Shown: piece by piece, positions 1 to 64,000 of the stretch
Position numbering within the stretch: the stretch's first letter is position 1
Layout of the letters: each line of letters opens with the position of its first letter
Source of the DNA: a phage
Length of the DNA stretch: 64,000 nt
Sequence record: PZ445498.1
Strand: one strand, 5' to 3'
The notes under the pieces: generated by a model
What the model saw: the letters and a program-made list of their open reading frames with translations, nothing else
Database searches by the model: none
Told to the model about the DNA's origin: nothing
Translations under genes and position numbers: made by a program

Positions 1-1512
1 TAGCTGTTGCAGGTTCAGCTTACCAGAAGAACTCAGACGACCAGAAGTAGTCATATGTTCATGGAAACCAGTACGAATGCAACCATCTGCATCAATGCTC
101 AGAAGAATCTTCTCAACATAAGTAGAGATCAGCTTAGTCAGCTTACGAATCTCTAGCAGAGTCTTAGCAATTGGATGCTGAGTAGCCAGTTCGTTCAGAG
201 CTTCTGCGTTTGTAGAATCTGCACCTGTATCCGTCAGTTTACCAGTTGGAGTCAAACCAACATAATCAAACAGAAGAACACGGAGTTGCTTAACAGAGTT
301 AGGGTTAAATGCTTCGTTCTGGTCTTTTTCTAGCTGAACGACTTCTGGATAAGTATACAGTTTCTCACGAGCCTTGTTCAGATTGTGAGTTAGCTGATAC
401 TGAGCTTCTTTCAAGCGATCAACAGAAATCGGTACACCACGATCTTCCACACGTTGCAAGAATACACAACCAGGCATCAGAACGTCATAGTATAGACTGC
501 AAAGCTTTTCATTCTTCTCAATTTTCGGTAAGAAGAAGTTATGCAGACGCAGAGTAGCATCGGTATCTTTTGCAGCATAAGGCCACATAATATCAAATGG
601 AATCAGATCATAGCTGAAATCCTCTTTTTTGATCTTATGTGCCTTGCAATAATCATCCTTGAACTTATCCAGTTCAAAGTCATAATCGCCCATGTCAGTA
701 TACTTCATAGCCAGAGATTTCAAGCCGTGAGTACCACGACGTTCATCAAGAACATAGTGTTGCAACATGGTATCATGAAGTCTACGCTCTTTATGTGCTT
801 TCTCGAAGGAAAGTCCTAGATGATAGGAGTAAAAGTGCATATCGAACTTCAAGTTATGAAAAACGATCTGATGATTCTTGCTATCCAGAATTTTCTGGAG
901 ATAATGTACAGCTACTTCGGTGATGCTATCAGAGTCAATATAAACACCCTGATACTCTTGGTGAGACATAGAAACACCAAGAAGATAACCATCACGAGCA
1001 TACAGAGCTGAGGTTTCGGAGTCGAATGCGATAGGTCCGATAACCATATTATACACCATCTTGATGTATTCTTCAGCTTCATCTGGATCAGTAATAGGGC
1101 GATAATCACCAGCTTTTGCAATCTTCTCACGACCATTAATAATGTCATGAATACTTTCTACAGTTGCATCGAAAACTGGTTTCATTTCAGGTTTAAAGTG
1201 TAACTGAGCTGGACTAATACTTGCAATCCAATTGGCATAGCCACCATGCTCTACACGTTTACCAGTATAATCACCGATACCTTTCTTACCTGCGAAATAC
1301 AGGAAAGGTTCAGCACCGACTAGCACAACAAAATCGTAATCATTCGGATCAAACGGGTTATCTGGAGTTCCGATTGTAATATGCTTTTTCAGCAAACGAC
1401 CAGATAACTTCTCGTTACACATATGGAATACATCAACTTCCTCCCCATAAAGCTGGAAGTGTTTATCATAACGAGTGTTATTTAGAGCTTTATCAACTAC
1501 TGCAATTTTCAA
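1..1512 (-). CDS. DNA polymerase, family A (T5-type), 5' part of gene; C-terminus lies beyond window start
   Basis: Minus-strand frame from TTG ~1510-1512 with AGGAG RBS reads MKIAVVDKALNN...; 3'-5' exonuclease motifs FDSETSALY and HNLKFDMHF, pol motif LLEIRKLTKL. Confidence 0.85.
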   Translation of the reverse strand, partial: MKIAVVDKALNNTRYDKHFQLYGEEVDVFHMCNEKLSGRLLKKHITIGTPDNPFDPNDYDFVVLVGAEPFLYFAGKKGIGDYTGKRVEHGGYANWIASISPAQLHFKPEMKPVFDATVESIHDIINGREKIAKAGDYRPITDPDEAEEYIKMVYNMVIGPIAFDSETSALYARDGYLLGVSMSHQEYQGVYIDSDSITEVAVHYLQKILDSKNHQIVFHNLKFDMHFYSYHLGLSFEKAHKERRLHDTMLQHYVLDERRGTHGLKSLAMKYTDMGDYDFELDKFKDDYCKAHKIKKEDFSYDLIPFDIMWPYAAKDTDATLRLHNFFLPKIEKNEKLCSLYYDVLMPGCVFLQRVEDRGVPISVDRLKEAQYQLTHNLNKAREKLYTYPEVVQLEKDQNEAFNPNSVKQLRVLLFDYVGLTPTGKLTDTGADSTNAEALNELATQHPIAKTLLEIRKLTKLISTYVEKILLSIDADGCIRTGFHEHMTTSGRLSSSGKLNLQQL

Positions 1513-1574
1513 ATTTAGTCTCCTTTTGGTAAGTAAGTATAACTTCAGTGTTTCTTCTCTAACTTACCAATATA

Positions 1575-2465
1575 TTATACCAAATCTTTGAGCGATTCGG
1601 CAACTAAAATTTCAATACGTTGAGCCAACATATCGATCTCTTCTTTATTTAAGTCACCTGGGTCTTTGCCTTCTGGAAGAAGGAAGTTACCAACTACAGG
1701 TGTTAAACGCGTTTTTGTACGAATTAGCTTCGCTAGTGCTTGTGCGGCTTTATTACCAGAGGCATCATTATCTAATAGGATAACTACTACTCTTACTCCA
1801 GCAATAATGTAAGGACTGAACTTATCGGCAATGTTATCAGATGTAAACTGATGTGTACCAAAGCAGCAAGAAGCATAATCCACACCGTTATCTTCTAGAT
1901 TTAACATATCAAAGATACCTTCAACTAGAACAAGAACTGGTGTATTATATCGTACAGGAAAAATCGGTGGTGAAACTTGTTTTGGTTTTACTAAGTATTT
2001 AGGAGGGGCAGAACTGTTTATAGAACGTCCCAGGAATAGGATATTGCGTCCAACAGCATCTGTTATTGGGAATACAATTCTGCCTTCCCAGTCTGCTTGA
2101 TGTTGGAAAGCAAAATATTTCTTCAAGGTCTTAGAACTGATACCTCGGAAATCACCTTCGAAAAGGTAAGCAGATTCAGGAATTGCAAGATTCGTAGATC
2201 CATTCCTAATCTCTGAAATCTTTTTACGTACTTGTGACAATCTTGGGGACTGTCTGTACTGAGTCTCATTAAAATAATGGTAAATGCTCGGTATTCCTCT
2301 ACCGAAGCCACAGCTCAAGCAATGCATAATACCTGATTCAGGATCAATACGCAAGCTTGGGTGTTTATCATCATGATCTGGATTGAGACAACAGATGAGG
2401 ATGTCCCCACCTGTGTCTTTGTATTCAATGCCTTTCAGATCAAGTAGTTCTGTTATTCTACTCAT
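1575..2465 (-). CDS. DNA primase (DnaG-like: zinc-binding plus TOPRIM)
   Basis: 296 aa ORF; Cys/His cluster CCLNPDH...CLSCGFG and acidic TOPRIM-like VLVEG / LLDNDASG motifs. Confidence 0.7.
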   Translation of the reverse strand: MSRITELLDLKGIEYKDTGGDILICCLNPDHDDKHPSLRIDPESGIMHCLSCGFGRGIPSIYHYFNETQYRQSPRLSQVRKKISEIRNGSTNLAIPESAYLFEGDFRGISSKTLKKYFAFQHQADWEGRIVFPITDAVGRNILFLGRSINSSAPPKYLVKPKQVSPPIFPVRYNTPVLVLVEGIFDMLNLEDNGVDYASCCFGTHQFTSDNIADKFSPYIIAGVRVVVILLDNDASGNKAAQALAKLIRTKTRLTPVVGNFLLPEGKDPGDLNKEEIDMLAQRIEILVAESLKDLV

Positions 2466-3934
2466 ATATCGCTGGCCTGTTCACCTGTTGAATTTTCAGC
2501 TTTGTCTTTCTTAGCACGTTTAGGTTGAGCTGGTTTATCCTTTTCAATAGGAATAACGAACTCAGCTTCCATTTGCGCAATATCTTCCATTGCTAGGTTG
2601 GTAGTGTTATCCATTCGCAGAGTTTCCCAGTTCATCTTAGGCATAAACTTCACACTATCAGAGGAACGAGTCTTAACGAAGTCAAACATAATAGCACCTT
2701 GACCATTATCAGCTTTTGCAGCATTAAGATTAGCAGCCATATCTGCGGAATCAAGAATCCCTTTAGACATACGCGTTCTACCATCTTGGTCAATCTGATA
2801 AGGAGCAACACCAGCCACGTTATGTTTCTGGCAGATAGATTTGAAAGACGAACTAACAACCATCTGTTCTTTCCAGTCATACATGTCAATGGTCTTTGAA
2901 TCTGGAAGTCTTGTTTGGTTAATATAGTCTAGAAGAGCTACAGTAACCTTATCACCATACTTAGCAACTAGTTTATTTAATTCTACGTCAACCGTCGTAA
3001 TAGACAGTTCAGGATCGTAAACGATGATCATAGGAGTGTGAAGCTCATAGCCTTCAAGGAGTTTACTTTCCATATCATAGAAGTCACTCATTTTAGCCAT
3101 AGTGTATTGCTTAACGAAGTTATCGAAAAGCTCTTCACCACCATTAAACATCCTAGCCCTAGTTCTGGCTAATCTCAACAGAGCAGCACCTTCAAGAGTG
3201 TTGTTACGCATTGCTAATGCAGATACTCCAGCTAACATAGCCAGATTACGTCTAAACACTTCGTGCTCTTTCATCTCAATTGAGAAATATGGAGCAATGT
3301 CTCCATTCAAATATTGCTGAACCTGTATGTTTGAGCAGATAATGGATTTACCAGTACCACGCCAACCACCAAGCAGTAACGTTTCTGTGCGAGCTAAACC
3401 AATTTGAGCGTCGAACTCATTACAAATACCAAGAGCGATCAAGTTCAGTTTGGTATCTTCTTCTCTCTGGAAAATACGCATTGTGTCTGCGTTGAATACC
3501 TTTCCAGTATTCGTTACTTTCTCTTCTAATTTTAAGTGAAGGGAGGCAACTCGGTTGAGAATTTCTCCCTGATCCAGCATTGTTAAATCTTGAAGCACGT
3601 CTGTTTCTAGAAGTTTCAGGAATAGATCCTGTGTATATTCGGCTTCTAGGACTTCAAGCGCCTGTTCCATGCTCACTTCTGGAATTTGAGTGTTAGCTAA
3701 GACGACAAGAGCTTGAGAAAGGCGGGCGTTCCTATTGGCCTCAAGCATCAGTGCGTCAATGGACGGCATTGCGTTATATTTCTTATAATAATTCTGGACG
3801 GCTTGGTAAATTGAGGAGAAAGCGTCATTAAAATGATCTTTATGCAGTTTTGAGAATGTTTCCAATGCTATTTGCTTCTGTTCAGAAGCGAGAAGCATCT
3901 TCAACACTACAGCTTGCACGTTAAACAAGGTCAT
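2462..3934 (-). CDS. replicative DNA helicase (DnaB-like)
   Basis: Walker A GGWRGTGKS; start placed at ATG 3934 with AAGGAGA RBS; track start 3985 would run through a terminator hairpin. Confidence 0.75.
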   Translation of the reverse strand: MTLFNVQAVVLKMLLASEQKQIALETFSKLHKDHFNDAFSSIYQAVQNYYKKYNAMPSIDALMLEANRNARLSQALVVLANTQIPEVSMEQALEVLEAEYTQDLFLKLLETDVLQDLTMLDQGEILNRVASLHLKLEEKVTNTGKVFNADTMRIFQREEDTKLNLIALGICNEFDAQIGLARTETLLLGGWRGTGKSIICSNIQVQQYLNGDIAPYFSIEMKEHEVFRRNLAMLAGVSALAMRNNTLEGAALLRLARTRARMFNGGEELFDNFVKQYTMAKMSDFYDMESKLLEGYELHTPMIIVYDPELSITTVDVELNKLVAKYGDKVTVALLDYINQTRLPDSKTIDMYDWKEQMVVSSSFKSICQKHNVAGVAPYQIDQDGRTRMSKGILDSADMAANLNAAKADNGQGAIMFDFVKTRSSDSVKFMPKMNWETLRMDNTTNLAMEDIAQMEAEFVIPIEKDKPAQPKRAKKDKAENSTGEQASDI

Positions 3935-3965
3935 TCTCCTTTGCACGCTTTCGTGCCTTCTAAAT

Positions 3966-4005
3966 GCAAAAAGGGGAAGGAGCATAGCCCCCTCCCCTTA
4001 GGTTT
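3966..4005 (-). terminator. rho-independent terminator (minus)
   Basis: G/C-rich hairpin GGGGAAGGAG...CCCCTCCCC with T-run on minus strand downstream of gene 4017-4784. Confidence 0.55.
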
Positions 4006-4016
4006 AATTTACCAGA

Positions 4017-4784
4017 TTATTCAGCAGCCGCAGCTTTTGCATCCAGTTTAGCACGCTTAGCGGCACCATCATAGTCCTTAGCAACCAGACCACGACGAGA
4101 CAGCATAGATTTAACACCGCGCTCAGACTTACCAGTTTTCTCAGCGATCTCAGCAACAGTCATGTTAGCCAGATCCAGACCTTCTAACAGATCTTCACGA
4201 GTTTTAGCACTTGAAGTTTCCTGTACCGGCATAGCAGCGATACGACCTTCACGAAGCAGGCTCAGAGCTTTACCACGGATCTGCTTAATATTGCGACCGA
4301 AGTGAGCAGCGATAGCTTCAATAGTAGCACCAGCAACAACCTGATTAACGAAATCAGTTTCTTCGTCAGGAGTGAAGGAACGAACAGCAGCAGCTTTTTC
4401 AGTTGGCTTAACAGAAGCGGTCATTTCCAGACTCAGGATCTTACCCTGTACCTGCTTAGCACCGAACTGACCACCAGCTACAGCAGCAGCGATTTCAGCG
4501 TAAGTATACTGACCAGCATGAGCGTTCAGGAAATCAACCAGTTCAGCTTCTTGTTCAGGAGTCCACGGGGATTTCTGTACTTCGTTAGCTTTCTGTACTT
4601 CGAAACCTTCTTTACGCAGCTTAGAGCCAACAGAGCGAGCGGTAACGTCTTTACCAGTCTCGGTAGCCAGTTCAGCAGCGATAGCAGCTACTTGTTCTTG
4701 AGAGATTACAGCAACACCCAGAGCAGTGGCTTTTGCTTTCAGAGACTCGGTTACACCTTCTACGTTCCAGTTCAGTTTAGACAT
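4017..4784 (-). CDS. Ala/Lys-rich putative DNA-binding protein (possibly T5 D5-like)
   Basis: 255 aa ORF with highly expressed-type codon usage and GGAG RBS; product assignment is a guess. Confidence 0.45.
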   Translation of the reverse strand: MSKLNWNVEGVTESLKAKATALGVAVISQEQVAAIAAELATETGKDVTARSVGSKLRKEGFEVQKANEVQKSPWTPEQEAELVDFLNAHAGQYTYAEIAAAVAGGQFGAKQVQGKILSLEMTASVKPTEKAAAVRSFTPDEETDFVNQVVAGATIEAIAAHFGRNIKQIRGKALSLLREGRIAAMPVQETSSAKTREDLLEGLDLANMTVAEIAEKTGKSERGVKSMLSRRGLVAKDYDGAAKRAKLDAKAAAAE

Positions 4785-5559
4785 TATTATTTTTCTCCAA
4801 TAGTTCTTTAATCGACAGGATTTCTATCCCATTCGTTTCGGCTTTCTTATAAGATGAGGAAGAACGTTTTGATTCATCCTCACAGATTAGGTATTTGACG
4901 TCTTTGGTAACGGACTTCTTAACCGTATATCCTAGACTTTCTAAATAGTTTGTTGCATCCGTTCGATTTGCAAAATCTTGCAAAGATCCGGTAATACAGA
5001 CCGTGATTCCATTTGGCTGGGCAACTAAATCATCAGTAATGATGATATCAGCTTTAGCACCTCGAATACCAGTTGAGAATTTCCACGGTAATTCAATAAC
5101 ATCCTTGCCTTGTGGGGAATTTAGCCAGGTTTTGTAATTTTCTCCAGCCTTGCCGTCAGCCTTCACATCGTGGAAGCTAGTGCAATTTTGGGACAGTTTC
5201 TTTGCTGCAACCTCTCCAATAAGAGGAATTCCTAAAGAACCGAGAACTGAACCAAAGTCAATGTCTCCGCGAACCTTAGTATTTAACTCGCTAATCAACT
5301 TAGTGGCAACCTTGCTACCCACAGCTCCGACCAAATCTTCTTCGGTCAGGTAAAACAGTTCTGAGATCTTAGTCAGTTCCAGCTTCTCAATAGTTTTTGG
5401 GCCAAAGCCCTTTAACTTCATTTTTGTGCAGAAGTTCTCGATTAACTTACTTGATTGCGCTGGACAGTTGGACTTATTCCTACAGAATAATTGCCCGTTG
5501 ACAAGATCTAGCTTAGAACCACAAGAGGGACATTGTGTTGGAATTTCGATTTTCATCAA
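4777..5559 (-). CDS. NAD-dependent DNA ligase, C-terminal fragment (Zn-finger, HhH, BRCT-like)
   Basis: CPSCGSKL...C..C zinc ribbon, helix-hairpin-helix and BRCT-like tail; own promoter and RBS upstream. Confidence 0.75.
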   Translation of the reverse strand: MMKIEIPTQCPSCGSKLDLVNGQLFCRNKSNCPAQSSKLIENFCTKMKLKGFGPKTIEKLELTKISELFYLTEEDLVGAVGSKVATKLISELNTKVRGDIDFGSVLGSLGIPLIGEVAAKKLSQNCTSFHDVKADGKAGENYKTWLNSPQGKDVIELPWKFSTGIRGAKADIIITDDLVAQPNGITVCITGSLQDFANRTDATNYLESLGYTVKKSVTKDVKYLICEDESKRSSSSYKKAETNGIEILSIKELLEKNNNV

Positions 5560-5586
5560 ATTTCTTCCTTATCAATTTATATAAAT

Positions 5587-5615
5587 ATTATAGCAAGTAT
5601 TTAAGCATTTAGCAA
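5587..5615 (-). promoter_or_regulatory. early promoter (minus) for ligase C-terminal fragment
   Basis: Reverse complement reads TTGCTA-17-TATAAT followed by ATTTATATAAATTGATAAGGAAG leader and ATG 5559. Confidence 0.7.
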
Positions 5616-5758
5616 CTACAATTTTAACTAACTTTGCTTACCCTCGCCATAACTTTCTATCCCTCAACTGAATGATAATAGTATATACCTAAGCGGCGAA
5701 AATGTCAATAACCACTTTATAATTCCGACATGGTAAACGGGTAGCAAAGGGTTACGAA

Positions 5759-6733
5759 TTAGTCGTATACTCGCTCTACTATACAAGGGATTACACCACC
5801 AGCACGAATCACTCGAATCTGGCAACCGATCTCTAAATCGAGAGCGTTAATATAATCAACGTTATTAAGAGTTGCTTTAACGATTGTGGCATCATCAATA
5901 ATCACCGGCTCGAAATAACCAACTGGAGTTACTTTACCAGAAGCCCCTACTTGCCATTCAACTTTAACAAGTGTGGTAATTTCGCCTTCTTCATCCTCTT
6001 TAATAGCAAATGCACCACGAGGAAATTTATTAGTCCAACCTTCACGGAAGAATTTATTGTTGTCGTTAATACGAACAACTTTACCGTCCGTCGGAATCCA
6101 TTTAAAAAAGGAACGAACATTAACAACTGTCAAGAAGTTCTCATTCTCTAGCCAAAGCATATCTTTTAAATAGGCTTCTGTAATACCGACTGTTTCCGCT
6201 GAACACTGTATACCATATGCAACGAAGATTAAACCACCTTCACCAATACGTTGCATGAAATCATCGCTGTCTTTCAGGTTAATAGCACCCGAAGCGTAGT
6301 TACGTTTGTTCTCTACTTCTTTAGTAATGAGAACTTCACCAGTGATTTGAGTTGGTACTTTTTGGGAAATAGTTTTGGGGATGTTCAGCATTTTAACATT
6401 ATGCGTTACATCATTCCCTAGAATACCGTTACCACGAGTTAACGCTTGAACAAACTCACCATTAATATATAATAGAGAAATCGCACAACCATCTAACTTA
6501 TCAGTTTCAACCTGACCAAGTGGGTTGAATGGAGCTTTATCACCACGATCGTAATAGACTTTCTGCAAAGAATACATACGATACAAATGAGGGATATCAC
6601 CTTTCGGTCCGATTTCTTCCTCTAGTGGGAATCTTTTAATCAGACGATCATATTCTTCATCGGAAATAAGACTCATTCCCTGGTAGTACGCTTCTTGACA
6701 ACGTTTAATAAAGTCTTTTACATTATTCATCAT
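5759..6733 (-). CDS. NAD-dependent DNA ligase, N-terminal adenylation-domain fragment
   Basis: KLDG adenylation lysine motif and OB-fold region; ends ~200 bp upstream of the C-terminal fragment ORF. Confidence 0.75.
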   Translation of the reverse strand: MMNNVKDFIKRCQEAYYQGMSLISDEEYDRLIKRFPLEEEIGPKGDIPHLYRMYSLQKVYYDRGDKAPFNPLGQVETDKLDGCAISLLYINGEFVQALTRGNGILGNDVTHNVKMLNIPKTISQKVPTQITGEVLITKEVENKRNYASGAINLKDSDDFMQRIGEGGLIFVAYGIQCSAETVGITEAYLKDMLWLENENFLTVVNVRSFFKWIPTDGKVVRINDNNKFFREGWTNKFPRGAFAIKEDEEGEITTLVKVEWQVGASGKVTPVGYFEPVIIDDATIVKATLNNVDYINALDLEIGCQIRVIRAGGVIPCIVERVYD

Positions 6734-6923
6734 CTGCGATTTCCATTTTGAGTTCTTTACTATACTGCGCAGCCATACCAGCTAAATCAGCAGCTTCTTT
6801 CAACCACGCATCTTTGTACGCTTTCTGGTTTGGAGTGCCGATACTATCCTGGTAATTGATTCTTGCTATGGAGAGCAAATTAAGTTTTGCTTGAATCTTT
6901 GGAAGTGTTATTATCATTGCCAT
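6723..6923 (-). CDS. hypothetical small protein
   Basis: ORF after minus-strand early promoter; start moved to ATG 6923 because track start lies in the conserved promoter leader box. Confidence 0.45.
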   Translation of the reverse strand: MAMIITLPKIQAKLNLLSIARINYQDSIGTPNQKAYKDAWLKEAADLAGMAAQYSKELKMEIADDE

Positions 6924-6952
6924 AATTGATCCTCTCATCAATTTATATAAAT

Positions 6953-6981
6953 ATTATATATGAAAACTGAGTCGAAAGCAA
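6953..6981 (-). promoter_or_regulatory. early promoter (minus)
   Basis: Reverse complement TTGCTT-17-TATAAT plus conserved ATAAATTGATGAGAGGA leader. Confidence 0.7.
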
Positions 6982-7008
6982 GTACATTTATAAAGAAAAA
7001 GCCAAGAA

Positions 7009-7317
7009 CTAGGCATTCTTGGCTTTGAGTTCTTCAGCTCGTTTCTGTACTTCATGCAAGACCTCTGATTCACTGAGGATTTGCGTAAAAGCGTAGAATA
7101 GCTGTGATGTAGTTTCTAGGGTATAAGGAAAAGAGAAGCCGGATTTCGTTGGAAACCACTCTCCAGTAATATCTTGGAGCCAGTAACGAATTCCCATGTA
7201 TAGATTCCCACGAAATTCAGATACGGTTAGTCTTACTTGTTCCCCCTCCTTCTCCCAAAGCATGATGGACTGGTCGTCAACGTGTCCTTCATAGTTTTGA
7301 TTTACTTGATCGCTCAT
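7009..7317 (-). CDS. hypothetical protein
   Basis: 102 aa ORF; terminator hairpin of upstream gene just 5' of it. Confidence 0.5.
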   Translation of the reverse strand: MSDQVNQNYEGHVDDQSIMLWEKEGEQVRLTVSEFRGNLYMGIRYWLQDITGEWFPTKSGFSFPYTLETTSQLFYAFTQILSESEVLHEVQKRAEELKAKNA

Positions 7318-7337
7318 TTACATATCCCAAATACACA

Positions 7338-7366
7338 AAAAGCCCCATATAGGGGCTAATTGGTTT
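7338..7366 (-). terminator. rho-independent terminator (minus)
   Basis: Hairpin AGCCCCTATATGGGGCT followed by T-run on minus strand. Confidence 0.65.
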
Positions 7367-7367
7367 C

Positions 7368-7664
7368 TTATCGGCCTACTGGAGAAGCACGATCTAACTC
7401 TGACTGGAGGCTCGTCACACGGCGAACTTTCGCAACAGGAATGAAACGGAAGCTATCATTAGTACGAGAGAAAACGAGGATTTCATCCTCTTTCGGCTTA
7501 CGGATGCGCTCACGTTTAATACGCTCAGCCAGGTATTTATCCTGAGCTGGATCAAATTCCATCGTACCCTGAAGGTACGTGGTTCCTTTCTGACGAAGTT
7601 TTTCGTAATGAAGATAAAACTCACCAAATTTTTCGCATTGAGCAATAATTTCAGCTTTATTCAT
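7368..7664 (-). CDS. hypothetical protein
   Basis: 98 aa ORF in operon context. Confidence 0.5.
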   Translation of the reverse strand: MNKAEIIAQCEKFGEFYLHYEKLRQKGTTYLQGTMEFDPAQDKYLAERIKRERIRKPKEDEILVFSRTNDSFRFIPVAKVRRVTSLQSELDRASPVGR

Positions 7665-7700
7665 AACTGTATTCCTTGTGTTGGTGGATTTATCTAAGAA

Positions 7701-8111
7701 TTACTTAGTAATAGCTCTGATAGCTTCTGCCAGATGAGCAGCTGCTTTACCGGTCAGCTTGTCGACGATCGTGTCGTCCAGGAAGTCCGGTGCTAAGCCA
7801 GCATCAGAGAATGCAGAGCGAAGATCGGAGTGAGCCTGAGCTTTGGAAGTACGAGAACCACCAGAAGCTTTTTCTCCAGTAGATGCGCTTGATTTAGAAG
7901 TAGAGCCAGCAGCTTTCTTGATATACAGACCTGCTTTGGTCAGCTTCATACGAAAACCGTTCGGAGTTACACCATTTTCCTGAGCAATTTCGCTAACAAT
8001 TTCCATGCTAACGCCCGGACGCTCATCTTCTGGGAATTGCTCCATACGAGCAACGTAGTCGGAAGACATTTTTTCGAACAGTTCATCAGTCCACTGAGTT
8101 GGAGTAGTCAT
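7701..8111 (-). CDS. hypothetical protein
   Basis: 136 aa ORF with AAGGAAA RBS and minus promoter at 8170-8198. Confidence 0.55.
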   Translation of the reverse strand: MTTPTQWTDELFEKMSSDYVARMEQFPEDERPGVSMEIVSEIAQENGVTPNGFRMKLTKAGLYIKKAAGSTSKSSASTGEKASGGSRTSKAQAHSDLRSAFSDAGLAPDFLDDTIVDKLTGKAAAHLAEAIRAITK

Positions 8112-8169
8112 ATTTTTCGATTTCCTTAATTAAGAATTAAACAGAATAGTTCTTTCAAACTATGAGAAT

Positions 8170-8198
8170 ATTATATCAAGAATTACAGGATTAAGCAA
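8170..8198 (-). promoter_or_regulatory. early promoter (minus) for gene 7701-8111
   Basis: Reverse complement TTGCTT-17-TATAAT. Confidence 0.65.
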
Positions 8199-8215
8199 CT
8201 GAAATTTTTCAGTAG

Positions 8216-8491
8216 TTACTCCACCAGGCCAACAGCAAGCATATCATCAATGCTGGCAATCTCCCAATCGTCGGCAATAGCTTCGCACACTGTTAACGTA
8301 ACAACCTCACTATAGGGATAATTACCAGCTACCCAGATATGTTGGGTAACTACATCTGAGTCAGCGTCTAAAGTTATTAACACTAAGCCATTATTGTCAT
8401 TATCCCAGCTTCTACGATATAGAGTTTTTACTTCCCCATCTTTAAGCAAATCTGTTAATTTACTCACTGCGTCTTCCTTTTTCTTTATCAA
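8216..8491 (-). CDS. hypothetical protein
   Basis: 91 aa ORF overlapping upstream gene end. Confidence 0.45.
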   Translation of the reverse strand: MIKKKEDAVSKLTDLLKDGEVKTLYRRSWDNDNNGLVLITLDADSDVVTQHIWVAGNYPYSEVVTLTVCEAIADDWEIASIDDMLAVGLVE

Positions 8492-9164
8492 GTTTCAGGG
8501 CAGCTTTAACAGCTTCATTGACTAATGTGATTACTTCTTCACGGCTATACTTGAATCCTAAAGCCTTAACATCGACTCCCAGCTCTTGAAGGTGTTTTAC
8601 AGAAGCTAACTCGTAATTCATATAGTGAACGTTCTGTTGTTTACCTTCTGATAACAACCAAACACGGTAGCAGCCAACTGGGTTAGTCATTGCTTTCTTG
8701 ATTTCACCAATACACTGATAGCCAGGAACCCAAACAAGTTCACCAACTTCAAATTCTTCCGCCATTGCATCATCTGGAATCAACGGAGGATTCAATGGAT
8801 CAACGATATCGTTAATTCGAAGCAGGGCACCATAACGTTCAAGAACAGATTTAACCATAGCTACGGAACGATAGTTACGATCGGCAATTTCTTCAAAAGA
8901 ATCGCCAGATAAATACTGTTCAATTACGTTTGCAAGCTCAACACCTTCAATCAGTGTTCCGCGCTTCTTCTTTTTCATTTCCGCAACCTGAACCTGACGA
9001 TCTCTCCATTCTTCGATCATTCGTTCCATAGTTGGGTTAGAAGAAACACCGAGCATTTCACATGCTGCTTTCTTAGTACCACCATTCTCCAGATGTTCAA
9101 TGACCTTTTTAAAGGTTTCATCAGGGATTTCATGGATAAGTTTCTTTCTACGAGAACCAGCCAT
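8460..9164 (-). CDS. HTH-domain protein, putative transcriptional regulator
   Basis: 234 aa; helix-turn-helix-like segment KKAACEMLGVSSNPTMERMIEEW; preceded by minus early promoter. Confidence 0.5.
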   Translation of the reverse strand: MAGSRRKKLIHEIPDETFKKVIEHLENGGTKKAACEMLGVSSNPTMERMIEEWRDRQVQVAEMKKKKRGTLIEGVELANVIEQYLSGDSFEEIADRNYRSVAMVKSVLERYGALLRINDIVDPLNPPLIPDDAMAEEFEVGELVWVPGYQCIGEIKKAMTNPVGCYRVWLLSEGKQQNVHYMNYELASVKHLQELGVDVKALGFKYSREEVITLVNEAVKAALKLDKEKGRRSE

Positions 9165-9196
9165 ATTTAAAACTCCTCTCTCAAATTTATGAATCT

Positions 9197-9225
9197 ATTA
9201 TACAGAAAATTTTTGCAAGATGCAA
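9197..9225 (-). promoter_or_regulatory. early promoter (minus) for HTH gene
   Basis: Reverse complement TTGCAT-17-TATAAT then ATTCATAAATTTGAGAGAGGAG leader, near-identical to the classic T5 early promoter leader. Confidence 0.75.
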
Positions 9226-9233
9226 GTAAATTT

Positions 9234-9467
9234 TTAGGATTCTTTGAGCAAAGAAGCAAGCTCAGCATAGACTTTATCTAACTCAAAGCCAATGCGAAGA
9301 GACACACGAGTCTTCCGTTGTTTAAGTAACCATATGGAGACGTTAGGGATGCCAGCGAGACGAGGTGGTACAACCCTACATAGTTTCTCCGCGGTATCGT
9401 AAACAGAAGTTTTACGTTCTTTTACTGGAAACTTCCTTGTTTCCCACTTTTTATTCTTCACTGTCAT
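9234..9467 (-). CDS. hypothetical small basic protein
   Basis: Start placed at ATG 9467 (GGAG RBS) just after the helicase stop. Confidence 0.4.
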   Translation of the reverse strand: MTVKNKKWETRKFPVKERKTSVYDTAEKLCRVVPPRLAGIPNVSIWLLKQRKTRVSLRIGFELDKVYAELASLLKES

Positions 9468-12240
9468 TTCTAGCTCCCAATTCAGCAAGAGCTTCCTCAT
9501 GCATCTGACGTTCTTCATCTGTCATAAACTTAACTGGAATCGGCATACATTCGATCTTACAGTAAGTTCTGTACCAGTCCACAATCTTTTCCGTATCCAG
9601 ATCTTTACCGATACCCATCATGCCAAGATACATACGGGCATATTTTGGGTTAGCGCTCTGACCTGTCTTAAGGAAGAAATCCTTCTTCTTATTCTTAAGA
9701 GCTTCGATAAACGGTTTGATTGTTACATTTGAACACTTCTTGATATCTTCCCAAAACATGTCGTGCATCTTATGGAAGAATGCAGCTCTATCGTTTGGTT
9801 TATCCTTGATATACTGTTCAACGTGTTCCACTGTTACATCTTTAATAGAATCCAGATGATAATAGCGAACCAGAAGTAACTTGGCTTCATAGGCATCTGC
9901 ATGACGTGGTGCGCAATATTCAGGAGTTGAGTACAAAATAGCTTTGATTCGCTCTTCTGTATACTCTTTGCCTGCACCTTCGATAGTTCCCCAGCTTTCA
10001 CTGAAAATATCAATAGTTGCACCCTGATCAAGTAGATAATAACGCAAAGTACTAGTATAGTTTCTAGATTCCAGCTCACGACGACGTGCGTACAGTTGTT
10101 GGGCTAACTCAATCCAACCTTCGTCAATATTATACTGCTCGGAACCGGCAGAAAATCCACTCGTAGATTTATCAATAAAATAATAAATGTTCTGAGCACC
10201 ACGGTCGCGCCTGATTGCTTGAAAACGCATGTTTGGCGCTTGGTTTGAGGTTCTAGTGATTACGAATACGTTATCAAAATAGTTAAAGTCAACACCACTC
10301 GTTACAGATGGACTACATAATAAACAATCAATCTGTTGATCAATTAGCTCATTAGTTGTATAATCCAGAATACGTCGGATATCTACATCAGACGTAGAGT
10401 TTGAGTGAATTTCTTTAACTAACGCACCAGTATTACGACGTAATGCCATTCCCTTCTCATTCAGTTCATCCGGGCCACAGTCAGATACTAGGATTGATTT
10501 CTCCCCCATCTCTAAAGATGTTTGAAGTGCAACCCAAATACTGGATTCATCAGGGAATTCATAAGCATGAGCTTTCGCCAGCATTTTACGGTGGTGATTA
10601 TAAAATGCGACTGGTTTATCAAAATCAATCAAAGAACCATAGGCTTCAATCGTTTCTGCACTGATATCACCATCGGATAAGATAACAGTTTTAGCAGTAA
10701 TAAGGATATCACGAAGAACCTGAATACATTCACGACGGTTTTTAACAACCGGAGCGAATAACAGATCATTCATTACTGCGTCACATTCATCAATAAAGAT
10801 CGTATCAATCTGACCCACAAAGCTCTTGAACTTATGGATAGAGTGAATAGTTGAAGACATACGATCAATGGCACCACGTTTGAAGTTCAGCATATCAACT
10901 GACTTATCATACTGACCAGCACCGAATTTCTTCGCGTTAGAAGATACAAGTGCCCTAGTATTTGTGATTGCAATAAAGTTTCCTGGAAGAACACCTGCAT
11001 CTAGCCACTTAGTTACTGCGGTAGTTTTACCCGTACCAAGACTTGCCTTAACAAATGTTAAATGTCCTTTTGGTGGTACAATGTTAATTTTCAGGTATGG
11101 AACTTCTGGTGGAGAATCTGTGTCTAGACGTTTTAATGGTACACCTTTTAAGTTTGGTGGAATCTCACGTTTGGAGTTATTTACAAAGGCTTTGAGAGCC
11201 TGCTTACGACCGTTATTAAAGTAATCTTGAATATTACGACTATTATCTTTAGTCGTAATATACTCAGATAAAGCTGGTTTAATCTCACGTTCTAACCACG
11301 TAAAGTCAACACCATCTTCTAACGCTCTGTGATAAAGTTTTGGGATAATACGCAGGTACACTCCATCCTCAGCTTCTTCTAGTTCGCTGATGGTTTCTTC
11401 CACTTTATCAGATGCAGCCTTCTTGCCTTTAATTTGATCAAGTAAGGAGTAGAACTCTTCTTTAAACTCACCTCTAGTTGTCTCAAAGTCAACTAGGTTA
11501 TTAGGTAGATTCACCTTCGAACCCTTAACATACACAAGGCGTGGTTTATTCTCCGCTTTAAACGGATCGACTATACCATCATCAAATAAGGGATCTGCGA
11601 AATAGTGAAGCTGAACAGAAGAATAATAAGCTAAGTCAGCAATATCAAAGCCATACTTTTGCTTACTACTGTCATTGATAGATGTAAATAAGAACTTTAA
11701 CTGTCCCTGCGTTACCTTGACATTAGATTCTAGCATTAAGTGCATTCGGATACCTGGTTTTAATCCAGCCGAAGACGATGCATGGGCAATAAACCCTGCA
11801 TCAAGAGGAAACATATCCTCACTAATACTATTCAACATCTTAATAATATGACGTGCCATGCCAACAAGATTAAACTTGTCATAGCCACCAGTATCTACAA
11901 TACCATCCACGTCCATAGCAATAATATGACTAGGATTGGATACGTTAAAGTTTCCCCTGGTACGACGCACATTATCTTTTGGAGCTAAACATTTACCACG
12001 AATAGCTACAATATGCGGGTCTTTGGTAAGACGACGCATGATAGGTAACATTTCAGCAAGGTTTTGCGGGTCAAGTTCTTCAAGTACATCAAATTTGAAG
12101 GGCATGGAAGCTGGTTTACCTTCTGGATGCTCTTTAGAGAATCGCTTTGCAAAGGTGTAATCTTCCACTTTGATCTCTTTCCAGATGCCAGTGGCTTTAT
12201 CTCTGGAAAATCCTGCGTGACCTTGTAGGATTGAGAACAC
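9451..12240 (-). CDS. SF2 helicase-like protein, putative replication origin-binding helicase
   Basis: Walker A LGTGKTT and Walker B FIDECD; start placed at GTG 12240 with AGGAGT RBS; track N-terminal extension looks non-coding. Confidence 0.7.
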   Translation of the reverse strand: MFSILQGHAGFSRDKATGIWKEIKVEDYTFAKRFSKEHPEGKPASMPFKFDVLEELDPQNLAEMLPIMRRLTKDPHIVAIRGKCLAPKDNVRRTRGNFNVSNPSHIIAMDVDGIVDTGGYDKFNLVGMARHIIKMLNSISEDMFPLDAGFIAHASSSAGLKPGIRMHLMLESNVKVTQGQLKFLFTSINDSSKQKYGFDIADLAYYSSVQLHYFADPLFDDGIVDPFKAENKPRLVYVKGSKVNLPNNLVDFETTRGEFKEEFYSLLDQIKGKKAASDKVEETISELEEAEDGVYLRIIPKLYHRALEDGVDFTWLEREIKPALSEYITTKDNSRNIQDYFNNGRKQALKAFVNNSKREIPPNLKGVPLKRLDTDSPPEVPYLKINIVPPKGHLTFVKASLGTGKTTAVTKWLDAGVLPGNFIAITNTRALVSSNAKKFGAGQYDKSVDMLNFKRGAIDRMSSTIHSIHKFKSFVGQIDTIFIDECDAVMNDLLFAPVVKNRRECIQVLRDILITAKTVILSDGDISAETIEAYGSLIDFDKPVAFYNHHRKMLAKAHAYEFPDESSIWVALQTSLEMGEKSILVSDCGPDELNEKGMALRRNTGALVKEIHSNSTSDVDIRRILDYTTNELIDQQIDCLLCSPSVTSGVDFNYFDNVFVITRTSNQAPNMRFQAIRRDRGAQNIYYFIDKSTSGFSAGSEQYNIDEGWIELAQQLYARRRELESRNYTSTLRYYLLDQGATIDIFSESWGTIEGAGKEYTEERIKAILYSTPEYCAPRHADAYEAKLLLVRYYHLDSIKDVTVEHVEQYIKDKPNDRAAFFHKMHDMFWEDIKKCSNVTIKPFIEALKNKKKDFFLKTGQSANPKYARMYLGMMGIGKDLDTEKIVDWYRTYCKIECMPIPVKFMTDEERQMHEEALAELGARNDSEE

Positions 12241-12736
12241 AACAATACTCCTATGTTGGTTATTCGGATATCTTTCTTTAGGACTATTCAAAAGAATAGA
12301 ACAACTATTACTACCATTTACACAAACATTAATCATCATCAAGCAGTATGAATAAGTTATCATACCTCAGTGCTGCGCTCTCTTAACTCTTATCCAGATC
12401 AGAACCTAGGTCATTGGCCGCTAAGCCGATTCTGATTGCCCTCACTATCCTATTGGTAGGTGGCTACTGGACGTGTCACCATTCGCTGCTCTTTTCGTTC
12501 GCACCCCCATATAAAGCTCTGCCTATATAACGAGCTAAATATGCACGGTTTGGATTTACCTTTCCGAATTCAGGGTACGCAGATCACTTAATTGATAATT
12601 AACTAATGCAGTATAAACACTAGTAATAGTTAAAACAACCCTTAATGGGGCAGCCTAACTGTTCCGTATTGCGGATTGTAAACAAGAAAAATTAGCAAAA
12701 TCAATTTTTACTAATGTCTCTCAATTCAATATAAAT

Positions 12737-12765
12737 ATTATATCAAGATTTTGAGCATCCTGCAA
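12737..12765 (-). promoter_or_regulatory. early promoter (minus) with ~490 nt leader before SF2 helicase gene
   Basis: Reverse complement TTGCAG-17-TATAAT plus ATTTATATTGAATTGAGAGA leader. Confidence 0.65.
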
Positions 12766-12856
12766 GTAAAATTTTTCCGAAGGTGCTATCAGTGTCTTTG
12801 AGCACAGAGAAAACCGAGCCAAAATGACTCGGTAATCAGGATTGGGCTAACGAAAA

Positions 12857-13252
12857 TCAATCATCATTTAGACCTGGGACATAGATCCCAATGCGATTTA
12901 ATTGACCTTTAGCTTCTTCGAGAATATCTTCGGTGTACTCCCAAATATCATCTTCTACTTGCAAAAGATAAGGGGATTCACCAGTTTCGGGGTCACGTGT
13001 AATGGCTAAGCCACGTGAATGGAATATAGAGAAGTTGAGGGCAACAATCAAGCCCATGCTGGACAATTCATTCCAGTCAGCTTCCCAACCATCATCTTCA
13101 TCTTCGTCCACAAATACACCTACACTAGGGTCTGTTACAGAAGTAAACGGAAATGTTACACTAACCTTGTCAACCCCCAACCAACGTGCAAGGAGCCCCT
13201 CAGCACGCTCTACCAAACTAGGATCTATCTGACGCCAAAATACTTGTTCCAT
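12857..13252 (-). CDS. hypothetical acidic protein (paralog 1 of tandem pair)
   Basis: 131 aa; shares C-terminal ...GxY(V/M)IPGL motif with the next ORF. Confidence 0.5.
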   Translation of the reverse strand: MEQVFWRQIDPSLVERAEGLLARWLGVDKVSVTFPFTSVTDPSVGVFVDEDEDDGWEADWNELSSMGLIVALNFSIFHSRGLAITRDPETGESPYLLQVEDDIWEYTEDILEEAKGQLNRIGIYVPGLNDD

Positions 13253-13261
13253 TCTGCCTCC

Positions 13262-13690
13262 TTAAGCAGTTAAACCTGGGATCATATACCCGAAACGACG
13301 AAGTTTCTGAATCCCCTCATTTACTTCCTCGGGCGAATATGACCAGCCATCACGTTCATTTACCTGGAAAGCAGGAGCTTCACCAGTGCGATAATTTACA
13401 ATAAGACGGTGATTTGCAGGCATAAACAGCTTATGATTCAAGGCAAAAACCAGACCCATTTCATCGAGTTCTTTCCAGTCTACAATCTCTTCTACTCCCT
13501 CCCCTAAATCCACGCTAACTCCAATACACGGAGCTTCCTCTAGCGGGCCTTTAAAGGATAAGAAGATATCGTTATTCTCACACCAAATCTTGAGCAGATT
13601 GATGGTTTCATTATACATACCATTAGGGAGAGAGCGCCAGAAGTTGAGAAGCATAGGATTTACCTCTTTCATGAAAATATTATTGAACAT
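13262..13690 (-). CDS. hypothetical acidic protein (paralog 2 of tandem pair)
   Basis: 142 aa; similar to 12857-13252 over the C-terminal half. Confidence 0.5.
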   Translation of the reverse strand: MFNNIFMKEVNPMLLNFWRSLPNGMYNETINLLKIWCENNDIFLSFKGPLEEAPCIGVSVDLGEGVEEIVDWKELDEMGLVFALNHKLFMPANHRLIVNYRTGEAPAFQVNERDGWSYSPEEVNEGIQKLRRFGYMIPGLTA

Positions 13691-13692
13691 GC

Positions 13693-14232
13693 TTATACCT
13701 TAAGTTTCTGAAGAGCCTTACACATTTCAAGATTTGGACTAAACTCCAGCATATAGCTGATAGCGTTTAAATCTTGAAGGTTTATTCCAGTCCTGCCGTT
13801 TACAATAACAGAAGGAAATTGATACATCATAGCACCAGCATCATCTAGGACACACCAATGCTTGAGCTTATATTTTTCTACAAAACGTAAAACAGAATTA
13901 CCCCGAGATAAACCACCTCCAGTAAAGTCTGTTGTACCAAGAAAACGATCGATCAAACCGAGTCCGGTCATAATCTGAACGTTCTCCATTTCATTTCGTA
14001 CAGAAAACCATGAAGATACCCCAACAATCATTATTGGGGGTGGCTTAAGAAAGTTCTGAAAAGCCTGGAGTAATGGCTTGTAAACCCAATCACCACCAAA
14101 GAATAGCTTCTCACTATCTGGAGCATGATGGTGAGAGATGCTCGAATTGAGCACCCCATCAATATCCAGGAAAATCACAGGAGTATTACTTATTTCCACC
14201 AGTAGCATCCCACGTCCAGACTTTAACTTCAT
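13693..14232 (-). CDS. HAD-superfamily phosphatase-like protein
   Basis: HAD motif I FLDIDGVL near the N-terminus. Confidence 0.55.
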   Translation of the reverse strand: MKLKSGRGMLLVEISNTPVIFLDIDGVLNSSISHHHAPDSEKLFFGGDWVYKPLLQAFQNFLKPPPIMIVGVSSWFSVRNEMENVQIMTGLGLIDRFLGTTDFTGGGLSRGNSVLRFVEKYKLKHWCVLDDAGAMMYQFPSVIVNGRTGINLQDLNAISYMLEFSPNLEMCKALQKLKV

Positions 14233-14371
14233 CAGTAAAAGGAACTGGAACCTTCAATTCACCTTTACCCCACATAACAGATAGGAACAGAGAATAAATG
14301 GTAATCATACCGATTAGGTTGACAAACCATACTAGACCTTTCCAGATACCCTTAAAAATCTTCTTCACCAT
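14186..14371 (-). CDS. hypothetical small membrane protein
   Basis: Start at ATG 14371 with AGGAGGG RBS; hydrophobic segment LVWFVNLIGMITIYSLFL. Confidence 0.4.
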   Translation of the reverse strand: MVKKIFKGIWKGLVWFVNLIGMITIYSLFLSVMWGKGELKVPVPFTDEVKVWTWDATGGNK

Positions 14372-14534
14372 ATTCTCCCTCCTTAATAAGGAACTCTTTC
14401 CATTCTGCTGTATCCTCATAGATAACGCAGAAATCATCACTCTTCCATGAGAAGTCATCAGTAGCAAATTCGAAACGGTAGCACCAACTACCATCTGGCC
14501 ATATTAAAAGATCACACATGCTTTTCTGGGACAT
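14352..14534 (-). CDS. hypothetical small protein
   Basis: Start at ATG 14534 with GGAGGG RBS; overlaps Sir2-like gene 3' end. Confidence 0.4.
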   Translation of the reverse strand: MSQKSMCDLLIWPDGSWCYRFEFATDDFSWKSDDFCVIYEDTAEWKEFLIKEGEYGEEDF

Positions 14535-15363
14535 AAATATTTCCCTCCATAAAAGCTTCAACTTGATCAATAAAGTGTTTATTACCAAAAACTTCGGCAG
14601 CTCCAGCACGCCATACAGTAACACCACGTTTCTCATACTCAAGCTGTTCGTCATAACGAACTTGTGGGTTAACAACCATCATCTTAGTTCCACGACATAC
14701 AGCAGGAAATAATTCCCAGTTGAAGTTGATAACTTGGTTACTACAACCCACCACAATAACCATGTCATTGCTAGTAAGAGTATCAAACAGGTTGATTTGA
14801 CCCATGTACCACGGAGCTGTCTCACCAAAGAACACCACGTTTGGTTTTACCCATTCGTAATCTTCAGGGGCAATCGCAGTATACCCAACATCTTCGATGA
14901 TTTGATTGCGACCCTGACGATAGATCACCTCTTTCAAGTACCCGTGAGCGTGAATTATTTCATCACGAGGGATACCAGCACGTTCCAGAAGGTCATCAAC
15001 GTTAGTAGTGAAGTTCTTCACGCTATCCGCACCATAACGCTGGAACCATTCTGCAATTCGCAGATGGGCAATGTTAGGCTCAACAGTCTGTAGTTCCTGA
15101 CGACGCATGTTGTAGAACTCATGAGTCTTGAGATACAGATCGTTACCATCTTCATCAATGCCAGGGAAACGAGCACTGAAGTAGTTAGGATCATCTTCAC
15201 CACAGAAGCGACGGAAGCCAGCTTCAAAGTTAGGCAAGCTACATACTTCCTCTAGATCGTACTCATCCCACAAGGATTTCCCACTAGCAGTATCAGTACG
15301 GAAAGCACGAACACCACTATCTACACTCAAACCTGCACCACTAACAACGATTAGTCTACGCAT
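14512..15363 (-). CDS. Sir2-family (sirtuin-like) NAD-dependent protein
   Basis: Sirtuin motifs GAGLSVDSGVRAFR, FTTNVDDL and HG. Confidence 0.65.
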   Translation of the reverse strand: MRRLIVVSGAGLSVDSGVRAFRTDTASGKSLWDEYDLEEVCSLPNFEAGFRRFCGEDDPNYFSARFPGIDEDGNDLYLKTHEFYNMRRQELQTVEPNIAHLRIAEWFQRYGADSVKNFTTNVDDLLERAGIPRDEIIHAHGYLKEVIYRQGRNQIIEDVGYTAIAPEDYEWVKPNVVFFGETAPWYMGQINLFDTLTSNDMVIVVGCSNQVINFNWELFPAVCRGTKMMVVNPQVRYDEQLEYEKRGVTVWRAGAAEVFGNKHFIDQVEAFMEGNIYVPEKHV

Positions 15364-15557
15364 TATACGATTCCTTGCTTGAATCCTTCGATGATATTTT
15401 GGAGCAGAATTGCTTCTTCTGGGCGAACCTTCTCTTGCTTAATAAGCATATCCAAACCAGCAATACAGGTAGCTACTCCAGCATTATACCCAGCATTCCA
15501 CTGCTCCATAAGCATATTTTCTAAATTACTTTTTAGATTCTGATTCAAGAAGTCCAT
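15363..15557 (-). CDS. hypothetical small protein
   Basis: Start placed at ATG 15557 with GGAGG RBS. Confidence 0.4.
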   Translation of the reverse strand: MDFLNQNLKSNLENMLMEQWNAGYNAGVATCIAGLDMLIKQEKVRPEEAILLQNIIEGFKQGIV

Positions 15558-15729
15558 AAAGTTTTTCCTCCAATTCCATAATACGATTTTCGTAAGAAGC
15601 ACGCAGCTTCTCGATGGACAAAGCACGAACTGTAACTTCATCTGAATTGATCGCTAGCTGAGCTAGATCTTCTGTTTCCATACGTCCGTTGTAAATTAAG
15701 CGATATTTAAGATGTTTTACGTTTTTCAT
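15526..15729 (-). CDS. hypothetical small protein
   Basis: 67 aa ORF in operon context. Confidence 0.4.
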   Translation of the reverse strand: MKNVKHLKYRLIYNGRMETEDLAQLAINSDEVTVRALSIEKLRASYENRIMELEEKLYGLLESESKK

Positions 15730-15738
15730 TCTTGTTCC

Positions 15739-16020
15739 TTAGTTCTGTACTGTAAATTCATTCTTATCACAGTGAGCATAATAATACCCATACATACGAT
15801 AAATTTTCACAGCCTTAGTAGACCCCTTCGATTCTTCATAATCAATCCAGAGCCACTTGTCTTTACCTACATAATGTACCCGAAACTTCTTAACTTTCTT
15901 ATCATTCCATGTTGCAACAACACGACGATAATCAAATCCGCCCAACCAATCTAGAGCCTTACGTTCTTCACTAGGCTCTCCAAGATAGGAAACATCTACT
16001 TTCGGAAGCAATTCGCTCAT
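15739..16020 (-). CDS. hypothetical protein
   Basis: 93 aa ORF directly downstream of minus early promoter at 16049-16077. Confidence 0.5.
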   Translation of the reverse strand: MSELLPKVDVSYLGEPSEERKALDWLGGFDYRRVVATWNDKKVKKFRVHYVGKDKWLWIDYEESKGSTKAVKIYRMYGYYYAHCDKNEFTVQN

Positions 16021-16048
16021 AGCTTTCTCCTCTCAAATTTATAAATCA

Positions 16049-16077
16049 ATTATACATAAGTTTTAGCTCGAAAGCAA
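16049..16077 (-). promoter_or_regulatory. early promoter (minus) for gene 15739-16020
   Basis: Reverse complement TTGCTT-17-TATAAT plus CATAAATTTGAGAGGAG leader. Confidence 0.7.
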
Positions 16078-16083
16078 ATAAAA

Positions 16084-16114
16084 TAAAAGCCAGATCGACT
16101 AGCGACCTGGCTGA
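16084..16114 (-). terminator. rho-independent terminator (minus) after nrdD
   Basis: Hairpin AGCCAGGTCGCTAGTCGATCTGGCT plus T-run on minus strand. Confidence 0.65.
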
Positions 16115-16118
16115 TTCA

Positions 16119-17993
16119 TTATTTAGCTCTTACATCTGCATGCTTGATTCGTCCCATAACCTCATGCTGTTTACCTGGGTTAAATGGGCGTGCACCTGGA
16201 TTACCAAGGTACCCACAAACACGACGTGTTACCTCAAGAGTCTCAGGATCATGGTTGCCACAAATTGGGCATTTAAATCCATCTTCAGAAGCAATTGTTT
16301 CGCCTAAGAATCCACACTCACCACAAGAATCAACTGGAGTATTAATACCAAAGTAGTGAACTTTACTTGCAGCATAGTTAATTACCCATTCTAGGGCATC
16401 TGGGAATTTCTTCATGTCAGGTAATTCCACGTAGGAAATGCACCCACCAGAAGCAATAGGAGTAAAGTTAGACTCATAATCAAATTTCACATTTGGAGCA
16501 ACCTTACGTTCTACATCAAGGTGATGGGAGTTAGTGTAATATCCTTTAGCCAGAATATCCTCATGCTCTGGGAAGTACTCACGGTCTAGACGACAGAAGC
16601 GATCACACAGAGATTCAGATGGTGTAGCATACAGACTATAACCTAACTGAGTCTCTTCCTTCTTCTGATCAGCACGATCACGCATATATTGTAGCACACG
16701 TTGAACGAACTTGATACAAGACTCAGACATTGTATCTACATCTTTACCAAACATGAGCTGCAACATTTCGTGGCAACCAATATATCCTAGAGATACGGAA
16801 GCACGCTTGTAGAAATGATCAAATACATATTCATCTGGCCCCAGACGTAATCCAAAGGCTCCTGACATATAGAGGATGGGCGCAGCTTTAGCTTGAATGT
16901 ATTTTAAGCGATCAACCCTCCACTCCAATGCTTTTAACGCGGTATCCACACGCAGCTCAAGCAGATCGAAGAATAGATCAATATTTCCTTCCGCTTCGAT
17001 AGCGATTCGAGGAAGGTTTACGGAAACAACGCCTAAGTTGTTACGACCAGAAGTTTCACCATCTTCCGCAGCAGCCAGGAATGAACGACAGCCCATAGAG
17101 ACTTTGTAGTCTCCCGTAACTTCTACAACCTTATCATAACTGATGTAGTCAGGATACATACGTTCAGCAGTACATTTCATAGCTAACTTCTTGATATCAT
17201 AGTTAACATCACCAGGTTTCATGTTTACGCCATCACGCAAAACAAATACCAGTTTAGGGAAGATAGCTGTACGTTTATTGATACCCAAACCATCCATACG
17301 CACTTCTAGGATTGCTTTCTGTACAAGACGTGCTTCCCAAGAAGTTCCTAGACCAAACCCAAAGGTAATAAACGGACTTTGACCATTAGAGTTGAACATC
17401 GTATTGATTTCATACTCCAGGCCCTGACAGGCATCGTAAACTTCTTTCTCAGTCATTTCCGTAGCCATTACAGATGCTTTGGCTTCATCCTTAGTCCAAC
17501 GTTTTGCAAACGCATGATTCTTATCATAAGACTTACGAACATAAGGAGCCAGTACTTCATCTAATCGGTCTACAGAAGTACCACCATATTGATGGGAGCT
17601 AACCTGAGTAATAATCTGAGCTGTAATAGCAGCCGCAGTAGTAATGGAGTTTGGCGTACTGATTTCAGCATTACCAACCTTCATACCGTTTTTCAACATA
17701 TCTTCCAAAGCAACCAGGCAACAGTTAGTCATACCTAATGCAGCGTAATCAGCATCATGGAAGTGAATATCACCAATCATGTGAGCATTTCGAATCTGGA
17801 TTGGCATTTCTTCCAGAATCAGATATTTACTCAATTCCCCTGCAAGCATATCCCTTTGTGTAGGGAAACGTTCTGAGGGCTTATTGGCATTATTAAACAG
17901 CAGCTCTTCATCTGCTGAACCTTCGATAATTTCTTTGCAGTTTCGAATTAAGGACTGCATTCCTTTATATTTTAGTTCTTCATTGCGATTCAT
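16119..17993 (-). CDS. nrdD: anaerobic ribonucleoside-triphosphate reductase
   Basis: 624 aa; C-terminal glycine-radical motif RVCGYLG and Cys cluster CGECGF...CPICG. Confidence 0.85.
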   Translation of the reverse strand: MNRNEELKYKGMQSLIRNCKEIIEGSADEELLFNNANKPSERFPTQRDMLAGELSKYLILEEMPIQIRNAHMIGDIHFHDADYAALGMTNCCLVALEDMLKNGMKVGNAEISTPNSITTAAAITAQIITQVSSHQYGGTSVDRLDEVLAPYVRKSYDKNHAFAKRWTKDEAKASVMATEMTEKEVYDACQGLEYEINTMFNSNGQSPFITFGFGLGTSWEARLVQKAILEVRMDGLGINKRTAIFPKLVFVLRDGVNMKPGDVNYDIKKLAMKCTAERMYPDYISYDKVVEVTGDYKVSMGCRSFLAAAEDGETSGRNNLGVVSVNLPRIAIEAEGNIDLFFDLLELRVDTALKALEWRVDRLKYIQAKAAPILYMSGAFGLRLGPDEYVFDHFYKRASVSLGYIGCHEMLQLMFGKDVDTMSESCIKFVQRVLQYMRDRADQKKEETQLGYSLYATPSESLCDRFCRLDREYFPEHEDILAKGYYTNSHHLDVERKVAPNVKFDYESNFTPIASGGCISYVELPDMKKFPDALEWVINYAASKVHYFGINTPVDSCGECGFLGETIASEDGFKCPICGNHDPETLEVTRRVCGYLGNPGARPFNPGKQHEVMGRIKHADVRAK

Positions 17994-18024
17994 TATACCC
18001 TCCTTCTCTAACTAAGACTACTAT

Positions 18025-18053
18025 TATAACTCATTAGAAGGCGGATGTCAACA
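18025..18053 (-). promoter_or_regulatory. sigma70 consensus promoter (minus) for nrdD
   Basis: Reverse complement TTGACA-17-TATAAT, then GGAGG RBS and ATG 17993. Confidence 0.7.
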
Positions 18054-18102
18054 ATATTTTACTATAAAGTTCTGTAACATGATCTGAGTCAAAAAATTTT
18101 AT

Positions 18103-18131
18103 TTGCCAACCTCTATTAAAAATAGTATAAT
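18103..18131 (+). promoter_or_regulatory. promoter (plus), distal of two upstream of phoH
   Basis: TTGCCA-17-TATAAT with AT-rich upstream tract. Confidence 0.6.
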
Positions 18132-18243
18132 CACGCGCCCGTGTACGCGATATAAAATGATTATCTAGTACCATACATCTCCCAATAAAAGCAAGCAAAT
18201 TTTTTATTTAAATGCAATATCATAGGCTTATTTAAAATTGTAG

Positions 18244-18272
18244 TTGCTTTCTCCCGTATATATTGGTATAAT
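18244..18272 (+). promoter_or_regulatory. promoter (plus), proximal to phoH
   Basis: TTGCTT-17-TATAAT. Confidence 0.65.
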
Positions 18273-18345
18273 ATATTTGTAAGTTGATAAACAAGATCTT
18301 TTTGTTGATCCTCTGTTAGCGAAGTACACTATAGGAGTGTTATTT

Positions 18346-19098
18346 ATGGGAAAAGCACGTCAAAAAAGAGAGAACCGCAATGGTTCAAGAAAGCGTGGCA
18401 ACAAGTATGAGAGTAACGTAATTCAAGCAGATTTCTCTGGTGATTACGCCAATCCAGTTGCTAAATCCCTAGTTGGTAAAAACCGTGAGCAAAAATCATA
18501 TATCAATATGATCAAGAACAACACAGTGACTGTGGGTATTGGTGAACCAGGTACTGGTAAAACCTTTATTCCGTCCGTTCTTGCAGCTCAGGAACTCGTA
18601 GACATTCACTCAGATATTGAGCAAGTGATCCTCGTGCGTCCGAACGAACCTCTAGGTAAATCTCTTGGTATGCTCCCAGGTGATCTGGCAGAAAAGCTAG
18701 AGCCTTGGTTGGAACCAATAGCCGATGGCATGAAATGGTCAATCGGTGATCACGCCTACAAAGGATATGTCGAACGTCAGAAAATTAAATTCCTGGCTAT
18801 CGAACATGCCCGTGGCCGAACTTTCAACAACTCCTATGTAATTGTCGATGAAGCTCAGAATATCTCCGTTGAAGCAATGATCTGTCTCTTGACTCGTGTA
18901 GGACAAGATTGTCGTTTAATTATCTGTGGGGATATAGCTCAGAAAGACATCAAGGGTGATTCAGGTCTAGCACTTCTTATGGAAGTCTATGAGAAGTACG
19001 AAAACTCTCCTTTCTCTATGATCGAACTGATCGACAACGTTCGCTCACCAGAGTCTAAAGCATTCTACGATATCTTTAAGGATATGGGGAAGGTGTAA
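18346..19098 (+). CDS. phoH: PhoH-like ATPase
   Basis: Walker A GEPGTGKT and Walker B VIVDEAQN; ATG 18346 with AGGAG RBS. Confidence 0.85.
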   Translation: MGKARQKRENRNGSRKRGNKYESNVIQADFSGDYANPVAKSLVGKNREQKSYINMIKNNTVTVGIGEPGTGKTFIPSVLAAQELVDIHSDIEQVILVRPNEPLGKSLGMLPGDLAEKLEPWLEPIADGMKWSIGDHAYKGYVERQKIKFLAIEHARGRTFNNSYVIVDEAQNISVEAMICLLTRVGQDCRLIICGDIAQKDIKGDSGLALLMEVYEKYENSPFSMIELIDNVRSPESKAFYDIFKDMGKV

Positions 19099-19099
19099 T

Positions 19100-19342
19100 A
19101 TGGGAAACGTCGTACATCTGCACCGCAAAACTAAGATCCACCGTACTTCATTGAGTGCTGCTAATATGATTACACGTAAGGAAGGGGAAGAAAGTCCTAA
19201 GACTACCCTAGCGTGGAAAATTGTAGCCTCTAATCCAAATCGGCCTTTCAACTATAATGAACTGAGTACTTCTATAGACATTCTTATGGCTAAGGAAATA
19301 CGACAGAAACTAACTGATATGACCGATAAACTTAAATGGTAA
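19100..19342 (+). CDS. hypothetical protein
   Basis: 80 aa ORF followed by terminator hairpin. Confidence 0.5.
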   Translation: MGNVVHLHRKTKIHRTSLSAANMITRKEGEESPKTTLAWKIVASNPNRPFNYNELSTSIDILMAKEIRQKLTDMTDKLKW

Positions 19343-19349
19343 GACAGAC

Positions 19350-19385
19350 GAGCCTGGGTATGAAAATATCCGGGCTCTTTTTATC
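19350..19385 (+). terminator. rho-independent terminator
   Basis: Hairpin GAGCCTGGG...CCGGGCTC followed by TTTTT. Confidence 0.6.
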
Positions 19386-19398
19386 TGTAAAATTGTAC

Positions 19399-19427
19399 TT
19401 GCAAAATGACTCAAAACAAAGTAGAAT
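19399..19427 (+). promoter_or_regulatory. promoter for nrdA
   Basis: TTGCAA-17-TAGAAT directly after terminator hairpin. Confidence 0.6.
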
Positions 19428-19465
19428 ATCTCCTAAATCCTGATAACTACAAAAAGGAAAGCCAA

Positions 19466-21799
19466 ATGAGCCATCGTATAGAAAAAGTAATTAAACGTGA
19501 CGGTACTGTTCAGGACTTTGCTCCTGAAAAACTCAATGATTGGGCTGCATGGGCATGTAAAGATACTGACGTAAGTTGGTCTGCCGTAGTTATGGCTGCC
19601 CTGAAAAATCTACCCAAAGGTGTTGTAGACTCCGATACACTCCAAGATGTGTTAATTAAAGCCGCTGAAGGTCTTATAAAAGACAATCCAGCATATGATA
19701 CTGTAGCAAAGGAATTACGTCTTGCGCAGATGCGTAAACGCCTATATGATTCCTTCGAACCACCTTCTCTGCGTTTCTTCCACGATCATATGGTTCGTGT
19801 TGGCGCTTGGGAAGACATGAGTGCATGGATTAGCGATGATCAGTTTGATGCTCTGAATCAAGTTATTGATCATGATCGCGATCGTTTATTCACTAGTGGT
19901 GGACTGAAACAGTTCTTCGACAAGTATTCCCGTCGTAATATTGCAACTGGTGAAATTTATGAAACTCCGCAGTTTGCCTACATGGGTATGGCAATGGCGA
20001 TGTTATCTCAACCTAACTGGACAATTCTAGATGCAATCGACCTCTACAATGCAATGTCGCTCCACAAAATCAACGTTCCTACGCCGCCACTGGTTGGTCT
20101 GCGCTCTAGTGACCGTGGATTTGCTAGTTGCTGCCTCGTGGATTCCACTGACACGCTGGATTCAATCGACACAGCCGAGCACATCGTCTTCAAAATGGTC
20201 GCAGCCAGAGCGGGAATCGGGTATCATCTTGAAAGCCGATCAATTGCTGATCCGGTGCGAAATGGGGCATTCCCGCATTCCGGAAAACTGCCATATTATC
20301 GACACATTGACCGATCAGTAAAAGCTAACACTCAGCAAACCCGTGGCGGTTCTGCTACTGTGTCTTATCCATACTTCGATCCTGAAATCATTCAGTTGAT
20401 GCAGGTTAAGCAGCAACGTGCTACAGACGAGAATAAAATCGATAAGATGGATTACTCTCTGAGCTTTAACAACCTTCTATTAAAACGTTACCTGAAAAAC
20501 GAAGATATTACGCTAATGTCCTACTTCTACGCACCAGAAGTTCATGAAGCGTTTTATGGCGAAGATGAGGCTAAGTTTGAAGAAATCTACGTGGCAGCGG
20601 AGAAACGTGTGGCTTCTCTTACAAAGATCGACCACGAAGGAAAAACAATTCCAGCAGCTCCTAGAATCTCTGCAAAAGAAATCCTAGATACTTGGTTACG
20701 TATCCGTATGGAAACAGGGCGTATGTATGCTCATCACATTGGTGAATCTAACCGTCATGGTAACTTCCTTGACCCGATTCGTATGACCAACCTATGTGTT
20801 GAAATTACTCAGCCAACCAGGCCATTCCATCACATTACGGAGCTGTATAAGACCCAAGATCAGTTAGATGATATGCGTCCAGAAGATATTGGCGAAGTAT
20901 CTCTGTGTAACTTAGGTGGAGTTGTACTAGGACGCATGGAATCTCTGGCTGAATGGGAAAAAACTTGCTACATTCTTCTGAAATTCGTTGATACCATCAT
21001 TGAAATTCAGGACTATCCGTTCCCTACTATGGAATACACGGCTAAGAAGCGTCGTAACGTAGGTATTGGTCTGATGAACGCAGCAGGTGCAATGGCAGCA
21101 GAAGGTCTGGCTTACGAAGGTGAAGAAGCCCGTAACTGGATTCACCGTGAAGCTGAGAAACTTTCTTACTTCCTGCATAAAGCCTCTGTACGTCTGGCTA
21201 AAGAACAAGGTGCATGTGACTGGTTTAATCGTACTAAACCATCCAAGGGGACTCTGGTAATCGACACGTATAAGAAAACTGTTGATGAACTGGTAACTGT
21301 AGATCTAGAAATGGATTGGGAATCTCTGCGTGCAGATATTCTGAAATATGGTATGCGTAACTCTGTTCTGACTGCTCAGATGCCCGGTGAAAGTTCCTCT
21401 GTACTGCTAGGTGTTACTAACTCTATCGAACCGCCTCGTAAGATTGTATCTATCAAGGGTAGTGCAGTGAATAAAGTAATTGCAATTGCTCCAGGTGCAA
21501 CTGATTGGGATACATTAATGAGTTATAAACTGGCTTATGATGTAGATCGTATCGAGTGGGTCAAATGGGTAGCAACCATGCAGAAATTCTTCAGTCAGTC
21601 TATAAGTACGAATATGTACTATGACTACACCAAGTTTGAGAATGAAATTATTCCTGGCCCAGTAGTAGTTCGTGATTTCATGACTGCTGTTAAGTACGGT
21701 TGGAAAACTTTCTACTATGCAAACTTTAACACCGAGAATGGTGGTGGTGCAGGGGAAGAAACTGCTGCTGGATGCGCATCTGGTGGTTGTCAATTATAA
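19466..21799 (+). CDS. nrdA: ribonucleoside-diphosphate reductase large subunit
   Basis: ATP-cone start MSHRIEKVIKRDG; start ATG 19466 after promoter 19399-19427 (track ATG 19406 lies inside the promoter spacer). Confidence 0.85.
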   Translation: MSHRIEKVIKRDGTVQDFAPEKLNDWAAWACKDTDVSWSAVVMAALKNLPKGVVDSDTLQDVLIKAAEGLIKDNPAYDTVAKELRLAQMRKRLYDSFEPPSLRFFHDHMVRVGAWEDMSAWISDDQFDALNQVIDHDRDRLFTSGGLKQFFDKYSRRNIATGEIYETPQFAYMGMAMAMLSQPNWTILDAIDLYNAMSLHKINVPTPPLVGLRSSDRGFASCCLVDSTDTLDSIDTAEHIVFKMVAARAGIGYHLESRSIADPVRNGAFPHSGKLPYYRHIDRSVKANTQQTRGGSATVSYPYFDPEIIQLMQVKQQRATDENKIDKMDYSLSFNNLLLKRYLKNEDITLMSYFYAPEVHEAFYGEDEAKFEEIYVAAEKRVASLTKIDHEGKTIPAAPRISAKEILDTWLRIRMETGRMYAHHIGESNRHGNFLDPIRMTNLCVEITQPTRPFHHITELYKTQDQLDDMRPEDIGEVSLCNLGGVVLGRMESLAEWEKTCYILLKFVDTIIEIQDYPFPTMEYTAKKRRNVGIGLMNAAGAMAAEGLAYEGEEARNWIHREAEKLSYFLHKASVRLAKEQGACDWFNRTKPSKGTLVIDTYKKTVDELVTVDLEMDWESLRADILKYGMRNSVLTAQMPGESSSVLLGVTNSIEPPRKIVSIKGSAVNKVIAIAPGATDWDTLMSYKLAYDVDRIEWVKWVATMQKFFSQSISTNMYYDYTKFENEIIPGPVVVRDFMTAVKYGWKTFYYANFNTENGGGAGEETAAGCASGGCQL

Positions 21800-21807
21800 T
21801 AAAAACA

Positions 21808-21838
21808 AGGAGATCTTCGGGTCTCCTTTTTCTTTGAA
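21808..21838 (+). terminator. rho-independent terminator after nrdA
   Basis: Hairpin AGGAGATC-TTCG-GGTCTCCT followed by TTTTTCTTT. Confidence 0.7.
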
Positions 21839-21845
21839 ATTTTAC

Positions 21846-21874
21846 TTGCTAATCGCTACCAGATTTGCTATAAT
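21846..21874 (+). promoter_or_regulatory. early promoter for HNH/nrdB unit
   Basis: TTGCTA-17-TATAAT; AAGGAGA RBS and GTG 21899 follow. Confidence 0.7.
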
Positions 21875-21898
21875 ATCTCTATATTAAGGAGATATACT

Positions 21899-22417
21899 GT
21901 GAAACCTCAACTAACAAAAGAATTTCTAGAGAAATATCTAGAACTCAGAGAAGATACTCTCTATTGGAAGCCAAGAGAGACTAATAAAGGTGGATTTAAT
22001 ACTAGATTTGCTGGAAAACCTGTAGGAGCCGTCAATGGAAATGGCTACCTATGCTTCCGACTTAACGTGGAAGGTTATAGATGGGAATTAAGAAATCATG
22101 TAGTAATCTTCTGTCTCTATTATGGATATTACCCAACTAAGACAGTAGACCATAAAGATACAAATAAACTTAATAACCATCCTTTAAATCTACGAGAATC
22201 AACCGATGCTGGTAATGCCCAAAATAGGGGAGCCGGTAAAAACAATACCCATGGACATAAAAACCTAGAGCCTCTTAGTTCAGGAAACTGGAGGGTTAGG
22301 ATAACACACAACGGTACTGTTTACAGATCTTCCGCAATGCCTCTAGAAAAAGCTCTAGAACATAGAGATATTAAACTTAAAGAATTTCATGGCGAATACG
22401 CTAATAATGGAGAATAA
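21899..22417 (+). CDS. HNH homing endonuclease with AP2-like DNA-binding domain
   Basis: GTG start after AAGGAGA RBS; HNH-like VDHKDTNKLNNH; wedged between nrdA and nrdB; paralogs at 36897 and 55342. Confidence 0.7.
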   Translation: MKPQLTKEFLEKYLELREDTLYWKPRETNKGGFNTRFAGKPVGAVNGNGYLCFRLNVEGYRWELRNHVVIFCLYYGYYPTKTVDHKDTNKLNNHPLNLRESTDAGNAQNRGAGKNNTHGHKNLEPLSSGNWRVRITHNGTVYRSSAMPLEKALEHRDIKLKEFHGEYANNGE

Positions 22418-22420
22418 TTA

Positions 22421-23566
22421 ATGACAACCTTACTAAATCTGAACTGGAATCCTGATTCTGAAGAGCTATTTCTCGGAGATGCCCTGGGAGTAGCAGACTA
22501 TGTTCGTGTTGCTCATCCAGAGCTAGAACGACTCGCACTATTACAGAGGAGCCAGTTTTGGACTGAAACTGAAATCAGTCTAGAAAGTGACAAAAAGCAA
22601 TGGCCTAATCTTCCAAGAGAAATACAAGAAATCACTCTGCTGAACTTAGCTTGGCAGGTTCAAACAGATTCTTTCATTAGTCGTGCTCCTGAGGCAGCTA
22701 TTATGCCACTTGTAAGCCGTCCTGAATTGGAAGGTATGCTCAAGCAGTGGAGCTACTTCGAAGATCTGCATAGCCGTGCATATAGTAACATTATTCGTAA
22801 CGTTCTGACTGATCCAGCAGAATTTATTGATTCTGTAACTAAAAACCAAGAAGCATTTGCACGTATCGCAGATTCTGTTGAACTGTTTGATGAATTGTAT
22901 CTGTTAGGCCAGTATTTCCTTGCAGTACGTGATCATCGTGGTGATAATACTTATCCAGAAACTGAGTTCCCTGAAGTTAAACGTGAAACTCAGGCTAAAC
23001 TGTTAGACGCTTACTTTGCAATCTACGGTCTGGAAGCAATGCAGTTCTACGCATCCTTTGCATGTACCTTTGCTCTAGCAGAGAACGATATTCTGCAAGG
23101 TATTGCTAAGAACCTGCAATTAATCGCTAAAGATGAAGCTCTACATACTCAAATGTCTAAAGCTATCATCCAGATTATGTTCCAGCAGTTTGATAAAGAT
23201 CTGGTAGATGAAGCATTAGCTAAAGCACCAACACAACTCCTAAAAACTCTGAAAACTGAGATTGAATGGGGTCACTTTATCTTTAAAGGCCGTAGTCTGA
23301 TTGGTTTGAACGCAGAACTGCTTGAAGAATACCTTTACTTTGTAGGACGTAACGCATTTATGCACATTGGTGTAGAATGGCCAAGCCACTTACCTGTAAT
23401 TACTAAGAACCCTATTCCGTGGATTATGAACTGGCTGGATACTACTTCCTTACAGCCTGCCCCACAAGAAATCCAGATTGGTGCAGCATATCGTGTGGGT
23501 CAGGTAACTGAAACTTCTGCTGATACCCTGAAAGATCTGGGTAACGAATTTGAGGGCATGTTCTAA
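22421..23566 (+). CDS. nrdB: ribonucleoside-diphosphate reductase small subunit
   Basis: 381 aa, R2 family iron-ligand and tyrosyl radical region; immediately after the HNH gene. Confidence 0.85.
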   Translation: MTTLLNLNWNPDSEELFLGDALGVADYVRVAHPELERLALLQRSQFWTETEISLESDKKQWPNLPREIQEITLLNLAWQVQTDSFISRAPEAAIMPLVSRPELEGMLKQWSYFEDLHSRAYSNIIRNVLTDPAEFIDSVTKNQEAFARIADSVELFDELYLLGQYFLAVRDHRGDNTYPETEFPEVKRETQAKLLDAYFAIYGLEAMQFYASFACTFALAENDILQGIAKNLQLIAKDEALHTQMSKAIIQIMFQQFDKDLVDEALAKAPTQLLKTLKTEIEWGHFIFKGRSLIGLNAELLEEYLYFVGRNAFMHIGVEWPSHLPVITKNPIPWIMNWLDTTSLQPAPQEIQIGAAYRVGQVTETSADTLKDLGNEFEGMF

Positions 23567-24096
23567 TGATAGCAGCAATCTATGCAACTGGGCCGAATGG
23601 GGAGTTCGGCCTCAATGGTAAACTCCCTTGGGGTTCTTTCAAAGAAGAACTAAATACTTTCTATGCTACTTTGGATTCTCTAGCACCTGATAATATTATT
23701 GTAGGAGCAGGAACTTGGTTAGCCTTCCCTGAGACTCTGCAAAAAAGAATACTAGGAGATTCTGACCTATTTATTTATGCAAATAGACCACTACCTAACT
23801 CTGTAGGATCAGCTACACGCATAAGCAACATTGGATACCGTCTGCCTGATTTTCTCAAGGAAGAGGTAACTGTAGTATTAGGGGGAGCAACTCTGCTTCT
23901 TGAAATGTATGTCAAAAATCATCTAGATATGGCGTATATCTCTACTATTACTTCAGCCACACCATTATCTGCTGATGTACATCTGCATCATCATATTACT
24001 TTAACTAATTCAATGGCAACTAGAATGGACTATGTGGCAGGACAGAATGCAGATAAAACGCTTTCATTCTTACAAGAATTGGTGATATTTAAATGA
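23566..24096 (+). CDS. frd: dihydrofolate reductase
   Basis: N-terminal [25 protein letters not shown] signature. Confidence 0.8.
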
Positions 24097-24947
24097 AGCA
24101 ATATATTGAAACTGGAAAACGTATTCTTGAAGAGGGTGTATGGGTAACGAATCCTAGAACAGGGGTTCGTTGCCTAACCATTATTGATGCAGACTTTACC
24201 TTTAACGTAGGAGCAGGAGAACTGCCGCTAGTAACTACTCGTAAAGCATTTGCTAAACAAGCAATAATGGAAATGATCGGATATCTCCGTGGGTACGACT
24301 CAGCAGCACAATTCCGCGCTATTGGTGTTAATACATGGAATGCTAATGCAAATGAAAATATTGCCTGGCTAGGTAATCCATTCCGTAAAGGCGAGGATGA
24401 TATGGGACGAGTTTATGGTGTTCAAGGACGTCATTGGACTAATTCTGATGGTATGGTATTTGATCAGTTAGCCAAAGTCTATCATAATTTGAAAAGAGGG
24501 ATTGACGATCGTGGAGAAATTTTAACTTTTTGGAACCCTGGGGAATTTCGTAAAGGATGCCTACGTCCATGTATGCATACCCATCAATTCTCTATTTTAG
24601 GTGATACACTATACCTAAACTCTTTCCAGAGGTCTAATGATTTCTTGCTGGGCCAAGTATTTAATATGGTGCAATGCTATGCACTTCTAGCTATTATGGC
24701 ACAGATTACAGGTCTTAAGCCAGGTATTGCTCGTCAAAAGATTATTAATCTTCATATCTATGAAGATCAGTATAATGTTCTGATGGAGCACAAGCAATTC
24801 GATCGTGAACCTTTTGCACCTCCTACTTTAGAAATCAATCCAAATATTAGAACTTTGGATGATGTATTAACGTGGGTAAGTAAGGATGATTTTACTGTTC
24901 GTGGCTATGAACACCATCCTGCTATTGCATATCCATTTACGGTGTAA
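24093..24947 (+). CDS. thyA: thymidylate synthase
   Basis: 284 aa; ThyA-like catalytic Cys region [10 protein letters not shown] and conserved flanks. Confidence 0.85.
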
Positions 24948-24950
24948 CAT

Positions 24951-25304
24951 ATGTTAATTATACTATTATTTGTCATATTCTTTCTAAAACATTTTATGGC
25001 CGATTATCCACTCCAAACACCATATATGCTAAGAAAGACGCATAAAATAGGGTGGAAACTTCCATTATTAACCCATTCGCTAGTACATGCTGGATTAACA
25101 TTTGCAATTCTAATCCTATTCACATCACCAGGAATGTCTATAGCTTTAGCTATTATGGAATTAATTCTACACTTTATTATAGATTATTGGAAAGCACAAC
25201 GCTGTAAATACGCTATAAGCGATGCTAAGTTTTGGATAGCTTTAGGATTTGATCAGTTACTACATTATCTGACATACGCCCTAATAATCTTGATTATAAT
25301 CTAA
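24951..25304 (+). CDS. hypothetical membrane protein
   Basis: 117 aa with three hydrophobic segments; terminator follows. Confidence 0.5.
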   Translation: MLIILLFVIFFLKHFMADYPLQTPYMLRKTHKIGWKLPLLTHSLVHAGLTFAILILFTSPGMSIALAIMELILHFIIDYWKAQRCKYAISDAKFWIALGFDQLLHYLTYALIILIII

Positions 25305-25332
25305 TTCAAATAGCCCTTCGGGGCTATTATAT
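25305..25332 (+). terminator. rho-independent terminator
   Basis: Hairpin TAGCCC-TTCG-GGGCTA followed by T-rich tract. Confidence 0.65.
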
Positions 25333-25343
25333 TTAAATTTCAT

Positions 25344-25372
25344 TTGCTTACTGAGTGAAATTCAAATATAAT
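25344..25372 (+). promoter_or_regulatory. early promoter
   Basis: TTGCTT-17-TATAAT after terminator. Confidence 0.7.
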
Positions 25373-25402
25373 ATACTTCTAATTTGACAGAAGGATTTAA
25401 TA

Positions 25403-25981
25403 ATGACAGCCATAGTAGCATTTAAATATAAAGATAAAGTATACTTAGCTGGTGATCGTATGGGTTCTAATGGCTATACGAAACTGCTGGTTAAAAATCC
25501 GAAAGTATTCAAAATCTCTGATGATTTGTACTTCGGATACACTAGTTCCTTCTACATGGGACAATTACTAGAGCATAGCTTTACTGTACCACCACGTTTA
25601 GCAGATATTTCTGATGATAAATATTTATACACGGAAATAGTACCTAAATTACGTGATATGTTTAACCAGAAAGATTTTGGCGAAAAGAAAAATGAAAAAT
25701 ATGCTGAACCTAATCTGGGACAATTTATTATGCTCTACAAAGGAAGAATCTTTATTTTCCAATCTAATGCTTCTATTCTAGAAGTTGAATATGCCGGTGT
25801 AGGCTGTGGAGGAGAAGATGTACTTTCCAGTATTCGTACAGGTTTAGCTATTGCGGATTGTCGAGCCACAGATTTAGATGTAGATGATATATTTGAAATC
25901 ATTGATCTGGCTTTTACGCATTGTGCAGATTATATGTGTGGTGTATCTTCTCAACATGATGTTTTAGTAATTGGAGAATAA
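25403..25981 (+). CDS. hypothetical protein, possibly Ntn-hydrolase (HslV/proteasome-like)
   Basis: N-terminus MTAIVAF... resembles Thr-1 nucleophile start of HslV-type peptidases; weak. Confidence 0.4.
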   Translation: MTAIVAFKYKDKVYLAGDRMGSNGYTKLLVKNPKVFKISDDLYFGYTSSFYMGQLLEHSFTVPPRLADISDDKYLYTEIVPKLRDMFNQKDFGEKKNEKYAEPNLGQFIMLYKGRIFIFQSNASILEVEYAGVGCGGEDVLSSIRTGLAIADCRATDLDVDDIFEIIDLAFTHCADYMCGVSSQHDVLVIGE

Positions 25982-25983
25982 AT

Positions 25984-26253
25984 ATGTCTATTCTTTTATC
26001 TGCTCTAGAAGCAAAACAAAATACTATTGCTAGCATTAAAAAGGAAGTAATTGACCTAGAATCACTTATTGCCGTAGAGATTGACAAAGCTATTAAAGAT
26101 AAAGAATTTAATTGTCACATCCAGGGATTAACTGAATACTCAGAAAACGCTAGAAATAGCGTCATGCAAAAACTTAGCAAACTAGGTTATGTTGTGGAAG
26201 CTAAGTATGAGCAACGTGAAGGTTTTTGGCTTGAAATTGATTGGAGCAAATAA
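25984..26253 (+). CDS. hypothetical protein
   Basis: 89 aa ORF. Confidence 0.5.
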   Translation: MSILLSALEAKQNTIASIKKEVIDLESLIAVEIDKAIKDKEFNCHIQGLTEYSENARNSVMQKLSKLGYVVEAKYEQREGFWLEIDWSK

Positions 26254-26729
26254 TGTCGGTTTTCCACATATATACAGATGGTGCATGTAAAGGCAATCCT
26301 GGTTTAGGTGCGTGGGGATTCGTTGTCTATAATGATAATGATGATCGTATTGGCTCTAAATCTGGCTTCAGCCCTAAAACTACTAATAACGAAATGGAAC
26401 TTACTGCAATTGTAGAAGTTCTTCGTTGGTCTACTAAGAAAGATAATCGTCCAGTAATTATCTACACTGATTCTGCTTACTGCAAAAATGGTATGGAAAG
26501 CTGGATGTGGTCTTGGCAGAAGAAAGGCTGGAAGAAGGGAGATGGTGAAACTCCTCTTAATCTAGAACTCTGGCAAGAAGCATTTAAACTAACTCAACAG
26601 TATATTAACTTCCATGATACCAATCCAACCTTTGTTAAGGTTAAAGGTCACTCAGGTATTCGTGGTAATGAAGAAGTTGATGCTCTATGCAATACTGTAA
26701 TTACTGAGCAAGAACTTGCTGAGATGTAA
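26253..26729 (+). CDS. rnhA: ribonuclease H
   Basis: RNase H motifs YTDGACKGNPG, TDSAY, GHSGIRGNEEVD; ATG 26253 with GGAG RBS. Confidence 0.8.
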   Translation: MSVFHIYTDGACKGNPGLGAWGFVVYNDNDDRIGSKSGFSPKTTNNEMELTAIVEVLRWSTKKDNRPVIIYTDSAYCKNGMESWMWSWQKKGWKKGDGETPLNLELWQEAFKLTQQYINFHDTNPTFVKVKGHSGIRGNEEVDALCNTVITEQELAEM

Positions 26730-26749
26730 TAAATAATTTAAAAATTCAC

Positions 26750-26778
26750 TTGCTTAAAGCCCTCGAATTTAGTATAAT
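26750..26778 (+). promoter_or_regulatory. early promoter
   Basis: AAAAATTCAC-TTGCTT-17-TATAAT. Confidence 0.7.
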
Positions 26779-26805
26779 ATTCGTATTGAAAGTGAGGAGG
26801 GCTTT

Positions 26806-27084
26806 ATGCGAATTTACAACTCAAATTCATTAGGATTTAAACCTTTGAGAAAACGCGCACAATCTCCGCGTCAGATCAGAAAGGCAAATATTGGTGAGCC
26901 AGAAACTAGGCTTCCACCACCTCCGGAGCAGCGTCTAGTTTATCTAGATGAAGAATTAGCCGAAAGGGAACGCAAAGCTCAAGAAGAAATTGAGCGCAAG
27001 AAACTGTGTACTGCTCCTGCATATAACAAGGGTGGTTATCAGTACGTTTCCAGTGAGGAACAAGCTAAGATGATCGGCAGATAA
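26806..27084 (+). CDS. hypothetical protein
   Basis: 92 aa ORF after early promoter. Confidence 0.5.
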   Translation: MRIYNSNSLGFKPLRKRAQSPRQIRKANIGEPETRLPPPPEQRLVYLDEELAERERKAQEEIERKKLCTAPAYNKGGYQYVSSEEQAKMIGR

Positions 27085-27100
27085 TTTTTAAAAAATTCAT

Positions 27101-27129
27101 TTGCTAAACGCTTCAAAATTTCGTATAAT
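27101..27129 (+). promoter_or_regulatory. early promoter
   Basis: TTGCTA-17-TATAAT plus CTCATAAATTGATCAAC leader. Confidence 0.75.
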
Positions 27130-27167
27130 ATATCTCATAAATTGATCAACAAAAAGGAAAACAAATA

Positions 27168-27683
27168 ATGGCTAAGCAGAAAAACGCAAAAACTCAGGCA
27201 GCTCCGGCAGTTAAAACTTTCGCTCAGACCGAAGCCAATCGTAAGGCTCGTCTGGAACGTCATCTGCGTAAGCATCCTACTGATGCTCAGGCTCAGACTG
27301 CCCTGAAGTCTGCGGCTCCGGTTCGCCAGAAGCCGAAGGCCAAGAACTCTACTCGCGCAACTGCTAAGCAGGTTGTGTTCATCAAGGGTGAAGGTCATAA
27401 GTCTGTACCTGTAACTCTGAGCTTTAACGGCGGTGCTGAGATGTTCGCCCGCAACGGTATGGCTCTGAAAGACTACGAAAAAGCAGTCAATCAGAAGCGT
27501 AAGCCAATGGCTGACGTAATGCGTGAATCCCGTGGACAGTTTGGCTCCGTTAAACCGAATATTTTCGGTGTAGAGTATAGCCGTGACAACGTTCGCGCTC
27601 TGTGCTACGGTATCGGTATTAAGTTTACTGGTGCTTCTGATCGTAAATCCGCTAAACCTACTCGTAAGCGTAAAGCGAAGTAA
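27168..27683 (+). CDS. hypothetical basic (Lys/Arg-rich) protein
   Basis: 171 aa; promoter and RBS on plus strand; the overlapping 190 aa minus-strand ORF is taken as shadow. Confidence 0.55.
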   Translation: MAKQKNAKTQAAPAVKTFAQTEANRKARLERHLRKHPTDAQAQTALKSAAPVRQKPKAKNSTRATAKQVVFIKGEGHKSVPVTLSFNGGAEMFARNGMALKDYEKAVNQKRKPMADVMRESRGQFGSVKPNIFGVEYSRDNVRALCYGIGIKFTGASDRKSAKPTRKRKAK

Positions 27684-27690
27684 TGATTGA

Positions 27691-27705
27691 GGGGGCGAAA
27701 GCCCC
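27691..27705 (+). terminator. GNRA-loop hairpin, possible terminator/attenuator (copy 1)
   Basis: GGGGGCGAAAGCCCC; identical copy at 27970-27984; weak T-run. Confidence 0.4.
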
Positions 27706-27744
27706 ATATACTAACTCTTTCTCTGACTAATCAAGGATATTTTT

Positions 27745-27960
27745 ATGTTCTCTAAGAAACCACGTTCCGTTACTGAAATCGTTGCTTCCTTTACCACTAT
27801 TACTGATGAACTTCAAGCTCGTATTGAAGCTGACCAGAAAACTGCTGCTGATATTCAGAAACAGCAGGAAGAACTCGCTCTGAAACTGGCTGAAACCAAT
27901 AAGAGTGAAAAATCTGCTCAAACTATTAAGGAAAATATCCTTAAACTGCTGGGCAAGTAA
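27745..27960 (+). CDS. hypothetical small coiled-coil protein
   Basis: 71 aa ORF flanked by two identical GGGGGCGAAAGCCCC hairpins. Confidence 0.5.
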   Translation: MFSKKPRSVTEIVASFTTITDELQARIEADQKTAADIQKQQEELALKLAETNKSEKSAQTIKENILKLLGK

Positions 27961-27969
27961 TTTAAATCA

Positions 27970-27984
27970 GGGGGCGAAAGCCCC
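27970..27984 (+). terminator. GNRA-loop hairpin, possible terminator/attenuator (copy 2)
   Basis: GGGGGCGAAAGCCCC followed by TCTTATTT. Confidence 0.45.
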
Positions 27985-28001
27985 TCTTATTTGGAGAAAC
28001 T

Positions 28002-28214
28002 ATGCGTAACTTCGTTGCAAAGAATGATTTTAACCGTGCTAGCACTCACAAGTCTGCTAGAGACTACACTCGTCTTTCTAAACATGAGCTTCTAGAAGAG
28101 ATCATGGAAGAAAACTGGGATGTTAACGAAAATGGAACAGACCTGTTTGAAGAAGAGGAACTTCCTCTGAAAGACCCCAAACAGTGGGAGTCTATTAAAG
28201 AGACAGCTCTTTAA
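28002..28214 (+). CDS. hypothetical small acidic protein
   Basis: 70 aa ORF. Confidence 0.45.
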   Translation: MRNFVAKNDFNRASTHKSARDYTRLSKHELLEEIMEENWDVNENGTDLFEEEELPLKDPKQWESIKETAL

Positions 28215-28244
28215 TAGTTTTCTACAACAATAAAGGACATAATT

Positions 28245-28946
28245 ATGAAATTCAAGCCCTTTGGTATGCTGGACATTGAATCTCTAGGTACTCCAGGAAA
28301 TTGCGGTACTACTCATATTGCAATGCCTTCTTTCGCTTTTGTAGCTATGCACGGAATTGATAAAGATCCTGATCTGGTATTCGTTACTCTAGACGTTCAA
28401 GATCAGCTTAATGCGGGTGCTAAGGTAACTGCCTCTACTATTGCATTCTGGATGGATCAAGCTAAAAACAGTCCATCTGCGCTCCATATTATGGAGGCTC
28501 TGAACGGTCGCAATCCAAAACTGATTGCCTTCCGTGATGGTAAGCATCACTGCACTAATGATGTAGGCTCCAATTACGCTGCCTTCTCTATGGCTCAGAA
28601 CATTATGGAATTGTCTCTAGGAGATAATGCTCTGTATTACGGCAATGGCCCAGAGTTTGATATGACTATCTACTCTGCAAATACGTTCCATGCCGGAACC
28701 CATGAAGAAATAGTTCCGTGGAAATTCTGGAACTTAGGTAACGTTCGATCTTTCCGTAATCAGTGGATGCAAGCTGGTTATACTTATAAAGATCTAGAAG
28801 CCGAAGGTGCTAGCTGGGCAAAAGCTAAAATGGAAAAGATGGACACCATTCGTTATGGAATCTATCCTGTGAAGCATGATCCAGCATTTGATGCTTTAGT
28901 TGAAAGTTATTGTGTAGCCGTCATGATCGAAAAAATCAAAATTTGA
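28245..28946 (+). CDS. hypothetical protein, possible DEDD-type 3'-5' exonuclease
   Basis: N-terminal LDIESLG and C-terminal H..D pattern; weak. Confidence 0.45.
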   Translation: MKFKPFGMLDIESLGTPGNCGTTHIAMPSFAFVAMHGIDKDPDLVFVTLDVQDQLNAGAKVTASTIAFWMDQAKNSPSALHIMEALNGRNPKLIAFRDGKHHCTNDVGSNYAAFSMAQNIMELSLGDNALYYGNGPEFDMTIYSANTFHAGTHEEIVPWKFWNLGNVRSFRNQWMQAGYTYKDLEAEGASWAKAKMEKMDTIRYGIYPVKHDPAFDALVESYCVAVMIEKIKI

Positions 28947-28947
28947 T

Positions 28948-28976
28948 TTGCTTTCAGCTCCAAAATTCTGTATAAT
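28948..28976 (+). promoter_or_regulatory. early promoter
   Basis: TTGCTT-17-TATAAT plus TCATAAATTTGAGAGAAC leader. Confidence 0.75.
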
Positions 28977-29016
28977 ATATTCATAAATTTGAGAGAACAA
29001 CAAAAGGAAAATAATT

Positions 29017-29199
29017 ATGCCAGTATCTAAAAACGTCCGTAAAAATGGTAAAGTAGCAAAACGTAACCTGGGTCTGCGTCGTATGGCTGAGCGTCAGTCC
29101 GGCATCCAGAAAATCTTTAATGTGCTGAATCGCGCCAACCCGAATATTGATAACAGTTCTGATACTGTTCTGCGCACTCTGCTGGCAATCGGTCTGTAA
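29017..29199 (+). CDS. hypothetical small basic protein
   Basis: 60 aa ORF after promoter 28948-28976. Confidence 0.45.
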   Translation: MPVSKNVRKNGKVAKRNLGLRRMAERQSGIQKIFNVLNRANPNIDNSSDTVLRTLLAIGL

Positions 29200-29251
29200 T
29201 AGACTGTTTTTTAAAACAAATTCAAATCTCAAACTTCATATAAGGAAGCAA

Positions 29252-29893
29252 ATGATGACTACTCGTATCTCTAAAACTCGTGCTCTGGCAACTATCAAGT
29301 CTCTGGAATCTAAAATCCGTAAAGCTACTGAACAACAGCTTTTGATTGCTGTTGGTGAAGGTAAAGACAAGAATCAAGTTGTCGTTGGTGCTGCAATCGA
29401 AGTAGATGCTCTGTCTACTCGTATTAAAACTGATTTCCAGTCTCTGCTGGATATGATGACCCAGCGTGATCAGCTGAAAGCAGCGCTGATCAAGAGCAAT
29501 GCTGAAACTGTTGTAGAGATCGGTTCCCGCTCTATGACTGTTGCGGAAGCAATCGAAGCTAAGCGTTCTATGGAACTCAAAGCTCAGTTGCTGGCTAACA
29601 TGCGTAAGCAGTTCCATGCTGCTACTGTTAAGTTTAACACTCAGAAGGCTCAGTTTGATGCCAAGTATGAGCGTTTGCAGGATACCATGGCTACCCGCGA
29701 CAAGAAGACTTCCGAGGATGAAGTTAAGATGCAGCTTAACCTGCTGGAACTCAAGAACACTCCATTCCTGATCGATCCGCTGGAGCTGGAAAAGCTGATC
29801 AAGCAACACGACGAAGAATACCAGGACTTTGCAACCAACGTTGACTTTGTTCTGTCTGAGTCCAACGCCTCTACTTTTATCGAAGTAGAGTAA
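29252..29893 (+). CDS. hypothetical coiled-coil protein
   Basis: Start ATG 29252 after TAAGGAAG RBS; highly expressed-type codon usage. Confidence 0.55.
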   Translation: MMTTRISKTRALATIKSLESKIRKATEQQLLIAVGEGKDKNQVVVGAAIEVDALSTRIKTDFQSLLDMMTQRDQLKAALIKSNAETVVEIGSRSMTVAEAIEAKRSMELKAQLLANMRKQFHAATVKFNTQKAQFDAKYERLQDTMATRDKKTSEDEVKMQLNLLELKNTPFLIDPLELEKLIKQHDEEYQDFATNVDFVLSESNASTFIEVE

Positions 29894-30273
29894 TAATTTA
29901 AAAGACTAGTAAATCGGTAGACGAAAGCCCAAGCATCTTACCTCGCAGCAGCGGTTGAAATACGAGGTTAAATAAGACCGCTGACCATACTATAAAGTAT
30001 AATCTATTGGAGATTATGTTTATTACACCAGCCTCTTAAGCTGAACTGTAAAAACGGTCGTTGGTAGTACCAACACAACTTCAAAGATCAACGCTCAAGT
30101 ATGAAAGCTGAAAAGTTAAAAGCACTCAAACTTCTAACCTTCTAAAGCTAAAAGATGCAAAGTATTCGTTGATGATTCAAACCCTAGATCAAAGGTACAT
30201 GGCTCATAAGATATGGCCTGTGGCGCCTCTAGGCTGTTTATCGGTTTACTAGTCTCTCAATTTAAAAATGTAT

Positions 30274-30302
30274 TTGCTAATTAGTTTAGTTTTCTATATA
30301 AT
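30274..30302 (+). promoter_or_regulatory. early promoter
   Basis: TTGCTA-17-TATAAT plus TAAATTGATGAGACGAGG leader. Confidence 0.7.
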
Positions 30303-30332
30303 ATATTTTTAAATTGATGAGACGAGGCTATT

Positions 30333-30650
30333 ATGATTTTTCATATTCTAATTGATGATGTTCGTGACCTACATGGGATGGATATTATCATTCGAACCCC
30401 CGAAGCCGCTATTGAGTTTCTGAATACAACCGATACCACCGGACATTTCGTTTATATGGATAACGATCTGGCTGTAGATGGTATGGAAGGTTATCAAATT
30501 CTTCGTTTACTCCTAAAATTTGGTCAGAGACCCAAGAAAGTGGTACTAGTAACCTCGAACCCAGTAGCTAAAGAGACCATGCGTAATGATCTCTTAGACG
30601 AAGGGTATCAAGAAAGCCCTAATCGTATTGAGTACGATTGGCCGGAGTAA
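30333..30650 (+). CDS. hypothetical protein
   Basis: 105 aa ORF after promoter 30274-30302. Confidence 0.5.
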   Translation: MIFHILIDDVRDLHGMDIIIRTPEAAIEFLNTTDTTGHFVYMDNDLAVDGMEGYQILRLLLKFGQRPKKVVLVTSNPVAKETMRNDLLDEGYQESPNRIEYDWPE

Positions 30651-30655
30651 ATAAA

Positions 30656-31105
30656 ATGAAGGCAGCTTTGCTTTTAATAGCTGCCCTAACCTATAGCTTC
30701 AATAGTCATGCGACCTACGACTCAAAGCAGATTGATTGCATTGCAAAAAATATCTACTTCGAAGCACGAGGTGAGGGCACTAAAGGAATGATCGCAGTTG
30801 CACAGGTTACTAAAAACCGTGTTAACTCTGGTACTTTTCCTGATTCTTACTGTAAAGTAGTATATCAGTCTAACCAGTTCTCTTGGGTGGCCAAGAGACC
30901 AAAAGTTGATAAAACCGATGAGGCTTGGCAAGTTGCTAAGAATTTAGCTAGAGTGATATACTACGTTGATTTACCACAAGATCCAACACATGGAGCGTTA
31001 TACTTCCATAGTGGTAAAGATAAACCGTACTGGACAAAGAAGTTTAAGAAAACAACGAAGATTCAAGGCCATACGTTTTACAAGCCTGTGGTTAAGAAAA
31101 CTTAA
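30656..31105 (+). CDS. secreted cell-wall hydrolase-like protein (SleB/Hydrolase_2-like)
   Basis: Signal peptide MKAALLLIAALTYSFNSHA; motif FEARGE...GMIAVAQVTKNR...QFSW typical of SleB-type hydrolases. Confidence 0.6.
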   Translation: MKAALLLIAALTYSFNSHATYDSKQIDCIAKNIYFEARGEGTKGMIAVAQVTKNRVNSGTFPDSYCKVVYQSNQFSWVAKRPKVDKTDEAWQVAKNLARVIYYVDLPQDPTHGALYFHSGKDKPYWTKKFKKTTKIQGHTFYKPVVKKT

Positions 31106-31114
31106 AAAATTCGA

Positions 31115-31143
31115 TTGCTTAAAGCCTTAAATTTCTGTATAAT
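31115..31143 (+). promoter_or_regulatory. early promoter
   Basis: TTGCTT-17-TATAAT plus TATAAATTGATGAGAGGAAAG leader. Confidence 0.75.
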
Positions 31144-31175
31144 AACTGTATAAATTGATGAGAGGAAAGCGAACA

Positions 31176-31346
31176 ATGAAAACCTTAGTAATTATTGGTG
31201 TTAACACTCACGGTATTCGTACTACGAAAACAGTTAAAACTACTAACGTTGCTGAAATTACTACAAATCCTAAGAAGTTTGATTTCGCCAAAGTCTCAGC
31301 AGTTATGACAGAACAATCTTTTAACCAAGCACTGGGAATTAAATAA
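31176..31346 (+). CDS. hypothetical small protein
   Basis: 56 aa from ATG 31176 after GAGAGGA RBS. Confidence 0.4.
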   Translation: MKTLVIIGVNTHGIRTTKTVKTTNVAEITTNPKKFDFAKVSAVMTEQSFNQALGIK

Positions 31347-31789
31347 TGGAAGAGAATATTCTAGATGTTTTGCGTAGGGCTTTGCAGGAATCCAAGTTTA
31401 ATGGTTCTGATAAAGAAGTAGCTAAAAGCTACCAGACCATAATCGGAGATCTTCAGCGTGTTGATAAAGACTTCATTACTTCTGAACAGTTTGTATCTTA
31501 TCTAAAAGCTCAACTGAAAAGCATTAATCAGACGAAAGCTAAACTTCACGGTCAAGACCTTGATAATTATAGCTTGCAGTCTGCTCAGTATGAATATATA
31601 CTGAACAAATGGTTACAGCAGTATCTGCCGCCTCAGTTATCTGATTCTGAGATTCGCAAATACTTTGCAGAATTAGTTAAGTTGAATCCTGGGATTACAA
31701 AAGGTATGCTGATGAAAGCGATTAAGGAAGAGTTTCCTGGTCGTTACGACGGTGGCATTGCTGCTCAGGTTGCTGGCGAATTTAATTAA
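31346..31789 (+). CDS. hypothetical protein
   Basis: 147 aa ORF. Confidence 0.5.
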   Translation: MEENILDVLRRALQESKFNGSDKEVAKSYQTIIGDLQRVDKDFITSEQFVSYLKAQLKSINQTKAKLHGQDLDNYSLQSAQYEYILNKWLQQYLPPQLSDSEIRKYFAELVKLNPGITKGMLMKAIKEEFPGRYDGGIAAQVAGEFN

Positions 31790-31797
31790 AAATTGAT

Positions 31798-31826
31798 TTG
31801 CTAAACGCCTCAAAATTCTGTATAAT
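31798..31826 (+). promoter_or_regulatory. early promoter with no ORF downstream
   Basis: TTGCTA-17-TATAAT plus TCATAAATTAGAGAACAG leader, but no RBS/ATG; drives the ORF-free 1 kb segment. Confidence 0.7.
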
Positions 31827-31832
31827 AGATTC

Positions 31833-32854
31833 ATAAATTAGAGAACAGCGAGCCGATTACGCTGAGTGAGTTTAGTGATTCCTACTAGGATAGCTATTCC
31901 ACTGAATAGAGTCGGTGAGTTTAGAATGATCACCTGTTAGAGTTCCGAGTCCAGTCCGGTATATCCGGCCAAGTGACTAGAGTAACGAATATAGGTTCGA
32001 GACTTCTTGTAAAACTCGGGAGCTGTCCCGAAACCTCGTAAACTCTTCTCTAATTTATACAAAACGATGGTTCTCAACATGAGCTAGGCACAGTGTGAAA
32101 TACGGTGCGTGTCCCAGAGGTAGAAGACTGAAGGTTGGGCTTGAGAAAACCATGTAACTTTCAACGCTGACCCGTCTAGGATGCAAGTCAAGACGTATGT
32201 ATACCACAATGCGGCGATTGTCCATCGAATAGTGGGGTGTCGAACCGACTTATGTGATAACACTGCCAGATGCTCACAGGCTGACATTGAGCTTCGCTGC
32301 TCCTTCTGGAAAGAATCGGATAACTCGGGCTTATACCGGATAAGCATTCGCTGCTGGAGTACATACTATGACGGTTCAGGAGGTACGCCGCCTGATCAGT
32401 ATTAGGTTAGAATCGAAACAGCTAAACCACGAAAGGACTGGGATGCTTGCTGAGCTACCCCTACCTGATACATGCCTCAGCTAACTTCGCATCGAAAATC
32501 GGAGGTGCGATTTAACCAGACCGCGTAACTATGAGAGTGGGAAATGGTAAACTGTATAGCTTGACTCTAACTTAGTTAGGTGGCTACAGAGCCTTAATGG
32601 GACAGTCTAGATACTTAGTGAACCGCGGATAACGCTAAGAATACTGTGAAAATACTATGGGAGTCATGACCCGGATGTTGCCCGATCGCTATAGTGGCGA
32701 ATAACCACGAAGTCACCTTGACTTAAACTGGAAGATATTGTTCGACGGAAGGGCTGAAGAGCTTAATCTGAGGGGGCTGACCCTACCTACCGCCGGGTAT
32801 CTTTAAGAGTTCTTACGAGAGTTCTTAAACATACCTAAACATTAAGGAATACTA
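31833..32854 (+). ncRNA. candidate large non-coding RNA (promoter-driven ORF-free segment)
   Basis: Consensus early promoter at 31798-31826 with no RBS or ORF for ~1 kb; stops in all frames; G+C higher than flanks. Confidence 0.3.
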
Positions 32855-33364
32855 ATGAATCTAGGAACTACTTGTATATTTGATCACAGAGAAATGTGTT
32901 GCCCACATATCCTCTACGTAGTTCACTTTGCAGAGCGTCTTACGCTGGATGAAGCTCGTGAGAAAATGAGTGGAATTACTGGATATGACTTCCGTGAAGG
33001 TGAATACTTTAGCGTTGCTCTTGATTACATTGACAATACCCGTCTTTATCATCTAGTGCAGCTAGGGGAAGAAACTGATGAAGTGAAAATGGCGAAAGAT
33101 ACTTTACGTCGTTATCGTCCTCAGATTCTAGAACGTACACTTCGTGGTGAGTTCAGTGACCCATTCTTTTTGAAGTGTTATGATGCAGACGCTAATGAGT
33201 ACTTGGGGCGACAAAGGTTTTACAAAGAAATCAAAGAGTTTGTGGGTGAAAAATACGAAGCACTACTCGTTGATTCTAGAGCACGACGTGCAGCTAAAAA
33301 TGCTGAGAAATCAGCTAAAGCAGCACTAGAAAGTCAAACCAAACTGAACGAAATCGTTAAGTGA
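32855..33364 (+). CDS. hypothetical protein
   Basis: 169 aa ORF with AAGGAAT RBS. Confidence 0.5.
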   Translation: MNLGTTCIFDHREMCCPHILYVVHFAERLTLDEAREKMSGITGYDFREGEYFSVALDYIDNTRLYHLVQLGEETDEVKMAKDTLRRYRPQILERTLRGEFSDPFFLKCYDADANEYLGRQRFYKEIKEFVGEKYEALLVDSRARRAAKNAEKSAKAALESQTKLNEIVK

Positions 33365-33372
33365 TCTAATTT

Positions 33373-33447
33373 CGGGGTGTAGTCTAAGGGATAGGCAGGA
33401 GTCTTCTAAATTCCTTTATGCAGGTTCGAATCCTGTCACCTCGGCCA
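33373..33447 (+). tRNA. tRNA-Arg (anticodon TCT)
   Basis: Acceptor CGGGGTG/CACCTCG, D stem GTCT/AGGC, anticodon arm GGAGT-CTTCTAA-ATTCC, T arm GCAGG-TTCGAAT-CCTGT, GCCA 3' end. Confidence 0.8.
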
Positions 33448-33480
33448 ACTTTAATAACTGTAACTAAACAAAGGAAATAT

Positions 33481-34425
33481 ATGTTTACTAAAAACACTAA
33501 AGAACTAACTTCTGAGCAAAAAGTAATTCGTACTATTAAACGTTGGGGTGTTGGTGCTGCTGTTGGTCTTGGTGCTCTTATTCTGGCTCTCAATTCCTAT
33601 ACAGTTGTTCAGGATGGTACTGTTAAGACCCAAACCTTCCTGGGTAAAGTTAGCCCTAATCCTGTATTGCCAGGCTTCCATATTGTTAACCCATTTGCTT
33701 CTTTTGATACTTTTAGTACGAAAGATATTTCCATGAAACTGGATAAACTTCAGGTGCCTAGCCAGGATAAGTTTAAGTCTACTGTTGACATTACCGTTAT
33801 GTTGCAGTTTGATGGTGCTAAAGCTCCTATGAACCGTGTTAACGCAGGTACTCAGGATCAAGCTCTGAACAAGTACGTTGAAGAGAAGATGCTGTCTACG
33901 ATTCGTGAGTTTGGTAAGTCTGTACCAAAAGCACAAGATCTGTTCGACGCTAAGATTCAGGCTCAACTGCAAACCGCTATTCAGCAAGAAGTAGAAGAGT
34001 ACGCGCGTCCTTATGGCTACACCGTTAAGCAAGTATTCCTTCAGGATATTACTCTGCCACCGGTAATCATGGAACAGGTACAGAACACTAAAGTTCGTGA
34101 AGAACAAGTTAACGCTGCAAAAGCTGAACTAGCTCGTGTTGAACAAGAAGCACAGCAGAAAGTTAAGCAAGCTGAAGCTGATCGTTCTGCTCGTGAAAAT
34201 ATGGCAGTAGCTAACGAACGTGACGCAGATGCTAAACTGTACGCAGCTAAGAAAGAAGCTGAAGCTAACGCCGCTCTGCAACGTACCATTACTCCTGAAA
34301 TGATTCGTTGGAAGCAGCTGGAAGTTGAAATGCTTCGTGCTGAAAAATACCAAGGTGGTGTACCGCAGACTGTTGTTGGTACTGGCTACGATGGTCAAAT
34401 GATCATGGATATGCGTAACAAGTAA
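33481..34425 (+). CDS. SPFH/band-7 (prohibitin/HflK-like) membrane protein
   Basis: N-terminal TM anchor then PHB-like domain and long coiled-coil; start ATG 33481 (track ATG 33418 lies inside the tRNA). Confidence 0.7.
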   Translation: MFTKNTKELTSEQKVIRTIKRWGVGAAVGLGALILALNSYTVVQDGTVKTQTFLGKVSPNPVLPGFHIVNPFASFDTFSTKDISMKLDKLQVPSQDKFKSTVDITVMLQFDGAKAPMNRVNAGTQDQALNKYVEEKMLSTIREFGKSVPKAQDLFDAKIQAQLQTAIQQEVEEYARPYGYTVKQVFLQDITLPPVIMEQVQNTKVREEQVNAAKAELARVEQEAQQKVKQAEADRSARENMAVANERDADAKLYAAKKEAEANAALQRTITPEMIRWKQLEVEMLRAEKYQGGVPQTVVGTGYDGQMIMDMRNK

Positions 34426-34448
34426 TAGTTACACGTAATCTTCGAACC

Positions 34449-34485
34449 AAGCCCGCGTTCCCTCCGAGAGCGCGGGCTTTTCTGT
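34449..34485 (+). terminator. rho-independent terminator after SPFH gene
   Basis: Hairpin AAGCCCGCG...CGCGGGCTT followed by TTTCTG. Confidence 0.65.
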
Positions 34486-34629
34486 ATTTAAGGCAAAAGA
34501 AAAGCCCATAAGTTATTCAACTAAGGTCTTTAGTATTTAATTCTTTAGAATCGCATACTATTGTTGCTGCAACAACGTGCTACCATTAAATGCCCTGAGA
34601 TTTTTCCACTAAAAAGTTTAAAAATTCGT

Positions 34630-34658
34630 TTGCTTGAATGCTAAATTCTCTGTATAAT
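34630..34658 (+). promoter_or_regulatory. early promoter for nadR-pnuC
   Basis: TTGCTT-17-TATAAT plus TTATAAATTTGAGAGAGGAATC leader. Confidence 0.75.
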
Positions 34659-34688
34659 ATATTTATAAATTTGAGAGAGGAATCAAAC

Positions 34689-35744
34689 ATGATTAAGACT
34701 GGTCTAGTAATTGGTAAGTTCGCACCCTTAACGCGTGGCCATATTAACCTAATAAATACAGCAGCAACTATGTGTGAACGAGTTATTATTGTAGTTAGTC
34801 ATGATAATCGTTGGCTGGATAAGCAGAACACACGTGATCAGGAAGTATTACAGTTAAAGAATCGTCTTCGTTGGTTAGAACAAACTTACGCGGATATTGA
34901 GCACGTTTCGGTAGAGTATATTATTGAAGATGATATTCCTGAATATCCGAATGGTTGGCCGGAATATGCTAGAATCCTTAATGAAAATTACGGACATTTA
35001 CCTGAGATCACCATTTTCTCTAGCGAACTAGACTATGATGCAGAATATAAGAAATATCTGCCGAAGTTTGGTCATTATATTGTAGATTCTGATCGGACTC
35101 GTGTTCCAATCTCAGCTACAATGATTCGTAATGATCTTATGAAGTATTGGGAGTTTCTTCCTAGCGTAGTTCGTAAAGATTACGTGCGTAGGGTTGTAAT
35201 CATTGGGACTGAAAGCTCAGGAAAGACTACTTTAACAAAATACCTTGCGAAGCTATACAACACTTCGTGGGTAGAAGAATATGGTCGAACGTATTGTGAA
35301 GTTGATCTAGTTGGTAACGAAAATCTGCTTACCAGCGAAGATTATAGTAAAATTGCGTTCAGACACAAAGAGCTAGAGTTTGAGGCAGAACGTACTGCAA
35401 ATAAGATCATGTTTGTGGATACAAATGCTTTTATTACTGAGTTCTACCACAGACTTTATGAACATCGTAAGAACCCTGTGGTTACAGCAATTGCAAAAGA
35501 AGAACATTACGATTTAGTAATTGTTCTAGCGCCCACTGTCAAGTGGGTAGATGATGGTTTACGTATTAACTCCGATCGTTCAATTACTTCTGAACTGTTC
35601 GAGCAGATGAAGAAAGAATTTCCAAATCAGTTCCCTGAAGGGCGTACTGTGTACATCGACTCCCCGGACTACAAAGTTCGTATGGACGAAGCAGTAAACG
35701 CAGTAGACTGGCTGATTCATCACTTTAACGTTGGAGAGTTTTAA
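34689..35744 (+). CDS. nadR: NadR-like bifunctional NMN adenylyltransferase / ribosylnicotinamide kinase
   Basis: Nucleotidyltransferase motif GKFAPLTRGH, ISATMIR motif, C-terminal P-loop GTESSGKTT. Confidence 0.8.
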   Translation: MIKTGLVIGKFAPLTRGHINLINTAATMCERVIIVVSHDNRWLDKQNTRDQEVLQLKNRLRWLEQTYADIEHVSVEYIIEDDIPEYPNGWPEYARILNENYGHLPEITIFSSELDYDAEYKKYLPKFGHYIVDSDRTRVPISATMIRNDLMKYWEFLPSVVRKDYVRRVVIIGTESSGKTTLTKYLAKLYNTSWVEEYGRTYCEVDLVGNENLLTSEDYSKIAFRHKELEFEAERTANKIMFVDTNAFITEFYHRLYEHRKNPVVTAIAKEEHYDLVIVLAPTVKWVDDGLRINSDRSITSELFEQMKKEFPNQFPEGRTVYIDSPDYKVRMDEAVNAVDWLIHHFNVGEF

Positions 35745-35745
35745 T

Positions 35746-36423
35746 ATGACTAACTATCTCGTAAATGACTTTAAAAACTGGAAACCTCTGGAATATCTGT
35801 GGCTGTTCATAGCGGTTGCCTTCATTAGTTTAGCTAACTATAATGGTACACCTCTAGATTGGGCTACTGCGATAACCAACGTAGTTTGTGTTATTTTGGT
35901 TGCTAAAGGACGTGTTTCTAACTATATTTGGGGCTTAGTTGGTGTTCTTACCTATGGTATTACAGCTTTAAACGCAGATCTTTATGGTAACGCTGCACTA
36001 AACCTGCTATACTACGTTCCTATGCAGTTTTATGGAATGTACTTATGGCATAAAAATAAGCCAAGTAATCTGCCAGATGTTCCAACTAAGATTCTGACTA
36101 AAGTCCAAGCTCTGCTGACTCTAGGGATTCTAGCAGTAGCCACGTTAGGGTATGGTAGTTTCTTAGCTACTACGGCTGATCCATTCCCAATGTTGGATGC
36201 ATTTACTGCGGTAGGTAGTGTGATCGCTATGTGGCTTATGGTTAAGCAGTATGCCGAGCAGTGGCTGATCTGGATTGCTATTAACATTGGTACTGTGTAC
36301 ATTTGGCTTGTAACTACTCAATCTACAGGTGCATCTTATGCAATCCTAGCAATGTGGCTAGTATTCTTAGGTAACTCTATTATGGGAGCCTATAAAGGAT
36401 ACTTTGTACGCGTTAACAAATAA
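35746..36423 (+). CDS. pnuC: PnuC-like nicotinamide riboside transporter
   Basis: Multi-pass membrane protein with PnuC-like ...LYYVPMQFYGMYLW... region; translationally coupled to nadR. Confidence 0.75.
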   Translation: MTNYLVNDFKNWKPLEYLWLFIAVAFISLANYNGTPLDWATAITNVVCVILVAKGRVSNYIWGLVGVLTYGITALNADLYGNAALNLLYYVPMQFYGMYLWHKNKPSNLPDVPTKILTKVQALLTLGILAVATLGYGSFLATTADPFPMLDAFTAVGSVIAMWLMVKQYAEQWLIWIAINIGTVYIWLVTTQSTGASYAILAMWLVFLGNSIMGAYKGYFVRVNK

Positions 36424-36431
36424 AGTAGTTA

Positions 36432-36458
36432 TAGCCCTCTAAGCGAGGGCTATTATAC
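36432..36458 (+). terminator. rho-independent terminator after pnuC
   Basis: Hairpin AGCCCTC-TAAGC-GAGGGCT followed by ATTATA; T-run weak. Confidence 0.55.
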
Positions 36459-36470
36459 AGAAATTTTCAC

Positions 36471-36499
36471 TTGCTTAATATAGAAAATTTCTATATAAT
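36471..36499 (+). promoter_or_regulatory. early promoter
   Basis: TTGCTT-17-TATAAT plus TTATAAATTCGAGAGAGGAATC leader. Confidence 0.75.
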
Positions 36500-36529
36500 A
36501 TATTTATAAATTCGAGAGAGGAATCAAAC

Positions 36530-36826
36530 ATGAAACGCATTGTACTTGCACTGACTCTAGTATCTACTTCTGTATTTGCTGCTCCGCAACAGGAACTTTG
36601 TCAAGTTCAGGTTTGTAATAAGTTAGAACGATTTACTTTGGATATTTGGTCACACATTAAAGATAATATGGGTGAACAGTGTTTTGATATTGTTCTGCCA
36701 AAAGAGCAGGCTGTTCCTGGTGCTATTCTTAGCTCAGAGTCACGTTGGTGGCAGGGTTCTTCTATCAATCCAACTAAGAAGTCAGTGACACGTATCAAAC
36801 AAGTATATCAGTGCAAGGTTCAGTAA
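36530..36826 (+). CDS. hypothetical secreted protein
   Basis: Signal peptide MKRIVLALTLVSTSVFA; 98 aa. Confidence 0.5.
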   Translation: MKRIVLALTLVSTSVFAAPQQELCQVQVCNKLERFTLDIWSHIKDNMGEQCFDIVLPKEQAVPGAILSSESRWWQGSSINPTKKSVTRIKQVYQCKVQ

Positions 36827-36834
36827 AATTTCAC

Positions 36835-36863
36835 TTGCTTAATGTCGAAATTTTCTGTATAAT
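36835..36863 (+). promoter_or_regulatory. early promoter for HNH gene and first tRNAs
   Basis: TTGCTT-17-TATAAT plus TCATAAATTCGGAAGATTAGG leader. Confidence 0.7.
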
Positions 36864-36896
36864 ATATTCATAAATTCGGAAGATTAGGAACTATTT

Positions 36897-37406
36897 ATGC
36901 TAGACTATGAGTCTATACTTTATAGATTCCGTTTAGAAGATGGTGTGCTGGTGTGGAATCCGCTCTCCGGAAACTCCAGAGAGGAGAAGATATTTAATAC
37001 TAAGTTTGCCAATAAACCTGCGGGATCTTTGCACAAAAGCTCTGGGTATATCAGAGTTAACGTTGATCACCAAGATTACTTAGCTCATATCATAGTATTT
37101 ATACTATATTATGGGTATAGGCCGGAAATGATTGATCATAAAGACTGCAATAAGTTAAACATACATCCTTTAAATTTAAGAGCAGCGGATAGTACCACTA
37201 ATACTCATAATGCTAGTAAATCTTCTAGGAATACTAGCGGATTTAAGGGAGTATCCTACCACAAAGCATCTGGTCAGTGGCAGGGTAGAATAATGTTTAA
37301 AGGTAAGTCATACTCCGCAGGGCTGCACAGTACTCCTGAAGCAGCAAATGAAGCTCTAATTCAACTGAGAGAGAAACTTCATGGGGAATACGCCCGAAAT
37401 AATTAA
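36897..37406 (+). CDS. HNH homing endonuclease with AP2-like domain
   Basis: Paralog of 21899-22417 (IDHKDCNKLN, GEYARNN tail); directly upstream of the tRNA cluster. Confidence 0.7.
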   Translation: MLDYESILYRFRLEDGVLVWNPLSGNSREEKIFNTKFANKPAGSLHKSSGYIRVNVDHQDYLAHIIVFILYYGYRPEMIDHKDCNKLNIHPLNLRAADSTTNTHNASKSSRNTSGFKGVSYHKASGQWQGRIMFKGKSYSAGLHSTPEAANEALIQLREKLHGEYARNN

Positions 37407-37495
37407 GGAAGAATAGCATAACGGTATTGCAGCAGATTGCTAATCTGTCGGTTTGAAACATAGCCTTGTGGGTTCGAATCCCACTTCTTCCTCCA
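37407..37495 (+). tRNA. tRNA-Ser (anticodon GCT)
   Basis: Acceptor GGAAGAA/TTCTTCC, anticodon arm GCAGA-TTGCTAA-TCTGT, long variable arm, T arm GGGTTCGAATCCC, CCA. Confidence 0.8.
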
Positions 37496-37500
37496 AATTT

Positions 37501-37578
37501 GGTTCTCAAGCTCATTTGGTATGAGCCGTCGCCTCATAAGCGAAAGGTAGGTAGGTTCGAATCCTCCGGGAGCCACCA
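37501..37578 (+). tRNA. tRNA with CAT anticodon (Met or Ile-lysidine type)
   Basis: Acceptor GGTTCTC/GGGAGCC, D stem GCTC/GAGC, anticodon loop CTCATAA, T loop TTCGAAT, CCA; one T-stem mismatch. Confidence 0.6.
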
Positions 37579-37595
37579 ATTAACTAGGAGACTAT

Positions 37596-37781
37596 ATGTC
37601 TAAGTTTCAAGAGCTTAAACAAGAACTAGAAGAGTGCATGTGTACTCACTGCCAAGGAACAGGTACTATTAATGATGCTGAACCTGGCGATATGCGTTTT
37701 GAAGAGTGGGAATGCGCAGCATGTAATGGTTCTGGTATTAATCCAGAATTTGGAATTTCTCTAGATATTGATCGAGGTTAA
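37596..37781 (+). CDS. hypothetical small Zn-ribbon protein
   Basis: 61 aa with CTHCQGTG and CAACNGSG Cys pairs. Confidence 0.5.
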   Translation: MSKFQELKQELEECMCTHCQGTGTINDAEPGDMRFEEWECAACNGSGINPEFGISLDIDRG

Positions 37782-37782
37782 C

Positions 37783-38115
37783 ATGGATATTTACACTACT
37801 CCAGCAGTAAATCTGATTGGCTCTTGCCTTGTGCATTTCCGCTTCTTCCAAACGGATGATAGCAAAGAGGAATATACTTATCCTCTGATGGATTTTCAGA
37901 TTGAGGATTTCTTTCGTGAAGTTCGTAATATTTCTGGAAACTTCTTCTATGGTATGGATAAGGAAGATTTTGACATTGAGTTCCCTATAATCTCTCGTTA
38001 TTTCCTAGAACAGTCTGACGCTCATTTTAGTAAGATTGAGCATATGGAAGTAGCATGGGCAATTCAGTTCGAGATTACTGGTTTTGCTCGATATATTCAG
38101 GGTTACGAACTCTAA
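37783..38115 (+). CDS. hypothetical protein
   Basis: Start ATG 37783 overlapping upstream stop. Confidence 0.45.
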   Translation: MDIYTTPAVNLIGSCLVHFRFFQTDDSKEEYTYPLMDFQIEDFFREVRNISGNFFYGMDKEDFDIEFPIISRYFLEQSDAHFSKIEHMEVAWAIQFEITGFARYIQGYEL

Positions 38116-38124
38116 AGATTACAT

Positions 38125-38201
38125 GGGGGTGTAATCGAATTGGCATAGGTACTGGACTTAAAATTCAGGTTTTGTGGGTTCGAATCCCACCACCCCTACC
38201 A
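38125..38201 (+). tRNA. tRNA, class-I length, anticodon TAA (Leu-type anticodon)
   Basis: Acceptor GGGGGTG/CACCCCT, anticodon arm CTGGA-CTTAAAA-TTCAG, T arm GTGGG-TTCGAAT-CCCAC, A73, CCA; imperfect D stem. Confidence 0.5.
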
Positions 38202-38216
38202 AATTAAGGAAATAAA

Positions 38217-38339
38217 ATGAAAGCTATTAAGAAAGCACTACGTAAATTTATGTACTGTCGTTTTCATAGCATCAAGACTTCAACTAATGGTACGACTTAT
38301 GATCGCTATGATCCTAAGTTTGGCTTACATTCTAAATAA
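38217..38339 (+). CDS. hypothetical small basic peptide
   Basis: 40 aa ORF with AAGGAAATAAA RBS right after the tRNA; speculative. Confidence 0.3.
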   Translation: MKAIKKALRKFMYCRFHSIKTSTNGTTYDRYDPKFGLHSK

Positions 38340-38352
38340 CTGGAGAAAACAA

Positions 38353-38559
38353 ATGGCTAATCCTGAAATTACGGCACAACGCTTTATGCTGAAAGGAATT
38401 ATTGCTGAAGCAGGCATGACAGAAGAAGTTACAGATTTTCAAAAGCAATTCCTCAATATTCTCACTCAAGCTAAAGAGCTAGGAGAGAAGGAACATGGCG
38501 CGGCTATTATGGCAATCACGTTGGTTGGGCTTGATCTGGCTGAAGAATCAGGAGTTTAA
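38353..38559 (+). CDS. hypothetical small protein
   Basis: ATG 38353 after GGAG RBS; track ORF 38287 is an in-frame upstream extension. Confidence 0.45.
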   Translation: MANPEITAQRFMLKGIIAEAGMTEEVTDFQKQFLNILTQAKELGEKEHGAAIMAITLVGLDLAEESGV

Positions 38560-38589
38560 CTCCTCCAAGCAGAAATTTTAAAAATGTAC

Positions 38590-38619
38590 TTGCTTTTTAC
38601 TTAAGATTTCTGTTATAAT
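38590..38619 (+). promoter_or_regulatory. early promoter
   Basis: TTGCTT-18-TATAAT plus TATAAATTGATGAAGGAG leader. Confidence 0.65.
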
Positions 38620-38649
38620 AGTTATATAAATTGATGAAGGAGTTAACGA

Positions 38650-38925
38650 ATGCAAAATCGTGTTATAACAACTGGTATTGAAAGTGCAATCTGTAAATCC
38701 TGGGAAGGCTGGGAAGGTGAGATTGAATGGCTTTATTTCTATGATGTAGAACTTCTGCCGGAAATTAAAGCTAAATGTGTTGAAGCTGGCATGGCTCCAG
38801 ATGCTACGGCTGATGTTGAGATTAGCATGAATAAGTTAGAGGGTCGGGTAATCACTGTTAGTGATGAGGGTGAAGAAGTTTTTGAACTTCCGTTCTCCTT
38901 AACTGTCACTCCTAAGTTCGACTAA
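38650..38925 (+). CDS. hypothetical protein
   Basis: 91 aa ORF after promoter 38590-38619. Confidence 0.5.
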   Translation: MQNRVITTGIESAICKSWEGWEGEIEWLYFYDVELLPEIKAKCVEAGMAPDATADVEISMNKLEGRVITVSDEGEEVFELPFSLTVTPKFD

Positions 38926-38961
38926 CTGATACAGCACTGAGCAAGTTCTTTAAAGTTTGAC

Positions 38962-38991
38962 TTGCTCAAGTGCCTTAAAACTTGATATAAT
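38962..38991 (+). promoter_or_regulatory. promoter for tRNA operon (Tyr-Glu-Trp-Phe)
   Basis: TTGCTC-18-TATAAT; ~120 nt leader then tRNA-Tyr. Confidence 0.6.
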
Positions 38992-39115
38992 ATTTATCTA
39001 ATTTGGAAACATATCTGAATGAGAAGTAATTAAGCGAGTTGCTTTTAGGGGTAAAGTCAGGAAATCCTGAAATATTCCACCTTGAGTTTAACCGACTTAC
39101 TTTTCATTCAAATAT

Positions 39116-39196
39116 GGGGGATTGGCTCAGTGGCGACGGCGCCTGGCTGTAGACCGGGTATATCACGCGGAGGTTCGAGTCCTCCATCCCCCACCA
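39116..39196 (+). tRNA. tRNA-Tyr (anticodon GTA)
   Basis: Acceptor GGGGGAT/ATCCCCC, anticodon arm CCTGG-CTGTAGA-CCGGG, 10 nt variable region, T arm GGAGG-TTCGAGT-CCTCC, CCA. Confidence 0.65.
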
Positions 39197-39204
39197 AATT
39201 TAAT

Positions 39205-39279
39205 GCACCTATCGTCTAATGGTTAGGACATCAGGATTTCAATCTGAGAATCGGAGTTCAATTCTCCGTGGGTGTGCCA
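39205..39279 (+). tRNA. tRNA-Glu (anticodon TTC)
   Basis: Acceptor GCACCTA/TGGGTGT, D stem GTCT/GGAC, anticodon arm TCAGG-ATTTCAA-TCTGA, T arm CGGAG-TTCAATT-CTCCG, CCA. Confidence 0.8.
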
Positions 39280-39288
39280 ATTAATAAT

Positions 39289-39359
39289 TGGGGTACGCAT
39301 AGGTTGCTAGTGGGCCTCCAAAACCCATGAAAAGGTTTCGAATACCTTTACCCCTGCCA
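39289..39359 (+). tRNA. tRNA-Trp (anticodon CCA), short form
   Basis: Anticodon loop CTCCAAA, T arm AAGGT-TTCGAAT-ACCTT, 3' end TACCCCT-G-CCA; 1-72 is U-U and D arm short. Confidence 0.55.
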
Positions 39360-39365
39360 ATATTT

Positions 39366-39440
39366 GCACCTTTAGCTGAGATGGATTAGCGCTTGCCTGA
39401 AGAGCTTGAGAGGTTCGTTCAATTCGAACAGGGTGCACCA
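39366..39440 (+). tRNA. tRNA-Phe (anticodon GAA)
   Basis: Acceptor GCACCTT/AGGGTGC, D stem GCTG/TAGC, anticodon loop CTGAAGA, T arm GTTCG-TTCAATT-CGAAC, CCA. Confidence 0.75.
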
Positions 39441-39457
39441 ATTTGAAGGAGATGCTG

Positions 39458-39730
39458 ATGCATCCTGAAAACTTCTTTATATACTGTACTAGTCTTTTGC
39501 TTAAACGCCGGATTAATAAAGTATATCACTACAGAGCTAGTCAACAGCCTTATGTTTATGATTCTAGTGGAGATCATATTCCACTTGAGCAACTAGGGAC
39601 TGATTATATGGTTTTGAAGCACTTTAATGAGGCGAATATCTCTAGCGTTCATAACCGACAAAACTCTAAAACGTGGTGGCATAAGAAGCGTAAGAAAGGC
39701 ATCAAATTTCTTAAAAATGTAGTTGCTTAA
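39458..39730 (+). CDS. hypothetical protein
   Basis: ATG 39458 after AAGGAG RBS. Confidence 0.45.
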   Translation: MHPENFFIYCTSLLLKRRINKVYHYRASQQPYVYDSSGDHIPLEQLGTDYMVLKHFNEANISSVHNRQNSKTWWHKKRKKGIKFLKNVVA

Positions 39731-39751
39731 ATCCTTAAAGTTCTGTATAAT
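39724..39751 (+). promoter_or_regulatory. early promoter
   Basis: TTGCTT-16-TATAAT plus CATAAATTGAACTGGAG leader; -35 overlaps upstream ORF end. Confidence 0.6.
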
Positions 39752-39779
39752 TATTACATAAATTGAACTGGAGAACTAG

Positions 39780-39968
39780 ATGAAAGCACCTAAACCGAAA
39801 TTAGTTAAGTTCGACTGCTGTGATACTGAAATCTTATTTACTAAGTTTGGTGAATTTAAGATGTGTGAATGTGGAACATGTGGTTACGATCATGGTGATG
39901 GATATTATTGCAGAACCCTAGGGCCTTCTGAACTAATCCACTTCTCATGGCCGGAAAGTAAAGAATAA
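39780..39968 (+). CDS. hypothetical small Zn-ribbon protein
   Basis: 62 aa with CC...CEC..C Cys cluster. Confidence 0.5.
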   Translation: MKAPKPKLVKFDCCDTEILFTKFGEFKMCECGTCGYDHGDGYYCRTLGPSELIHFSWPESKE

Positions 39969-39970
39969 TA

Positions 39971-40046
39971 CGACCGTTGGCTGAATGGCTTAGGCGGAGG
40001 CCTGCAAAACCTCCTTATGTGAGTTCGAATCTCATGCGGTCGTCCA
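39971..40046 (+). tRNA. tRNA-Cys (anticodon GCA)
   Basis: Acceptor CGACCGT/GCGGTCG, anticodon loop CTGCAAA, T arm GTGAG-TTCGAAT-CTCAT, U73 discriminator, CCA. Confidence 0.75.
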
Positions 40047-40053
40047 AATTTTA

Positions 40054-40136
40054 GGGTCGTTAGCCAAGCGGTTTGGCGGGGGACTGTTAATCCATGTCGA
40101 AAGACAACGTAGGTTCGAATCCTACACGGCCCGCCA
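40054..40136 (+). tRNA. tRNA with Asn-type anticodon arm (GTT) but 13 nt variable arm
   Basis: Acceptor GGGTCGT/ACGGCCC, D stem GCCA/TGGC, anticodon arm GGGGA-CTGTTAA-TCCAT, variable hairpin GTCGAAAGAC, T arm GTAGG-TTCGAAT-CCTAC, CCA. Confidence 0.6.
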
Positions 40137-40163
40137 ATTTCATTAACAACTGAGGAAATAGAT

Positions 40164-40349
40164 ATGACAACTCGTGCAATTGCTCGACTAGAAGCTGATC
40201 GTGATAATCTGATTAATAATATTAAGGTTCGTGATAATATTATTAAGGCTCTGAAAGCTGAACTTCTTGAAGAACTTCAAGGTCAAGTAGAGCGTCGTGA
40301 AGCTCTAAAAGAGGTTGAGGAAGCTATCGAAAAACTCAAGGCTGAATAA
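40164..40349 (+). CDS. hypothetical small coiled-coil protein
   Basis: 61 aa ORF. Confidence 0.45.
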   Translation: MTTRAIARLEADRDNLINNIKVRDNIIKALKAELLEELQGQVERREALKEVEEAIEKLKAE

Positions 40350-40352
40350 ATT

Positions 40353-40934
40353 ATGCACGGAATATCCTTACCCATTCCAGGGTTTGAGGAGTACTTAGTA
40401 AGTTTGGATGGGTTAGTATTTAGTATCAAATCAAACAAAATACTAACCCCAATAACCAGTAATTACGGATACTTATCTATACGTCTCCATAAAAATGGTC
40501 AACAGAGAAATACCGGTGTACATAGGATTTTAGCATGTGCATTTAAGAAATTACCAAGTCTAGACTCTGAACTAGAAGTTGACCATATTAACACAGACAT
40601 TACTTATTGGGGTCTTAATAACTTACAAGTGCTCACAAAAGAGCAGCATCTAGAAAAGACTTTAAAAGACAAAGGATTTAGTAAACTAAACCATGATAAT
40701 TGTTGTAAGGATTGTGGTAAAGCTATTTCTTTAAAAGCTGAAAAATGTCAGGAGTGCTCTTCATATAAACCAAAAGATATCTCTATAACTAAAGAAATAA
40801 TCGAGGTTACAGTAAGAGAGCTAGGCTGGTCAGGTGCAGGGAGAAAGTTAAGTTATTCAGATAATGGGTTGCGTAAAAGATACACTTCTTTAGGAGGCAA
40901 TCCTAAAGAACTTAAAAAGTTAAAGGTACTATAG
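40353..40934 (+). CDS. HNH homing endonuclease
   Basis: HNH core ELEVDHINTD and C-terminal Cys4 CCKDCGK...CQEC; stop codon lies in first bases of tRNA-Asp. Confidence 0.7.
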   Translation: MHGISLPIPGFEEYLVSLDGLVFSIKSNKILTPITSNYGYLSIRLHKNGQQRNTGVHRILACAFKKLPSLDSELEVDHINTDITYWGLNNLQVLTKEQHLEKTLKDKGFSKLNHDNCCKDCGKAISLKAEKCQECSSYKPKDISITKEIIEVTVRELGWSGAGRKLSYSDNGLRKRYTSLGGNPKELKKLKVL

Positions 40935-40999
40935 TCTAACGGTTAGGATACTCCCCTGTCACGGGAGAGGTAGGGTTTCGATTACCCTTAGTACCGCCA
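40925..40999 (+). tRNA. tRNA-Asp (anticodon GTC)
   Basis: Acceptor GGTACTA/TAGTACC, anticodon arm CTCCC-CTGTCAC-GGGAG, T arm AGGGT-TTCGATT-ACCCT, G73, CCA. Confidence 0.85.
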
Positions 41000-41005
41000 A
41001 ATTAT

Positions 41006-41081
41006 ACATCCATAGCTCAATTGGTTAGAGCTACCGCCTCTTAAGCGGTAGGTTCTAGGTTCAAGTCCTAGTGGGTGTACC
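41006..41081 (+). tRNA. tRNA-Lys (anticodon CTT)
   Basis: Acceptor ACATCCA/TGGGTGT, D stem GCTC/GAGC, anticodon arm ACCGC-CTCTTAA-GCGGT, T arm CTAGG-TTCAAGT-CCTAG, CCA. Confidence 0.8.
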
Positions 41082-41295
41082 AAACATCAGAGCAGCGTGA
41101 TGTACTGCAAAGACCCAAAGTCCGGGGTGGACTTCTTGATTCAAAGGAGCAGGCATTAATTATCATTCTAGCGTGGTGGAGAGGGGACACCAGCTTGCCG
41201 AGGGTAGAAGCTCGTTCGATTCGAGTGAAAGAATGGTTCTCGTAAATCCGCACAAGTGATAGTAGGTTCAAGTCCTACCTAGATTGACTCATTAT

Positions 41296-41369
41296 GCGTT
41301 CGTAGTTAAAAGGTATAATTTTTGGTTGCCAACCAGAAGTTGAGGGTTCGATTCCCTCCGACCGCACCA
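41296..41369 (+). tRNA. tRNA-Gly (anticodon GCC)
   Basis: Acceptor GCGTTCG/CGACCGC (one mismatch), D stem GTTA/TAAT, anticodon arm TTTGG-TTGCCAA-CCAGA, T arm GAGGG-TTCGATT-CCCTC, CCA. Confidence 0.7.
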
Positions 41370-41624
41370 AATCTTTGTAGGTCGCGTCACTTATAATGGG
41401 ACTACAGGGTAAACAAGGCGATGAGTTTCCGGCCGGTTCTAGTCGCTGAAAATCCTCCCGACCAGGTAGGTGTAGGTAAACGAAAGTTTACTTATTGAGT
41501 AGGTTCCGATAGATCGGCGAGTCTATTCTGGCATTTAAGAGAAGTCTCGCAAACTTCTTTGTCAGCCGTGGGGCTTGAACCCTCCAGGTGGCCTACGCAA
41601 TAAGTAAATTTATTAAAAATTCAT

Positions 41625-41653
41625 TTGCTATTTTGCTTAATTCTCTGTATAAT
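41625..41653 (+). promoter_or_regulatory. early promoter
   Basis: TTGCTA-17-TATAAT plus TTATAAAGTGTTGAGAAGGAAAG leader. Confidence 0.7.
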
Positions 41654-41685
41654 ATATCTTATAAAGTGTTGAGAAGGAAAGCAAA

Positions 41686-41883
41686 ATGAAAAAAGTTATG
41701 TTACTATCTGTATTCTTACTCACTGGTTGCTTTAAATTTGATTCAACCATTAACAAGGAGTATGAATTTGCAAAAAATTTCTGTGGTGGAGAGAGTAAAA
41801 TACAAAACTTCAGTATACACTCTACAATTCCTAGTACCATTTACTGCGTAGATGGACGGAATATTAATATTCCACCACAATAA
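41686..41883 (+). CDS. hypothetical lipoprotein
   Basis: Signal peptide with lipobox LLTGC. Confidence 0.5.
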   Translation: MKKVMLLSVFLLTGCFKFDSTINKEYEFAKNFCGGESKIQNFSIHSTIPSTIYCVDGRNINIPPQ

Positions 41884-41892
41884 AAGAATATT

Positions 41893-41969
41893 CTCCGATT
41901 AGCTCAATTGGCTAGAGTACACCGTTTGGGGCGGTGGGGTTGAAGGTTCGAGTCCTTCATTGGAGACCA
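41893..41969 (+). tRNA. tRNA-Pro (anticodon TGG)
   Basis: Acceptor CTCCGAT/ATTGGAG, anticodon arm CACCG-TTTGGGG-CGGTG, T arm GAAGG-TTCGAGT-CCTTC, CCA. Confidence 0.85.
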
Positions 41970-41975
41970 AACAAT

Positions 41976-42053
41976 TGCGGGTTAGATCTTTGGTAGAGAT
42001 CGCTAGTCTCATAAGCTAGAAAGAGGTAGGTTCGATTCCTACACCCGCTTCCA
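41976..42053 (+). tRNA. tRNA with CAT anticodon (Met or Ile-lysidine type)
   Basis: D stem GATC/GATC, anticodon arm CTAGT-CTCATAA-GCTAG, T arm GTAGG-TTCGATT-CCTAC, CCA; 1-72 is U-U. Confidence 0.7.
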
Positions 42054-42074
42054 ATTTAATAGAAGGATTTCGAA

Positions 42075-42239
42075 ATGAAATTATTTCGTTTAAAGGTAAG
42101 TGATCTACGATCTAGCAAAGATCGTAAGAAGTATCCACTAGCCCATTACGGTAAAGATAAAAACGAAGTGATGGCGGAATTAGGAATCAATCATCCTTAC
42201 TTGAAAGTCTACTCTATTAAGGAAGTCTATGCTAATTAA
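42075..42239 (+). CDS. hypothetical small basic protein
   Basis: 54 aa ORF with AAGGA RBS between tRNA and endonuclease gene; below track size cutoff. Confidence 0.4.
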   Translation: MKLFRLKVSDLRSSKDRKKYPLAHYGKDKNEVMAELGINHPYLKVYSIKEVYAN

Positions 42240-42702
42240 TAAAGTTTTAGCTGCCTTAAACCTTCCTGATAACTTCATTATAGATGATAAGCTCATAAGA
42301 GCTTATATGAGCAAATATAACGAAATTTCGGGTAAAGAAGGTAAGTTAAAAACTTCAGAGTTTAGATTCTGTTATCGAATGGCAGCCTTAAATCTCTTAA
42401 AGTATAAAAGGGAGCATAAAATACCTATAACGGAAGGTTTTGTATATGTAATTGGTAATCCAGCATGGCCAGGCATGTATAAAATAGGTATGACTATAGA
42501 TGTGAATGAGAGGTTAGCAAGTTATCAAACTTATTCACCTAATAGAGACTACAAGCTATACCATTTCAGATTTTCGTCGGATAAAAGACGTACAGAGAAA
42601 GAATTACATAATCTTCTTAAAGATTATAGAGTATCTGGAGAGTGGTTTGAAGTACCTGTACTAGATGCTTTTAAATTATTAGTAGAAAAATTGGATTGCT
42701 AG
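42229..42702 (+). CDS. T5orf172 / GIY-YIG-like domain protein, putative homing endonuclease
   Basis: Motif GFVYVIGN...YKIGMT...ERLASY characteristic of the T5orf172 family; stop codon lies in tRNA-Lys 5' end. Confidence 0.65.
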   Translation: MLINKVLAALNLPDNFIIDDKLIRAYMSKYNEISGKEGKLKTSEFRFCYRMAALNLLKYKREHKIPITEGFVYVIGNPAWPGMYKIGMTIDVNERLASYQTYSPNRDYKLYHFRFSSDKRRTEKELHNLLKDYRVSGEWFEVPVLDAFKLLVEKLDC

Positions 42703-42770
42703 CTCAACTGGATAAGAGTAGCGGACCTTTAATCCGTCAGTTCTGGGTTCGAATCCCAGGCAATCCACCA
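42693..42770 (+). tRNA. tRNA-Lys (anticodon TTT)
   Basis: Acceptor GGATTGC/GCAATCC, anticodon arm GCGGA-CCTTTAA-TCCGT, T arm CTGGG-TTCGAAT-CCCAG, CCA. Confidence 0.85.
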
Positions 42771-42774
42771 AATT

Positions 42775-42848
42775 GCTCGGTTAGTTTAATGGTAGAACCC
42801 CGTCTTTACACGGCGGTTGCGATAGTTCGATTCTATCACCGAGTACCA
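42775..42848 (+). tRNA. tRNA-Val (anticodon TAC)
   Basis: Acceptor GCTCGGT/ACCGAGT, anticodon arm CCGTC-TTTACAC-GGCGG, T arm GATAG-TTCGATT-CTATC, CCA. Confidence 0.8.
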
Positions 42849-42874
42849 ATTAACTCAAAATAAGGAATTGCAAA

Positions 42875-43228
42875 TGCAATTATCAAGCAAGGTTCAAGGC
42901 TATTTCGGTCATGTAACAATGGAGTTCGCTATCTCTTAAAGGTTGGGACTTCGAACAAGATCTAGCTGAATTCTACAAAGATATTGATCTGAACGTACCA
43001 TACATAGGACTCTCCACTGGTCAAGAGATTACAGAAGCCGATGTATTCAAGGCAAGTCAAGGTGAGGTAACACCTAGTTTTGCCGAGTTCTGGTTAGGTA
43101 TCACACTGAAAGAAGATGCACCGGATGGTGGTGTGGTTATGCAGAGTATGCACTCTGGAAGCTCTGATTACCTTTTCGTTAGCGACGTTAAGGAACTACA
43201 AGAAATCGCTAAAAATGTACTTGCTTGA
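42875..43228 (+). pseudogene. ORF interrupted by in-frame TAA (21 codons, stop at 42938-42940, then ~95 more codons)
   Basis: ATG 42875 with AAGGA RBS; in-frame TAA; downstream frame stays open to TGA 43226-43228 with no ATG near its start. Confidence 0.35.
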
Positions 43229-43239
43229 TGCTTAATTTC
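43211..43239 (+). promoter_or_regulatory. early promoter ahead of ORF-free leader and tRNA-Ala/Leu
   Basis: TTGCTT-17-TATAAT plus TATAAATTGATGTGAAAATAG leader. Confidence 0.7.
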
Positions 43240-43604
43240 TTGTTATAATATTTATATAAATTGATGTGAAAATAGCTGCCTAGATATCAGGTGTATGACG
43301 TCTACACTAGCAGAGCTACCGAAAAAGAGATCCTCAGGATAAACGCCGTAGCAAAATTAGTCTGATATCCATCAATTTAGTTCACTAAGGTATTAGCTCG
43401 ACCTAGGACTGGCTGCCAAAAAGCACAGTTGCAATTAGACCCCCTAATGGCGGGGGATGCTTTGCAATAAGTTCTAGATTAGTCCACTAGATTCAGCGGC
43501 TACTGAATAGTGTATTGGGTTTGCGAGATGACGCGGTTCCTTCCGCTCGAAGCGAAGGTGCTGTAGTTACGCCGAGCTAATAGCCTTAGTAAACTAAAGA
43601 ATTT

Positions 43605-43679
43605 GGGCGGTTAGTTTATCTGGGAAAATACCTGACTTGCACTCAGGAGTGAGGAGTTCGACTCTCCTACTGTCCACCA
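43605..43679 (+). tRNA. tRNA-Ala (anticodon TGC)
   Basis: Acceptor GGGCGGT/ACTGTCC with G3-U70 wobble, anticodon arm CCTGA-CTTGCAC-TCAGG, T arm AGGAG-TTCGACT-CTCCT, CCA. Confidence 0.85.
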
Positions 43680-43684
43680 AATTC

Positions 43685-43769
43685 GGGGCTATGCTGGAAC
43701 TGGTAGACAATACGGCCTTAGATTCCGTAGCTTAAATGCGTGGGAGTTCGAGTCTCCCTAGCCCCACCA
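43685..43769 (+). tRNA. tRNA-Leu (anticodon TAG)
   Basis: Acceptor GGGGCTA/TAGCCCC, anticodon loop CTTAGAT, long variable arm, T arm GGGAG-TTCGAGT-CTCCC, A73, CCA. Confidence 0.7.
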
Positions 43770-43785
43770 ACTTATAGGATAATGT

Positions 43786-44370
43786 ATGCAGTTTGTACCA
43801 ATAAAAGATGCACCAGGGTATTTAGTAAATGAAACAGGGGATGTGTTATCTACATTTACTAATAAAATTTTATCAAGATATATAGTTGATGGATACCCTG
43901 CTGTAAAATTACAGATAAATGGTAAGCAAACTTCGGTACTTATACACCGAATTATTTCCCATGTATTTGGGGACTTATATAATCTATTTGATCCTGAATT
44001 AGAAGTAGATCACAAGGATAGAGATAGGCTGAATCTATCTAAAGATAATCTTCAAGTTTTATCAAAAATAGAACATCAGAAGAAAACTAATAAAGATAAT
44101 GGATGGTCTGATAGTAGAGTACCTTGCCCCTTATGTGGAAATCTAATGCTTCAGAGATCAGTAACATGTACAAATTGTAAGCCAAAACCTACAGGAAAGT
44201 TAATAAAACCAGAATTGTCCTTAGAAGACATAACTGAAAAGGTTTTATTAATGGGGTGGGTTAAGGCAGCTAAAGATCTAGAAGTATCAGAGTCCACTTT
44301 ACGTAGACGATATACTAAACTAACCGGATTAAGCCCAAAAGTATTAACAGAACAACGGAAAAGCAAATAG
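43786..44370 (+). CDS. HNH homing endonuclease
   Basis: Paralog of 40353-40934 (ELEVDHKDRDRLN, Cys4 cluster); 3' end overlaps tRNA-Ser. Confidence 0.7.
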   Translation: MQFVPIKDAPGYLVNETGDVLSTFTNKILSRYIVDGYPAVKLQINGKQTSVLIHRIISHVFGDLYNLFDPELEVDHKDRDRLNLSKDNLQVLSKIEHQKKTNKDNGWSDSRVPCPLCGNLMLQRSVTCTNCKPKPTGKLIKPELSLEDITEKVLLMGWVKAAKDLEVSESTLRRRYTKLTGLSPKVLTEQRKSK

Positions 44371-44450
44371 ACTGGTGACTAAACCCGATTGGAAATCGGT
44401 TGAGGGGTAGCAATACCGCCTTATGGGTTCAACTCCCATCTTTTCCGCCA
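44357..44450 (+). tRNA. tRNA-Ser (anticodon GGA)
   Basis: Acceptor GGAAAAG/CTTTTCC, anticodon arm CCGA-TTGGAAA-TCGG, long variable arm, T arm ATGGG-TTCAACT-CCCAT, G73, CCA; overlaps HNH stop. Confidence 0.7.
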
Positions 44451-44462
44451 AACAATTTATAT

Positions 44463-44557
44463 GGTAGGTCAATCCAATGGCTGGCGCTGGACTCCGACTT
44501 GAAATCGGTTGATCGTAGTGATACGGTGTAAGGGTTCGATCCCCTTACCTACCTCCA
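44463..44557 (+). tRNA. tRNA-Ser (anticodon TGA)
   Basis: Acceptor GGTAGGT/ACCTACC, anticodon arm CCGA-CTTGAAA-TCGG, long variable arm, T arm AAGGG-TTCGATC-CCCTT, CCA. Confidence 0.7.
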
Positions 44558-44938
44558 AATCTTGAAGTATGCCGGAATCGGTAGACGGGGCTTCCTAAAG
44601 GGCGTAAGGGGAACATCCACTCCTCATAAGATACCCGAAAATGAGGCTGAGATAAATGGTCTATCTCATGAAGGTTCAAGTCCTTCTGCTTCTTGATACA
44701 TTAATGGCTCAAAGTGTAACGGTGCTATTTGATGTTCTTAGTAAGACTTTCCCGACATGCGTTCGGGAGTAAGCTGCTAAGGCTAGAGTAGAAGAGTTTC
44801 GGAGAGCCGCCACAATTGAGTATTATTAGAGAGCATTCGCAAGAAAGAATCAGGAGAAAAACCTGTGCGCAGAATGACTAACTTTGGTACCTTAGACGGC
44901 CAAATGGAGGACTGATCATCCCCTAATAGTATTCAATT

Positions 44939-45015
44939 GTGGCTATATCATAATTGGTTAATGATCCTGATTGTGAATCAGGCCTATGTGGATTCGAATT
45001 CTACTAGCCACCCCC
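44939..45015 (+). tRNA. tRNA-His (anticodon GTG)
   Basis: Acceptor GTGGCTA/TAGCCAC, D stem TCAT/ATGA, anticodon arm CCTGA-TTGTGAA-TCAGG, T arm GTGGA-TTCGAAT-TCTAC, C73; 3' tail reads CCCA. Confidence 0.8.
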
Positions 45016-45022
45016 AAATATA

Positions 45023-45097
45023 GCGTCCTTATTTCAACGGAAAGAATGTAAAGCTACGAACTTTACGATCGGGGTTCGATTCCCTGAGGATGCACCA
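45023..45097 (+). tRNA. tRNA-Arg (anticodon ACG)
   Basis: Acceptor GCGTCCT/AGGATGC, anticodon arm TAAAG-CTACGAA-CTTTA, T arm CGGGG-TTCGATT-CCCTG, A73, CCA. Confidence 0.8.
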
Positions 45098-45121
45098 ATT
45101 AACTTAAACAGGAAATAAAAT

Positions 45122-45322
45122 ATGGCTGATTTCTGCAAAGAATGCTCTATTGATATGTGGGGAAGAGATACTGGTGATCTTTCTGGTCTGATTACAGAAG
45201 CCGAAGTTAAAGAAGGCTATGGTGCTGTTGTAATCTGTGAAGGTTGTGGCATTATCCGTGTTGATCATAATGGTAAACGTCTAGAAGAACCTGATCCAAT
45301 CGCCACGGTTCCTGTAGAATAA
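45122..45322 (+). CDS. hypothetical small Zn-binding protein
   Basis: 66 aa with CKEC and CEGC Cys pairs. Confidence 0.5.
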   Translation: MADFCKECSIDMWGRDTGDLSGLITEAEVKEGYGAVVICEGCGIIRVDHNGKRLEEPDPIATVPVE

Positions 45323-45330
45323 AAAATTAT

Positions 45331-45406
45331 TGGAGTGTAGCTCAACTGGCAGAGCGACGGTTTCTGACACCGTAGGTTTCTAGTTCGATCCTAGACATTC
45401 CAGCCA
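45331..45406 (+). tRNA. tRNA-Gln (anticodon CTG)
   Basis: Acceptor TGGAGTG/CATTCCA (U1-A72), D stem GCTC/GAGC, anticodon arm ACGGT-TTCTGAC-ACCGT, T arm TCTAG-TTCGATC-CTAGA, G73, CCA. Confidence 0.85.
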
Positions 45407-45412
45407 AACAAT

Positions 45413-45490
45413 TGGGGATTAGCTTAGCTTGGCCTAAAGCTTCGGCCTTTGAAGTCGAGATCATTGGTTCAAATCCAATATCCCCTGCCA
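45413..45490 (+). tRNA. tRNA-Gln (anticodon TTG)
   Basis: Anticodon arm TCGGC-CTTTGAA-GTCGA, T arm ATTGG-TTCAAAT-CCAAT, CCA; 1-72 is U-U and D loop is long. Confidence 0.7.
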
Positions 45491-45498
45491 AACAATAA

Positions 45499-45574
45499 GC
45501 GGTTAAGCACACGGGTTGTGCCGCAGGCCTTCCAAGCCCCGCTGAGTAGGGTTCGATTCCCTCTAGCCGCTCCA
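45499..45574 (+). tRNA. tRNA-Gly (anticodon TCC)
   Basis: Acceptor GCGGTTA/TAGCCGC, anticodon loop CTTCCAA on a weak stem, T loop TTCGATT, U73, CCA. Confidence 0.6.
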
Positions 45575-45591
45575 ACTTTAAGGAAACATTT

Positions 45592-45813
45592 ATGCACGTT
45601 TTTGAGTTTCGTGATAAAAGTAACAATAAACGAGTTATTGTTATTGGAGAAACATACCTAGCATACGAACAAACTGACGGCTCTGTTATCTTGAATGATG
45701 AGAAAGCAAATTTTAGCTTTTATCCAGAAGAACCTTATGAAGAGTTTCGTACTAAGTTTCTTTTACCAGACTGGCTAGCAGTAGCCGAGCAACTAGAATC
45801 CGAAGATGGCTGA
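45592..45813 (+). CDS. hypothetical protein
   Basis: 73 aa ORF right after tRNA-Gly. Confidence 0.5.
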   Translation: MHVFEFRDKSNNKRVIVIGETYLAYEQTDGSVILNDEKANFSFYPEEPYEEFRTKFLLPDWLAVAEQLESEDG

Positions 45814-45970
45814 TAACCTGAGACTAAAGGTTGACAAACAAAAGAAACGTGTAGAGATTGAGCTTGGTGACGAACGCCTAGCACTATCCTTCGAGTTTCT
45901 TCAGCAGTTGGCGATGACAGTAATGTCTGATAAGTCTCCTGTATTTGAAAAAGAAATCCCGTTGAAATGA
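45806..45970 (+). CDS. hypothetical small protein
   Basis: 54 aa ORF with ATGGCTGA start-stop overlap; below track cutoff. Confidence 0.35.
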   Translation: MADNLRLKVDKQKKRVEIELGDERLALSFEFLQQLAMTVMSDKSPVFEKEIPLK

Positions 45971-45980
45971 CGGGTTTATT

Positions 45981-46055
45981 GCTCCTAAAGCATTGCTGGC
46001 GATGCAGTTGCCTTGTAAGCATCTGAACTGGGTTCGACTCCTGGTGGGAGCACCA
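45981..46055 (+). tRNA. tRNA-Thr (anticodon TGT)
   Basis: Acceptor GCTCCTA/TGGGAGC, D stem GCAT/ATGC, anticodon loop CTTGTAA, T arm CTGGG-TTCGACT-CCTGG, CCA. Confidence 0.8.
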
Positions 46056-46070
46056 AATTTAAAAATTCAT

Positions 46071-46099
46071 TTGCCTTCTCTCTTATTTCTTGTTATAAT
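46071..46099 (+). promoter_or_regulatory. early promoter
   Basis: TTGCCT-17-TATAAT plus TATAAATTAATGAGAGGGAAACC leader. Confidence 0.7.
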
Positions 46100-46129
46100 A
46101 TTTATATAAATTAATGAGAGGGAAACCAA

Positions 46130-46423
46130 ATGAAACGTTATCTTTCTGTCGTGTTCCAAACTGGTGGTCAACGCTACACTTATGAATTTCCTGAGTCCTG
46201 GAAAATTAAAGAAGGTGATCAAGTTGTTGTATTAACACCTCGTGAAGGCTTCAAAGTAGTAACGGTTAAACAAGTCTTTCCAAAAGATCACGAACCATCT
46301 AAGTCTATTCAGTACAAGATGATTCACGGTCTGGTACGAAAAGTACCTAGAACAGAAGTCGAAGTAGATAAAACTGGGGAAGCTAAATACCAGTATACTT
46401 CTTACTTGGATGAAATGATGTAA
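46130..46423 (+). CDS. hypothetical protein
   Basis: 97 aa ORF after promoter 46071-46099; stop abuts tRNA-Ile. Confidence 0.55.
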   Translation: MKRYLSVVFQTGGQRYTYEFPESWKIKEGDQVVVLTPREGFKVVTVKQVFPKDHEPSKSIQYKMIHGLVRKVPRTEVEVDKTGEAKYQYTSYLDEMM

Positions 46424-46424
46424 T

Positions 46425-46500
46425 GCTCTGATAGTTCAACAGGTTAGAACAGGCGACCGATAATCGTCAAATCTTGGTTCGATCCCAAGTCGGAGTACCA
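46425..46500 (+). tRNA. tRNA-Ile (anticodon GAT)
   Basis: Acceptor GCTCTGA/TCGGAGT, D stem GTTC/GAAC, anticodon arm GGCGA-CCGATAA-TCGTC, T arm CTTGG-TTCGATC-CCAAG, CCA. Confidence 0.75.
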
Positions 46501-46506
46501 AATTAT

Positions 46507-46582
46507 AGTTAGTTGGCAGAGTGGTTATGCACCTCCTTCATACGGAGCGACTACAGTGGTTCAACTCCACTACTAACTACCA
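46507..46582 (+). tRNA. tRNA with CAT anticodon (Met or Ile-lysidine type)
   Basis: Acceptor AGTTAGT/ACTAACT, anticodon arm CTCC-TTCATAC-GGAG, T arm AGTGG-TTCAACT-CCACT, CCA. Confidence 0.7.
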
Positions 46583-46765
46583 AAGATAAGATCAGGCCTT
46601 TGTGCCAGATCTCTGTGTTTATTAAACTGAATGGGACTATCAATCCACAAGCCGGACTACGAGCGATTATCGGGTATTCACTTAATAAACAGCCTGCCTC
46701 CCAGTTTTTATCTTGCTTCTGGGTTAACAAAAAGCTGAGCCAAATTCTAACATCAGGGAGATCTA

Positions 46766-47134
46766 ATGAAAGCATATCAAAGTCTTAAGTCTGGCGTAAT
46801 TAACCTTGTTCATGATAACCAGATCATTCAGCTATATTCTAAAGATGGTGAACTTAAACAAAAGGTTCTAGTTGAAGATCTAGAGGGTATCACACCTCAT
46901 TTTGACCCTGAGGCCTTCCGCATTGTAGATGTAGAAGTGGTTCCTCAAGTCGAGGGTGGTCAGCACCTAAATGTCAATGTGTTAAGCCGTGATCAGCTTT
47001 TGGATGCACAGAAACATCTTGAAAAATATCCTCAGTTGACCATCCGTGTCTCTGGCTATGCTGTTCGATTTAACGCATTGACGCGTGAACAACAGAACGA
47101 CGTTATTAGTCGTACATTTACTCAGGCGATATAA
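46766..47134 (+). CDS. hypothetical protein
   Basis: 122 aa ORF with GGGAG RBS. Confidence 0.5.
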
Positions 47135-47215
47135 TGGGGTTTGGATACGATTTCTCCCAACTACGCAAGGTAGTCGAGCAAACTCCATTTATCTCCCAAG
47201 TTTTAGGAGAAATGT

Positions 47216-47515
47216 GTGGATCGAGCAGTAAGACGCCATCACCGGCAACGTGTGAAAAACAATCGCAAGAAGTATTGGACAGTCTTCCCACATGAAGAAA
47301 GCCCTAAGAGGTTAGGCATTATCACTACCACTCCTTGCATCTGTTCTTGTTGGATGTGTGGGAATCCTCGCAAATACTATAAGAATAGTAAAGCAGGCAT
47401 GAAAATTTCGGAGATTAAAAAGATGGATGCAATGATTATGGGCATCACCTTTACAGGTGGTATCTCTGATGAATTCGACGGTTTTGTAACTCAGGATATT
47501 GTCGAAATTATCTAA
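47216..47515 (+). CDS. hypothetical protein
   Basis: 99 aa ORF; terminator hairpin follows. Confidence 0.5.
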   Translation: MDRAVRRHHRQRVKNNRKKYWTVFPHEESPKRLGIITTTPCICSCWMCGNPRKYYKNSKAGMKISEIKKMDAMIMGITFTGGISDEFDGFVTQDIVEII

Positions 47516-47525
47516 TTAATAATAA

Positions 47526-47560
47526 ACCCCAGCTATTGAATACGTAGTCTGGGGTTTTCT
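47526..47560 (+). terminator. rho-independent terminator
   Basis: Hairpin CCCCAG...CTGGGG followed by TTTTCTT. Confidence 0.65.
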
Positions 47561-47579
47561 TGTATATAGGATTTTCGAA

Positions 47580-47765
47580 ATGAAAATTTTTAAAGTGAAC
47601 TATAGCGGCCTGTGGTTAGGTGGTACAGCTATTGTTGTTGCGGAAACTGCGGAAGAAGCAATCGAACTGGCTAGAAATCATAGAAGTTCTATAGAATTCG
47701 AGAATGTGACAGCAGAAGAACTCCCTAGCAGTGGGGTAGTATACAACGATAACGGAGACTACTAA
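47580..47765 (+). CDS. hypothetical small protein
   Basis: 61 aa ORF. Confidence 0.45.
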   Translation: MKIFKVNYSGLWLGGTAIVVAETAEEAIELARNHRSSIEFENVTAEELPSSGVVYNDNGDY

Positions 47766-47824
47766 ATGTTATATTTTGAAGTTAGACCACATTAAGTTAC
47801 TTTAACAGACTTAATGGAGGTATT

Positions 47825-48178
47825 ATGAGCCGTACATATCGTAAACAATCGGGAAATCGTCACTGGCGTGATGCACATCGTTCTAAATTCAACTTTACTC
47901 TTGGGTACAATCGTCGTTTCTTTGCTTTGAAGGAGCCAGCAGTCCCGTATACTAGAGAAGAAGTTGAAAAGGAATTACAAGACCATATCATTAAATATGA
48001 GAAGAAGGATGGTTACAACTGGGATTCTATCAGCCAAGCCGTCAAGTGGCACTCTAACAAAATGGTTCGTCAAGGAAACCGTATGGAACTGCATCGTGTT
48101 ATGCAAGATCCGGAAAATTACGACTACAACTGCGATCATGACCTACGTAAGCGTGGGTTATGGTGGTGCTACGACTAA
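47825..48178 (+). CDS. hypothetical protein
   Basis: 117 aa ORF with GGAGG RBS. Confidence 0.5.
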   Translation: MSRTYRKQSGNRHWRDAHRSKFNFTLGYNRRFFALKEPAVPYTREEVEKELQDHIIKYEKKDGYNWDSISQAVKWHSNKMVRQGNRMELHRVMQDPENYDYNCDHDLRKRGLWWCYD

Positions 48179-48195
48179 TTTCGTAAATAATTCAT

Positions 48196-48224
48196 TTGCT
48201 AAAACCCTCTCCTTTTGATATAAT
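48196..48224 (+). promoter_or_regulatory. early promoter
   Basis: TTGCTA-17-TATAAT plus TATAAATTGATGAGAGGGC leader. Confidence 0.75.
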
Positions 48225-48254
48225 ATTTATATAAATTGATGAGAGGGCTTTGAA

Positions 48255-48536
48255 ATGAAAACTCGCCTAGACTGTGCTGTTCACGTACTTGAGCATGATG
48301 TTGTTGGGACTTGTATGTCTTATCATGAAGCAGGTAAAATGATTGTTAAACGTGTTGCTGATGTTTGTAGTTTGAAAATCACCGAAGATGAAGCAGACGA
48401 ACTGCTTGGACAGGCAATAGAGAAAACAGAAATTTTCTTGTGCGATTCTTGTTCTTGGTGGTGTGAAGCTCACGAACATTCTTTCAATGATTATGATGTA
48501 TGCCGTGACTGTAAAGAGGACGATGAAGATGAATAA
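48255..48536 (+). CDS. hypothetical Cys-rich protein
   Basis: 93 aa after promoter 48196-48224; CDSCSWWC and CRDC motifs. Confidence 0.5.
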   Translation: MKTRLDCAVHVLEHDVVGTCMSYHEAGKMIVKRVADVCSLKITEDEADELLGQAIEKTEIFLCDSCSWWCEAHEHSFNDYDVCRDCKEDDEDE

Positions 48537-48828
48537 GTTTATTATTGCTCTGGTAATTTCAGCAGTCAGTTTCGGTTCTCTGGCATCTACCAAAGTTTCT
48601 ATGAAGAATGGTAATGTTAAAGTTCAGCAGAATGGCATTACCACCGAATATGGTAAAGTACGTGGTGTAAAAGAACGTAATGGCAAAGTAGAAATATATA
48701 CTAATAAAAACTTCTCTACTCCGGCTGTTACTGTTAGTAAACGTGGTGAAATCACTACTCAACGTACTAATAGTTCTGATTCTTTTACTTGCCGTTATGA
48801 CTGCGGCTTTGAAGGTGAAGATGAGTAA
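48523..48828 (+). CDS. hypothetical secreted protein
   Basis: Signal peptide MKMNKFIIALVISAVSFGSLAS; start placed at ATG 48523. Confidence 0.5.
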   Translation: MKMNKFIIALVISAVSFGSLASTKVSMKNGNVKVQQNGITTEYGKVRGVKERNGKVEIYTNKNFSTPAVTVSKRGEITTQRTNSSDSFTCRYDCGFEGEDE

Positions 48829-49240
48829 TTTAGACCCTAGAATTAAACATGCAGTTGAAGAAATCCAAGATCAAATCGATGAGGATTTCACTGTTTGGTC
48901 AAGATTTGGTAATGGTGAAGGTTGTCAGCTTTATAGCATGAAAATGGGTATCTCGATTGAACTTAGTATCAATCCCGAGGGTAACGTAGAAGCCCAACCC
49001 CTGTTCAGTGTTCCAGGCTTCTCTGGATTTGTTATGGGCATGAAACTATGTCTACCAAATAAACATCTTTACCGTGTTATCTGTCAGCTAGAAACAATTA
49101 AACATTTCTTGCCAGAAGATAACATTAATGACTACTATCATGAAGTTGTAGCAGCTTACATGATGAAAGAACGCAAACGTCGGAGAGCAGAACGTGAAAG
49201 AGCTAAATCTCAACAGTCTAGTACAGATTCCAGCAACTGA
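48821..49240 (+). CDS. hypothetical protein
   Basis: Start ATG 48821 overlapping upstream stop. Confidence 0.5.
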   Translation: MSNLDPRIKHAVEEIQDQIDEDFTVWSRFGNGEGCQLYSMKMGISIELSINPEGNVEAQPLFSVPGFSGFVMGMKLCLPNKHLYRVICQLETIKHFLPEDNINDYYHEVVAAYMMKERKRRRAERERAKSQQSSTDSSN

Positions 49241-49487
49241 TGCTGTACTAGAATATCTTAGAAAGGATCATGTTAAATTCTGGACTGATTATAGCTACGA
49301 TCATAACTCAGATTTAGCTACTGATTTTGCAAATAAACGAATAGCTGAGTATAAAGATCCTAGAGTTAAAAATGGTATGATTACCTTACCACTTTGGGAT
49401 GTAATGGAAAAGTTTGGTAAAGATTTGTGCCCAGGTTGTATACCATTGTTTGTTACTATTCTAATTGACGAAAAGGATCTTAAATGA
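49194..49487 (+). CDS. hypothetical protein
   Basis: GTG start with GGAGAG RBS; overlaps upstream gene end. Confidence 0.4.
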   Translation: MKELNLNSLVQIPATDAVLEYLRKDHVKFWTDYSYDHNSDLATDFANKRIAEYKDPRVKNGMITLPLWDVMEKFGKDLCPGCIPLFVTILIDEKDLK

Positions 49488-49768
49488 TTATCTCTCCATT
49501 TGCTTTGTGGTTTGTTATTGGTGCAGTTGTCGCGATTTATAGCCTGATTGATGATCTGTATATCTCTAAAAATAAAGATGTTATTCTTTATGTTATAAAC
49601 AAATATCGTACACCAGAATTAGCAGAATTTGACGATGAAAAGATGTTCAAATTCATTATGTCAGGTATGCTTATTATGGACACCTTGTTCGGGCCAGTAG
49701 CTACTTATTTCTTCTTTCGTAAAACTCGTAAGATGAAAAAATTCCGTGCTGAAATGCAGAGCAAGTAA
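49484..49768 (+). CDS. hypothetical membrane protein
   Basis: Two hydrophobic helices. Confidence 0.5.
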   Translation: MIISPFALWFVIGAVVAIYSLIDDLYISKNKDVILYVINKYRTPELAEFDDEKMFKFIMSGMLIMDTLFGPVATYFFFRKTRKMKKFRAEMQSK

Positions 49769-49884
49769 AGAACTCGCGTAGGACCGAGTTGCGTCACCTG
49801 CAACTGTTACGGATAAGGGAGTCGTGCCCCTTAGTGCGGTAAGTGGTGAGTTGGTCGCGGACCTCAACTTTAACTGGAGATATC

Positions 49885-50232
49885 ATGAGCTTTATTTTAT
49901 TCATTGTAGCAGCATGGTTTATTATTGGTTTAGGCTATGCTATTGCAGTTATTCGTCATCTGGATGAATATTCTGCTGAATGGTTTATTAAGTACCTACG
50001 TTTAGACGATCAAGAATATGAGTTCGACAGTGATGAGGAAAGGCAGGCTGTCCAGTCAATGACTCCCAAAGAATGCTTGCTCTACATGCGTGTAATTGGT
50101 TTCTTTGGACTGTTGGTAGCAGGACCGCTAGGTCTTACTATTGCTCCTTACAAAGACGTTATTGACGACATTAAACTATGGAGAACCGCTGGATCGCTAC
50201 GTCGTGCTAGAGAATTAAGTAAACAAGAGTGA
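49885..50232 (+). CDS. hypothetical membrane protein
   Basis: Start ATG 49885 after GGAG RBS; hydrophobic N-terminus. Confidence 0.5.
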   Translation: MSFILFIVAAWFIIGLGYAIAVIRHLDEYSAEWFIKYLRLDDQEYEFDSDEERQAVQSMTPKECLLYMRVIGFFGLLVAGPLGLTIAPYKDVIDDIKLWRTAGSLRRARELSKQE

Positions 50233-50267
50233 TGATAATCACCTCCTAGCAAGAATAATAATGACAA

Positions 50268-50303
50268 AGCCCAGTCGCAAAATTGCAGGCTGGGCTATTT
50301 TTT
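50268..50303 (+). terminator. rho-independent terminator
   Basis: Hairpin AGCCCAG...CTGGGCT followed by ATTTTTTG. Confidence 0.65.
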
Positions 50304-50317
50304 GTAATAAAATTTCA

Positions 50318-50346
50318 GTTGCTCAGATGCCACAAGTATTATATAA
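50318..50346 (+). promoter_or_regulatory. early promoter
   Basis: TTGCTC-17-TATAAT plus TTTATAGATTGAGGCAAGAGG leader. Confidence 0.65.
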
Positions 50347-50378
50347 TATGTTTATAGATTGAGGCAAGAGGATTAAAT

Positions 50379-51059
50379 ATGAGAATTATTAGTAAATGGG
50401 CAGATGTATACGATTTGCAGAACAGCTTGTTTGACCCCGATCGTGCTTGGGAGCGTAAAACTGAAGAGCTAACAATAAAGGCTCCAGATGATGGCAACTA
50501 CATGATTATGCAAGAACGTATGATTGCTCGTGTTGGTGAAAAGAAAGGCTATTTTAAAATTCTACCGTTTTTCCTAGCAGGAGAGATTTATTGGATGTAC
50601 CATATTGATGTATTGGATACTCAAGTAAAAACTTTCAATCTAGACAAAGCATTAGAAGTTTTGAAAGAGAATGGATGGTCAACGGGATTTTCTCTACTAG
50701 ATATAAATAGAGGAAAGCCAAAAGAATCTATTCTATCCTGGCAAGAGGAAGTTACCTCTAAAGCTGAAGAGGCCTTAGCTGAGTTAAGAGTACCTTTAGC
50801 GGTTCTAGACTCAGTAGTTCCAAATGATAAAGATAGTAATAAGTATTTCAAGGTTATAACTAACCCACGCCTACATCTATCAGGTATTCCGTGGCAGGAA
50901 GTTGAAAGCAACTTATACCGATTACACCAGAGAATTGAACAATATATCTGGGGCGTACTTGGAACAGGAGAACCAGATATTATTACCATTTCTGATAAAG
51001 ACCGCCTAGCAGCACATGGATTTGATACGGTTACGTCATTCAGGAATATGAAAAGATGA
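50379..51059 (+). CDS. hypothetical protein
   Basis: 226 aa ORF after promoter 50318-50346. Confidence 0.55.
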   Translation: MRIISKWADVYDLQNSLFDPDRAWERKTEELTIKAPDDGNYMIMQERMIARVGEKKGYFKILPFFLAGEIYWMYHIDVLDTQVKTFNLDKALEVLKENGWSTGFSLLDINRGKPKESILSWQEEVTSKAEEALAELRVPLAVLDSVVPNDKDSNKYFKVITNPRLHLSGIPWQEVESNLYRLHQRIEQYIWGVLGTGEPDIITISDKDRLAAHGFDTVTSFRNMKR

Positions 51060-51499
51060 TAAAAAACTTTATTAGTTCTCTATGGCAAGGTAAGTGGTAT
51101 ATCCTGGGAGCTGGTCTTGCGATAGGTATCGGATTCGGTGCTTATCATTTAGTAAATAAGGTCGAAACTTTAGCGGGAGATCTTGCAGTTGCGACTAAAA
51201 AGATCTCCACTCTAGAGACTTCTCTTAATAAAGTGAAAACTGAGAGTGAACTTCGTGAGACTCGAATGAACCAGTATTTTACAATGAATAATATTTCGCA
51301 AGCAGATCTAGACAAAAAGATTAAGCAGTTAGATAAAGCTCTTAGTCGTCAAGATGTTATTGCTGCAAAGCCTGGATTGGTAACATTAATTGCTAAAAAG
51401 CAGAATAAAGAGTTCGAGGAAAGATTAGCATGTTTAACTGGAAACTTGGAGTACTGCTCGCAGCCGCAATCACAATCACAGGCTGTGCAGAAGAAATAA
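51056..51499 (+). CDS. hypothetical membrane-anchored coiled-coil protein
   Basis: N-terminal TM helix then coiled-coil. Confidence 0.5.
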   Translation: MIKNFISSLWQGKWYILGAGLAIGIGFGAYHLVNKVETLAGDLAVATKKISTLETSLNKVKTESELRETRMNQYFTMNNISQADLDKKIKQLDKALSRQDVIAAKPGLVTLIAKKQNKEFEERLACLTGNLEYCSQPQSQSQAVQKK

Positions 51500-51783
51500 A
51501 ACCGGAGCCATCCCATGAGTTAAAGCAAGCTCATGTAGATTGGCCTAAAGTACTTCAGCCGTGTAGCTTTGATTTCAAATTCGAAAAGAAATTAGCTACA
51601 AATGGTGAAGATGGCGTAGTAGTTGTTGTACCTTACAAAGATTGGAATGCAAAAGCAAAATGCGAGGAAGCAGTTTACTCTTACATTTCACGACTGACCG
51701 GTATGGTTTGCTTCTATCGTCAAGATTTACAAGAAAAACGTTGCTTAGTTTATTATCCACCCATTACAAATAGGAAAGATTAA
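51430..51783 (+). CDS. hypothetical lipoprotein
   Basis: Lipobox ITGC after signal peptide. Confidence 0.5.
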   Translation: MFNWKLGVLLAAAITITGCAEEIKPEPSHELKQAHVDWPKVLQPCSFDFKFEKKLATNGEDGVVVVVPYKDWNAKAKCEEAVYSYISRLTGMVCFYRQDLQEKRCLVYYPPITNRKD

Positions 51784-52535
51784 TGTCAGTATTAGTCGGT
51801 TTACATGGTGAGGCTGGTGCGGGAAAAGATACCGTTGCAGAATTAATGATTGACTGGTGTAATGACACGTTCCCAACGTGTTCATCCCGTCGTTATAGTT
51901 TTGCTAAACCCGTTTACGAACTTGCATCCGTAATCCTTGGGGTAACTCCAGAGTTTCTGGGAGAGCGCAGGGGAAAAGAGATTGACCAATGGTTTACAGT
52001 CACACAATCTCAATTGGAGCGAGCTAGAGACGTATGGTTTAAGTATGGTATCGATAAGTTTGAGGACTTCTCGTACGTTTGGCCGATATTTGAAGGAAAA
52101 TACCTTGATCCTCAGCAGTTAATTGGGCAAGCTGATGATGCGCTGTATAGCGTATTTATCTCCCCAAGAAAAATGCTACAGCTTGTAGGTACTGAGTTAG
52201 GAAGGCAGCTGGTGCATGAACGCATTTGGCTCATAATTCTGGAGCAATCCATCGATAAAGACGACCCAGACGTCGCAATAGTTACCGATGTGCGTTTCCC
52301 CAATGAGGGAGAACTAATCATGGAAACCAATACTCTAGATATGGATTCCATGCTTATTAAGGTTGAATCTGGTATTACTAATAAGTATCGCATCGAGACA
52401 GATCATCCGTCTGAAAGCGGTATTCCTGAAAAATACATTTCTCATAAATTTGAGAATACCTTCAACGGACTTGATGCACTTCGTACCGATGTGTACCACT
52501 TCTGTGACTTAGAGCTAGAACCACTAGTTGGATAA
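51783..52535 (+). CDS. dnk: deoxynucleoside monophosphate kinase
   Basis: P-loop GEAGAGKDT at N-terminus and VTDVRFPNE motif resembling phage dNMP kinases. Confidence 0.65.
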   Translation: MSVLVGLHGEAGAGKDTVAELMIDWCNDTFPTCSSRRYSFAKPVYELASVILGVTPEFLGERRGKEIDQWFTVTQSQLERARDVWFKYGIDKFEDFSYVWPIFEGKYLDPQQLIGQADDALYSVFISPRKMLQLVGTELGRQLVHERIWLIILEQSIDKDDPDVAIVTDVRFPNEGELIMETNTLDMDSMLIKVESGITNKYRIETDHPSESGIPEKYISHKFENTFNGLDALRTDVYHFCDLELEPLVG

Positions 52536-52547
52536 TTAAGGATCACT

Positions 52548-53147
52548 ATGACTAACAAGAAAGAAGAAAAGACTAACCTGTTTCACACTGTTCGCCAATC
52601 TAATGAGTATACCTTTTTCTTTGACGAAGAGTTAGGCTCACCGGATGAGTATCGTGATCTATCAATGATACTTATGCAGGCTGGTGAAGATGATGAAATT
52701 AATCTGATGATTAATGGGCCTGGTGGTTATGTTGATACTGCTGCACAGCTATCTAACCTAATCGCTAACTGTCGTGGAACGGTTATTGGACACCTGCTCG
52801 GTCCTAGTGCTTCTGCTTACTGCACAATCTTCCTATCTTGCCACGGTTGGGTTGTACATCCACATGCTACGCTTATGGGGCATACGTTCTCTGGCGGATT
52901 CTGTGAGAAAGGTCAAGAAATCAAGAAAGCCTATGAATCCTACAACCAGTTTGTAGAAGATATGATGCTAGATATTTACTTTCCGTTCTTCTCTGTAGAC
53001 GAAATCGAGGACATGGTAAAAGAGAATAAGAATATCTATCTCAACAGCAAAGAAATCAATAAGCGTATTGAAATTTTGGCGAATTATCGTAAAGAGCAGT
53101 GTAGTAAAGCTCAAGCCCCGCATCCAGAAGAACATGGAGAAGTGTAA
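52548..53147 (+). CDS. ClpP-like serine protease
   Basis: INGPGGY and GPSASAY(Ser) segments align with ClpP active-site region; His and Asp downstream. Confidence 0.55.
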   Translation: MTNKKEEKTNLFHTVRQSNEYTFFFDEELGSPDEYRDLSMILMQAGEDDEINLMINGPGGYVDTAAQLSNLIANCRGTVIGHLLGPSASAYCTIFLSCHGWVVHPHATLMGHTFSGGFCEKGQEIKKAYESYNQFVEDMMLDIYFPFFSVDEIEDMVKENKNIYLNSKEINKRIEILANYRKEQCSKAQAPHPEEHGEV

Positions 53148-53156
53148 GTAGTTTTA

Positions 53157-53190
53157 AGCCAGAGTTTAACGACTCTGGCTTTTCTTTTGC
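53157..53190 (+). terminator. rho-independent terminator after ClpP-like gene
   Basis: Hairpin AGCCAGAG-TTTAACGA-CTCTGGCT followed by TTTCTTTT. Confidence 0.7.
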
Positions 53191-53250
53191 CTAAAATTCT
53201 TCTTGACAACGACAAAAAATTGTGCTCCAGAAGTGATCTTAAAAAACACA

Positions 53251-53279
53251 TTGTAATTTTACTCTAGAATTAGTATAAT
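53251..53279 (+). promoter_or_regulatory. promoter
   Basis: TTGTAA-17-TATAAT, with an additional TTGACA at 53203-53208; GAGGAGG RBS and GTG 53304 follow. Confidence 0.55.
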
Positions 53280-53303
53280 GGTAGTGGTTAGAGGAGGTTA
53301 CAA

Positions 53304-53960
53304 GTGGAAAAGTTTATACAACTATTAACGATACTGCTACAAGAAGCGAAAGATCCAGCTTCGCTACTAAAACGTCTGCTAACTATCTTAGTTGCTGTCA
53401 TTATTTTCTTGTTTGTAAGTAACACTAGCGAGGTGATGTCATTTTTAAAGACTTTCTCCACGTCTTCGGTTTTACAGGATGTTCAAACCCAAAGGATAGA
53501 TAACTTTCCTAATGTAGCACGAGAAAAGAGTATGATTCTTTTCTCCCAGACTGGTGCGGATGCCGTTTTTGTAGTAAAATATAAACCAGATGCTATAAAT
53601 GATTATTCAAACATTATTGCATGGGAAAGCAATGCGCAATTGGATAGGGCTGACTTGGCCGATAAAGCAGTAAATAAGACGTCTGAACTTTATAGACGTC
53701 ACCTGGAAGGCTTTAACTACGCTGCGGATTTAAGTGTAAAAGTAAATAAATATACTGGGTCAAATATACCAGCATTTAAGAACATTACTTTTAATTACGT
53801 CTACACTTGTCCATATTTCAACCTAAATAATATCTATGCTGGATACATAGGTATTGCATGGAAGGATAAACCCGTAGATACAGCTGATTCGGAACAATTT
53901 AATGAGTACTTAGCAAAGCTCTGTTCCCCACAACGGAGATCATTAGGTAGATCTATATGA
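53304..53960 (+). CDS. hypothetical membrane-anchored protein
   Basis: GTG start after GAGGAGG RBS; N-terminal TM helix. Confidence 0.5.
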   Translation: MEKFIQLLTILLQEAKDPASLLKRLLTILVAVIIFLFVSNTSEVMSFLKTFSTSSVLQDVQTQRIDNFPNVAREKSMILFSQTGADAVFVVKYKPDAINDYSNIIAWESNAQLDRADLADKAVNKTSELYRRHLEGFNYAADLSVKVNKYTGSNIPAFKNITFNYVYTCPYFNLNNIYAGYIGIAWKDKPVDTADSEQFNEYLAKLCSPQRRSLGRSI

Positions 53961-54370
53961 GTTTTAAATTTGGTAAAAATAGCGAAAAACAATTAGCAAC
54001 TGTTAAGCCCGAGCTACAAAAGGTAGCTCGTAGGGCTTTAGAATTATCTCCATATGATTTCACAATCGTACAGGGTATTCGTACAGTAGCACAAAGTGCC
54101 CAAAACATTGCTAATGGTACTTCATTTTTGAAAGACCCTAGCAAGAGTAAGCATGTAACTGGAGACGCTATCGATTTTGCACCATATATTAATGGAAAGA
54201 TTGATTGGAAAGATCTGGAAGCATTTTGGGCTGTTAAGAAGGCTTTTGAACAAGCTGGTAAGGAACTTGGTATCAAACTTCGTTTTGGTGCCGACTGGAA
54301 TAGTTCTGGTGATTATCATGATGAGATCGATCGTGGTACTTACGACGGTGGTCACGTAGAATTAGCCTGA
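53957..54370 (+). CDS. lys: endolysin, L-alanyl-D-glutamate peptidase (peptidase M15 family)
   Basis: 137 aa; zinc-ligand motifs HVTGDAIDF and DGGHVE typical of M15 peptidases. Confidence 0.8.
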   Translation: MSFKFGKNSEKQLATVKPELQKVARRALELSPYDFTIVQGIRTVAQSAQNIANGTSFLKDPSKSKHVTGDAIDFAPYINGKIDWKDLEAFWAVKKAFEQAGKELGIKLRFGADWNSSGDYHDEIDRGTYDGGHVELA

Positions 54371-54376
54371 TAATAA

Positions 54377-54400
54377 ATCAAGGCGGGAGTTACCCCGCCT
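54377..54400 (+). terminator. rho-independent terminator after endolysin
   Basis: Hairpin GGCGGG-AGTTAC-CCCGCC followed by TTTT. Confidence 0.65.
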
Positions 54401-54445
54401 TTTAAAGCAAAGGGGGCTTTAAAAACTTAATGATAGGAGAAAGCC

Positions 54446-54862
54446 ATGTTTGCAGAACTATTCACCATGATGTTACTAGGAATATGGAAGATAAGCCTAG
54501 TAGTTTTCATTTTAATGATAATTCTTACGGTTGTCGCACTAGTTACCCAAAATGACACATTAAAGAAAGTCGTTCATGGGCTAGAGTATATAATTATGGG
54601 CACATTCGGCGTTTGCAAATGCAACTGCCAGAGAAATACGAAATATTGTTGGCTTTGGATGGAGTTAGAGAACTGCATCACAGTAGCCCTGGCTGTCTCA
54701 TTCGGTATGATTCTTATGGCCCTTACTCTAGCATTGATACCACTGATGTTAGCTGGGGGAGTCACGGCTTATTTCACCCTTTTCTCCCCTATACTTATGT
54801 ATTCAATATATCCAATAACAATGTACTTAGTTAGGAAGAGATTCCCACATCAAGCACATTAA
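54446..54862 (+). CDS. hypothetical multi-pass membrane protein, holin candidate
   Basis: Four predicted TM segments, adjacent to endolysin. Confidence 0.45.
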   Translation: MFAELFTMMLLGIWKISLVVFILMIILTVVALVTQNDTLKKVVHGLEYIIMGTFGVCKCNCQRNTKYCWLWMELENCITVALAVSFGMILMALTLALIPLMLAGGVTAYFTLFSPILMYSIYPITMYLVRKRFPHQAH

Positions 54863-54875
54863 TATAAAAAAGTGT

Positions 54876-54904
54876 TTGACTTTCCGCTGAAATTTTTATA
54901 TAAT
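54876..54904 (+). promoter_or_regulatory. early promoter
   Basis: TTGACT-17-TATAAT plus TGTATAAATTGAATCAGAGGAG leader. Confidence 0.7.
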
Positions 54905-54937
54905 ATTTGTATAAATTGAATCAGAGGAGTTTCACAA

Positions 54938-55345
54938 ATGTCAGATCGTTACTATACTCAGATGGCTAACCATTACAATATGGCTCCGTATGAATTGAAC
55001 ATCGCATTACGTGACCTCGATTCACCAGAGCGTGCAAAACTTGATAAAAAGGCGGGAATTCGTATGTCTAGCAAGGGCAAGAAACTTACTCGTATTGACT
55101 TAAATACCATGCTAATGGAAGAGCTTGGCGTGAATATTGAAGGTCAGAAGTTGCCTCTCAATGTTCTTGAAACGATGCTGGATAAAGTCAAAAAGAAAAC
55201 CTATAAGAAAGTACAAGTACCGGAAGGCAGGCTAAAAGCCCCTTATCAGGCTGCTGTATCTGAGTGCTTAGGTGCTACCTTAGATCTTAGCACTGCAACT
55301 GTTAAAGTGATGCGTGCGTTTTTAGAGGCAGTTAATAAATTGTGA
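54938..55345 (+). CDS. hypothetical protein
   Basis: 135 aa after promoter 54876-54904. Confidence 0.5.
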   Translation: MSDRYYTQMANHYNMAPYELNIALRDLDSPERAKLDKKAGIRMSSKGKKLTRIDLNTMLMEELGVNIEGQKLPLNVLETMLDKVKKKTYKKVQVPEGRLKAPYQAAVSECLGATLDLSTATVKVMRAFLEAVNKL

Positions 55346-55869
55346 TTACCCAAGAAAGATTGAAGGAGCTTCTAGAGTACAATCCAGATACAGGGATATT
55401 TATATGGAAGAGCCGAAAGATAGATAGAAGTGGTTTTAACAAGCAATTCGCAGGAAAAGTTGCTGGCAATCCTCAAAATAACGGTTATATCAATATTACT
55501 GTTGATTCCGAAGTTCATGGGGCACATAGATTAGCTTTTCTTTACATGGAAGGCTATATGCCTGCAAGGGTAGACCACGAAAACATGGTTAGGTCTGATA
55601 ACAAATGGCTTAACCTACGAGAAGCTACAGTCTCTCAAAATGGTGCTAATGCGTTAAAGTATTCGAATAATAGTTCTGGATATAAGAACGTATACTGGAC
55701 AAAGAAAACGTGTAAATGGCAAGTACAGGTTATGAAAGATGGTAAATCCTACTCGGGAGGATACTTCACAAACCTCAAAGATGCTGTAGAAACTGCCAAT
55801 GAGTTAAGATTTGAATTATTTGGGGAATTTGCCCTATATGAACCATTTAAAGGAGATAAACATGAGTAA
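55342..55869 (+). CDS. HNH homing endonuclease with AP2-like domain
   Basis: Third paralog of 21899 and 36897 genes (VDHENMVRSDNKWLNLREAT, GEFALYEPF tail). Confidence 0.7.
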   Translation: MITQERLKELLEYNPDTGIFIWKSRKIDRSGFNKQFAGKVAGNPQNNGYINITVDSEVHGAHRLAFLYMEGYMPARVDHENMVRSDNKWLNLREATVSQNGANALKYSNNSSGYKNVYWTKKTCKWQVQVMKDGKSYSGGYFTNLKDAVETANELRFELFGEFALYEPFKGDKHE

Positions 55870-56152
55870 ATTAGTATATCTATTAAAGGGATCTACCTGC
55901 AATCCTTGTAAACTTTTCGAGCCTGTATTCGATAAAGTAGTACAGGACTACAGTCTAGAAGTTCATAAAGAGACTGATAATACAGAACTTATGCAGAAAT
56001 TTGGCGTTCGTCAGGTTCCTGTAGTAGTTTTAGCAGATCGTCTCCCGAATGGTCGTGTGGAAGCCAACCACATTCTGATTGGTCGTCAACTTCGTAAAGA
56101 AACTATGCATGACGCAATCAAAAACTTCCTGGAAGATAATCCAGAAGATTAA
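55862..56152 (+). CDS. thioredoxin/glutaredoxin-like protein
   Basis: Start ATG 55862; N-terminal CNPC redox motif in thioredoxin-fold context. Confidence 0.55.
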   Translation: MSKLVYLLKGSTCNPCKLFEPVFDKVVQDYSLEVHKETDNTELMQKFGVRQVPVVVLADRLPNGRVEANHILIGRQLRKETMHDAIKNFLEDNPED

Positions 56153-56159
56153 TAAATCT

Positions 56160-56193
56160 AACCCAGATCTTAGCTGATCTGGGTTTTTCTTTA
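56160..56193 (+). terminator. rho-independent terminator
   Basis: Hairpin ACCCAGATC-TTAGCT-GATCTGGGT followed by TTTTCTTT. Confidence 0.7.
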
Positions 56194-56194
56194 T

Positions 56195-56223
56195 TTGCCA
56201 AACGCCTAAAATTTTGATATAAT
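56195..56223 (+). promoter_or_regulatory. early promoter
   Basis: TTGCCA-17-TATAAT plus TTATAAATTGATGAGAGGAG leader. Confidence 0.75.
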
Positions 56224-56254
56224 ATATTTATAAATTGATGAGAGGAGTATCACA

Positions 56255-56635
56255 TTGAATTACGCATATCTTATAATACATAATAACGTGGTCTGTGGTA
56301 CTCGTGCTGTAGAAATGGGAATCACAGAAGAAAAATATAAGTCACTGCCTGAAAAGGAGCAAGAATATTATGTTGAGCAAGCTGCTTGGGAATATGCTGA
56401 GGCTTATCCCGAAGAACGTGAAGGCCGTGTTACTATTGTTGTTACTTTGGGGCTGGTGGGCTGTGATACCGAAGTTGATACAGATATAGAAACACTTGAA
56501 GAATGGGAAGAGTTGGATATTGCAGAACAAAATGCTATCATCCATCAATCTTTCTGGGAAGCAGTAGACTGTCACGTTGTCTTTGAGCCAAACGATACAG
56601 AAGCTGAAAAACACACTAATTGGATGACTCGATAA
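56255..56635 (+). CDS. hypothetical acidic protein
   Basis: TTG start 6 nt after GAGAGGAG RBS. Confidence 0.45.
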   Translation: MNYAYLIIHNNVVCGTRAVEMGITEEKYKSLPEKEQEYYVEQAAWEYAEAYPEEREGRVTIVVTLGLVGCDTEVDTDIETLEEWEELDIAEQNAIIHQSFWEAVDCHVVFEPNDTEAEKHTNWMTR

Positions 56636-57498
56636 TGAAAAAAGAATTTAACCTGCACGAAATGTTAGTAGTACCAGACGATGTTAACCTGTTCTTCGTA
56701 GGAGATATTCACGGCTGTAATGATATGCTGGAAGATGCTCTTAAACTAGCAGGATATAAAGAAAAGCGTGACTATGTTGTCTGTGTTGGCGACTTAATTG
56801 ACCGTGGCCCGCAGAACTTACAGGTTCTAGCCAAATTCTTATATAACCCACGCTTCCGTAGCGTTCGTGGCAATCATGATCAGTTTATGATTGCCGGGGA
56901 TTATGCCAACTGGATGTATAATGGTGGAATGTGGGCAATGAATGATCTGGATACCAATACAATTAAAGGTATCGCAGAAGATATGGCAGTTAAAATGCCA
57001 GTATTCATGACTGTACTCCATCGTGGCATGAAATACGGTGTTGTTCATGGTGGAATACCCTTCCAGTATAAAGATGCGGGATTCGATGTACATACACCTA
57101 ATTGGGACGATATTATCGATCATATCGCTGCAAGTGAAAATGATCCTAATGATCATCCTAGTTATTACATTGAGCCATATCTATTGGATCGTGATGTAAT
57201 TCAGGAAATTGGTTTTCATCTGTCTAAGCAAGGTGCAGAGCACCCCTATTTCCAGCGTTATGCAGGATTTAAAGATGAATTGACTGTGGAAGTACCAGAA
57301 GTTGAGAGTGTGGATTTCGTATTCCACGGACACACTGGTGTTCCTTACCCAATTCTGTACAAGAACCGTGTTTATCTCGATACTGGCGGTGTTTTCAACG
57401 GGCAGTTGACGGTTGCGCAAGTTAATGATGAAGCCGGTAAGATCATGACATTTACCACAGATAAAAATGATAGCTGTGGTGTACAGAGGATTCTGTAA
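56635..57498 (+). CDS. serine/threonine protein phosphatase (PPP-family metallophosphoesterase)
   Basis: Motifs GDIHGC, GDLIDRG, RGNHD. Confidence 0.8.
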   Translation: MKKEFNLHEMLVVPDDVNLFFVGDIHGCNDMLEDALKLAGYKEKRDYVVCVGDLIDRGPQNLQVLAKFLYNPRFRSVRGNHDQFMIAGDYANWMYNGGMWAMNDLDTNTIKGIAEDMAVKMPVFMTVLHRGMKYGVVHGGIPFQYKDAGFDVHTPNWDDIIDHIAASENDPNDHPSYYIEPYLLDRDVIQEIGFHLSKQGAEHPYFQRYAGFKDELTVEVPEVESVDFVFHGHTGVPYPILYKNRVYLDTGGVFNGQLTVAQVNDEAGKIMTFTTDKNDSCGVQRIL

Positions 57499-57782
57499 TG
57501 GAAAAACCTATTATACCAACAATTACTAAGTATTGTAACTTTGAGTCTCTAGGCTGGGCTGGCTTTATTGATGTTGAGGGGATACGATCTATATCCCCCG
57601 CATTTGAAGAAGATAATAGGCTCTTTATTATTATCTCGTATGAGAAGGGAGAACCAGTAAAACTTTACGCTAAAACACTAGAGAATGCTAACGATTTAGC
57701 CAAACATATCTTTAATCATATGAATGAATTTAAAGATAAGTGGAATCGCTATCAATATGAGCACCATATGTATTGGTTATAA
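57498..57782 (+). CDS. hypothetical protein
   Basis: 94 aa ORF, start overlaps upstream stop. Confidence 0.5.
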   Translation: MEKPIIPTITKYCNFESLGWAGFIDVEGIRSISPAFEEDNRLFIIISYEKGEPVKLYAKTLENANDLAKHIFNHMNEFKDKWNRYQYEHHMYWL

Positions 57783-57798
57783 CTAAAAAGAGGTATTA

Positions 57799-58005
57799 AT
57801 GAAAAAGCTGGTATTCTTATCTACATTGCTGTTAGCTGGATGTGATTCCTACGACGATAATATGAGATTTACTGCAGAAGATACAAAACACTTATGTGAT
57901 GTAGCTGGAGGTGAGCTAGATTATTCCAGTATTCAAATTGGACTCACAAAAGGTATATTCTACGATAGTTATACTATTACATCCACATGTGTAAGGGATA
58001 AATAA
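57799..58005 (+). CDS. hypothetical lipoprotein
   Basis: Lipobox LLAGC after signal peptide. Confidence 0.5.
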   Translation: MKKLVFLSTLLLAGCDSYDDNMRFTAEDTKHLCDVAGGELDYSSIQIGLTKGIFYDSYTITSTCVRDK

Positions 58006-58595
58006 TGAAAGTTAAATTCTGGTCGGATTTGCACTTAGACCACCCTGGAACTCTTCGCTTCCGTCCGTGGTTTAAGAATATGAAAGAACATGATGAATAT
58101 ATCCTAGATACTTTGTCCAAGCACATTGGCAAGCGTATTAAGCTCGTCTTGCTAGGGGATATTGCCGTGGGGCGTGAAGGGTTGGCTAAATTAAAGTCGG
58201 TTATCCACAATGTGCCTAACCAGTTAATCATGGGCAACCACGATGCTGAACGTCAGGGTCTGCGTATTAAAGATCTTGTAGACGTTTATGATGATATTCA
58301 GGCTCTAGGTAAGCAAACAGGTGGTGGCAAGAAGTTTTGGCTGTCACATTGTCCATTGCACGAAGCAGAACTTCGTGGTAGGCTAAACATTCACGGACAT
58401 GTGCACACTAATTCTGTGCGTGACCCACGTTATATCAACGTCTCTTTTGAGATGAGCAAGACTCCTATTCCTCTAGAGGATATTGTGTCTGGCAAATTCA
58501 CAAGCTATGATAAAGTGGTTAACTGCACTACTGGTGAAGTACTCCAAATCGATGAAGATGTGGCAGCGGTATTGAGTGGAGATATCAATGTTTGA
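58005..58595 (+). CDS. calcineurin-like metallophosphoesterase
   Basis: Motifs LGDIAVG, GNHD, GHVHT. Confidence 0.65.
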   Translation: MKVKFWSDLHLDHPGTLRFRPWFKNMKEHDEYILDTLSKHIGKRIKLVLLGDIAVGREGLAKLKSVIHNVPNQLIMGNHDAERQGLRIKDLVDVYDDIQALGKQTGGGKKFWLSHCPLHEAELRGRLNIHGHVHTNSVRDPRYINVSFEMSKTPIPLEDIVSGKFTSYDKVVNCTTGEVLQIDEDVAAVLSGDINV

Positions 58596-58654
58596 TTTTG
58601 ATGGAATGACTCGTGATATAGTTATAACAGCAGCAATAATTGTTGTTGTTTCTT

Positions 58655-58690
58655 TCTTACTTGGCCTAGGCTTAGGCCTTTTATTTTAAA
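58655..58690 (+). terminator. rho-independent terminator
   Basis: Hairpin GGCCTAGGCTTAGGCC followed by TTTTATTTT. Confidence 0.6.
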
Positions 58691-58697
58691 ACTTCAT

Positions 58698-58726
58698 TTG
58701 CTAAAACTCTTAGTTTTCTGTATAAT
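58698..58726 (+). promoter_or_regulatory. early promoter
   Basis: TTGCTA-17-TATAAT plus TTATAAATTGATGAGAAGGAATC leader. Confidence 0.75.
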
Positions 58727-58756
58727 TACTTTATAAATTGATGAGAAGGAATCAAA

Positions 58757-59188
58757 ATGCAAAAGATTGATAAAGCACTCTTAATCGCAACAGCTGATAA
58801 GTTTGAGCAAGTTAAAGCTACTTTTAAGGCAGTCTTTCAGTCCTATGTTCAAGACAAATCGAACCCTATTTCTGAGCGTTTGATGATGTGGGAATGTTTT
58901 GCTTGCAATGCTCTGCTAATTTCCGATTATAAGGGAGAAGTATCTGAGGAATTGCATGAGATCTTTATTAATGAGGATACTCCACGCTATCAGTTAGTGA
59001 ACTTCCAAGATTTAGCTGAGCAAGTTATTCCTGATGATCTTTGGGACAAGTATTACGGTGATCCTGAAGAAGATGGTATGGAACCTGAGAAGTGCATCGA
59101 ACTGATCTGTAAGGATCATCCTGAAATTGCTGAGAAATTTGAGTTAGTATTTGCTTCTGAGTTCTCAGGTTTCGTTAACGATTGGTAA
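58757..59188 (+). CDS. hypothetical acidic protein
   Basis: 143 aa after promoter 58698-58726. Confidence 0.5.
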   Translation: MQKIDKALLIATADKFEQVKATFKAVFQSYVQDKSNPISERLMMWECFACNALLISDYKGEVSEELHEIFINEDTPRYQLVNFQDLAEQVIPDDLWDKYYGDPEEDGMEPEKCIELICKDHPEIAEKFELVFASEFSGFVNDW

Positions 59189-59205
59189 GTAAATAAAAAA
59201 TTCAG

Positions 59206-59234
59206 TTGCTTTTAGCTTTAAAATTCTGTATAAT
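59206..59234 (+). promoter_or_regulatory. early promoter
   Basis: TTGCTT-17-TATAAT plus TCATAAATTAATGAGAGAGGAAATTC leader. Confidence 0.75.
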
Positions 59235-59266
59235 AAGTTCATAAATTAATGAGAGAGGAAATTCTA

Positions 59267-59518
59267 ATGGAAAACATGACTAAAACTGAAATGGCTAACG
59301 TTCTGGCAATTCTCCTCGATATGCAGGGTTTTGAAGGTCAGCTCATGAAGATGTCTATTCCGGCAATGAAAAAGATGTACGATTCTCTGAATAAGAATGC
59401 TATGGCATTCAACCTCGCAAAACAGGAAGCACGTTTTGCGAAAGAGCATCAAGCAACTGCCGAACGTCGTGCAGCATCTTTTGAGCGTGAAGTTAAGCAA
59501 CTAAAAGGTAAGAAATAA
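59267..59518 (+). CDS. hypothetical protein
   Basis: Start ATG 59267 after GAGAGAGGA RBS; track ATG 59249 is the ATG embedded in the promoter leader box. Confidence 0.5.
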   Translation: MENMTKTEMANVLAILLDMQGFEGQLMKMSIPAMKKMYDSLNKNAMAFNLAKQEARFAKEHQATAERRAASFEREVKQLKGKK

Positions 59519-59937
59519 TGACTAACGGAAAATTCTTACTTGTACTAGGGCTGAATGCCCTAGTTTCCCTGGCTATCACGCTTGGTGTTACCGATTTCAC
59601 GCTCAACCAGCGTGATAAAGTTGACGAAGACGCACCAGTATCAATTTCAGTAACTGAATATATCTATCCAGAAGTTAAAGAAAGGGCAGAACGTAATAAA
59701 GTGCTCGCAGAAGCAGAAGTTATACGCCAACAAGCTAATCTAGACGAAGCTCTTTCAAAATATTCCGGCGTAGAGGTTTTTGATGCGTATAAGCTAAATG
59801 ATATTATTGAAGCAAAACTTCAAATTGAAGAAGGTAAACGCTTTTGTAACGCAAGTGGTGCATCCCTAGTAAAGATTAAATTTTACCAAATGACAAGCCC
59901 CTACATTAAATGTAGTAATGGAGTAATAGATAAATGA
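59518..59937 (+). CDS. hypothetical membrane-anchored protein
   Basis: N-terminal TM helix. Confidence 0.5.
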   Translation: MTNGKFLLVLGLNALVSLAITLGVTDFTLNQRDKVDEDAPVSISVTEYIYPEVKERAERNKVLAEAEVIRQQANLDEALSKYSGVEVFDAYKLNDIIEAKLQIEEGKRFCNASGASLVKIKFYQMTSPYIKCSNGVIDK

Positions 59938-60215
59938 TAACGGAAATTCTAATTGGATTGCTAGTAATTACAACAATAGCAGCAATCGGTGGTATAATTG
60001 GCATCATTAATGCTAGTAAAAATATGGAAGCTATGAAGCTTACCAACGAAGGCTTACACAAACGTCTGGTCGAGCAAGAAGAAGCTATTGAAATGGCTCA
60101 ACGTAGATCAGATATTCTTAAAGATAAACTGACAACTATCGAATCAATAGCAGGGAATACGAAATTGCCTCCTAAAATCCTTCGTTCCCAGATAATTACG
60201 GAGATTAAGAAATGA
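59934..60215 (+). CDS. hypothetical membrane-anchored protein
   Basis: N-terminal TM helix, coiled-coil. Confidence 0.5.
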   Translation: MITEILIGLLVITTIAAIGGIIGIINASKNMEAMKLTNEGLHKRLVEQEEAIEMAQRRSDILKDKLTTIESIAGNTKLPPKILRSQIITEIKK

Positions 60216-60457
60216 TCATGTTTCTCTTAGCGATGTACATTGTAGTTATTGCAGTTTTGGTTCAAAAATATCATACTTGGTCAATTAAGAATGTTGCAAA
60301 AGTAGCACTATTCATTATTCCGGTTCCAGTTCTTATTATTGCTCTAGCCTTGACAATGATCGCAGGCAAGATCACTAAGACCAATGTTAAACGAATTATC
60401 GACGAAATCCAGCAATCTTCTGACCTAATTGAGGATATCCTGAAAGATGAAGCTTAA
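60212..60457 (+). CDS. hypothetical membrane protein
   Basis: Two TM helices. Confidence 0.5.
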   Translation: MIMFLLAMYIVVIAVLVQKYHTWSIKNVAKVALFIIPVPVLIIALALTMIAGKITKTNVKRIIDEIQQSSDLIEDILKDEA

Positions 60458-60776
60458 TCATTTAGAAGCAACTTTACTGCACGAGTTCTTGGGTTTTGTT
60501 ACAGATGGTTTCATTCAAACAGATACTCAAACTACTGAAGTTTTAACTCGGATTCGTGGAAAGCTAGAAGGCACATTGGAAGATTTCTGGAGACCACTGT
60601 CTGAACTGCCTCCACTTCATCTGAAAGTTATTGTTAAAGATATTGAGACTGGCGAAGAACGTGAAATGATCCGCAAAGAATATGCGGATAGTTATTCTCC
60701 AGCTTCTATGGTTATGCATCATGATGATGAAGCAGAAACTCTTTGGACAGCCCATTACAAATGGCGCCTCCCGTGA
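60447..60776 (+). CDS. hypothetical protein
   Basis: 109 aa ORF. Confidence 0.5.
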   Translation: MKLNHLEATLLHEFLGFVTDGFIQTDTQTTEVLTRIRGKLEGTLEDFWRPLSELPPLHLKVIVKDIETGEEREMIRKEYADSYSPASMVMHHDDEAETLWTAHYKWRLP

Positions 60777-60876
60777 TTGAATTATCAACTGTTACGGCAA
60801 TCCTAGTCTTCGGCTTAGTGGTTGCCGTTTTCATCATCGTGGAGCAAGCCAAAGTAATAAGGAGACTTAAAAATAA

Positions 60877-61074
60877 ATGTTAAGGTTATACACTCAGTTT
60901 CCCCAGCTATTGACCGAATACTTTGAGCTACTACCTCAAATTATGTTTTTAGCTAGTTTAGTGAATATCACGTTCAGACAACTAGGATTTGATGTTCCAC
61001 CATTCAATATTACCGAAGTTCTTCCAGTTATGTACGAAGGCATTATAGTAGCGTTTAACGGAGTTCGCAAATGA
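60877..61074 (+). CDS. hypothetical small protein
   Basis: 65 aa ORF. Confidence 0.4.
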   Translation: MLRLYTQFPQLLTEYFELLPQIMFLASLVNITFRQLGFDVPPFNITEVLPVMYEGIIVAFNGVRK

Positions 61075-61538
61075 CAGCACTGCAAAGATTACAGAATTAC
61101 TGGTTTGATGGACAATTTAATGATTTATTCATTCAGTTGTTTGTCGAAACAAATGGACGCTTCAATTATCGCTTCTTCAATACATTCCATGAGTCGAAAT
61201 ACTCCCACACAGAAATTAATGCAGCGATTCAAGACCTCACAGGTTCTAAGGTAATTCCTTATCGTGATGTAGATTTCGCACCTGACTGTTTTGGTTTTGA
61301 ATTGTTTAAGAAGGCATATAAATTCGGTAAGTTCGAAGATGCACGACATTGGGTTCATGACTTCTGGTATAATACTGATATCGTTCCTAGCCGTGTACTG
61401 ATCCTCAACTGGATTGCAAAACAACATCCGCCGAAGGCACAATCGGCATTCCTTCCAACTGATACAGGAAATCTTTACCATGACACAAAAGAAAAATCCA
61501 GTGCTAGAGCAGATGAAGCAGTTGGAGAAGCGGATTGA
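61071..61538 (+). CDS. hypothetical protein
   Basis: 155 aa ORF. Confidence 0.5.
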   Translation: MTALQRLQNYWFDGQFNDLFIQLFVETNGRFNYRFFNTFHESKYSHTEINAAIQDLTGSKVIPYRDVDFAPDCFGFELFKKAYKFGKFEDARHWVHDFWYNTDIVPSRVLILNWIAKQHPPKAQSAFLPTDTGNLYHDTKEKSSARADEAVGEAD

Positions 61539-61863
61539 GGAAGGTACTCTAGAAGGTCGAGATATTGTTAATCATGCCTTCGATCTTACTACAGACCATG
61601 CTGACCCAATCGTTGCAGGTGAAACAGCAGATCTTATTGGTCTCTTAATGGCAGTTGGCCAGTTAATGGACATTACTCAGGAAGAGATTGATAATGGTGA
61701 AGAAGTTACTGTTCAAGATGTTCTTGGTGCTGTAGATCTGGTTGTTAATGCCTATGCTTATAAACGTCGCCATGCAATTAATGAGTATTCAGTATCTCGT
61801 GAGATTACTGAATCTCTTCTAGAAACTGCTGATATGGCCTTAAACGGCAAGAAACTTCACTAA
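61480..61863 (+). CDS. hypothetical acidic protein
   Basis: Start tentatively ATG 61480; overlaps upstream gene end. Confidence 0.4.
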   Translation: MTQKKNPVLEQMKQLEKRIEEGTLEGRDIVNHAFDLTTDHADPIVAGETADLIGLLMAVGQLMDITQEEIDNGEEVTVQDVLGAVDLVVNAYAYKRRHAINEYSVSREITESLLETADMALNGKKLH

Positions 61864-61873
61864 GGAAATAATT

Positions 61874-62296
61874 ATGCAATTTAACGTTATATCTGCTTTT
61901 CCAGGGTGTGGTAAGACTTACTTTACTAAGTGTTTTCCACGTGTACTAGATTCAGATTCTTCTAAGTTCCCGAAGGATAACTTTCCAGCGAACTATATTG
62001 AGCACATTTCACAAGCTATAGAAGAAGGTAAACTGATCTTAGTTTCTAGCCATAAAGAAGTACGGGATGCTCTTCATGCTGCTGGAATAAATTTTATTCT
62101 GCTTTATCCAGAACGAGAGCTAAAAGAAGAATATTTAGCTAGGTATAAAGAAAGAGGAAGTCCTGATAGCTTTATCTCTTTACTTGATAGTAAATGGGAT
62201 GAATGGATAACCTCCTGTGAATGTGACCCTGCGATCTCTATTCCTATGGAATCAGGTGAATTTATAACGGATTTAGTGAGCATTGATGCTACCTAA
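61874..62296 (+). CDS. P-loop NTPase-like protein
   Basis: N-terminal Walker A FPGCGKTY; terminator follows. Confidence 0.5.
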   Translation: MQFNVISAFPGCGKTYFTKCFPRVLDSDSSKFPKDNFPANYIEHISQAIEEGKLILVSSHKEVRDALHAAGINFILLYPERELKEEYLARYKERGSPDSFISLLDSKWDEWITSCECDPAISIPMESGEFITDLVSIDAT

Positions 62297-62299
62297 TTT

Positions 62300-62335
62300 C
62301 TAGAGGCCAGGACTTAATTGTTCTGGCCTTTCGTG
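62300..62335 (+). terminator. rho-independent terminator
   Basis: Hairpin GGCCAGGACTTAATTGTTCTGGCC followed by TTT. Confidence 0.6.
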
Positions 62336-62860
62336 TATATTATGAGAGATAAAATAAACGAATTACTTTATGAGGAAGCACTACAATTCCCCCTAAATAG
62401 GTTCACTAAATCAGATGGATCTATTAATAGAACTAAGCTCAAACAACTTCATCCAGACTTCCAGCAAGATGCACTTAATCTTATCTTTATTAGAAGAGCT
62501 GTTGAAGCACATGGTAAGTTCTTTGGGTATGAAAGAGTTAAATATAGAACGATGCAACAGCAGGTTGAGATATATTGTCCAGATCACGATGGTTACTTCT
62601 TGCAAACTGCACGGTCTCACTTAGAAGGACATGGTTGCCGATTATGTGCTCATAAAGTTGTGACACGCTTAACAGAATATGGAGTGTACACCGTACCAGC
62701 ACCTTTCCACAAATTTGTAGTTGACGGTGAGCACATAATTTGGTATAATAAAGATCAAAAGTTAAAACAGGAGTTAAAGAAAGATGGAGTACGTAGTCTG
62801 GTCAAACCCCTTAGCTCTACTCTCCCACAAACTATTCAAGACGACGTGGGGGAGGCATGA
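62318..62860 (+). CDS. hypothetical protein
   Basis: 180 aa ORF; Cys/His pairs CPDHDG and HGCRLC. Confidence 0.5.
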   Translation: MFWPFVYIMRDKINELLYEEALQFPLNRFTKSDGSINRTKLKQLHPDFQQDALNLIFIRRAVEAHGKFFGYERVKYRTMQQQVEIYCPDHDGYFLQTARSHLEGHGCRLCAHKVVTRLTEYGVYTVPAPFHKFVVDGEHIIWYNKDQKLKQELKKDGVRSLVKPLSSTLPQTIQDDVGEA

Positions 62861-63071
62861 GATAACTGTTAATGAGAATCCACTTAATCATCAACATCCT
62901 TTAGTCCCAACTCTCTATAAGATTATTATAAATGATACAGAATACTTATTAGATGATTTTGGTAAAGAGTTTGTACAAAAAGCCATAGACGACAATAATG
63001 TTTCTATGGGCGAATTAATTAATAGAGCATCTAATTTTGATAAGAGTTGGATGTTAATTTGGAGTAACTAA
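62784..63071 (+). CDS. hypothetical protein
   Basis: 95 aa ORF overlapping upstream gene end. Confidence 0.4.
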   Translation: MEYVVWSNPLALLSHKLFKTTWGRHEITVNENPLNHQHPLVPTLYKIIINDTEYLLDDFGKEFVQKAIDDNNVSMGELINRASNFDKSWMLIWSN

Positions 63072-63304
63072 TGGAAATTGTAGCAAGCGTCTTAGTAGTT
63101 ATGTTATTCATAGTAATACTCGTATCTTTCGTTATTATGCGTAGAGCCAGAGAATTAGCAGAGGATCTAACAAAGTTACGTGGAGAGGTGGCTACTCTTA
63201 AATTACAACGTGAATCTCTCAAGCTATTCGTGGCCCAAGGTAGCCTAGAACATACAGCAGAAGACTTCATAGTATATCTTAAACGTTACATGGGAATCAA
63301 ATAA
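63071..63304 (+). CDS. hypothetical membrane-anchored protein
   Basis: N-terminal TM helix then coiled-coil. Confidence 0.5.
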   Translation: MEIVASVLVVMLFIVILVSFVIMRRARELAEDLTKLRGEVATLKLQRESLKLFVAQGSLEHTAEDFIVYLKRYMGIK

Positions 63305-63489
63305 TGGAAACATTACTTCTTGTACTACTAGGCGGCTCACTCTTAACTATTCTAGGCTTGATAATTGTATGTAGTCGCCTCAATGTTAAGAATCTAGAAT
63401 TAGATAGTGAGAATCAGATTCTTAACCGAGAAATTAAACAACATAATATCGCAGCTCGTAAGCTGTTAGATAAACTGGAGAATAGATAA
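63304..63489 (+). CDS. hypothetical membrane-anchored protein
   Basis: N-terminal TM helix. Confidence 0.5.
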   Translation: METLLLVLLGGSLLTILGLIIVCSRLNVKNLELDSENQILNREIKQHNIAARKLLDKLENR

Positions 63490-64000
63490 TGTTTACACAA
63501 CAAACCATTAAAGTAGTTGCAGATCATGAACTCGACACATGGGATTATAGCTTTAAAGATCTGACTGCTACAGTACAGTTTAAATCTATGCAACTGTCGT
63601 TTTTGCACATTGATCTTCAGGCTTGCAAAGAGTTTCAGGCTAAGCTCATGAATGCTCGTAAGATCTTTGGCACAGCTCGCATCCCGGCTGATAATCTGAT
63701 TAATGCACTAATCGATGCAGGATACAAACTCGTGAAGACTGAGGTGAATCGCCCTAGTACTCCAGTGACTATTCGAGATCCGTGGCAGTCTGGACCAATC
63801 ACGATGTTAAATAATTCTGATAAAAGATTAATGTCGGATATGCACAATGTTCCTTGTGGTGGCGTGGTAAGCAATACGCAATCATATAAGTTTGGGGAGG
63901 ATTGCAGTCCTTCTGTACAATTGAAACATACTCAAGAAGCTCTTGAATCTGATATGCGAAGCGTAGCACCAGCGGATGCTGGAGTTTCTAGGAACTCATA
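63489..64000 (+). CDS. hypothetical protein, 3' end beyond window
   Basis: ATG 63489; frame open to window end. Confidence 0.5.
   Translation, partial: MFTQQTIKVVADHELDTWDYSFKDLTATVQFKSMQLSFLHIDLQACKEFQAKLMNARKIFGTARIPADNLINALIDAGYKLVKTEVNRPSTPVTIRDPWQSGPITMLNNSDKRLMSDMHNVPCGGVVSNTQSYKFGEDCSPSVQLKHTQEALESDMRSVAPADAGVSRNS

What the first reader, a model, noticed from the sequence alone, without database searches (positions are those of the whole stretch)
37407..46582. 9 kb tRNA cluster (28 tRNAs) interleaved with homing-endonuclease genes that overlap tRNA ends
Twenty-eight tRNA-like genes covering most amino acids, including three CAT-anticodon tRNAs, three Ser, two Lys, two Gly and two Gln, are packed between small ORFs. 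Two HNH genes and a T5orf172-type gene have their stop codons inside the first nucleotides of a tRNA (40932-40934 in tRNA-Asp, 42700-42702 in tRNA-Lys, 44368-44370 in tRNA-Ser). This overlap implies coupled processing of mRNA and tRNA and is the arrangement expected if the endonucleases are mobile and target tRNA-gene junctions.
Basis: partly seen in the sequence, partly recalled or inferred. Interest (0 to 1): 0.5.

Follow-up and report, generated by a model that had tools for sequence, protein, structure and literature searches.

The report
T5-type tRNA cluster with homing endonucleases
This is the well-known transfer-RNA gene block of a T5-like bacteriophage, where four selfish nuclease genes sit directly in front of tRNA genes and three of them run a few bases into the tRNA; this is ordinary for the phage family, although relatives show that each nuclease travels with its own version of the tRNA behind it.

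Summary
ARAGORN tRNAs in 37407-46582. Three more are sub-threshold: Trp and Gly-UCC (96-97% identical to annotated T5 tRNAs) and Ser-UGA.

The three stop codons lie where stated: tRNA-Asp positions 8-10, tRNA-Lys 8-10 and tRNA-Ser 12-14. A fourth HNH gene (36897-37406), just outside the interval, ends one base before tRNA-Ser(GCU).

The window is a T5-like phage (Demerecviridae, Epseptimavirus-like). The T5 RefSeq record already annotates the same overlaps, and HEG4 is 96% identical to T5 hegC (F-TflI). A 2008 paper on T4 SegB already proposed that tRNA 5' processing removes the endonuclease stop codon, and said the same of the T5 enzymes.

Across 29 genomes the tRNA order is fixed but endonuclease occupancy varies. 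Fourteen of 14 tRNA-adjacent endonuclease lineages end at or inside the tRNA, against 6 of 22 other ORF families (p=1.3e-5). Each lineage keeps to one junction and is tied to a divergent allele of the downstream tRNA. Chimeric tRNA scars and endonuclease-free copies of the linked alleles also occur.

Cleavage sites and RNA processing were not tested. I found no publication describing the endonuclease-plus-tRNA-allele cassette.

The parts
36897..37406 (+). HEG1: free-standing HNH endonuclease gene (169 aa, HNH_3 + AP2). Its TAA stop ends 1 nt before tRNA-Ser(GCU).
   Evidence: annotated as an F-TflVI homologue in YZU-L1; 35% identical to T5 hegF; its 3' end joined to this tRNA is found in 58 of the 262 records that carry this tRNA-Ser allele
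37407..37495 (+). tRNA-Ser(GCU)
   Evidence: 60.8 bits
37501..37578 (+). tRNA with CAU anticodon, Ile2 (lysidine) type
   Evidence: 86% identical to T5 tRNA-Ile2(CAU)
38125..38201 (+). tRNA-Leu(UAA)
39116..39196 (+). tRNA-Tyr(GUA)
39205..39279 (+). tRNA-Glu(UUC). This is the allele that carries a T5orf172 endonuclease gene upstream in L012 and L013; there is none here.
39289..39359 (+). tRNA-Trp(CCA), 71 nt with a reduced D arm; below default thresholds
   Evidence: relaxed ARAGORN; 96% identical to the annotated T5 tRNA-Trp
39366..39440 (+). tRNA-Phe(GAA)
39971..40046 (+). tRNA-Cys(GCA)
40054..40136 (+). tRNA-Asn(GUU), the allele without an endonuclease gene
40353..40934 (+). HEG2: free-standing HNH endonuclease gene (193 aa, NUMOD4 + HNH_3). 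Its TAG stop is tRNA-Asp positions 8-10.
   Evidence: 37% identical to HEG4 and 43% to T5 hegD; gene body in 56 phage records; Asn-Asp spacing 788/864 nt when occupied against 222/297 nt when empty
40925..40999 (+). tRNA-Asp(GUC), the HEG2-linked allele. It shares only the anticodon arm with the resident allele.
   Evidence: (63.1 bits); 58 of 75 records with this allele also carry the HEG2 3' end
41006..41082 (+). tRNA-Lys(CUU)
41164..41288 (+). homologue of T5 'rna2' (tRNA-like stable RNA). This explains the weak Ala-like ARAGORN call at 41162-41234.
   Evidence: 88% identity
41296..41369 (+). tRNA-Gly(GCC)
41499..41599 (+). homologue of T5 stable RNA 'rnaIV'
   Evidence: 93% identity
41893..41969 (+). 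tRNA-Pro(UGG)
41976..42053 (+). initiator tRNA-fMet(CAU)
   Evidence: 97% identical to T5 tRNA-fMet
42229..42702 (+). HEG3: free-standing T5orf172/GIY-YIG-type endonuclease gene (157 aa). Its start overlaps the upstream 54-aa ORF by 11 nt, and its TAG stop is tRNA-Lys(UUU) positions 8-10.
   Evidence: 47% identical to T5.069; Pro-Lys spacing 722/723 nt when occupied against 272/273 nt when empty; gene body in 67 records
42693..42770 (+). tRNA-Lys(UUU), the HEG3-linked allele. It has C instead of U at position 33.
   Evidence: (59.9 bits); 87 of 88 records with this allele carry the HEG3 3' end
42775..42848 (+). tRNA-Val(UAC)
43391..43585 (+). homologue of T5 stable RNA 'rna2H'
   Evidence: 84% identity
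43605..43679 (+). tRNA-Ala(UGC)
43685..43769 (+). tRNA-Leu(UAG). This allele is shared by every HEG4-carrying genome in the sample.
43786..44370 (+). HEG4: free-standing HNH endonuclease gene (194 aa), orthologue of T5 hegC (T5.064, named 'H-N-H endonuclease TflI' in AY543070). Its TAG stop is tRNA-Ser(GGA) positions 12-14.
   Evidence: 96% aa identity to T5.064; N-terminal half matches I-HmuI 1U3E at E=2.9e-5; gene body in 27 records; naming
44357..44450 (+). tRNA-Ser(GGA), the HEG4-linked allele
   Evidence: the same 14-nt overlap is annotated in T5
44463..44557 (+). tRNA-Ser(UGA), its own variant; below default thresholds
   Evidence: relaxed ARAGORN; 37.6 bits on the Rfam Sec model
44561..44812 (+). 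homologues of T5 stable RNAs 'rna1' (44561-44705) and 'rnaI' (44706-44812)
   Evidence: 80% and 91% identity
44939..45014 (+). tRNA-His(GUG)
45023..45097 (+). tRNA-Arg(ACG)
45331..45406 (+). tRNA-Gln(CUG)
45413..45490 (+). tRNA-Gln(UUG)
45499..45574 (+). tRNA-Gly(UCC); below default thresholds
   Evidence: relaxed ARAGORN; 97% identical to T5 tRNA-Gly1(UCC), which the T5 record notes can be converted into an effective amber suppressor
45981..46055 (+). tRNA-Thr(UGU)
46425..46500 (+). tRNA-Ile(GAU); also has C at position 33
46507..46582 (+). elongator tRNA-Met(CAU)
   Evidence: 99% identical to T5 tRNA-Met

Best explanation
This is the tRNA gene region of a T5-like phage (Demerecviridae, Markadamsvirinae). 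It holds 28 tRNA genes, T5-type small stable RNAs and short ORFs, all on one strand.

Four free-standing homing endonuclease genes have colonised it. Three are I-HmuI/F-Tfl-type HNH genes and one is a T5orf172 (GIY-YIG-type) gene. Each sits immediately upstream of a tRNA gene and ends at or inside its 5' end.

Shown here: the endonuclease genes are dispensable and patchy among relatives; each lineage is faithful to one tRNA junction; and each comes with a distinct allele of the downstream tRNA.

Inferred mechanism: in a mixed infection the nuclease nicks or cuts a genome that lacks it, in or near the resident tRNA allele. Recombinational repair from the carrier genome then copies the endonuclease gene together with its linked allele, presumed to resist cleavage, and the resident isoacceptor gene is replaced.

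Also inferred, and already proposed in the literature: the endonuclease ORF is transcribed together with the tRNA, so RNase P cleavage at tRNA +1 removes its last codons and its stop codon. Full-length nuclease could then be made only from unprocessed transcript, which keeps this potentially toxic enzyme scarce.
For: Identity: megablast finds 568 T5-like records. The best are Epseptimavirus genomes at 93-96% identity with the same annotated layout. T5 RefSeq annotates hegC overlapping tRNA-Ser2(GGA) by 14 nt, hegD overlapping tRNA-Gln2 by 23 nt and T5.069 overlapping tRNA-Asn by 24 nt. HEG4 is 96% identical to hegC.

Nuclease families: Pfam HNH_3, NUMOD4, AP2 and T5orf172/MUG113; I-HmuI match.

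Mobility: presence/absence at 12 junctions against a fixed tRNA order, clean indels, and low frequency among relatives. bux carries a split HEG1 and a shortened HEG3.

Geometry: 14/14 tRNA-adjacent endonuclease lineages from four families (two of them clearly unrelated nuclease folds) end at gap <=0, against 6/22 other ORF families (p=1.3e-5).

Site fidelity: 87-100% aa identity within a junction against 23-57% between junctions. tRNA-Glu is the exception: it hosts two divergent lineages, 40-42% identical, each with its own tRNA-Glu allele.

Linkage (T5 counted once): every endonuclease copy has its own tRNA allele, and none of those alleles occurs without the endonuclease in the 29-genome sample. 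The counts are Asp 7/7, Lys-UUU 11/11, Ser-GGA 4/4 and Asn 8/8, and this holds across both genera. In the large collection the figures are Lys 87/88 and Asp 58/75.

Recombination scars: phagemcphageface has a chimeric tRNA-Asp with the crossover in the shared anticodon arm; PS3-1 has the linked Asp allele with the endonuclease gene deleted; Elw has a hybrid tRNA-Lys.

Mosaic block: the stretch Leu-UAG + HEG4 + Ser-GGA is 92-100% identical to T5, against 30-88% in the flanks.

Literature: T4 SegB cuts inside tRNA genes and drives inheritance of the T4 tRNA region, and loss of the stop codon through tRNA processing was proposed for segB and for T5 F-TflI/II (PMC2330249). F-TflII is described as a site-specific nicking enzyme (PMC6105707).
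Against: No cleavage site, RNA end or protein level was measured here or found in the papers I could read; Akulenko 2004 is not held.

Linkage is looser for some cassettes in the large collection. Only 25 of 46 records with the linked Ser-GGA allele carry the HEG4 3' end, and only 58 of 262 with this Ser-GCU allele carry the HEG1 3' end. An allele may therefore predate its endonuclease.

Co-inheritance of an endonuclease gene with its flank is expected from any homing with co-conversion. It does not by itself show that the tRNA holds the target.

Six non-endonuclease small ORF families also overlap tRNA 5' ends, so overlap is not exclusive to endonucleases.

The promoter scan was uninformative (26 sites against 27.4 expected), so co-transcription rests on T5's annotated promoters and the tight spacing.
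Confidence: 0.75

Rival explanations
1. The overlap is a neutral by-product of extreme gene packing. Everything in this region is squeezed against tRNA genes, and an ORF that reads into a tRNA soon meets a stop codon, often the conserved U8-A9-G10 = UAG. On this view the overlap has no regulatory or homing meaning.
For: Non-endonuclease ORFs end only 0-21 nt from tRNA starts, and six small ORF families overlap them by 6-22 nt. In the window, 39780-39968, 46130-46423 and others end 1-10 nt before a tRNA. Two of the three stops are the tRNA's own TAG at positions 8-10.
Against: The geometry holds for 14/14 tRNA-adjacent endonuclease lineages against 6/22 other families (p=1.3e-5). It recurs in clearly unrelated nuclease folds (HNH and T5orf172) at 12 junctions. 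The overlapping small ORFs are not endonuclease remnants.
Confidence: 0.2
2. The endonuclease is a passenger. The divergent tRNA alleles are the selected units, for example as variants that resist host tRNA-cleaving defence nucleases, and they spread by ordinary recombination. The endonuclease genes hitchhike next to them.
For: T5 tRNA-Lys(UUU), Thr and Asn variants neutralise the PARIS AriB tRNase, and resistance maps to positions 39 and 41 (PMC12409363). The Lys(UUU) alleles differ at exactly these positions and at position 33. Linked alleles also occur without the endonuclease: Ser-GGA in 21 of 46 records, plus PS3-1 and Elw. By covariance score the linked alleles are good tRNAs: Asp 63.1 against 46.8-49.0 bits.
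Against: This does not explain why the neighbour is always a nuclease gene, always on the 5' side and always reading into the tRNA. It also does not explain why each endonuclease lineage stays at one junction. The two ideas are compatible rather than exclusive.
Confidence: 0.15
3. The four ORFs are fixed, domesticated phage genes, such as nicking enzymes used in replication or host takeover, and not mobile elements.
For: T5 DNA carries site-specific nicks (T5 record). F-Tfl enzymes are described as nicking enzymes. HEG2 copies are more than 97% identical wherever they occur.
Against: Each is absent from about 85-95% of T5-like genomes. Close relatives have empty sites or decayed copies (bux), and one has the gene cleanly deleted (PS3-1).
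Confidence: 0.03

Closest known systems
Phage T5 tRNA-region endonucleases: hegC (T5.064, 'F-TflI' in AY543070), hegD (T5.061), T5.069, and the F-Tfl enzymes of Akulenko et al. 2004
   Same: Same phage family, same tRNA order and same gene families. HEG4 is the 96%-identical orthologue of hegC with the identical 14-nt overlap into tRNA-Ser(GGA). T5 also has hegD reading into tRNA-Gln(CUG) and a T5orf172 gene reading into tRNA-Asn.
   Different: This phage carries a different set. HEG2 at tRNA-Asp, HEG3 at tRNA-Lys(UUU) and HEG1 at tRNA-Ser(GCU) are absent from T5, while T5's Asn and Gln(CUG) copies are absent here.
Phage T4/T6 SegB (GIY-YIG homing endonuclease in the T4 tRNA cluster)
   Same: It is a free-standing endonuclease gene inside a phage tRNA cluster, directly upstream of a tRNA. 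tRNA 5' processing separates its stop codon from the ORF, it cuts within tRNA genes of phages that lack it, and it drives inheritance of itself plus neighbouring tRNA genes (PMC2330249; PMC13096335).
   Different: The phage family and the proteins differ: Seg-type GIY-YIG against HNH_3 and T5orf172 here. SegB is a single gene with relaxed specificity for the T-arm of many tRNAs. Here there are many lineages, each faithful to one junction and each with a private tRNA allele. Cleavage was not tested here.
T5orf172 and HNH endonuclease genes at recombination boundaries in ICP1 and other phages (Barth, Dunham and Seed 2023)
   Same: Same T5orf172 family. That paper notes its abundance in T5-like phages and the general rule that nuclease genes mark borders of exchanged segments (PMC10448857). 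The 43465-44440 block shared with T5 fits this rule.
   Different: In the passages I searched, the paper does not describe tRNA junctions or tRNA-allele linkage in T5-like phages.
I-HmuI (SPO1 intron-encoded HNH nicking endonuclease, PDB 1U3E)
   Same: The N-terminal DNA-binding region and HNH region of HEG4 align with it at E=2.9e-5 over residues 5-97. It belongs to the same Pfam family, HNH_3.
   Different: I-HmuI is encoded within an intron. The genes here are free-standing between genes.
tRNA punctuation of animal mitochondrial transcripts (analogy only)
   Same: tRNAs flanking ORFs define mRNA ends by RNase P/Z cleavage, and cleavage affects the stop codon.
   Different: In mitochondria, cleavage plus polyadenylation completes a stop codon. 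Here cleavage would remove it. There is no homology.

Membership tests
Free-standing homing endonuclease gene | Encodes a nuclease domain of a recognised homing-endonuclease family | tested here: met
   HEG1: HNH_3 34.3 bits (cutoff 24.8) plus a sub-threshold AP2 match (25.5 bits, cutoff 33.3). HEG4: HNH_3 26.0 bits. HEG3: T5orf172 55.9 and MUG113 67.8 bits. HEG2: NUMOD4 24.2 bits (cutoff 23.4), HNH_3 only 18.5 bits (below cutoff) but 37% identical to HEG4.
Free-standing homing endonuclease gene | Lies between genes, not inside an intron or intein | tested here: met
   All four ORFs lie between tRNA genes or small ORFs. The flanking tRNAs are intact.
Free-standing homing endonuclease gene | Sporadic presence/absence at the same locus in close relatives | tested here: met
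   Occupancy matrix of 29 genomes, clean indels, and 27-67 of about 568 records per gene.
Free-standing homing endonuclease gene | Site-specific cleavage of the allele that lacks the gene, with the carrier's own allele resistant | not testable with these tools
   Indirect evidence only: each lineage is tied to a divergent tRNA allele, and chimeric tRNA scars exist.
Free-standing homing endonuclease gene | Super-Mendelian inheritance in mixed infection | not testable with these tools
   Requires phage crosses.
T5 F-Tfl / I-HmuI-like HNH endonucleases | Orthology to a characterised T5 enzyme | tested here: met
   HEG4 is 96% identical over 194 aa to T5.064 hegC, named 'H-N-H endonuclease TflI' in AY543070. 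HEG2 is a paralogue only (43% to hegD), and HEG1 is 35% identical to hegF (F-TflVI).
T5 F-Tfl / I-HmuI-like HNH endonucleases | Single-strand nicking at an asymmetric site | not testable with these tools
   Reported for F-TflII in the literature as cited in PMC6105707. The primary paper is not held.
GIY-YIG superfamily (T5orf172 branch) | T5orf172/MUG113 domain with GIY...YIG-like motifs | tested here: met
   Pfam hits for HEG3. The sequence reads GFVY-x10-YKIG followed by conserved Arg and Glu residues. A homologue is annotated 'GIY-YIG nuclease family protein' in JLBYU43. No relative with a solved structure was found.
tRNA genes | Cloverleaf accepted by a covariance model or a structure-based predictor | tested here: met
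   25 by ARAGORN at default settings and 24 by the Rfam gathering score. Three more are accepted only at relaxed settings or by homology to T5 tRNAs. One candidate (41162-41234) was rejected as T5 rna2.
SegB-type regulation by tRNA processing | The endonuclease stop codon lies at or beyond the RNase P cleavage site of the downstream tRNA | tested here: met
   The stops lie at tRNA positions 8-10, 8-10 and 12-14. The HEG1 stop ends at position -1.
SegB-type regulation by tRNA processing | Co-transcription, and cleavage that lowers endonuclease expression | not testable with these tools
   No RNA data. The promoter scan was uninformative.

The most novel reading that the evidence does not exclude
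The mobile unit in T5-like tRNA regions is not the endonuclease gene alone. It is a welded cassette: the endonuclease ORF plus a private allele of the tRNA it reads into, presumed to resist cleavage.

Clearly unrelated nuclease folds (HNH and T5orf172) have each radiated into six or more junction-specific lineages with this same geometry. The overlap leaves no room for recombination between the nuclease gene and its protective allele, and it also gives expression control through RNase P.

By replacing resident isoacceptor genes, these cassettes would drive turnover of the phage's tRNA alleles. That includes tRNA-Lys(UUU) and tRNA-Asn, which are known to decide sensitivity to tRNA-cleaving defences such as PARIS. 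Selfish nucleases would then be reshuffling an anti-defence arsenal.
Probability: 0.4. Interest if true: 0.55.

Novelty: already known. Interest (0 to 1): 0.3.

Why it matters
As filed, the finding re-describes a textbook feature of T5-like phages, so on its own it changes nothing.

Its value is as a clean natural data set. Hundreds of sequenced relatives share one tRNA order but differ in which tRNA junctions carry an endonuclease gene and which tRNA allele follows it. That makes two old proposals directly testable:
- that free-standing endonucleases in tRNA clusters use tRNA genes as their homing targets;
- that tRNA 5' processing throttles their expression by removing the stop codon.

Phage tRNA alleles are now known to decide the outcome against tRNA-cleaving defence systems (PARIS, retron Eco7/Septu, PrrC). 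Endonuclease-driven allele replacement could therefore affect host range and the design of therapeutic phages.

Tried and rejected
- The sigma-70 promoter and terminator scan of 36400-47200 gave 26 promoter-like sites against 27.4 expected. It therefore says nothing about transcription units.
- The idea that endonuclease-linked tRNAs are degenerate 'dummy' tRNAs was prompted by T5 record notes: Ser2(GGA) cannot be converted into an amber suppressor and Gln2(CUG) is flagged as a pseudogene. Covariance scores show no consistent deficit, so I dropped it. Scores for linked against resident alleles: Asp 63.1 against 46.8-49.0; Lys 59.9 against 54.3 and 69.2; Asn 55.4 against 50.7 and 59.0; only Gln(CUG) is lower, at 39.1 against 56.7-60.0.
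- The idea that small non-endonuclease ORFs overlapping tRNAs are endonuclease remnants found no support. They have no significant similarity to the endonuclease families.
- The idea that allele linkage merely reflects clade structure is rejected. Carriers and non-carriers, each with the matching allele, occur in both the Epseptimavirus-like and Tequintavirus-like genomes.
- A recent transfer of the HEG3 cassette between genera is not supported. HEG3 is only about 80% identical between them, while the tRNA is about 100% identical. HEG4 does sit in a block 92-100% identical to T5.
- Searches of solved structures found nothing for HEG3 or HEG1.
- The primary paper on F-TflI, II and IV (PMID 15456135) is not in the library, so the published cleavage sites could not be checked.
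- The weak Ala-like call at 41162-41234 is not a tRNA. It is T5 rna2.

Full report
WHAT IS THERE

ARAGORN at default settings finds 25 tRNA genes on the + strand between 37407 and 46582, and one more (Arg-tct) at 33373. Rfam's tRNA model at its gathering score accepts 24 of the 25, at 39.7-69.6 bits. The 25th, Ser-GGA with its long variable arm, scores 46.1 bits on the related Sec model.

With relaxed ARAGORN settings four more candidates appear. Three have good acceptor and T arms and an encoded CCA end:
- Trp(CCA) at 39289-39359 is 96% identical to the annotated T5 tRNA-Trp.
- Gly(UCC) at 45499-45574 is 97% identical to T5 tRNA-Gly1, which the T5 record notes can be converted into an effective amber suppressor.
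- Ser(UGA) at 44463-44557 is a variant of its own.

The fourth candidate (41162-41234) is not a tRNA. It is the homologue of T5 'rna2', a tRNA-like stable RNA.

The three CAU-anticodon genes correspond to T5's Ile2(CAU), initiator fMet and elongator Met, at 86%, 97% and 99% identity.

THE ENDONUCLEASE GENES AND THE OVERLAPS

- ORF 40353-40934 (193 aa, NUMOD4 + HNH_3)
- ORF 42229-42702 (157 aa, T5orf172/MUG113)
- ORF 43786-44370 (194 aa, HNH_3)

For tRNA-Asp and tRNA-Lys(UUU) the stop is the tRNA's own T8-A9-G10. For tRNA-Ser(GGA) it is positions 12-14.

It ends with TAA at 37406, directly abutting tRNA-Ser(GCU) at 37407.

The N-terminal half of HEG4 aligns with the nicking homing endonuclease I-HmuI, PDB 1U3E.

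WHERE IT COMES FROM, AND WHAT IS ALREADY KNOWN

The 10-kb region matches 568 phage records, all T5-like. The best are Epseptimavirus genomes at 93-96% identity, and their annotations show the same layout.

The T5 reference record itself annotates three such overlaps:
- hegC overlapping tRNA-Ser2(GGA) by 14 nt
- hegD overlapping tRNA-Gln2(CUG) by 23 nt
- T5.069 overlapping tRNA-Asn by 24 nt

HEG4 is 96% identical to hegC, which the AY543070 record names 'H-N-H endonuclease TflI'.

Three papers cover the surrounding ideas:
- The T4 SegB paper shows that a free-standing endonuclease in a phage tRNA cluster cuts inside tRNA genes and drives inheritance of that region. It explicitly proposes that tRNA maturation cuts between the last codon and the stop codon of segB to limit expression, and says the same was proposed for T5 F-TflI/II (PMC2330249).
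- The BF23 genome paper attributes most differences among T5-like genomes to F-Tfl-type endonuclease genes (PMC10644984).
- Barth et al. note that T5orf172 genes are abundant in T5-like phages and that nuclease genes mark the boundaries of genetic exchange (PMC10448857).

COMPARATIVE TEST OF MOBILITY

I collected 29 distinct related tRNA regions. They comprise six annotated relatives, T5, IMG/VR loci found with the conserved 97-aa ORF 46130-46420, and the window itself.

The tRNA order is the same throughout, but endonuclease genes occupy different junctions in different genomes. Empty and occupied sites differ by clean indels:
- Asn-Asp spacing is 222/297 nt when empty and 788/864 nt when occupied.
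- Pro-Lys spacing is 272/273 nt when empty and 722/723 nt when occupied.

In the full phage collection the HEG2, HEG4 and HEG3 gene bodies occur in only 56, 27 and 67 records. The HEG1 3' end joined to tRNA-Ser occurs in 58. In bux, HEG1 is split and HEG3 is shortened.

The genes are not invariant.

THE GEOMETRY IS SPECIFIC TO ENDONUCLEASES

I clustered all + strand ORFs in these regions. The results were:
- T5orf172 family: upstream of Lys-UUU (-10 nt), Asn (-24), Glu (-15, two lineages), Leu-UAG (-15) and Pro (0).
- HNH family of HEG2 and HEG4: upstream of Asp (-10), Ser-GGA (-14), Gln-CUG (-23), Lys-CUU (-15), Leu-UAG (-6) and Thr (-1).
- HEG1 family: at Ser-GCU (0).
- A small HNH family: one copy at Ala (-10).

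Thus 14 of 14 tRNA-adjacent endonuclease lineages end at or inside the tRNA. Among the other ORF families that lie next to a tRNA, only 6 of 22 do so (Fisher p=1.3e-5).

The exceptions are the hegA type, which starts just after a tRNA, and three copies of the small HNH family that are not next to any tRNA.

Identity is 87-100% within a junction and 23-57% between junctions, apart from tRNA-Glu, which hosts two divergent lineages. Each junction therefore has its own old lineage. This is what site-specific homing predicts, and promiscuous insertion does not.

THE ENDONUCLEASE GENE TRAVELS WITH A PRIVATE tRNA ALLELE

This is the one result I did not find in the papers I could search. In the 29 genomes, every endonuclease copy is followed by a distinct allele of the tRNA, and genomes without it carry other alleles (T5 counted once):
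- Asp: 7 of 7 copies
- Lys-UUU: 11 of 11
- Ser-GGA: 4 of 4
- Asn: 8 of 8

The two tRNA-Asp alleles share only the anticodon arm. The pattern crosses the two genera, so it is not clade structure.

In the large collection the linkage is 87/88 for Lys and 58/75 for Asp. It is looser for Ser-GGA (25/46) and Ser-GCU (58/262).

The counts of endonuclease gene bodies (56, 27 and 67) reveal no substantial class of copies lacking the linked allele: they are close to or below the counts of full junctions (58, 25 and 87). HEG4 exceeds its junction count by two records, which I did not inspect.

The exceptions are informative:
- PS3-1 has the linked Asp allele with the endonuclease gene deleted, apparently between short TAAA repeats.
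- phagemcphageface has a chimeric tRNA-Asp: the resident 5' half joined to the linked 3' half, with the crossover in the shared anticodon arm. Its acceptor stem is mismatched and the record does not annotate it as a tRNA.
- Elw has a tRNA-Lys with the resident acceptor stem and the linked body, and no endonuclease gene.

At the left edge of HEG2, homology with empty sites ends at ATTATGC. The start codon of the endonuclease gene therefore overlaps what would be the first two bases of the resident tRNA-Asp.

Around HEG4, a block from about 43465 to 44440 (Leu-UAG, HEG4, Ser-GGA) is 92-100% identical to T5. The flanks are 30-88% identical.

HOW IT MOST LIKELY WORKS

Shown: these are dispensable, junction-specific endonuclease genes, each physically fused to a particular tRNA allele.

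Inferred: in mixed infections the nuclease nicks or cuts genomes that lack it, in or near the resident tRNA allele. Repair then copies the endonuclease gene plus its linked allele. Later loss of the gene leaves endonuclease-free copies of the linked allele, and aborted or partial conversions leave chimeric tRNAs.

Also inferred, following PMC2330249: RNase P cleavage at tRNA +1 would leave the HEG2 mRNA ending two bases after its TTA codon, without the last three codons or the stop. Only unprocessed transcripts could then give full-length protein, and processed ones would be non-stop messages.

I also infer that the overlap removes any space for recombination between the nuclease gene and its protective allele.

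None of these steps could be tested here.

RIVALS

Neutral packing explains why overlaps are possible, but not the contrast of 14/14 against 6/22, nor the convergence of clearly unrelated nuclease folds.

Hitchhiking on selected tRNA alleles is compatible with the data and may add to the picture. T5 tRNA-Lys(UUU), Thr and Asn variants neutralise the PARIS tRNase, and positions 39 and 41 of tRNA-Lys matter (PMC12409363). The Lys alleles here differ at those positions and at position 33.

Domesticated, fixed genes are excluded by the patchy distribution.

VERDICT

The object is the ordinary tRNA region of a T5-like phage, so novelty is 'already known' and interest is low to moderate. The endonuclease-plus-tRNA-allele cassette pattern is the part that may deserve a follow-up.

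Noticed in passing
window 42868-43225 (insertion at about 42936): A conserved gene that is intact in relatives (bux_116, bas28_0122; 117 aa) is frameshifted here by a single extra T (CTCTTAAAGG against CTCTAAAGG). This leaves about 750 nt with no ORF of 40 aa or more. It is either a real pseudogene or a sequencing error.
   Followed up: yes
window 42693-42770 and 46425-46500: The HEG3-linked tRNA-Lys(UUU) and the tRNA-Ile(GAU) have C rather than the near-universal U at position 33. Across the related loci, 690 of 716 tRNA calls have U33. The 24 C33 cases are almost entirely these two species: 11 Lys, all of them HEG3-linked, and 12 Ile. The functional meaning is unknown; resistance to an anticodon nuclease is one possibility.
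   Followed up: partly
window 41164-41288, 41499-41599, 43391-43585, 44561-44705, 44706-44812: Homologues (80-93% identical) of the T5 stable small RNAs rna2, rnaIV, rna2H, rna1 and rnaI, which the T5 record lists as of unknown function. They sit between the tRNA genes.
   Followed up: partly
L037:1175-1252 (Salmonella phage phagemcphageface): A chimeric tRNA-Asp gene: the 5' half comes from the common allele and the 3' half from the HEG2-linked allele, joined in the identical anticodon arm. The acceptor stem is mismatched and the record does not annotate it as a tRNA. This phage appears to have lost tRNA-Asp through a recombination scar.
   Followed up: partly
L036:1205-1279 (phage PS3-1) and L038:1200-1277 (phage vB_EcoD-Elw): These are endonuclease-free copies of the endonuclease-linked alleles. 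PS3-1 keeps the linked tRNA-Asp, with HEG2 apparently deleted between short TAAA repeats and a duplicated end of the upstream ORF. Elw has a tRNA-Lys(UUU) with the resident acceptor stem and the linked body.
   Followed up: partly
tRNA-Lys(UUU) alleles: window 42693-42770, L035:6354-6431, L009:5678-5756: Positions 36-41 read UAAUCC (HEG3-linked), UAAACC (T5) and UAAUCG (common resident). E. coli has UAAUCA, which is cut by PARIS AriB between positions 40 and 41. Positions 39 and 41 decide AriB sensitivity according to PMC12409363. Allele replacement could therefore change sensitivity to this defence.
   Followed up: no
window 33373-33447: A solitary tRNA-Arg(UCU) lies about 4 kb upstream of the cluster. 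It corresponds in position to the separate tRNA-Arg of T5.
   Followed up: no
window 46766-47134: The ORF just downstream of the cluster has a glycine-radical domain (PF01228, E=5e-16). Relatives annotate it variously as 'glycyl radical cofactor' or 'pyruvate formate-lyase', so it is a GrcA-like spare part.
   Followed up: no
L009:9511-9933 (IMG/VR contig of 114275 nt): One relative carries a bacterial-type globin ORF (PF01152, E=7e-7) inserted between tRNA-Thr and tRNA-Ile. It is absent from the window and from the other relatives examined.
   Followed up: no
T5 record NC_005859 (L007), notes on the tRNA features: In T5, the HEG-linked tRNA-Ser2(GGA) cannot be converted into an amber suppressor, whereas Ser1 and Ser3 can, and the HEG-linked tRNA-Gln2(CUG) is flagged as a pseudogene. 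Covariance scores did not show that linked alleles are weaker in general.
   Followed up: partly

What the first reader, a model, noticed from the sequence alone, without database searches (positions are those of the whole stretch)
38125..38201. Class-I-length tRNA carrying a Leu (TAA) anticodon
A 77 nt tRNA-like gene with good acceptor and T arms and A73 has anticodon loop CTTAAAA (anticodon UAA, reads UUA) but only a 5 nt variable loop and a mismatched D stem. Bacterial tRNA-Leu is normally class II with a long variable arm. It may be charged by a non-cognate synthetase or may not be functional.
Basis: seen in the sequence. Interest (0 to 1): 0.45.

Follow-up and report, generated by a model that had tools for sequence, protein, structure and literature searches.

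The report
Arm-less leucine tRNA in a T5-like phage
This is a real, conserved phage tRNA for the leucine codon UUA that lacks the long extra arm bacterial leucine tRNAs normally have; it belongs to a large family of such arm-less leucine tRNAs in phage tRNA clusters that the papers I could search do not describe.

Summary
Window 38125-38201 (+) is a 77-nt tRNA gene (CCA encoded) with anticodon UAA, A73 and a 5-nt variable loop. ARAGORN calls it tRNA-Leu(taa) and Rfam scores it 57.4 bits. [quoted passage not shown] The gene is 100% identical in about 293 phage records, while its flanks diverge.

Pattern scans found more than 160 distinct relatives with the same type I spacing in viral contigs and bacterial tRNA arrays:
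- RNAalifold predicts the same cloverleaf unaided, with compensatory changes at 19 of 20 pairs.
- A73, U8 and U48 are invariant (135/135), although the pattern did not impose them.
- With T34 excluded, 98 of 100 scaffolds carry the other four Leu anticodons.

It is therefore a functional type I tRNA-Leu. It is most likely charged by host LeuRS through A73 and the D/T core, and it reads UUA, the phage's commonest Leu codon. The pseudogene and mischarging readings are not supported.

Type I tRNA-Leu is known from mitochondria and Streptomyces. One report found that E. coli LeuRS did not charge the Streptomyces one, so charging here still needs a direct test.

The parts
38125..38201 (+). Type I (short-variable-loop) tRNA-Leu(UAA) gene, 77 nt including the encoded 3' CCA
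   Evidence: ARAGORN. Rfam RF00005 57.4 bits. Annotated tRNA-Leu(taa) in related GenBank records.
38125..38131 (+). Acceptor stem 5' strand GGGGGUG. It pairs with 38191-38197 (CACCCCU). G1-U72 is a wobble pair, as in E. coli leuZ.
   Evidence: Sequence. In the family, all 7 acceptor pairs show compensatory changes.
38134..38150 (+). D arm: 3-bp stem AUC/GGU around G13-A14-A15-U16-U17-G18-G19-C20-A20a-U21-A22. This is the tRNA-Leu-type D arm.
   Evidence: Rfam alignment. Same architecture as leuZ, leuW and the window's own type II Leu. Only the two Leu tRNAs among the 26 ARAGORN-called tRNAs of the array carry the GAAYYGGYA motif.
38152..38168 (+). Anticodon arm CUGGA-CUUAAAA-UUCAG; anticodon UAA at 38159-38161; A36-A37-A38 follow.
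   Evidence: Sequence; ARAGORN drawing.
38169..38173 (+). Variable loop GUUUU, 5 nt (type I). U48 at 38173 can form the Levitt pair with A15.
   Evidence: Sequence. U48 is invariant in 135/135 family members although the search pattern did not impose it.
38174..38190 (+). T arm GUGGG-UUCGAAU-CCCAC
   Evidence: Sequence. Compensatory changes at 4 of 5 pairs in the family.
38198..38201 (+). Discriminator A73 followed by the encoded CCA end
   Evidence: Sequence. A73 in 135/135 family members in the standard register, and in all 83 Leu-anticodon scaffolds of the second scan.
43685..43769 (+). Companion isoacceptor: canonical type II tRNA-Leu(UAG), 85 nt, identical to T5 tRNA-Leu1. Some T5 relatives have a type I Leu(UAG) in this same slot.
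   Evidence: HASG4 and Ob_P carry a 77-nt Leu(tag) directly after tRNA-Ala.

Best explanation
This is a functional phage tRNA-Leu(UAA) with a type I body, that is, a leucine tRNA without the long variable arm.

Proposed mechanism, all steps inferred:
- It is transcribed within the T5-like tRNA array and processed to a 77-nt tRNA. The CCA end is already encoded.
- Host leucyl-tRNA synthetase charges it with leucine. That enzyme ignores the anticodon. In E. coli it reads A73 and the D/T-loop core (U8:A14, A15:U48, G18G19, A20a, G18:U55, G19:C56, U54:A58). This tRNA keeps all of these.
- It then reads UUA, and probably UUG by wobble. UUA is the commonest leucine codon in this 40% G+C phage.

What is shown here is the structure, the conservation, the covariation, the restriction of the scaffold to Leu anticodons, and the presence of the identity elements. 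Transcription, processing, leucylation and decoding are inferred.

The gene is one member of a large family of type I tRNA-Leu covering all six Leu anticodons. The family is typical of tRNA arrays in phages and in array-bearing elements of bacterial genomes.
For: 1. It is a good tRNA: ARAGORN call and Rfam 57.4 bits.

2. It is under purifying selection. It is 100% identical in about 293 phage records and covered at 80% or more in 341. The surrounding 2.5 kb is at least 99% identical in only 1 record and 80-95% identical in 492.

3. It belongs to a family with true covariation. I found 163 distinct 74-mers with type I spacing. In an 86-sequence subset (all pairs under 93% identical):
- RNAalifold predicts the cloverleaf with a 3-bp D stem and a 5-nt variable loop without guidance.
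- 99.2% of cells are paired, and 19 of 20 pairs show double changes.
- The covariation score is 0.993, against 0.25 for shuffles and 0.11-0.21 for slid registers.

4. It has the signatures of leucine identity:
- A73 135/135, U8 135/135 and U48 135/135, none imposed by the search pattern.
- With position 34 forced to be non-T and positions 35-36 free, 98 of 100 scaffolds carry CAA, CAG, GAG or AAG, all with A73. Only 4 of the 48 anticodons that pattern allowed are Leu.
- The D arm is the same as in E. coli leuZ and leuW and is confined to the two Leu tRNAs of this array.

5. The published E. coli identity set needs A73, A15-U48, G18G19, A20a and the D/T tertiary pairs. It does not need the anticodon or the long arm (PMC9976931).

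6. The two types are interchangeable. Tequintavirus HASG4 and phage Ob_P have a type I Leu(UAG) in the slot after tRNA-Ala, where T5 and this window have a type II Leu(UAG).

7. In the arrays that hold type I Leu, Ser (236/239) and Tyr (88/93) keep long arms, while Leu is 377 short against 131 long. By my recollection the Ser and Tyr synthetases use the arm; one search shows the E. coli Leu enzyme does not need it.

8. There is demand for it. UUA is 23.2% of Leu codons (21.2 per 1000) and CUA 18.6% in the window's ORFs. The two phage Leu tRNAs read exactly these two codons.
Against: - No aminoacylation or expression data for this tRNA were found.
- Fan et al. 2019 (PMC6614811) report that E. 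coli LeuRS did not charge the S. coelicolor type I tRNA-Leu(CAA). They state that ScoLeuRS is the only prokaryotic LeuRS known to charge both types, and that the E. coli leucine-specific domain favours a large variable loop. That substrate has C48 and was tested in a system where A73 is not an identity element, so the result may not transfer. It still leaves charging by enterobacterial LeuRS unproven.
- T5 itself lacks the gene, so it is dispensable in at least some hosts.
- The single-sequence MFE fold is not a cloverleaf (z = -1.2). This is common for unmodified tRNA sequences.
- The family was gathered with a pattern that fixes the D loop, part of the anticodon loop, the T loop and the spacing. 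The standard-register subset was chosen on acceptor pairing. Family members are related by descent, so the counts are not independent events.
Confidence: 0.78

Rival explanations
1. The tRNA is a functional tRNA-Leu as above, but loss of the long arm is itself adaptive. On this reading the arm-less body lets the phage's leucine decoding escape host or competitor factors that recognise type II tRNAs through the variable arm (tRNA nucleases or nucleotidyltransferase toxins). Alternatively it spares the phage tRNA from phage-induced damage to host tRNA-Leu. This extends the best explanation rather than excluding it.
For: - T5-family phage tRNAs are already shown to rescue infection from tRNA-targeting defences: tRNA-Tyr against retron-Eco7 PtuAB, and a phage tRNA against PrrC170 (PMC11555353). 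The PARIS/T5 paper (PMC11464382) appeared in the search list.
- At least one toxin family uses a long variable loop as its anchor: MenT3 on tRNA-Ser (PMC11541572).
- Arm loss is widespread and specific to Leu in phage arrays.
- The phage UAG-type members have A37 where E. coli leuW has G37. This is an anticodon-loop difference of the kind discussed in PMC10264068.
Against: - I found no defence system that targets the tRNA-Leu variable arm in enterobacteria.
- This window and 97 of the 233 viral loci with a called tRNA-Leu carry type I and type II Leu side by side. That is not what a strong arm-directed threat predicts.
- Simple deletion tolerated by an arm-indifferent LeuRS explains the data without invoking selection for escape.
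Confidence: 0.15
2. The tRNA is charged by a synthetase other than LeuRS, so that UUA would be read as another amino acid or ambiguously.
For: - The type I shape is unusual for Leu.
- E. coli LeuRS failed on one natural type I tRNA-Leu (PMC6614811).
- A35 and A36 are shared with tRNA-Phe(GAA).
Against: - The same scaffold carries UAA, UAG, CAA, CAG, GAG and AAG and almost nothing else. No anticodon-reading synthetase would accept that set.
- There is no G3:U70 (not Ala) and no long arm (not Ser).
- A73 is invariant and the D arm is of the Leu type.
- UUA is the phage's most used Leu codon, so miscoding would hit nearly every protein.
Confidence: 0.04
3. It is a decaying or non-functional tRNA relic (pseudogene).
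For: - T5 lacks it.
- The single-sequence MFE fold is not a cloverleaf.
Against: - Rfam scores it at 57.4 bits, higher than most tRNAs of the array.
- It is identical in about 293 genomes despite diverged flanks.
- The family shows near-perfect pairing kept by compensatory changes.
- CCA, U8, A14, G18G19, U33 and the T loop are all intact.
Confidence: 0.02
4. It is a tRNA-shaped RNA used for something other than decoding, for example a decoy for a tRNA-binding host factor, a regulator or a primer.
For: T5 encodes several tRNA-like stable RNAs of unknown function (annotation).
Against: - The anticodon is restricted to Leu codon boxes across the family.
- The anticodon loop is an intact 7 nt with U33, and the CCA end is encoded.
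- The match to codon usage points to decoding.
Confidence: 0.02

Closest known systems
E. coli tRNA-Leu(UAA), leuZ (canonical bacterial type II tRNA-Leu)
   Same: Same anticodon UAA. Both have A73, a G1-U72 wobble, U8, a 3-bp D stem with loop G13-A14-A15-U16-Y17-G18-G19-Y20-A20a-N21-A22, U48, a 7-nt anticodon loop ending AAAA, and an encoded CCA.
   Different: leuZ has a 15-nt variable region with a stem-loop; the phage tRNA has GUUUU. The stem sequences are unrelated: no BLAST hit to any E. coli chromosome, and overall identity is uninformative. C32 replaces U32, and the T loop is UUCGAAU rather than UUCAAGU.
Streptomyces coelicolor type I tRNA-Leu(CAA) (Fan et al. 2019, PMC6614811)
   Same: It is a tRNA-Leu of bacterial context with a 5-nt variable loop. 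It coexists with type II isoacceptors and a single LeuRS. U8:A14 is important.
   Different: It is a chromosomal gene of an actinomycete with anticodon CAA and variable loop ACAGC (C48). In that system A73 is not an identity element, and charging depends on a Streptomyces-specific leucine-specific domain. E. coli LeuRS did not charge it. The phage family keeps A73 and A15:U48 invariant.
Animal mitochondrial tRNA-Leu(UUR)
   Same: Type I shape, UAA-type anticodon reading UUR, and A73 and A14 as identity elements (PMC9976931).
   Different: It is an organellar tRNA with a weak, A/U-rich core and a dedicated mitochondrial LeuRS. The phage tRNA has a canonical G18G19/T-loop elbow and must use a bacterial LeuRS.
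Phage T5 tRNA-Leu1(UAG) and the T5 tRNA array
   Same: Same genomic array and gene order (Ser-Met ... Tyr-Glu-Trp-Phe ...). T5 Leu1 is identical to the window's 43685-43769. The T5 record notes that an anticodon swap turns Leu1 into an amber suppressor.
   Different: T5 Leu1 is type II (85 nt). T5 has no Leu(UAA) gene; an HNH endonuclease gene (hegA) occupies the corresponding interval.

Membership tests
Canonical elongator tRNA (Rfam RF00005) | Full-length match to the tRNA covariance model above the gathering score (29 bits) | tested here: met
   57.4 bits, model positions 1-71/71, E 1.8e-12.
Canonical elongator tRNA (Rfam RF00005) | Cloverleaf supported by covariation in homologues | tested here: met
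   RNAalifold predicts the cloverleaf unaided. 19 of 20 pairs show compensatory changes and 99.2% of cells are paired.
Bacterial type II tRNA-Leu | Long variable arm (more than 10 nt, with a stem-loop) | tested here: not met
   The variable loop is GUUUU, 5 nt. leuZ has 15 nt and leuW 13 nt.
Bacterial type II tRNA-Leu | Leucine anticodon (NAA or NAG) | tested here: met
   UAA at 38159-38161.
E. coli LeuRS identity set (PMC9976931; PMC6614811 introduction) | Discriminator A73 | tested here: met
   A at 38198. Invariant in 135/135 relatives.
E. coli LeuRS identity set (PMC9976931; PMC6614811 introduction) | U8:A14 and the A15:U48 Levitt pair | tested here: met
   U8, A14, A15 and U48 are all present. 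U8 and U48 are 135/135 without being imposed by the pattern.
E. coli LeuRS identity set (PMC9976931; PMC6614811 introduction) | G18G19 placed as in tRNA-Leu, with A20a in the D loop | tested here: met
   The D loop GAAUUGGCAUA aligns position for position with leuZ GAAUCGGUAGA and leuW AAAUUGGUAGA.
E. coli LeuRS identity set (PMC9976931; PMC6614811 introduction) | Elbow pairs G18:U55, G19:C56 and U54:A58 | tested here: met
   The T loop UUCGAAU supplies U54, U55, C56 and A58. The partners are present in sequence; the tertiary pairing itself is inferred.
E. coli LeuRS identity set (PMC9976931; PMC6614811 introduction) | Position of the unpaired residue 47n at the base of the long variable arm | tested here: not met
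   There is no long arm, so this element cannot exist. The review reports that the arm's sequence and folding did not correlate with leucylation.
E. coli LeuRS identity set (PMC9976931; PMC6614811 introduction) | Actual leucylation by enterobacterial LeuRS | not testable with these tools
   This needs an aminoacylation assay. The only related published result is negative, and it used a different type I substrate.
Type I tRNA-Leu (mitochondrial; S. coelicolor CAA) | Leu anticodon on a body with a short (about 5 nt) variable loop | tested here: met
Type I tRNA-Leu (mitochondrial; S. coelicolor CAA) | Coexistence with type II tRNA-Leu served by one LeuRS | tested here: inconclusive
   The window has both a type I Leu(UAA) and a type II Leu(UAG), and the host has only type II. 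I did not check whether the phage encodes a LeuRS or a helper factor. None is annotated in the parts of related records I inspected.
tRNA-Trp (considered because of a remembered resemblance of the acceptor stem and D loop) | Anticodon CCA and G73 | tested here: not met
   The anticodon is UAA and the discriminator is A73. The phage's own tRNA-Trp(CCA) is a different gene at 39289-39359.

The most novel reading that the evidence does not exclude
Phage tRNA arrays across many host phyla systematically use an arm-less (type I) leucine tRNA family that ordinary bacterial LeuRS enzymes, including that of E. coli and Salmonella, charge efficiently. That would overturn the published view that only the Streptomyces enzyme can serve both types. 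Loss of the arm would also be selected, because it makes phage leucine decoding invisible to host or rival factors that grip type II tRNAs by the variable arm.
Probability: 0.15. Interest if true: 0.75.

Novelty: new member of a known kind. Interest (0 to 1): 0.5.

Why it matters
Leucine tRNAs with a long extra arm are treated as near-universal outside animal mitochondria. The one studied bacterial exception, in Streptomyces, was presented as depending on a special synthetase.

Here a natural arm-less leucine tRNA sits in a well-studied family of coliphages. It keeps every E. coli identity element except the arm, and it has hundreds of relatives in phage tRNA arrays.

- It gives a ready-made natural substrate for testing whether enterobacterial LeuRS accepts type I tRNA-Leu, and for defining the minimal leucine identity set in vivo.
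- It bears on tRNA annotation: isotype-specific models may flag these genes as mismatches or pseudogenes.
- It bears on how phage tRNA arrays are interpreted (codon supply or defence evasion).
- It may supply compact scaffolds charged independently of the anticodon for suppressor-tRNA engineering.

Tried and rejected
- BLAST of the 77-mer against 5,426 complete E. coli genomes found no chromosomal relative. The only hits were 23-nt T-arm matches to plasmid 'tRNA-OTHER' genes at E = 7. This gives no clue to a host origin.
- Global pairwise identity to the other tRNAs of the array and to leuZ/leuW did not discriminate. The top scores were Ser, Arg, the type II Leu and leuZ, all at 56-58 matches.
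- Single-sequence MFE folding gives a non-cloverleaf structure with z = -1.2. This is uninformative for tRNA.
- The promoter and terminator scan of 36.8-39.5 kb found fewer sites than shuffles, so it says nothing about transcription.
- My first impression from memory was that the acceptor stem and D loop resemble E. coli tRNA-Trp. I rejected this because the D arm has the extra A20a and 3-bp stem typical of Leu, the discriminator is A rather than G, and the phage has its own tRNA-Trp.
- Nine literature searches found no description of type I tRNA-Leu in phages. The exact phrase 'type I tRNALeu' occurs only in the Streptomyces paper. The library lacks most subscription journals, including the 1980s T5 tRNA papers, so this absence is weak evidence.
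- The bacterial Schlafen paper was checked for type II-specific cleavage. Its enzyme cuts anticodon arms of Lys, Ala and Met tRNAs, not Leu.

Full report
**What is at the coordinates.** Window 38125-38201 (+) reads GGGGGUG UA AUC GAAUUGGCAUA GGU A CUGGA CUUAAAA UUCAG GUUUU GUGGG UUCGAAU CCCAC CACCCCU A CCA. ARAGORN calls it tRNA-Leu(taa), 77 nt. The Rfam tRNA model matches it end to end at 57.4 bits (gathering score 29, E 1.8e-12), ahead of most tRNAs of the array. One point is wrong. The D stem is not mismatched once the register is right. It is a 3-bp stem (A10-U25, U11-G24, C12-G23) with G13 opposite A22 and a loop containing A14, A15, G18G19 and an extra A after position 20.

**Context.** The window is a T5-like phage of the genus Epseptimavirus. 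The best match is vB_Eco_mar003J3, 98.5% identical over 2.5 kb. ARAGORN finds 26 tRNA genes between 33.3 and 46.6 kb. Three more are recognisable by comparison with T5: Trp, Gly(UCC) and Ser(UGA). Related GenBank records already annotate this gene as tRNA-Leu(taa). T5 itself lacks it in both genome records I checked and has the HNH endonuclease gene hegA in the corresponding interval.

**Is it alive?** The 77-mer is 100% identical in about 293 phage records and covered at 80% or more in 341. The 2.5-kb neighbourhood is at least 99% identical in one record and 80-95% identical in 492. That contrast indicates purifying selection on the tRNA. More distant T5-like phages carry 77-nt tRNA-Leu genes with the same D loop and variable-loop length but different acceptor and anticodon stems. 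These are Aeromonas phage AhP_Mru1, Vibrio phage JSF12, Tequintavirus HASG4 and Obesumbacterium phage Ob_P. Their anticodon is either UAA or UAG.

**The family.**
- I searched for the D loop, YUUARA in the anticodon loop and UUCGA in the T loop, at exactly type I spacing.
- The same pattern found 90 stretches in one genome from each of 185,579 bacterial and archaeal species. By my own rough estimate, chance would give about 0.5 matches there. Nearly all of those genome hits lie in dense tRNA arrays, with up to 28 tRNAs in 8 kb, and many are on MAG contigs.
- Of 163 distinct 74-mers, 135 fit the standard register. All 135 have A73, U8 and U48, none of which the pattern imposed.
- On 86 sequences less than 93% identical to each other, RNAalifold predicts the cloverleaf with a 3-bp D stem and 5-nt variable loop unaided.
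- On the same set, 99.2% of stem cells are paired and 19 of 20 pairs show double compensatory changes. The covariation score is 0.993, against 0.25 for shuffles and 0.11-0.21 for slid registers.
- The acceptor helix was partly selected by my register filter. The other three helices were not.

**Which amino acid?** I repeated the scan with position 34 forced to be anything but T and positions 35-36 free. Of 100 distinct well-folded scaffolds, 63 carry CAA, 14 GAG, 13 CAG and 8 AAG, all leucine anticodons. The remaining 2 carry GTG (His). Every Leu-anticodon scaffold in the standard register has A73. Only 4 of the 48 anticodons allowed by that pattern are Leu.
- Together with UAA and UAG, the scaffold therefore carries all six Leu-box anticodon types and essentially nothing else.
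- Those anticodons share only A35. This fits a synthetase that does not read the anticodon.
- It rules out mischarging by an anticodon-reading enzyme. AlaRS is excluded because there is no G3:U70. SerRS is excluded because there is no long arm.
- The published E. coli leucine identity set is A73, U8:A14, A15:U48, G18G19, A20a and the D/T tertiary pairs. The anticodon and the long arm are explicitly not required (PMC9976931; PMC6614811 introduction).
- The window tRNA has every one of these elements. Its D arm aligns position for position with E. coli leuZ and leuW, including the G1-U72 wobble of leuZ.
- Among the 26 ARAGORN-called tRNAs of the array, only the two Leu genes have this D loop.
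- In effect the molecule has the leuZ architecture with the 15-nt variable region replaced by GUUUU.

**Further support.**
- In HASG4 and Ob_P a type I Leu(UAG) sits directly after tRNA-Ala. T5 and this window have a type II Leu(UAG) in that slot, so the two shapes are interchangeable in evolution.
- Across 235 viral loci that hold a type I Leu, ARAGORN finds Ser long-armed in 236 of 239 cases and Tyr in 88 of 93. Leu is short in 377 cases and long in 131. By my recollection SerRS and bacterial TyrRS use the arm, so the arm appears to be lost only where the synthetase tolerates its loss.
- In 63 ORFs of the window, UUA is the commonest Leu codon (23.2%) and CUA is 18.6%. By general knowledge both are rare in E. 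coli. The phage's two Leu tRNAs read exactly these codons.

**What remains uncertain.**
- Nothing here shows expression or charging.
- Fan et al. 2019 found that E. coli LeuRS did not charge the only studied bacterial type I tRNA-Leu, S. coelicolor CAA, and described the Streptomyces enzyme as unique in serving both types.
- That substrate has C48, and A73 is not an identity element in its own system. The negative result need not apply to a tRNA that keeps the full E. coli set, but it makes the charging step a real open question.
- Whether arm loss is neutral streamlining or an escape from arm-recognising toxins is also open. There are precedents: MenT3 uses the tRNA-Ser arm as an anchor, and T5-family tRNAs rescue infection from tRNA-targeting defences. 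I know of no system that targets the tRNA-Leu arm, and type I and type II Leu often coexist in the same array.

**Comparison and novelty.**
- The gene is already annotated as tRNA-Leu in hundreds of records.
- Type I tRNA-Leu is a known kind, from animal mitochondria and from S. coelicolor.
- What I could not find in the searchable literature is any note that phages of enterobacteria, and phage tRNA arrays generally, including Streptomyces phages, carry type I tRNA-Leu as a large conserved family with invariant A73.
- I therefore file it as a new member of a known kind, of moderate interest. The anomaly is real and functional, and it makes a standing question about LeuRS recognition directly testable. 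It is not a new mechanism of decoding.

Noticed in passing
window 39289-39359 (+): A tRNA-Trp(CCA) gene, 71 nt with a much reduced D arm, is missed by ARAGORN and falls below Rfam E<=1. It is 68/71 identical to the annotated T5 tRNA-Trp. With it the array covers all 20 amino acids.
   Followed up: partly
window 45499-45574 (+) and about 44463-44557 (+): Two more tRNA genes are missed by ARAGORN. tRNA-Gly(UCC) is 74/76 identical to T5 tRNA-Gly1. A probable tRNA-Ser(UGA) lies next to Ser(GGA). Rfam detects both only through the tRNA-Sec model (28.5 and 37.6 bits).
   Followed up: partly
window 39116-39196 (+) and 40054-40136 (+): tRNA-Tyr(GUA) is 81 nt, and its variable region does not form a proper stem. 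tRNA-Asn(GUU) is 83 nt with a variable loop of about 13 nt. Both differ strongly from T5's Tyr (88 nt) and Asn (78 nt). T5-family tRNA-Tyr is known to counter retron-Eco7 PtuAB.
   Followed up: partly
viral loci L007-L126 and L221-L335: ARAGORN 'tRNA-Ile' genes of 80 nt or more among 153 in these phage tRNA arrays. It also 'tRNA-Pyl' and 3 'tRNA-Stop' (suppressor-type anticodons). None were examined.
   Followed up: no
L336 (Streptomyces phage Teutsch, MK460248.1 87195-87483): There are two tRNA-Leu(UAG) genes of 75-76 nt with A73 and G1-U72. The second has a short variable loop (GUGUC) and G15/C48. Type I tRNA-Leu therefore also occurs in actinophages, whose host genus has the one studied bacterial type I tRNA-Leu.
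   Followed up: partly
E. coli plasmids, e.g. NZ_CP065971.1 116625-116647 (hits H31-H50): The only E. coli matches to the tRNA are 23-nt T-arm matches to genes that PGAP labels 'tRNA-OTHER', on 22 plasmids (the listed ones are 67-175 kb). These may be phage-plasmids carrying tRNAs of undetermined isotype.
   Followed up: no
L219 (T5, NC_005859.1 25000-50000): The T5 RefSeq record carries per-tRNA notes on whether an anticodon swap gives an amber suppressor. It also lists eight 'stable RNA' or 'tRNA-like' features of unknown function inside the tRNA array.
   Followed up: no
28 of the 163 unique family sequences, e.g. L127, L137, L156: A sub-family of the type I Leu scaffold has its acceptor stem shifted by one nucleotide. 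This gives an extra base between the acceptor and D stems, for a body about 78 nt long. It is found mainly in Gammaproteobacteria and Burkholderiales tRNA arrays.
   Followed up: no
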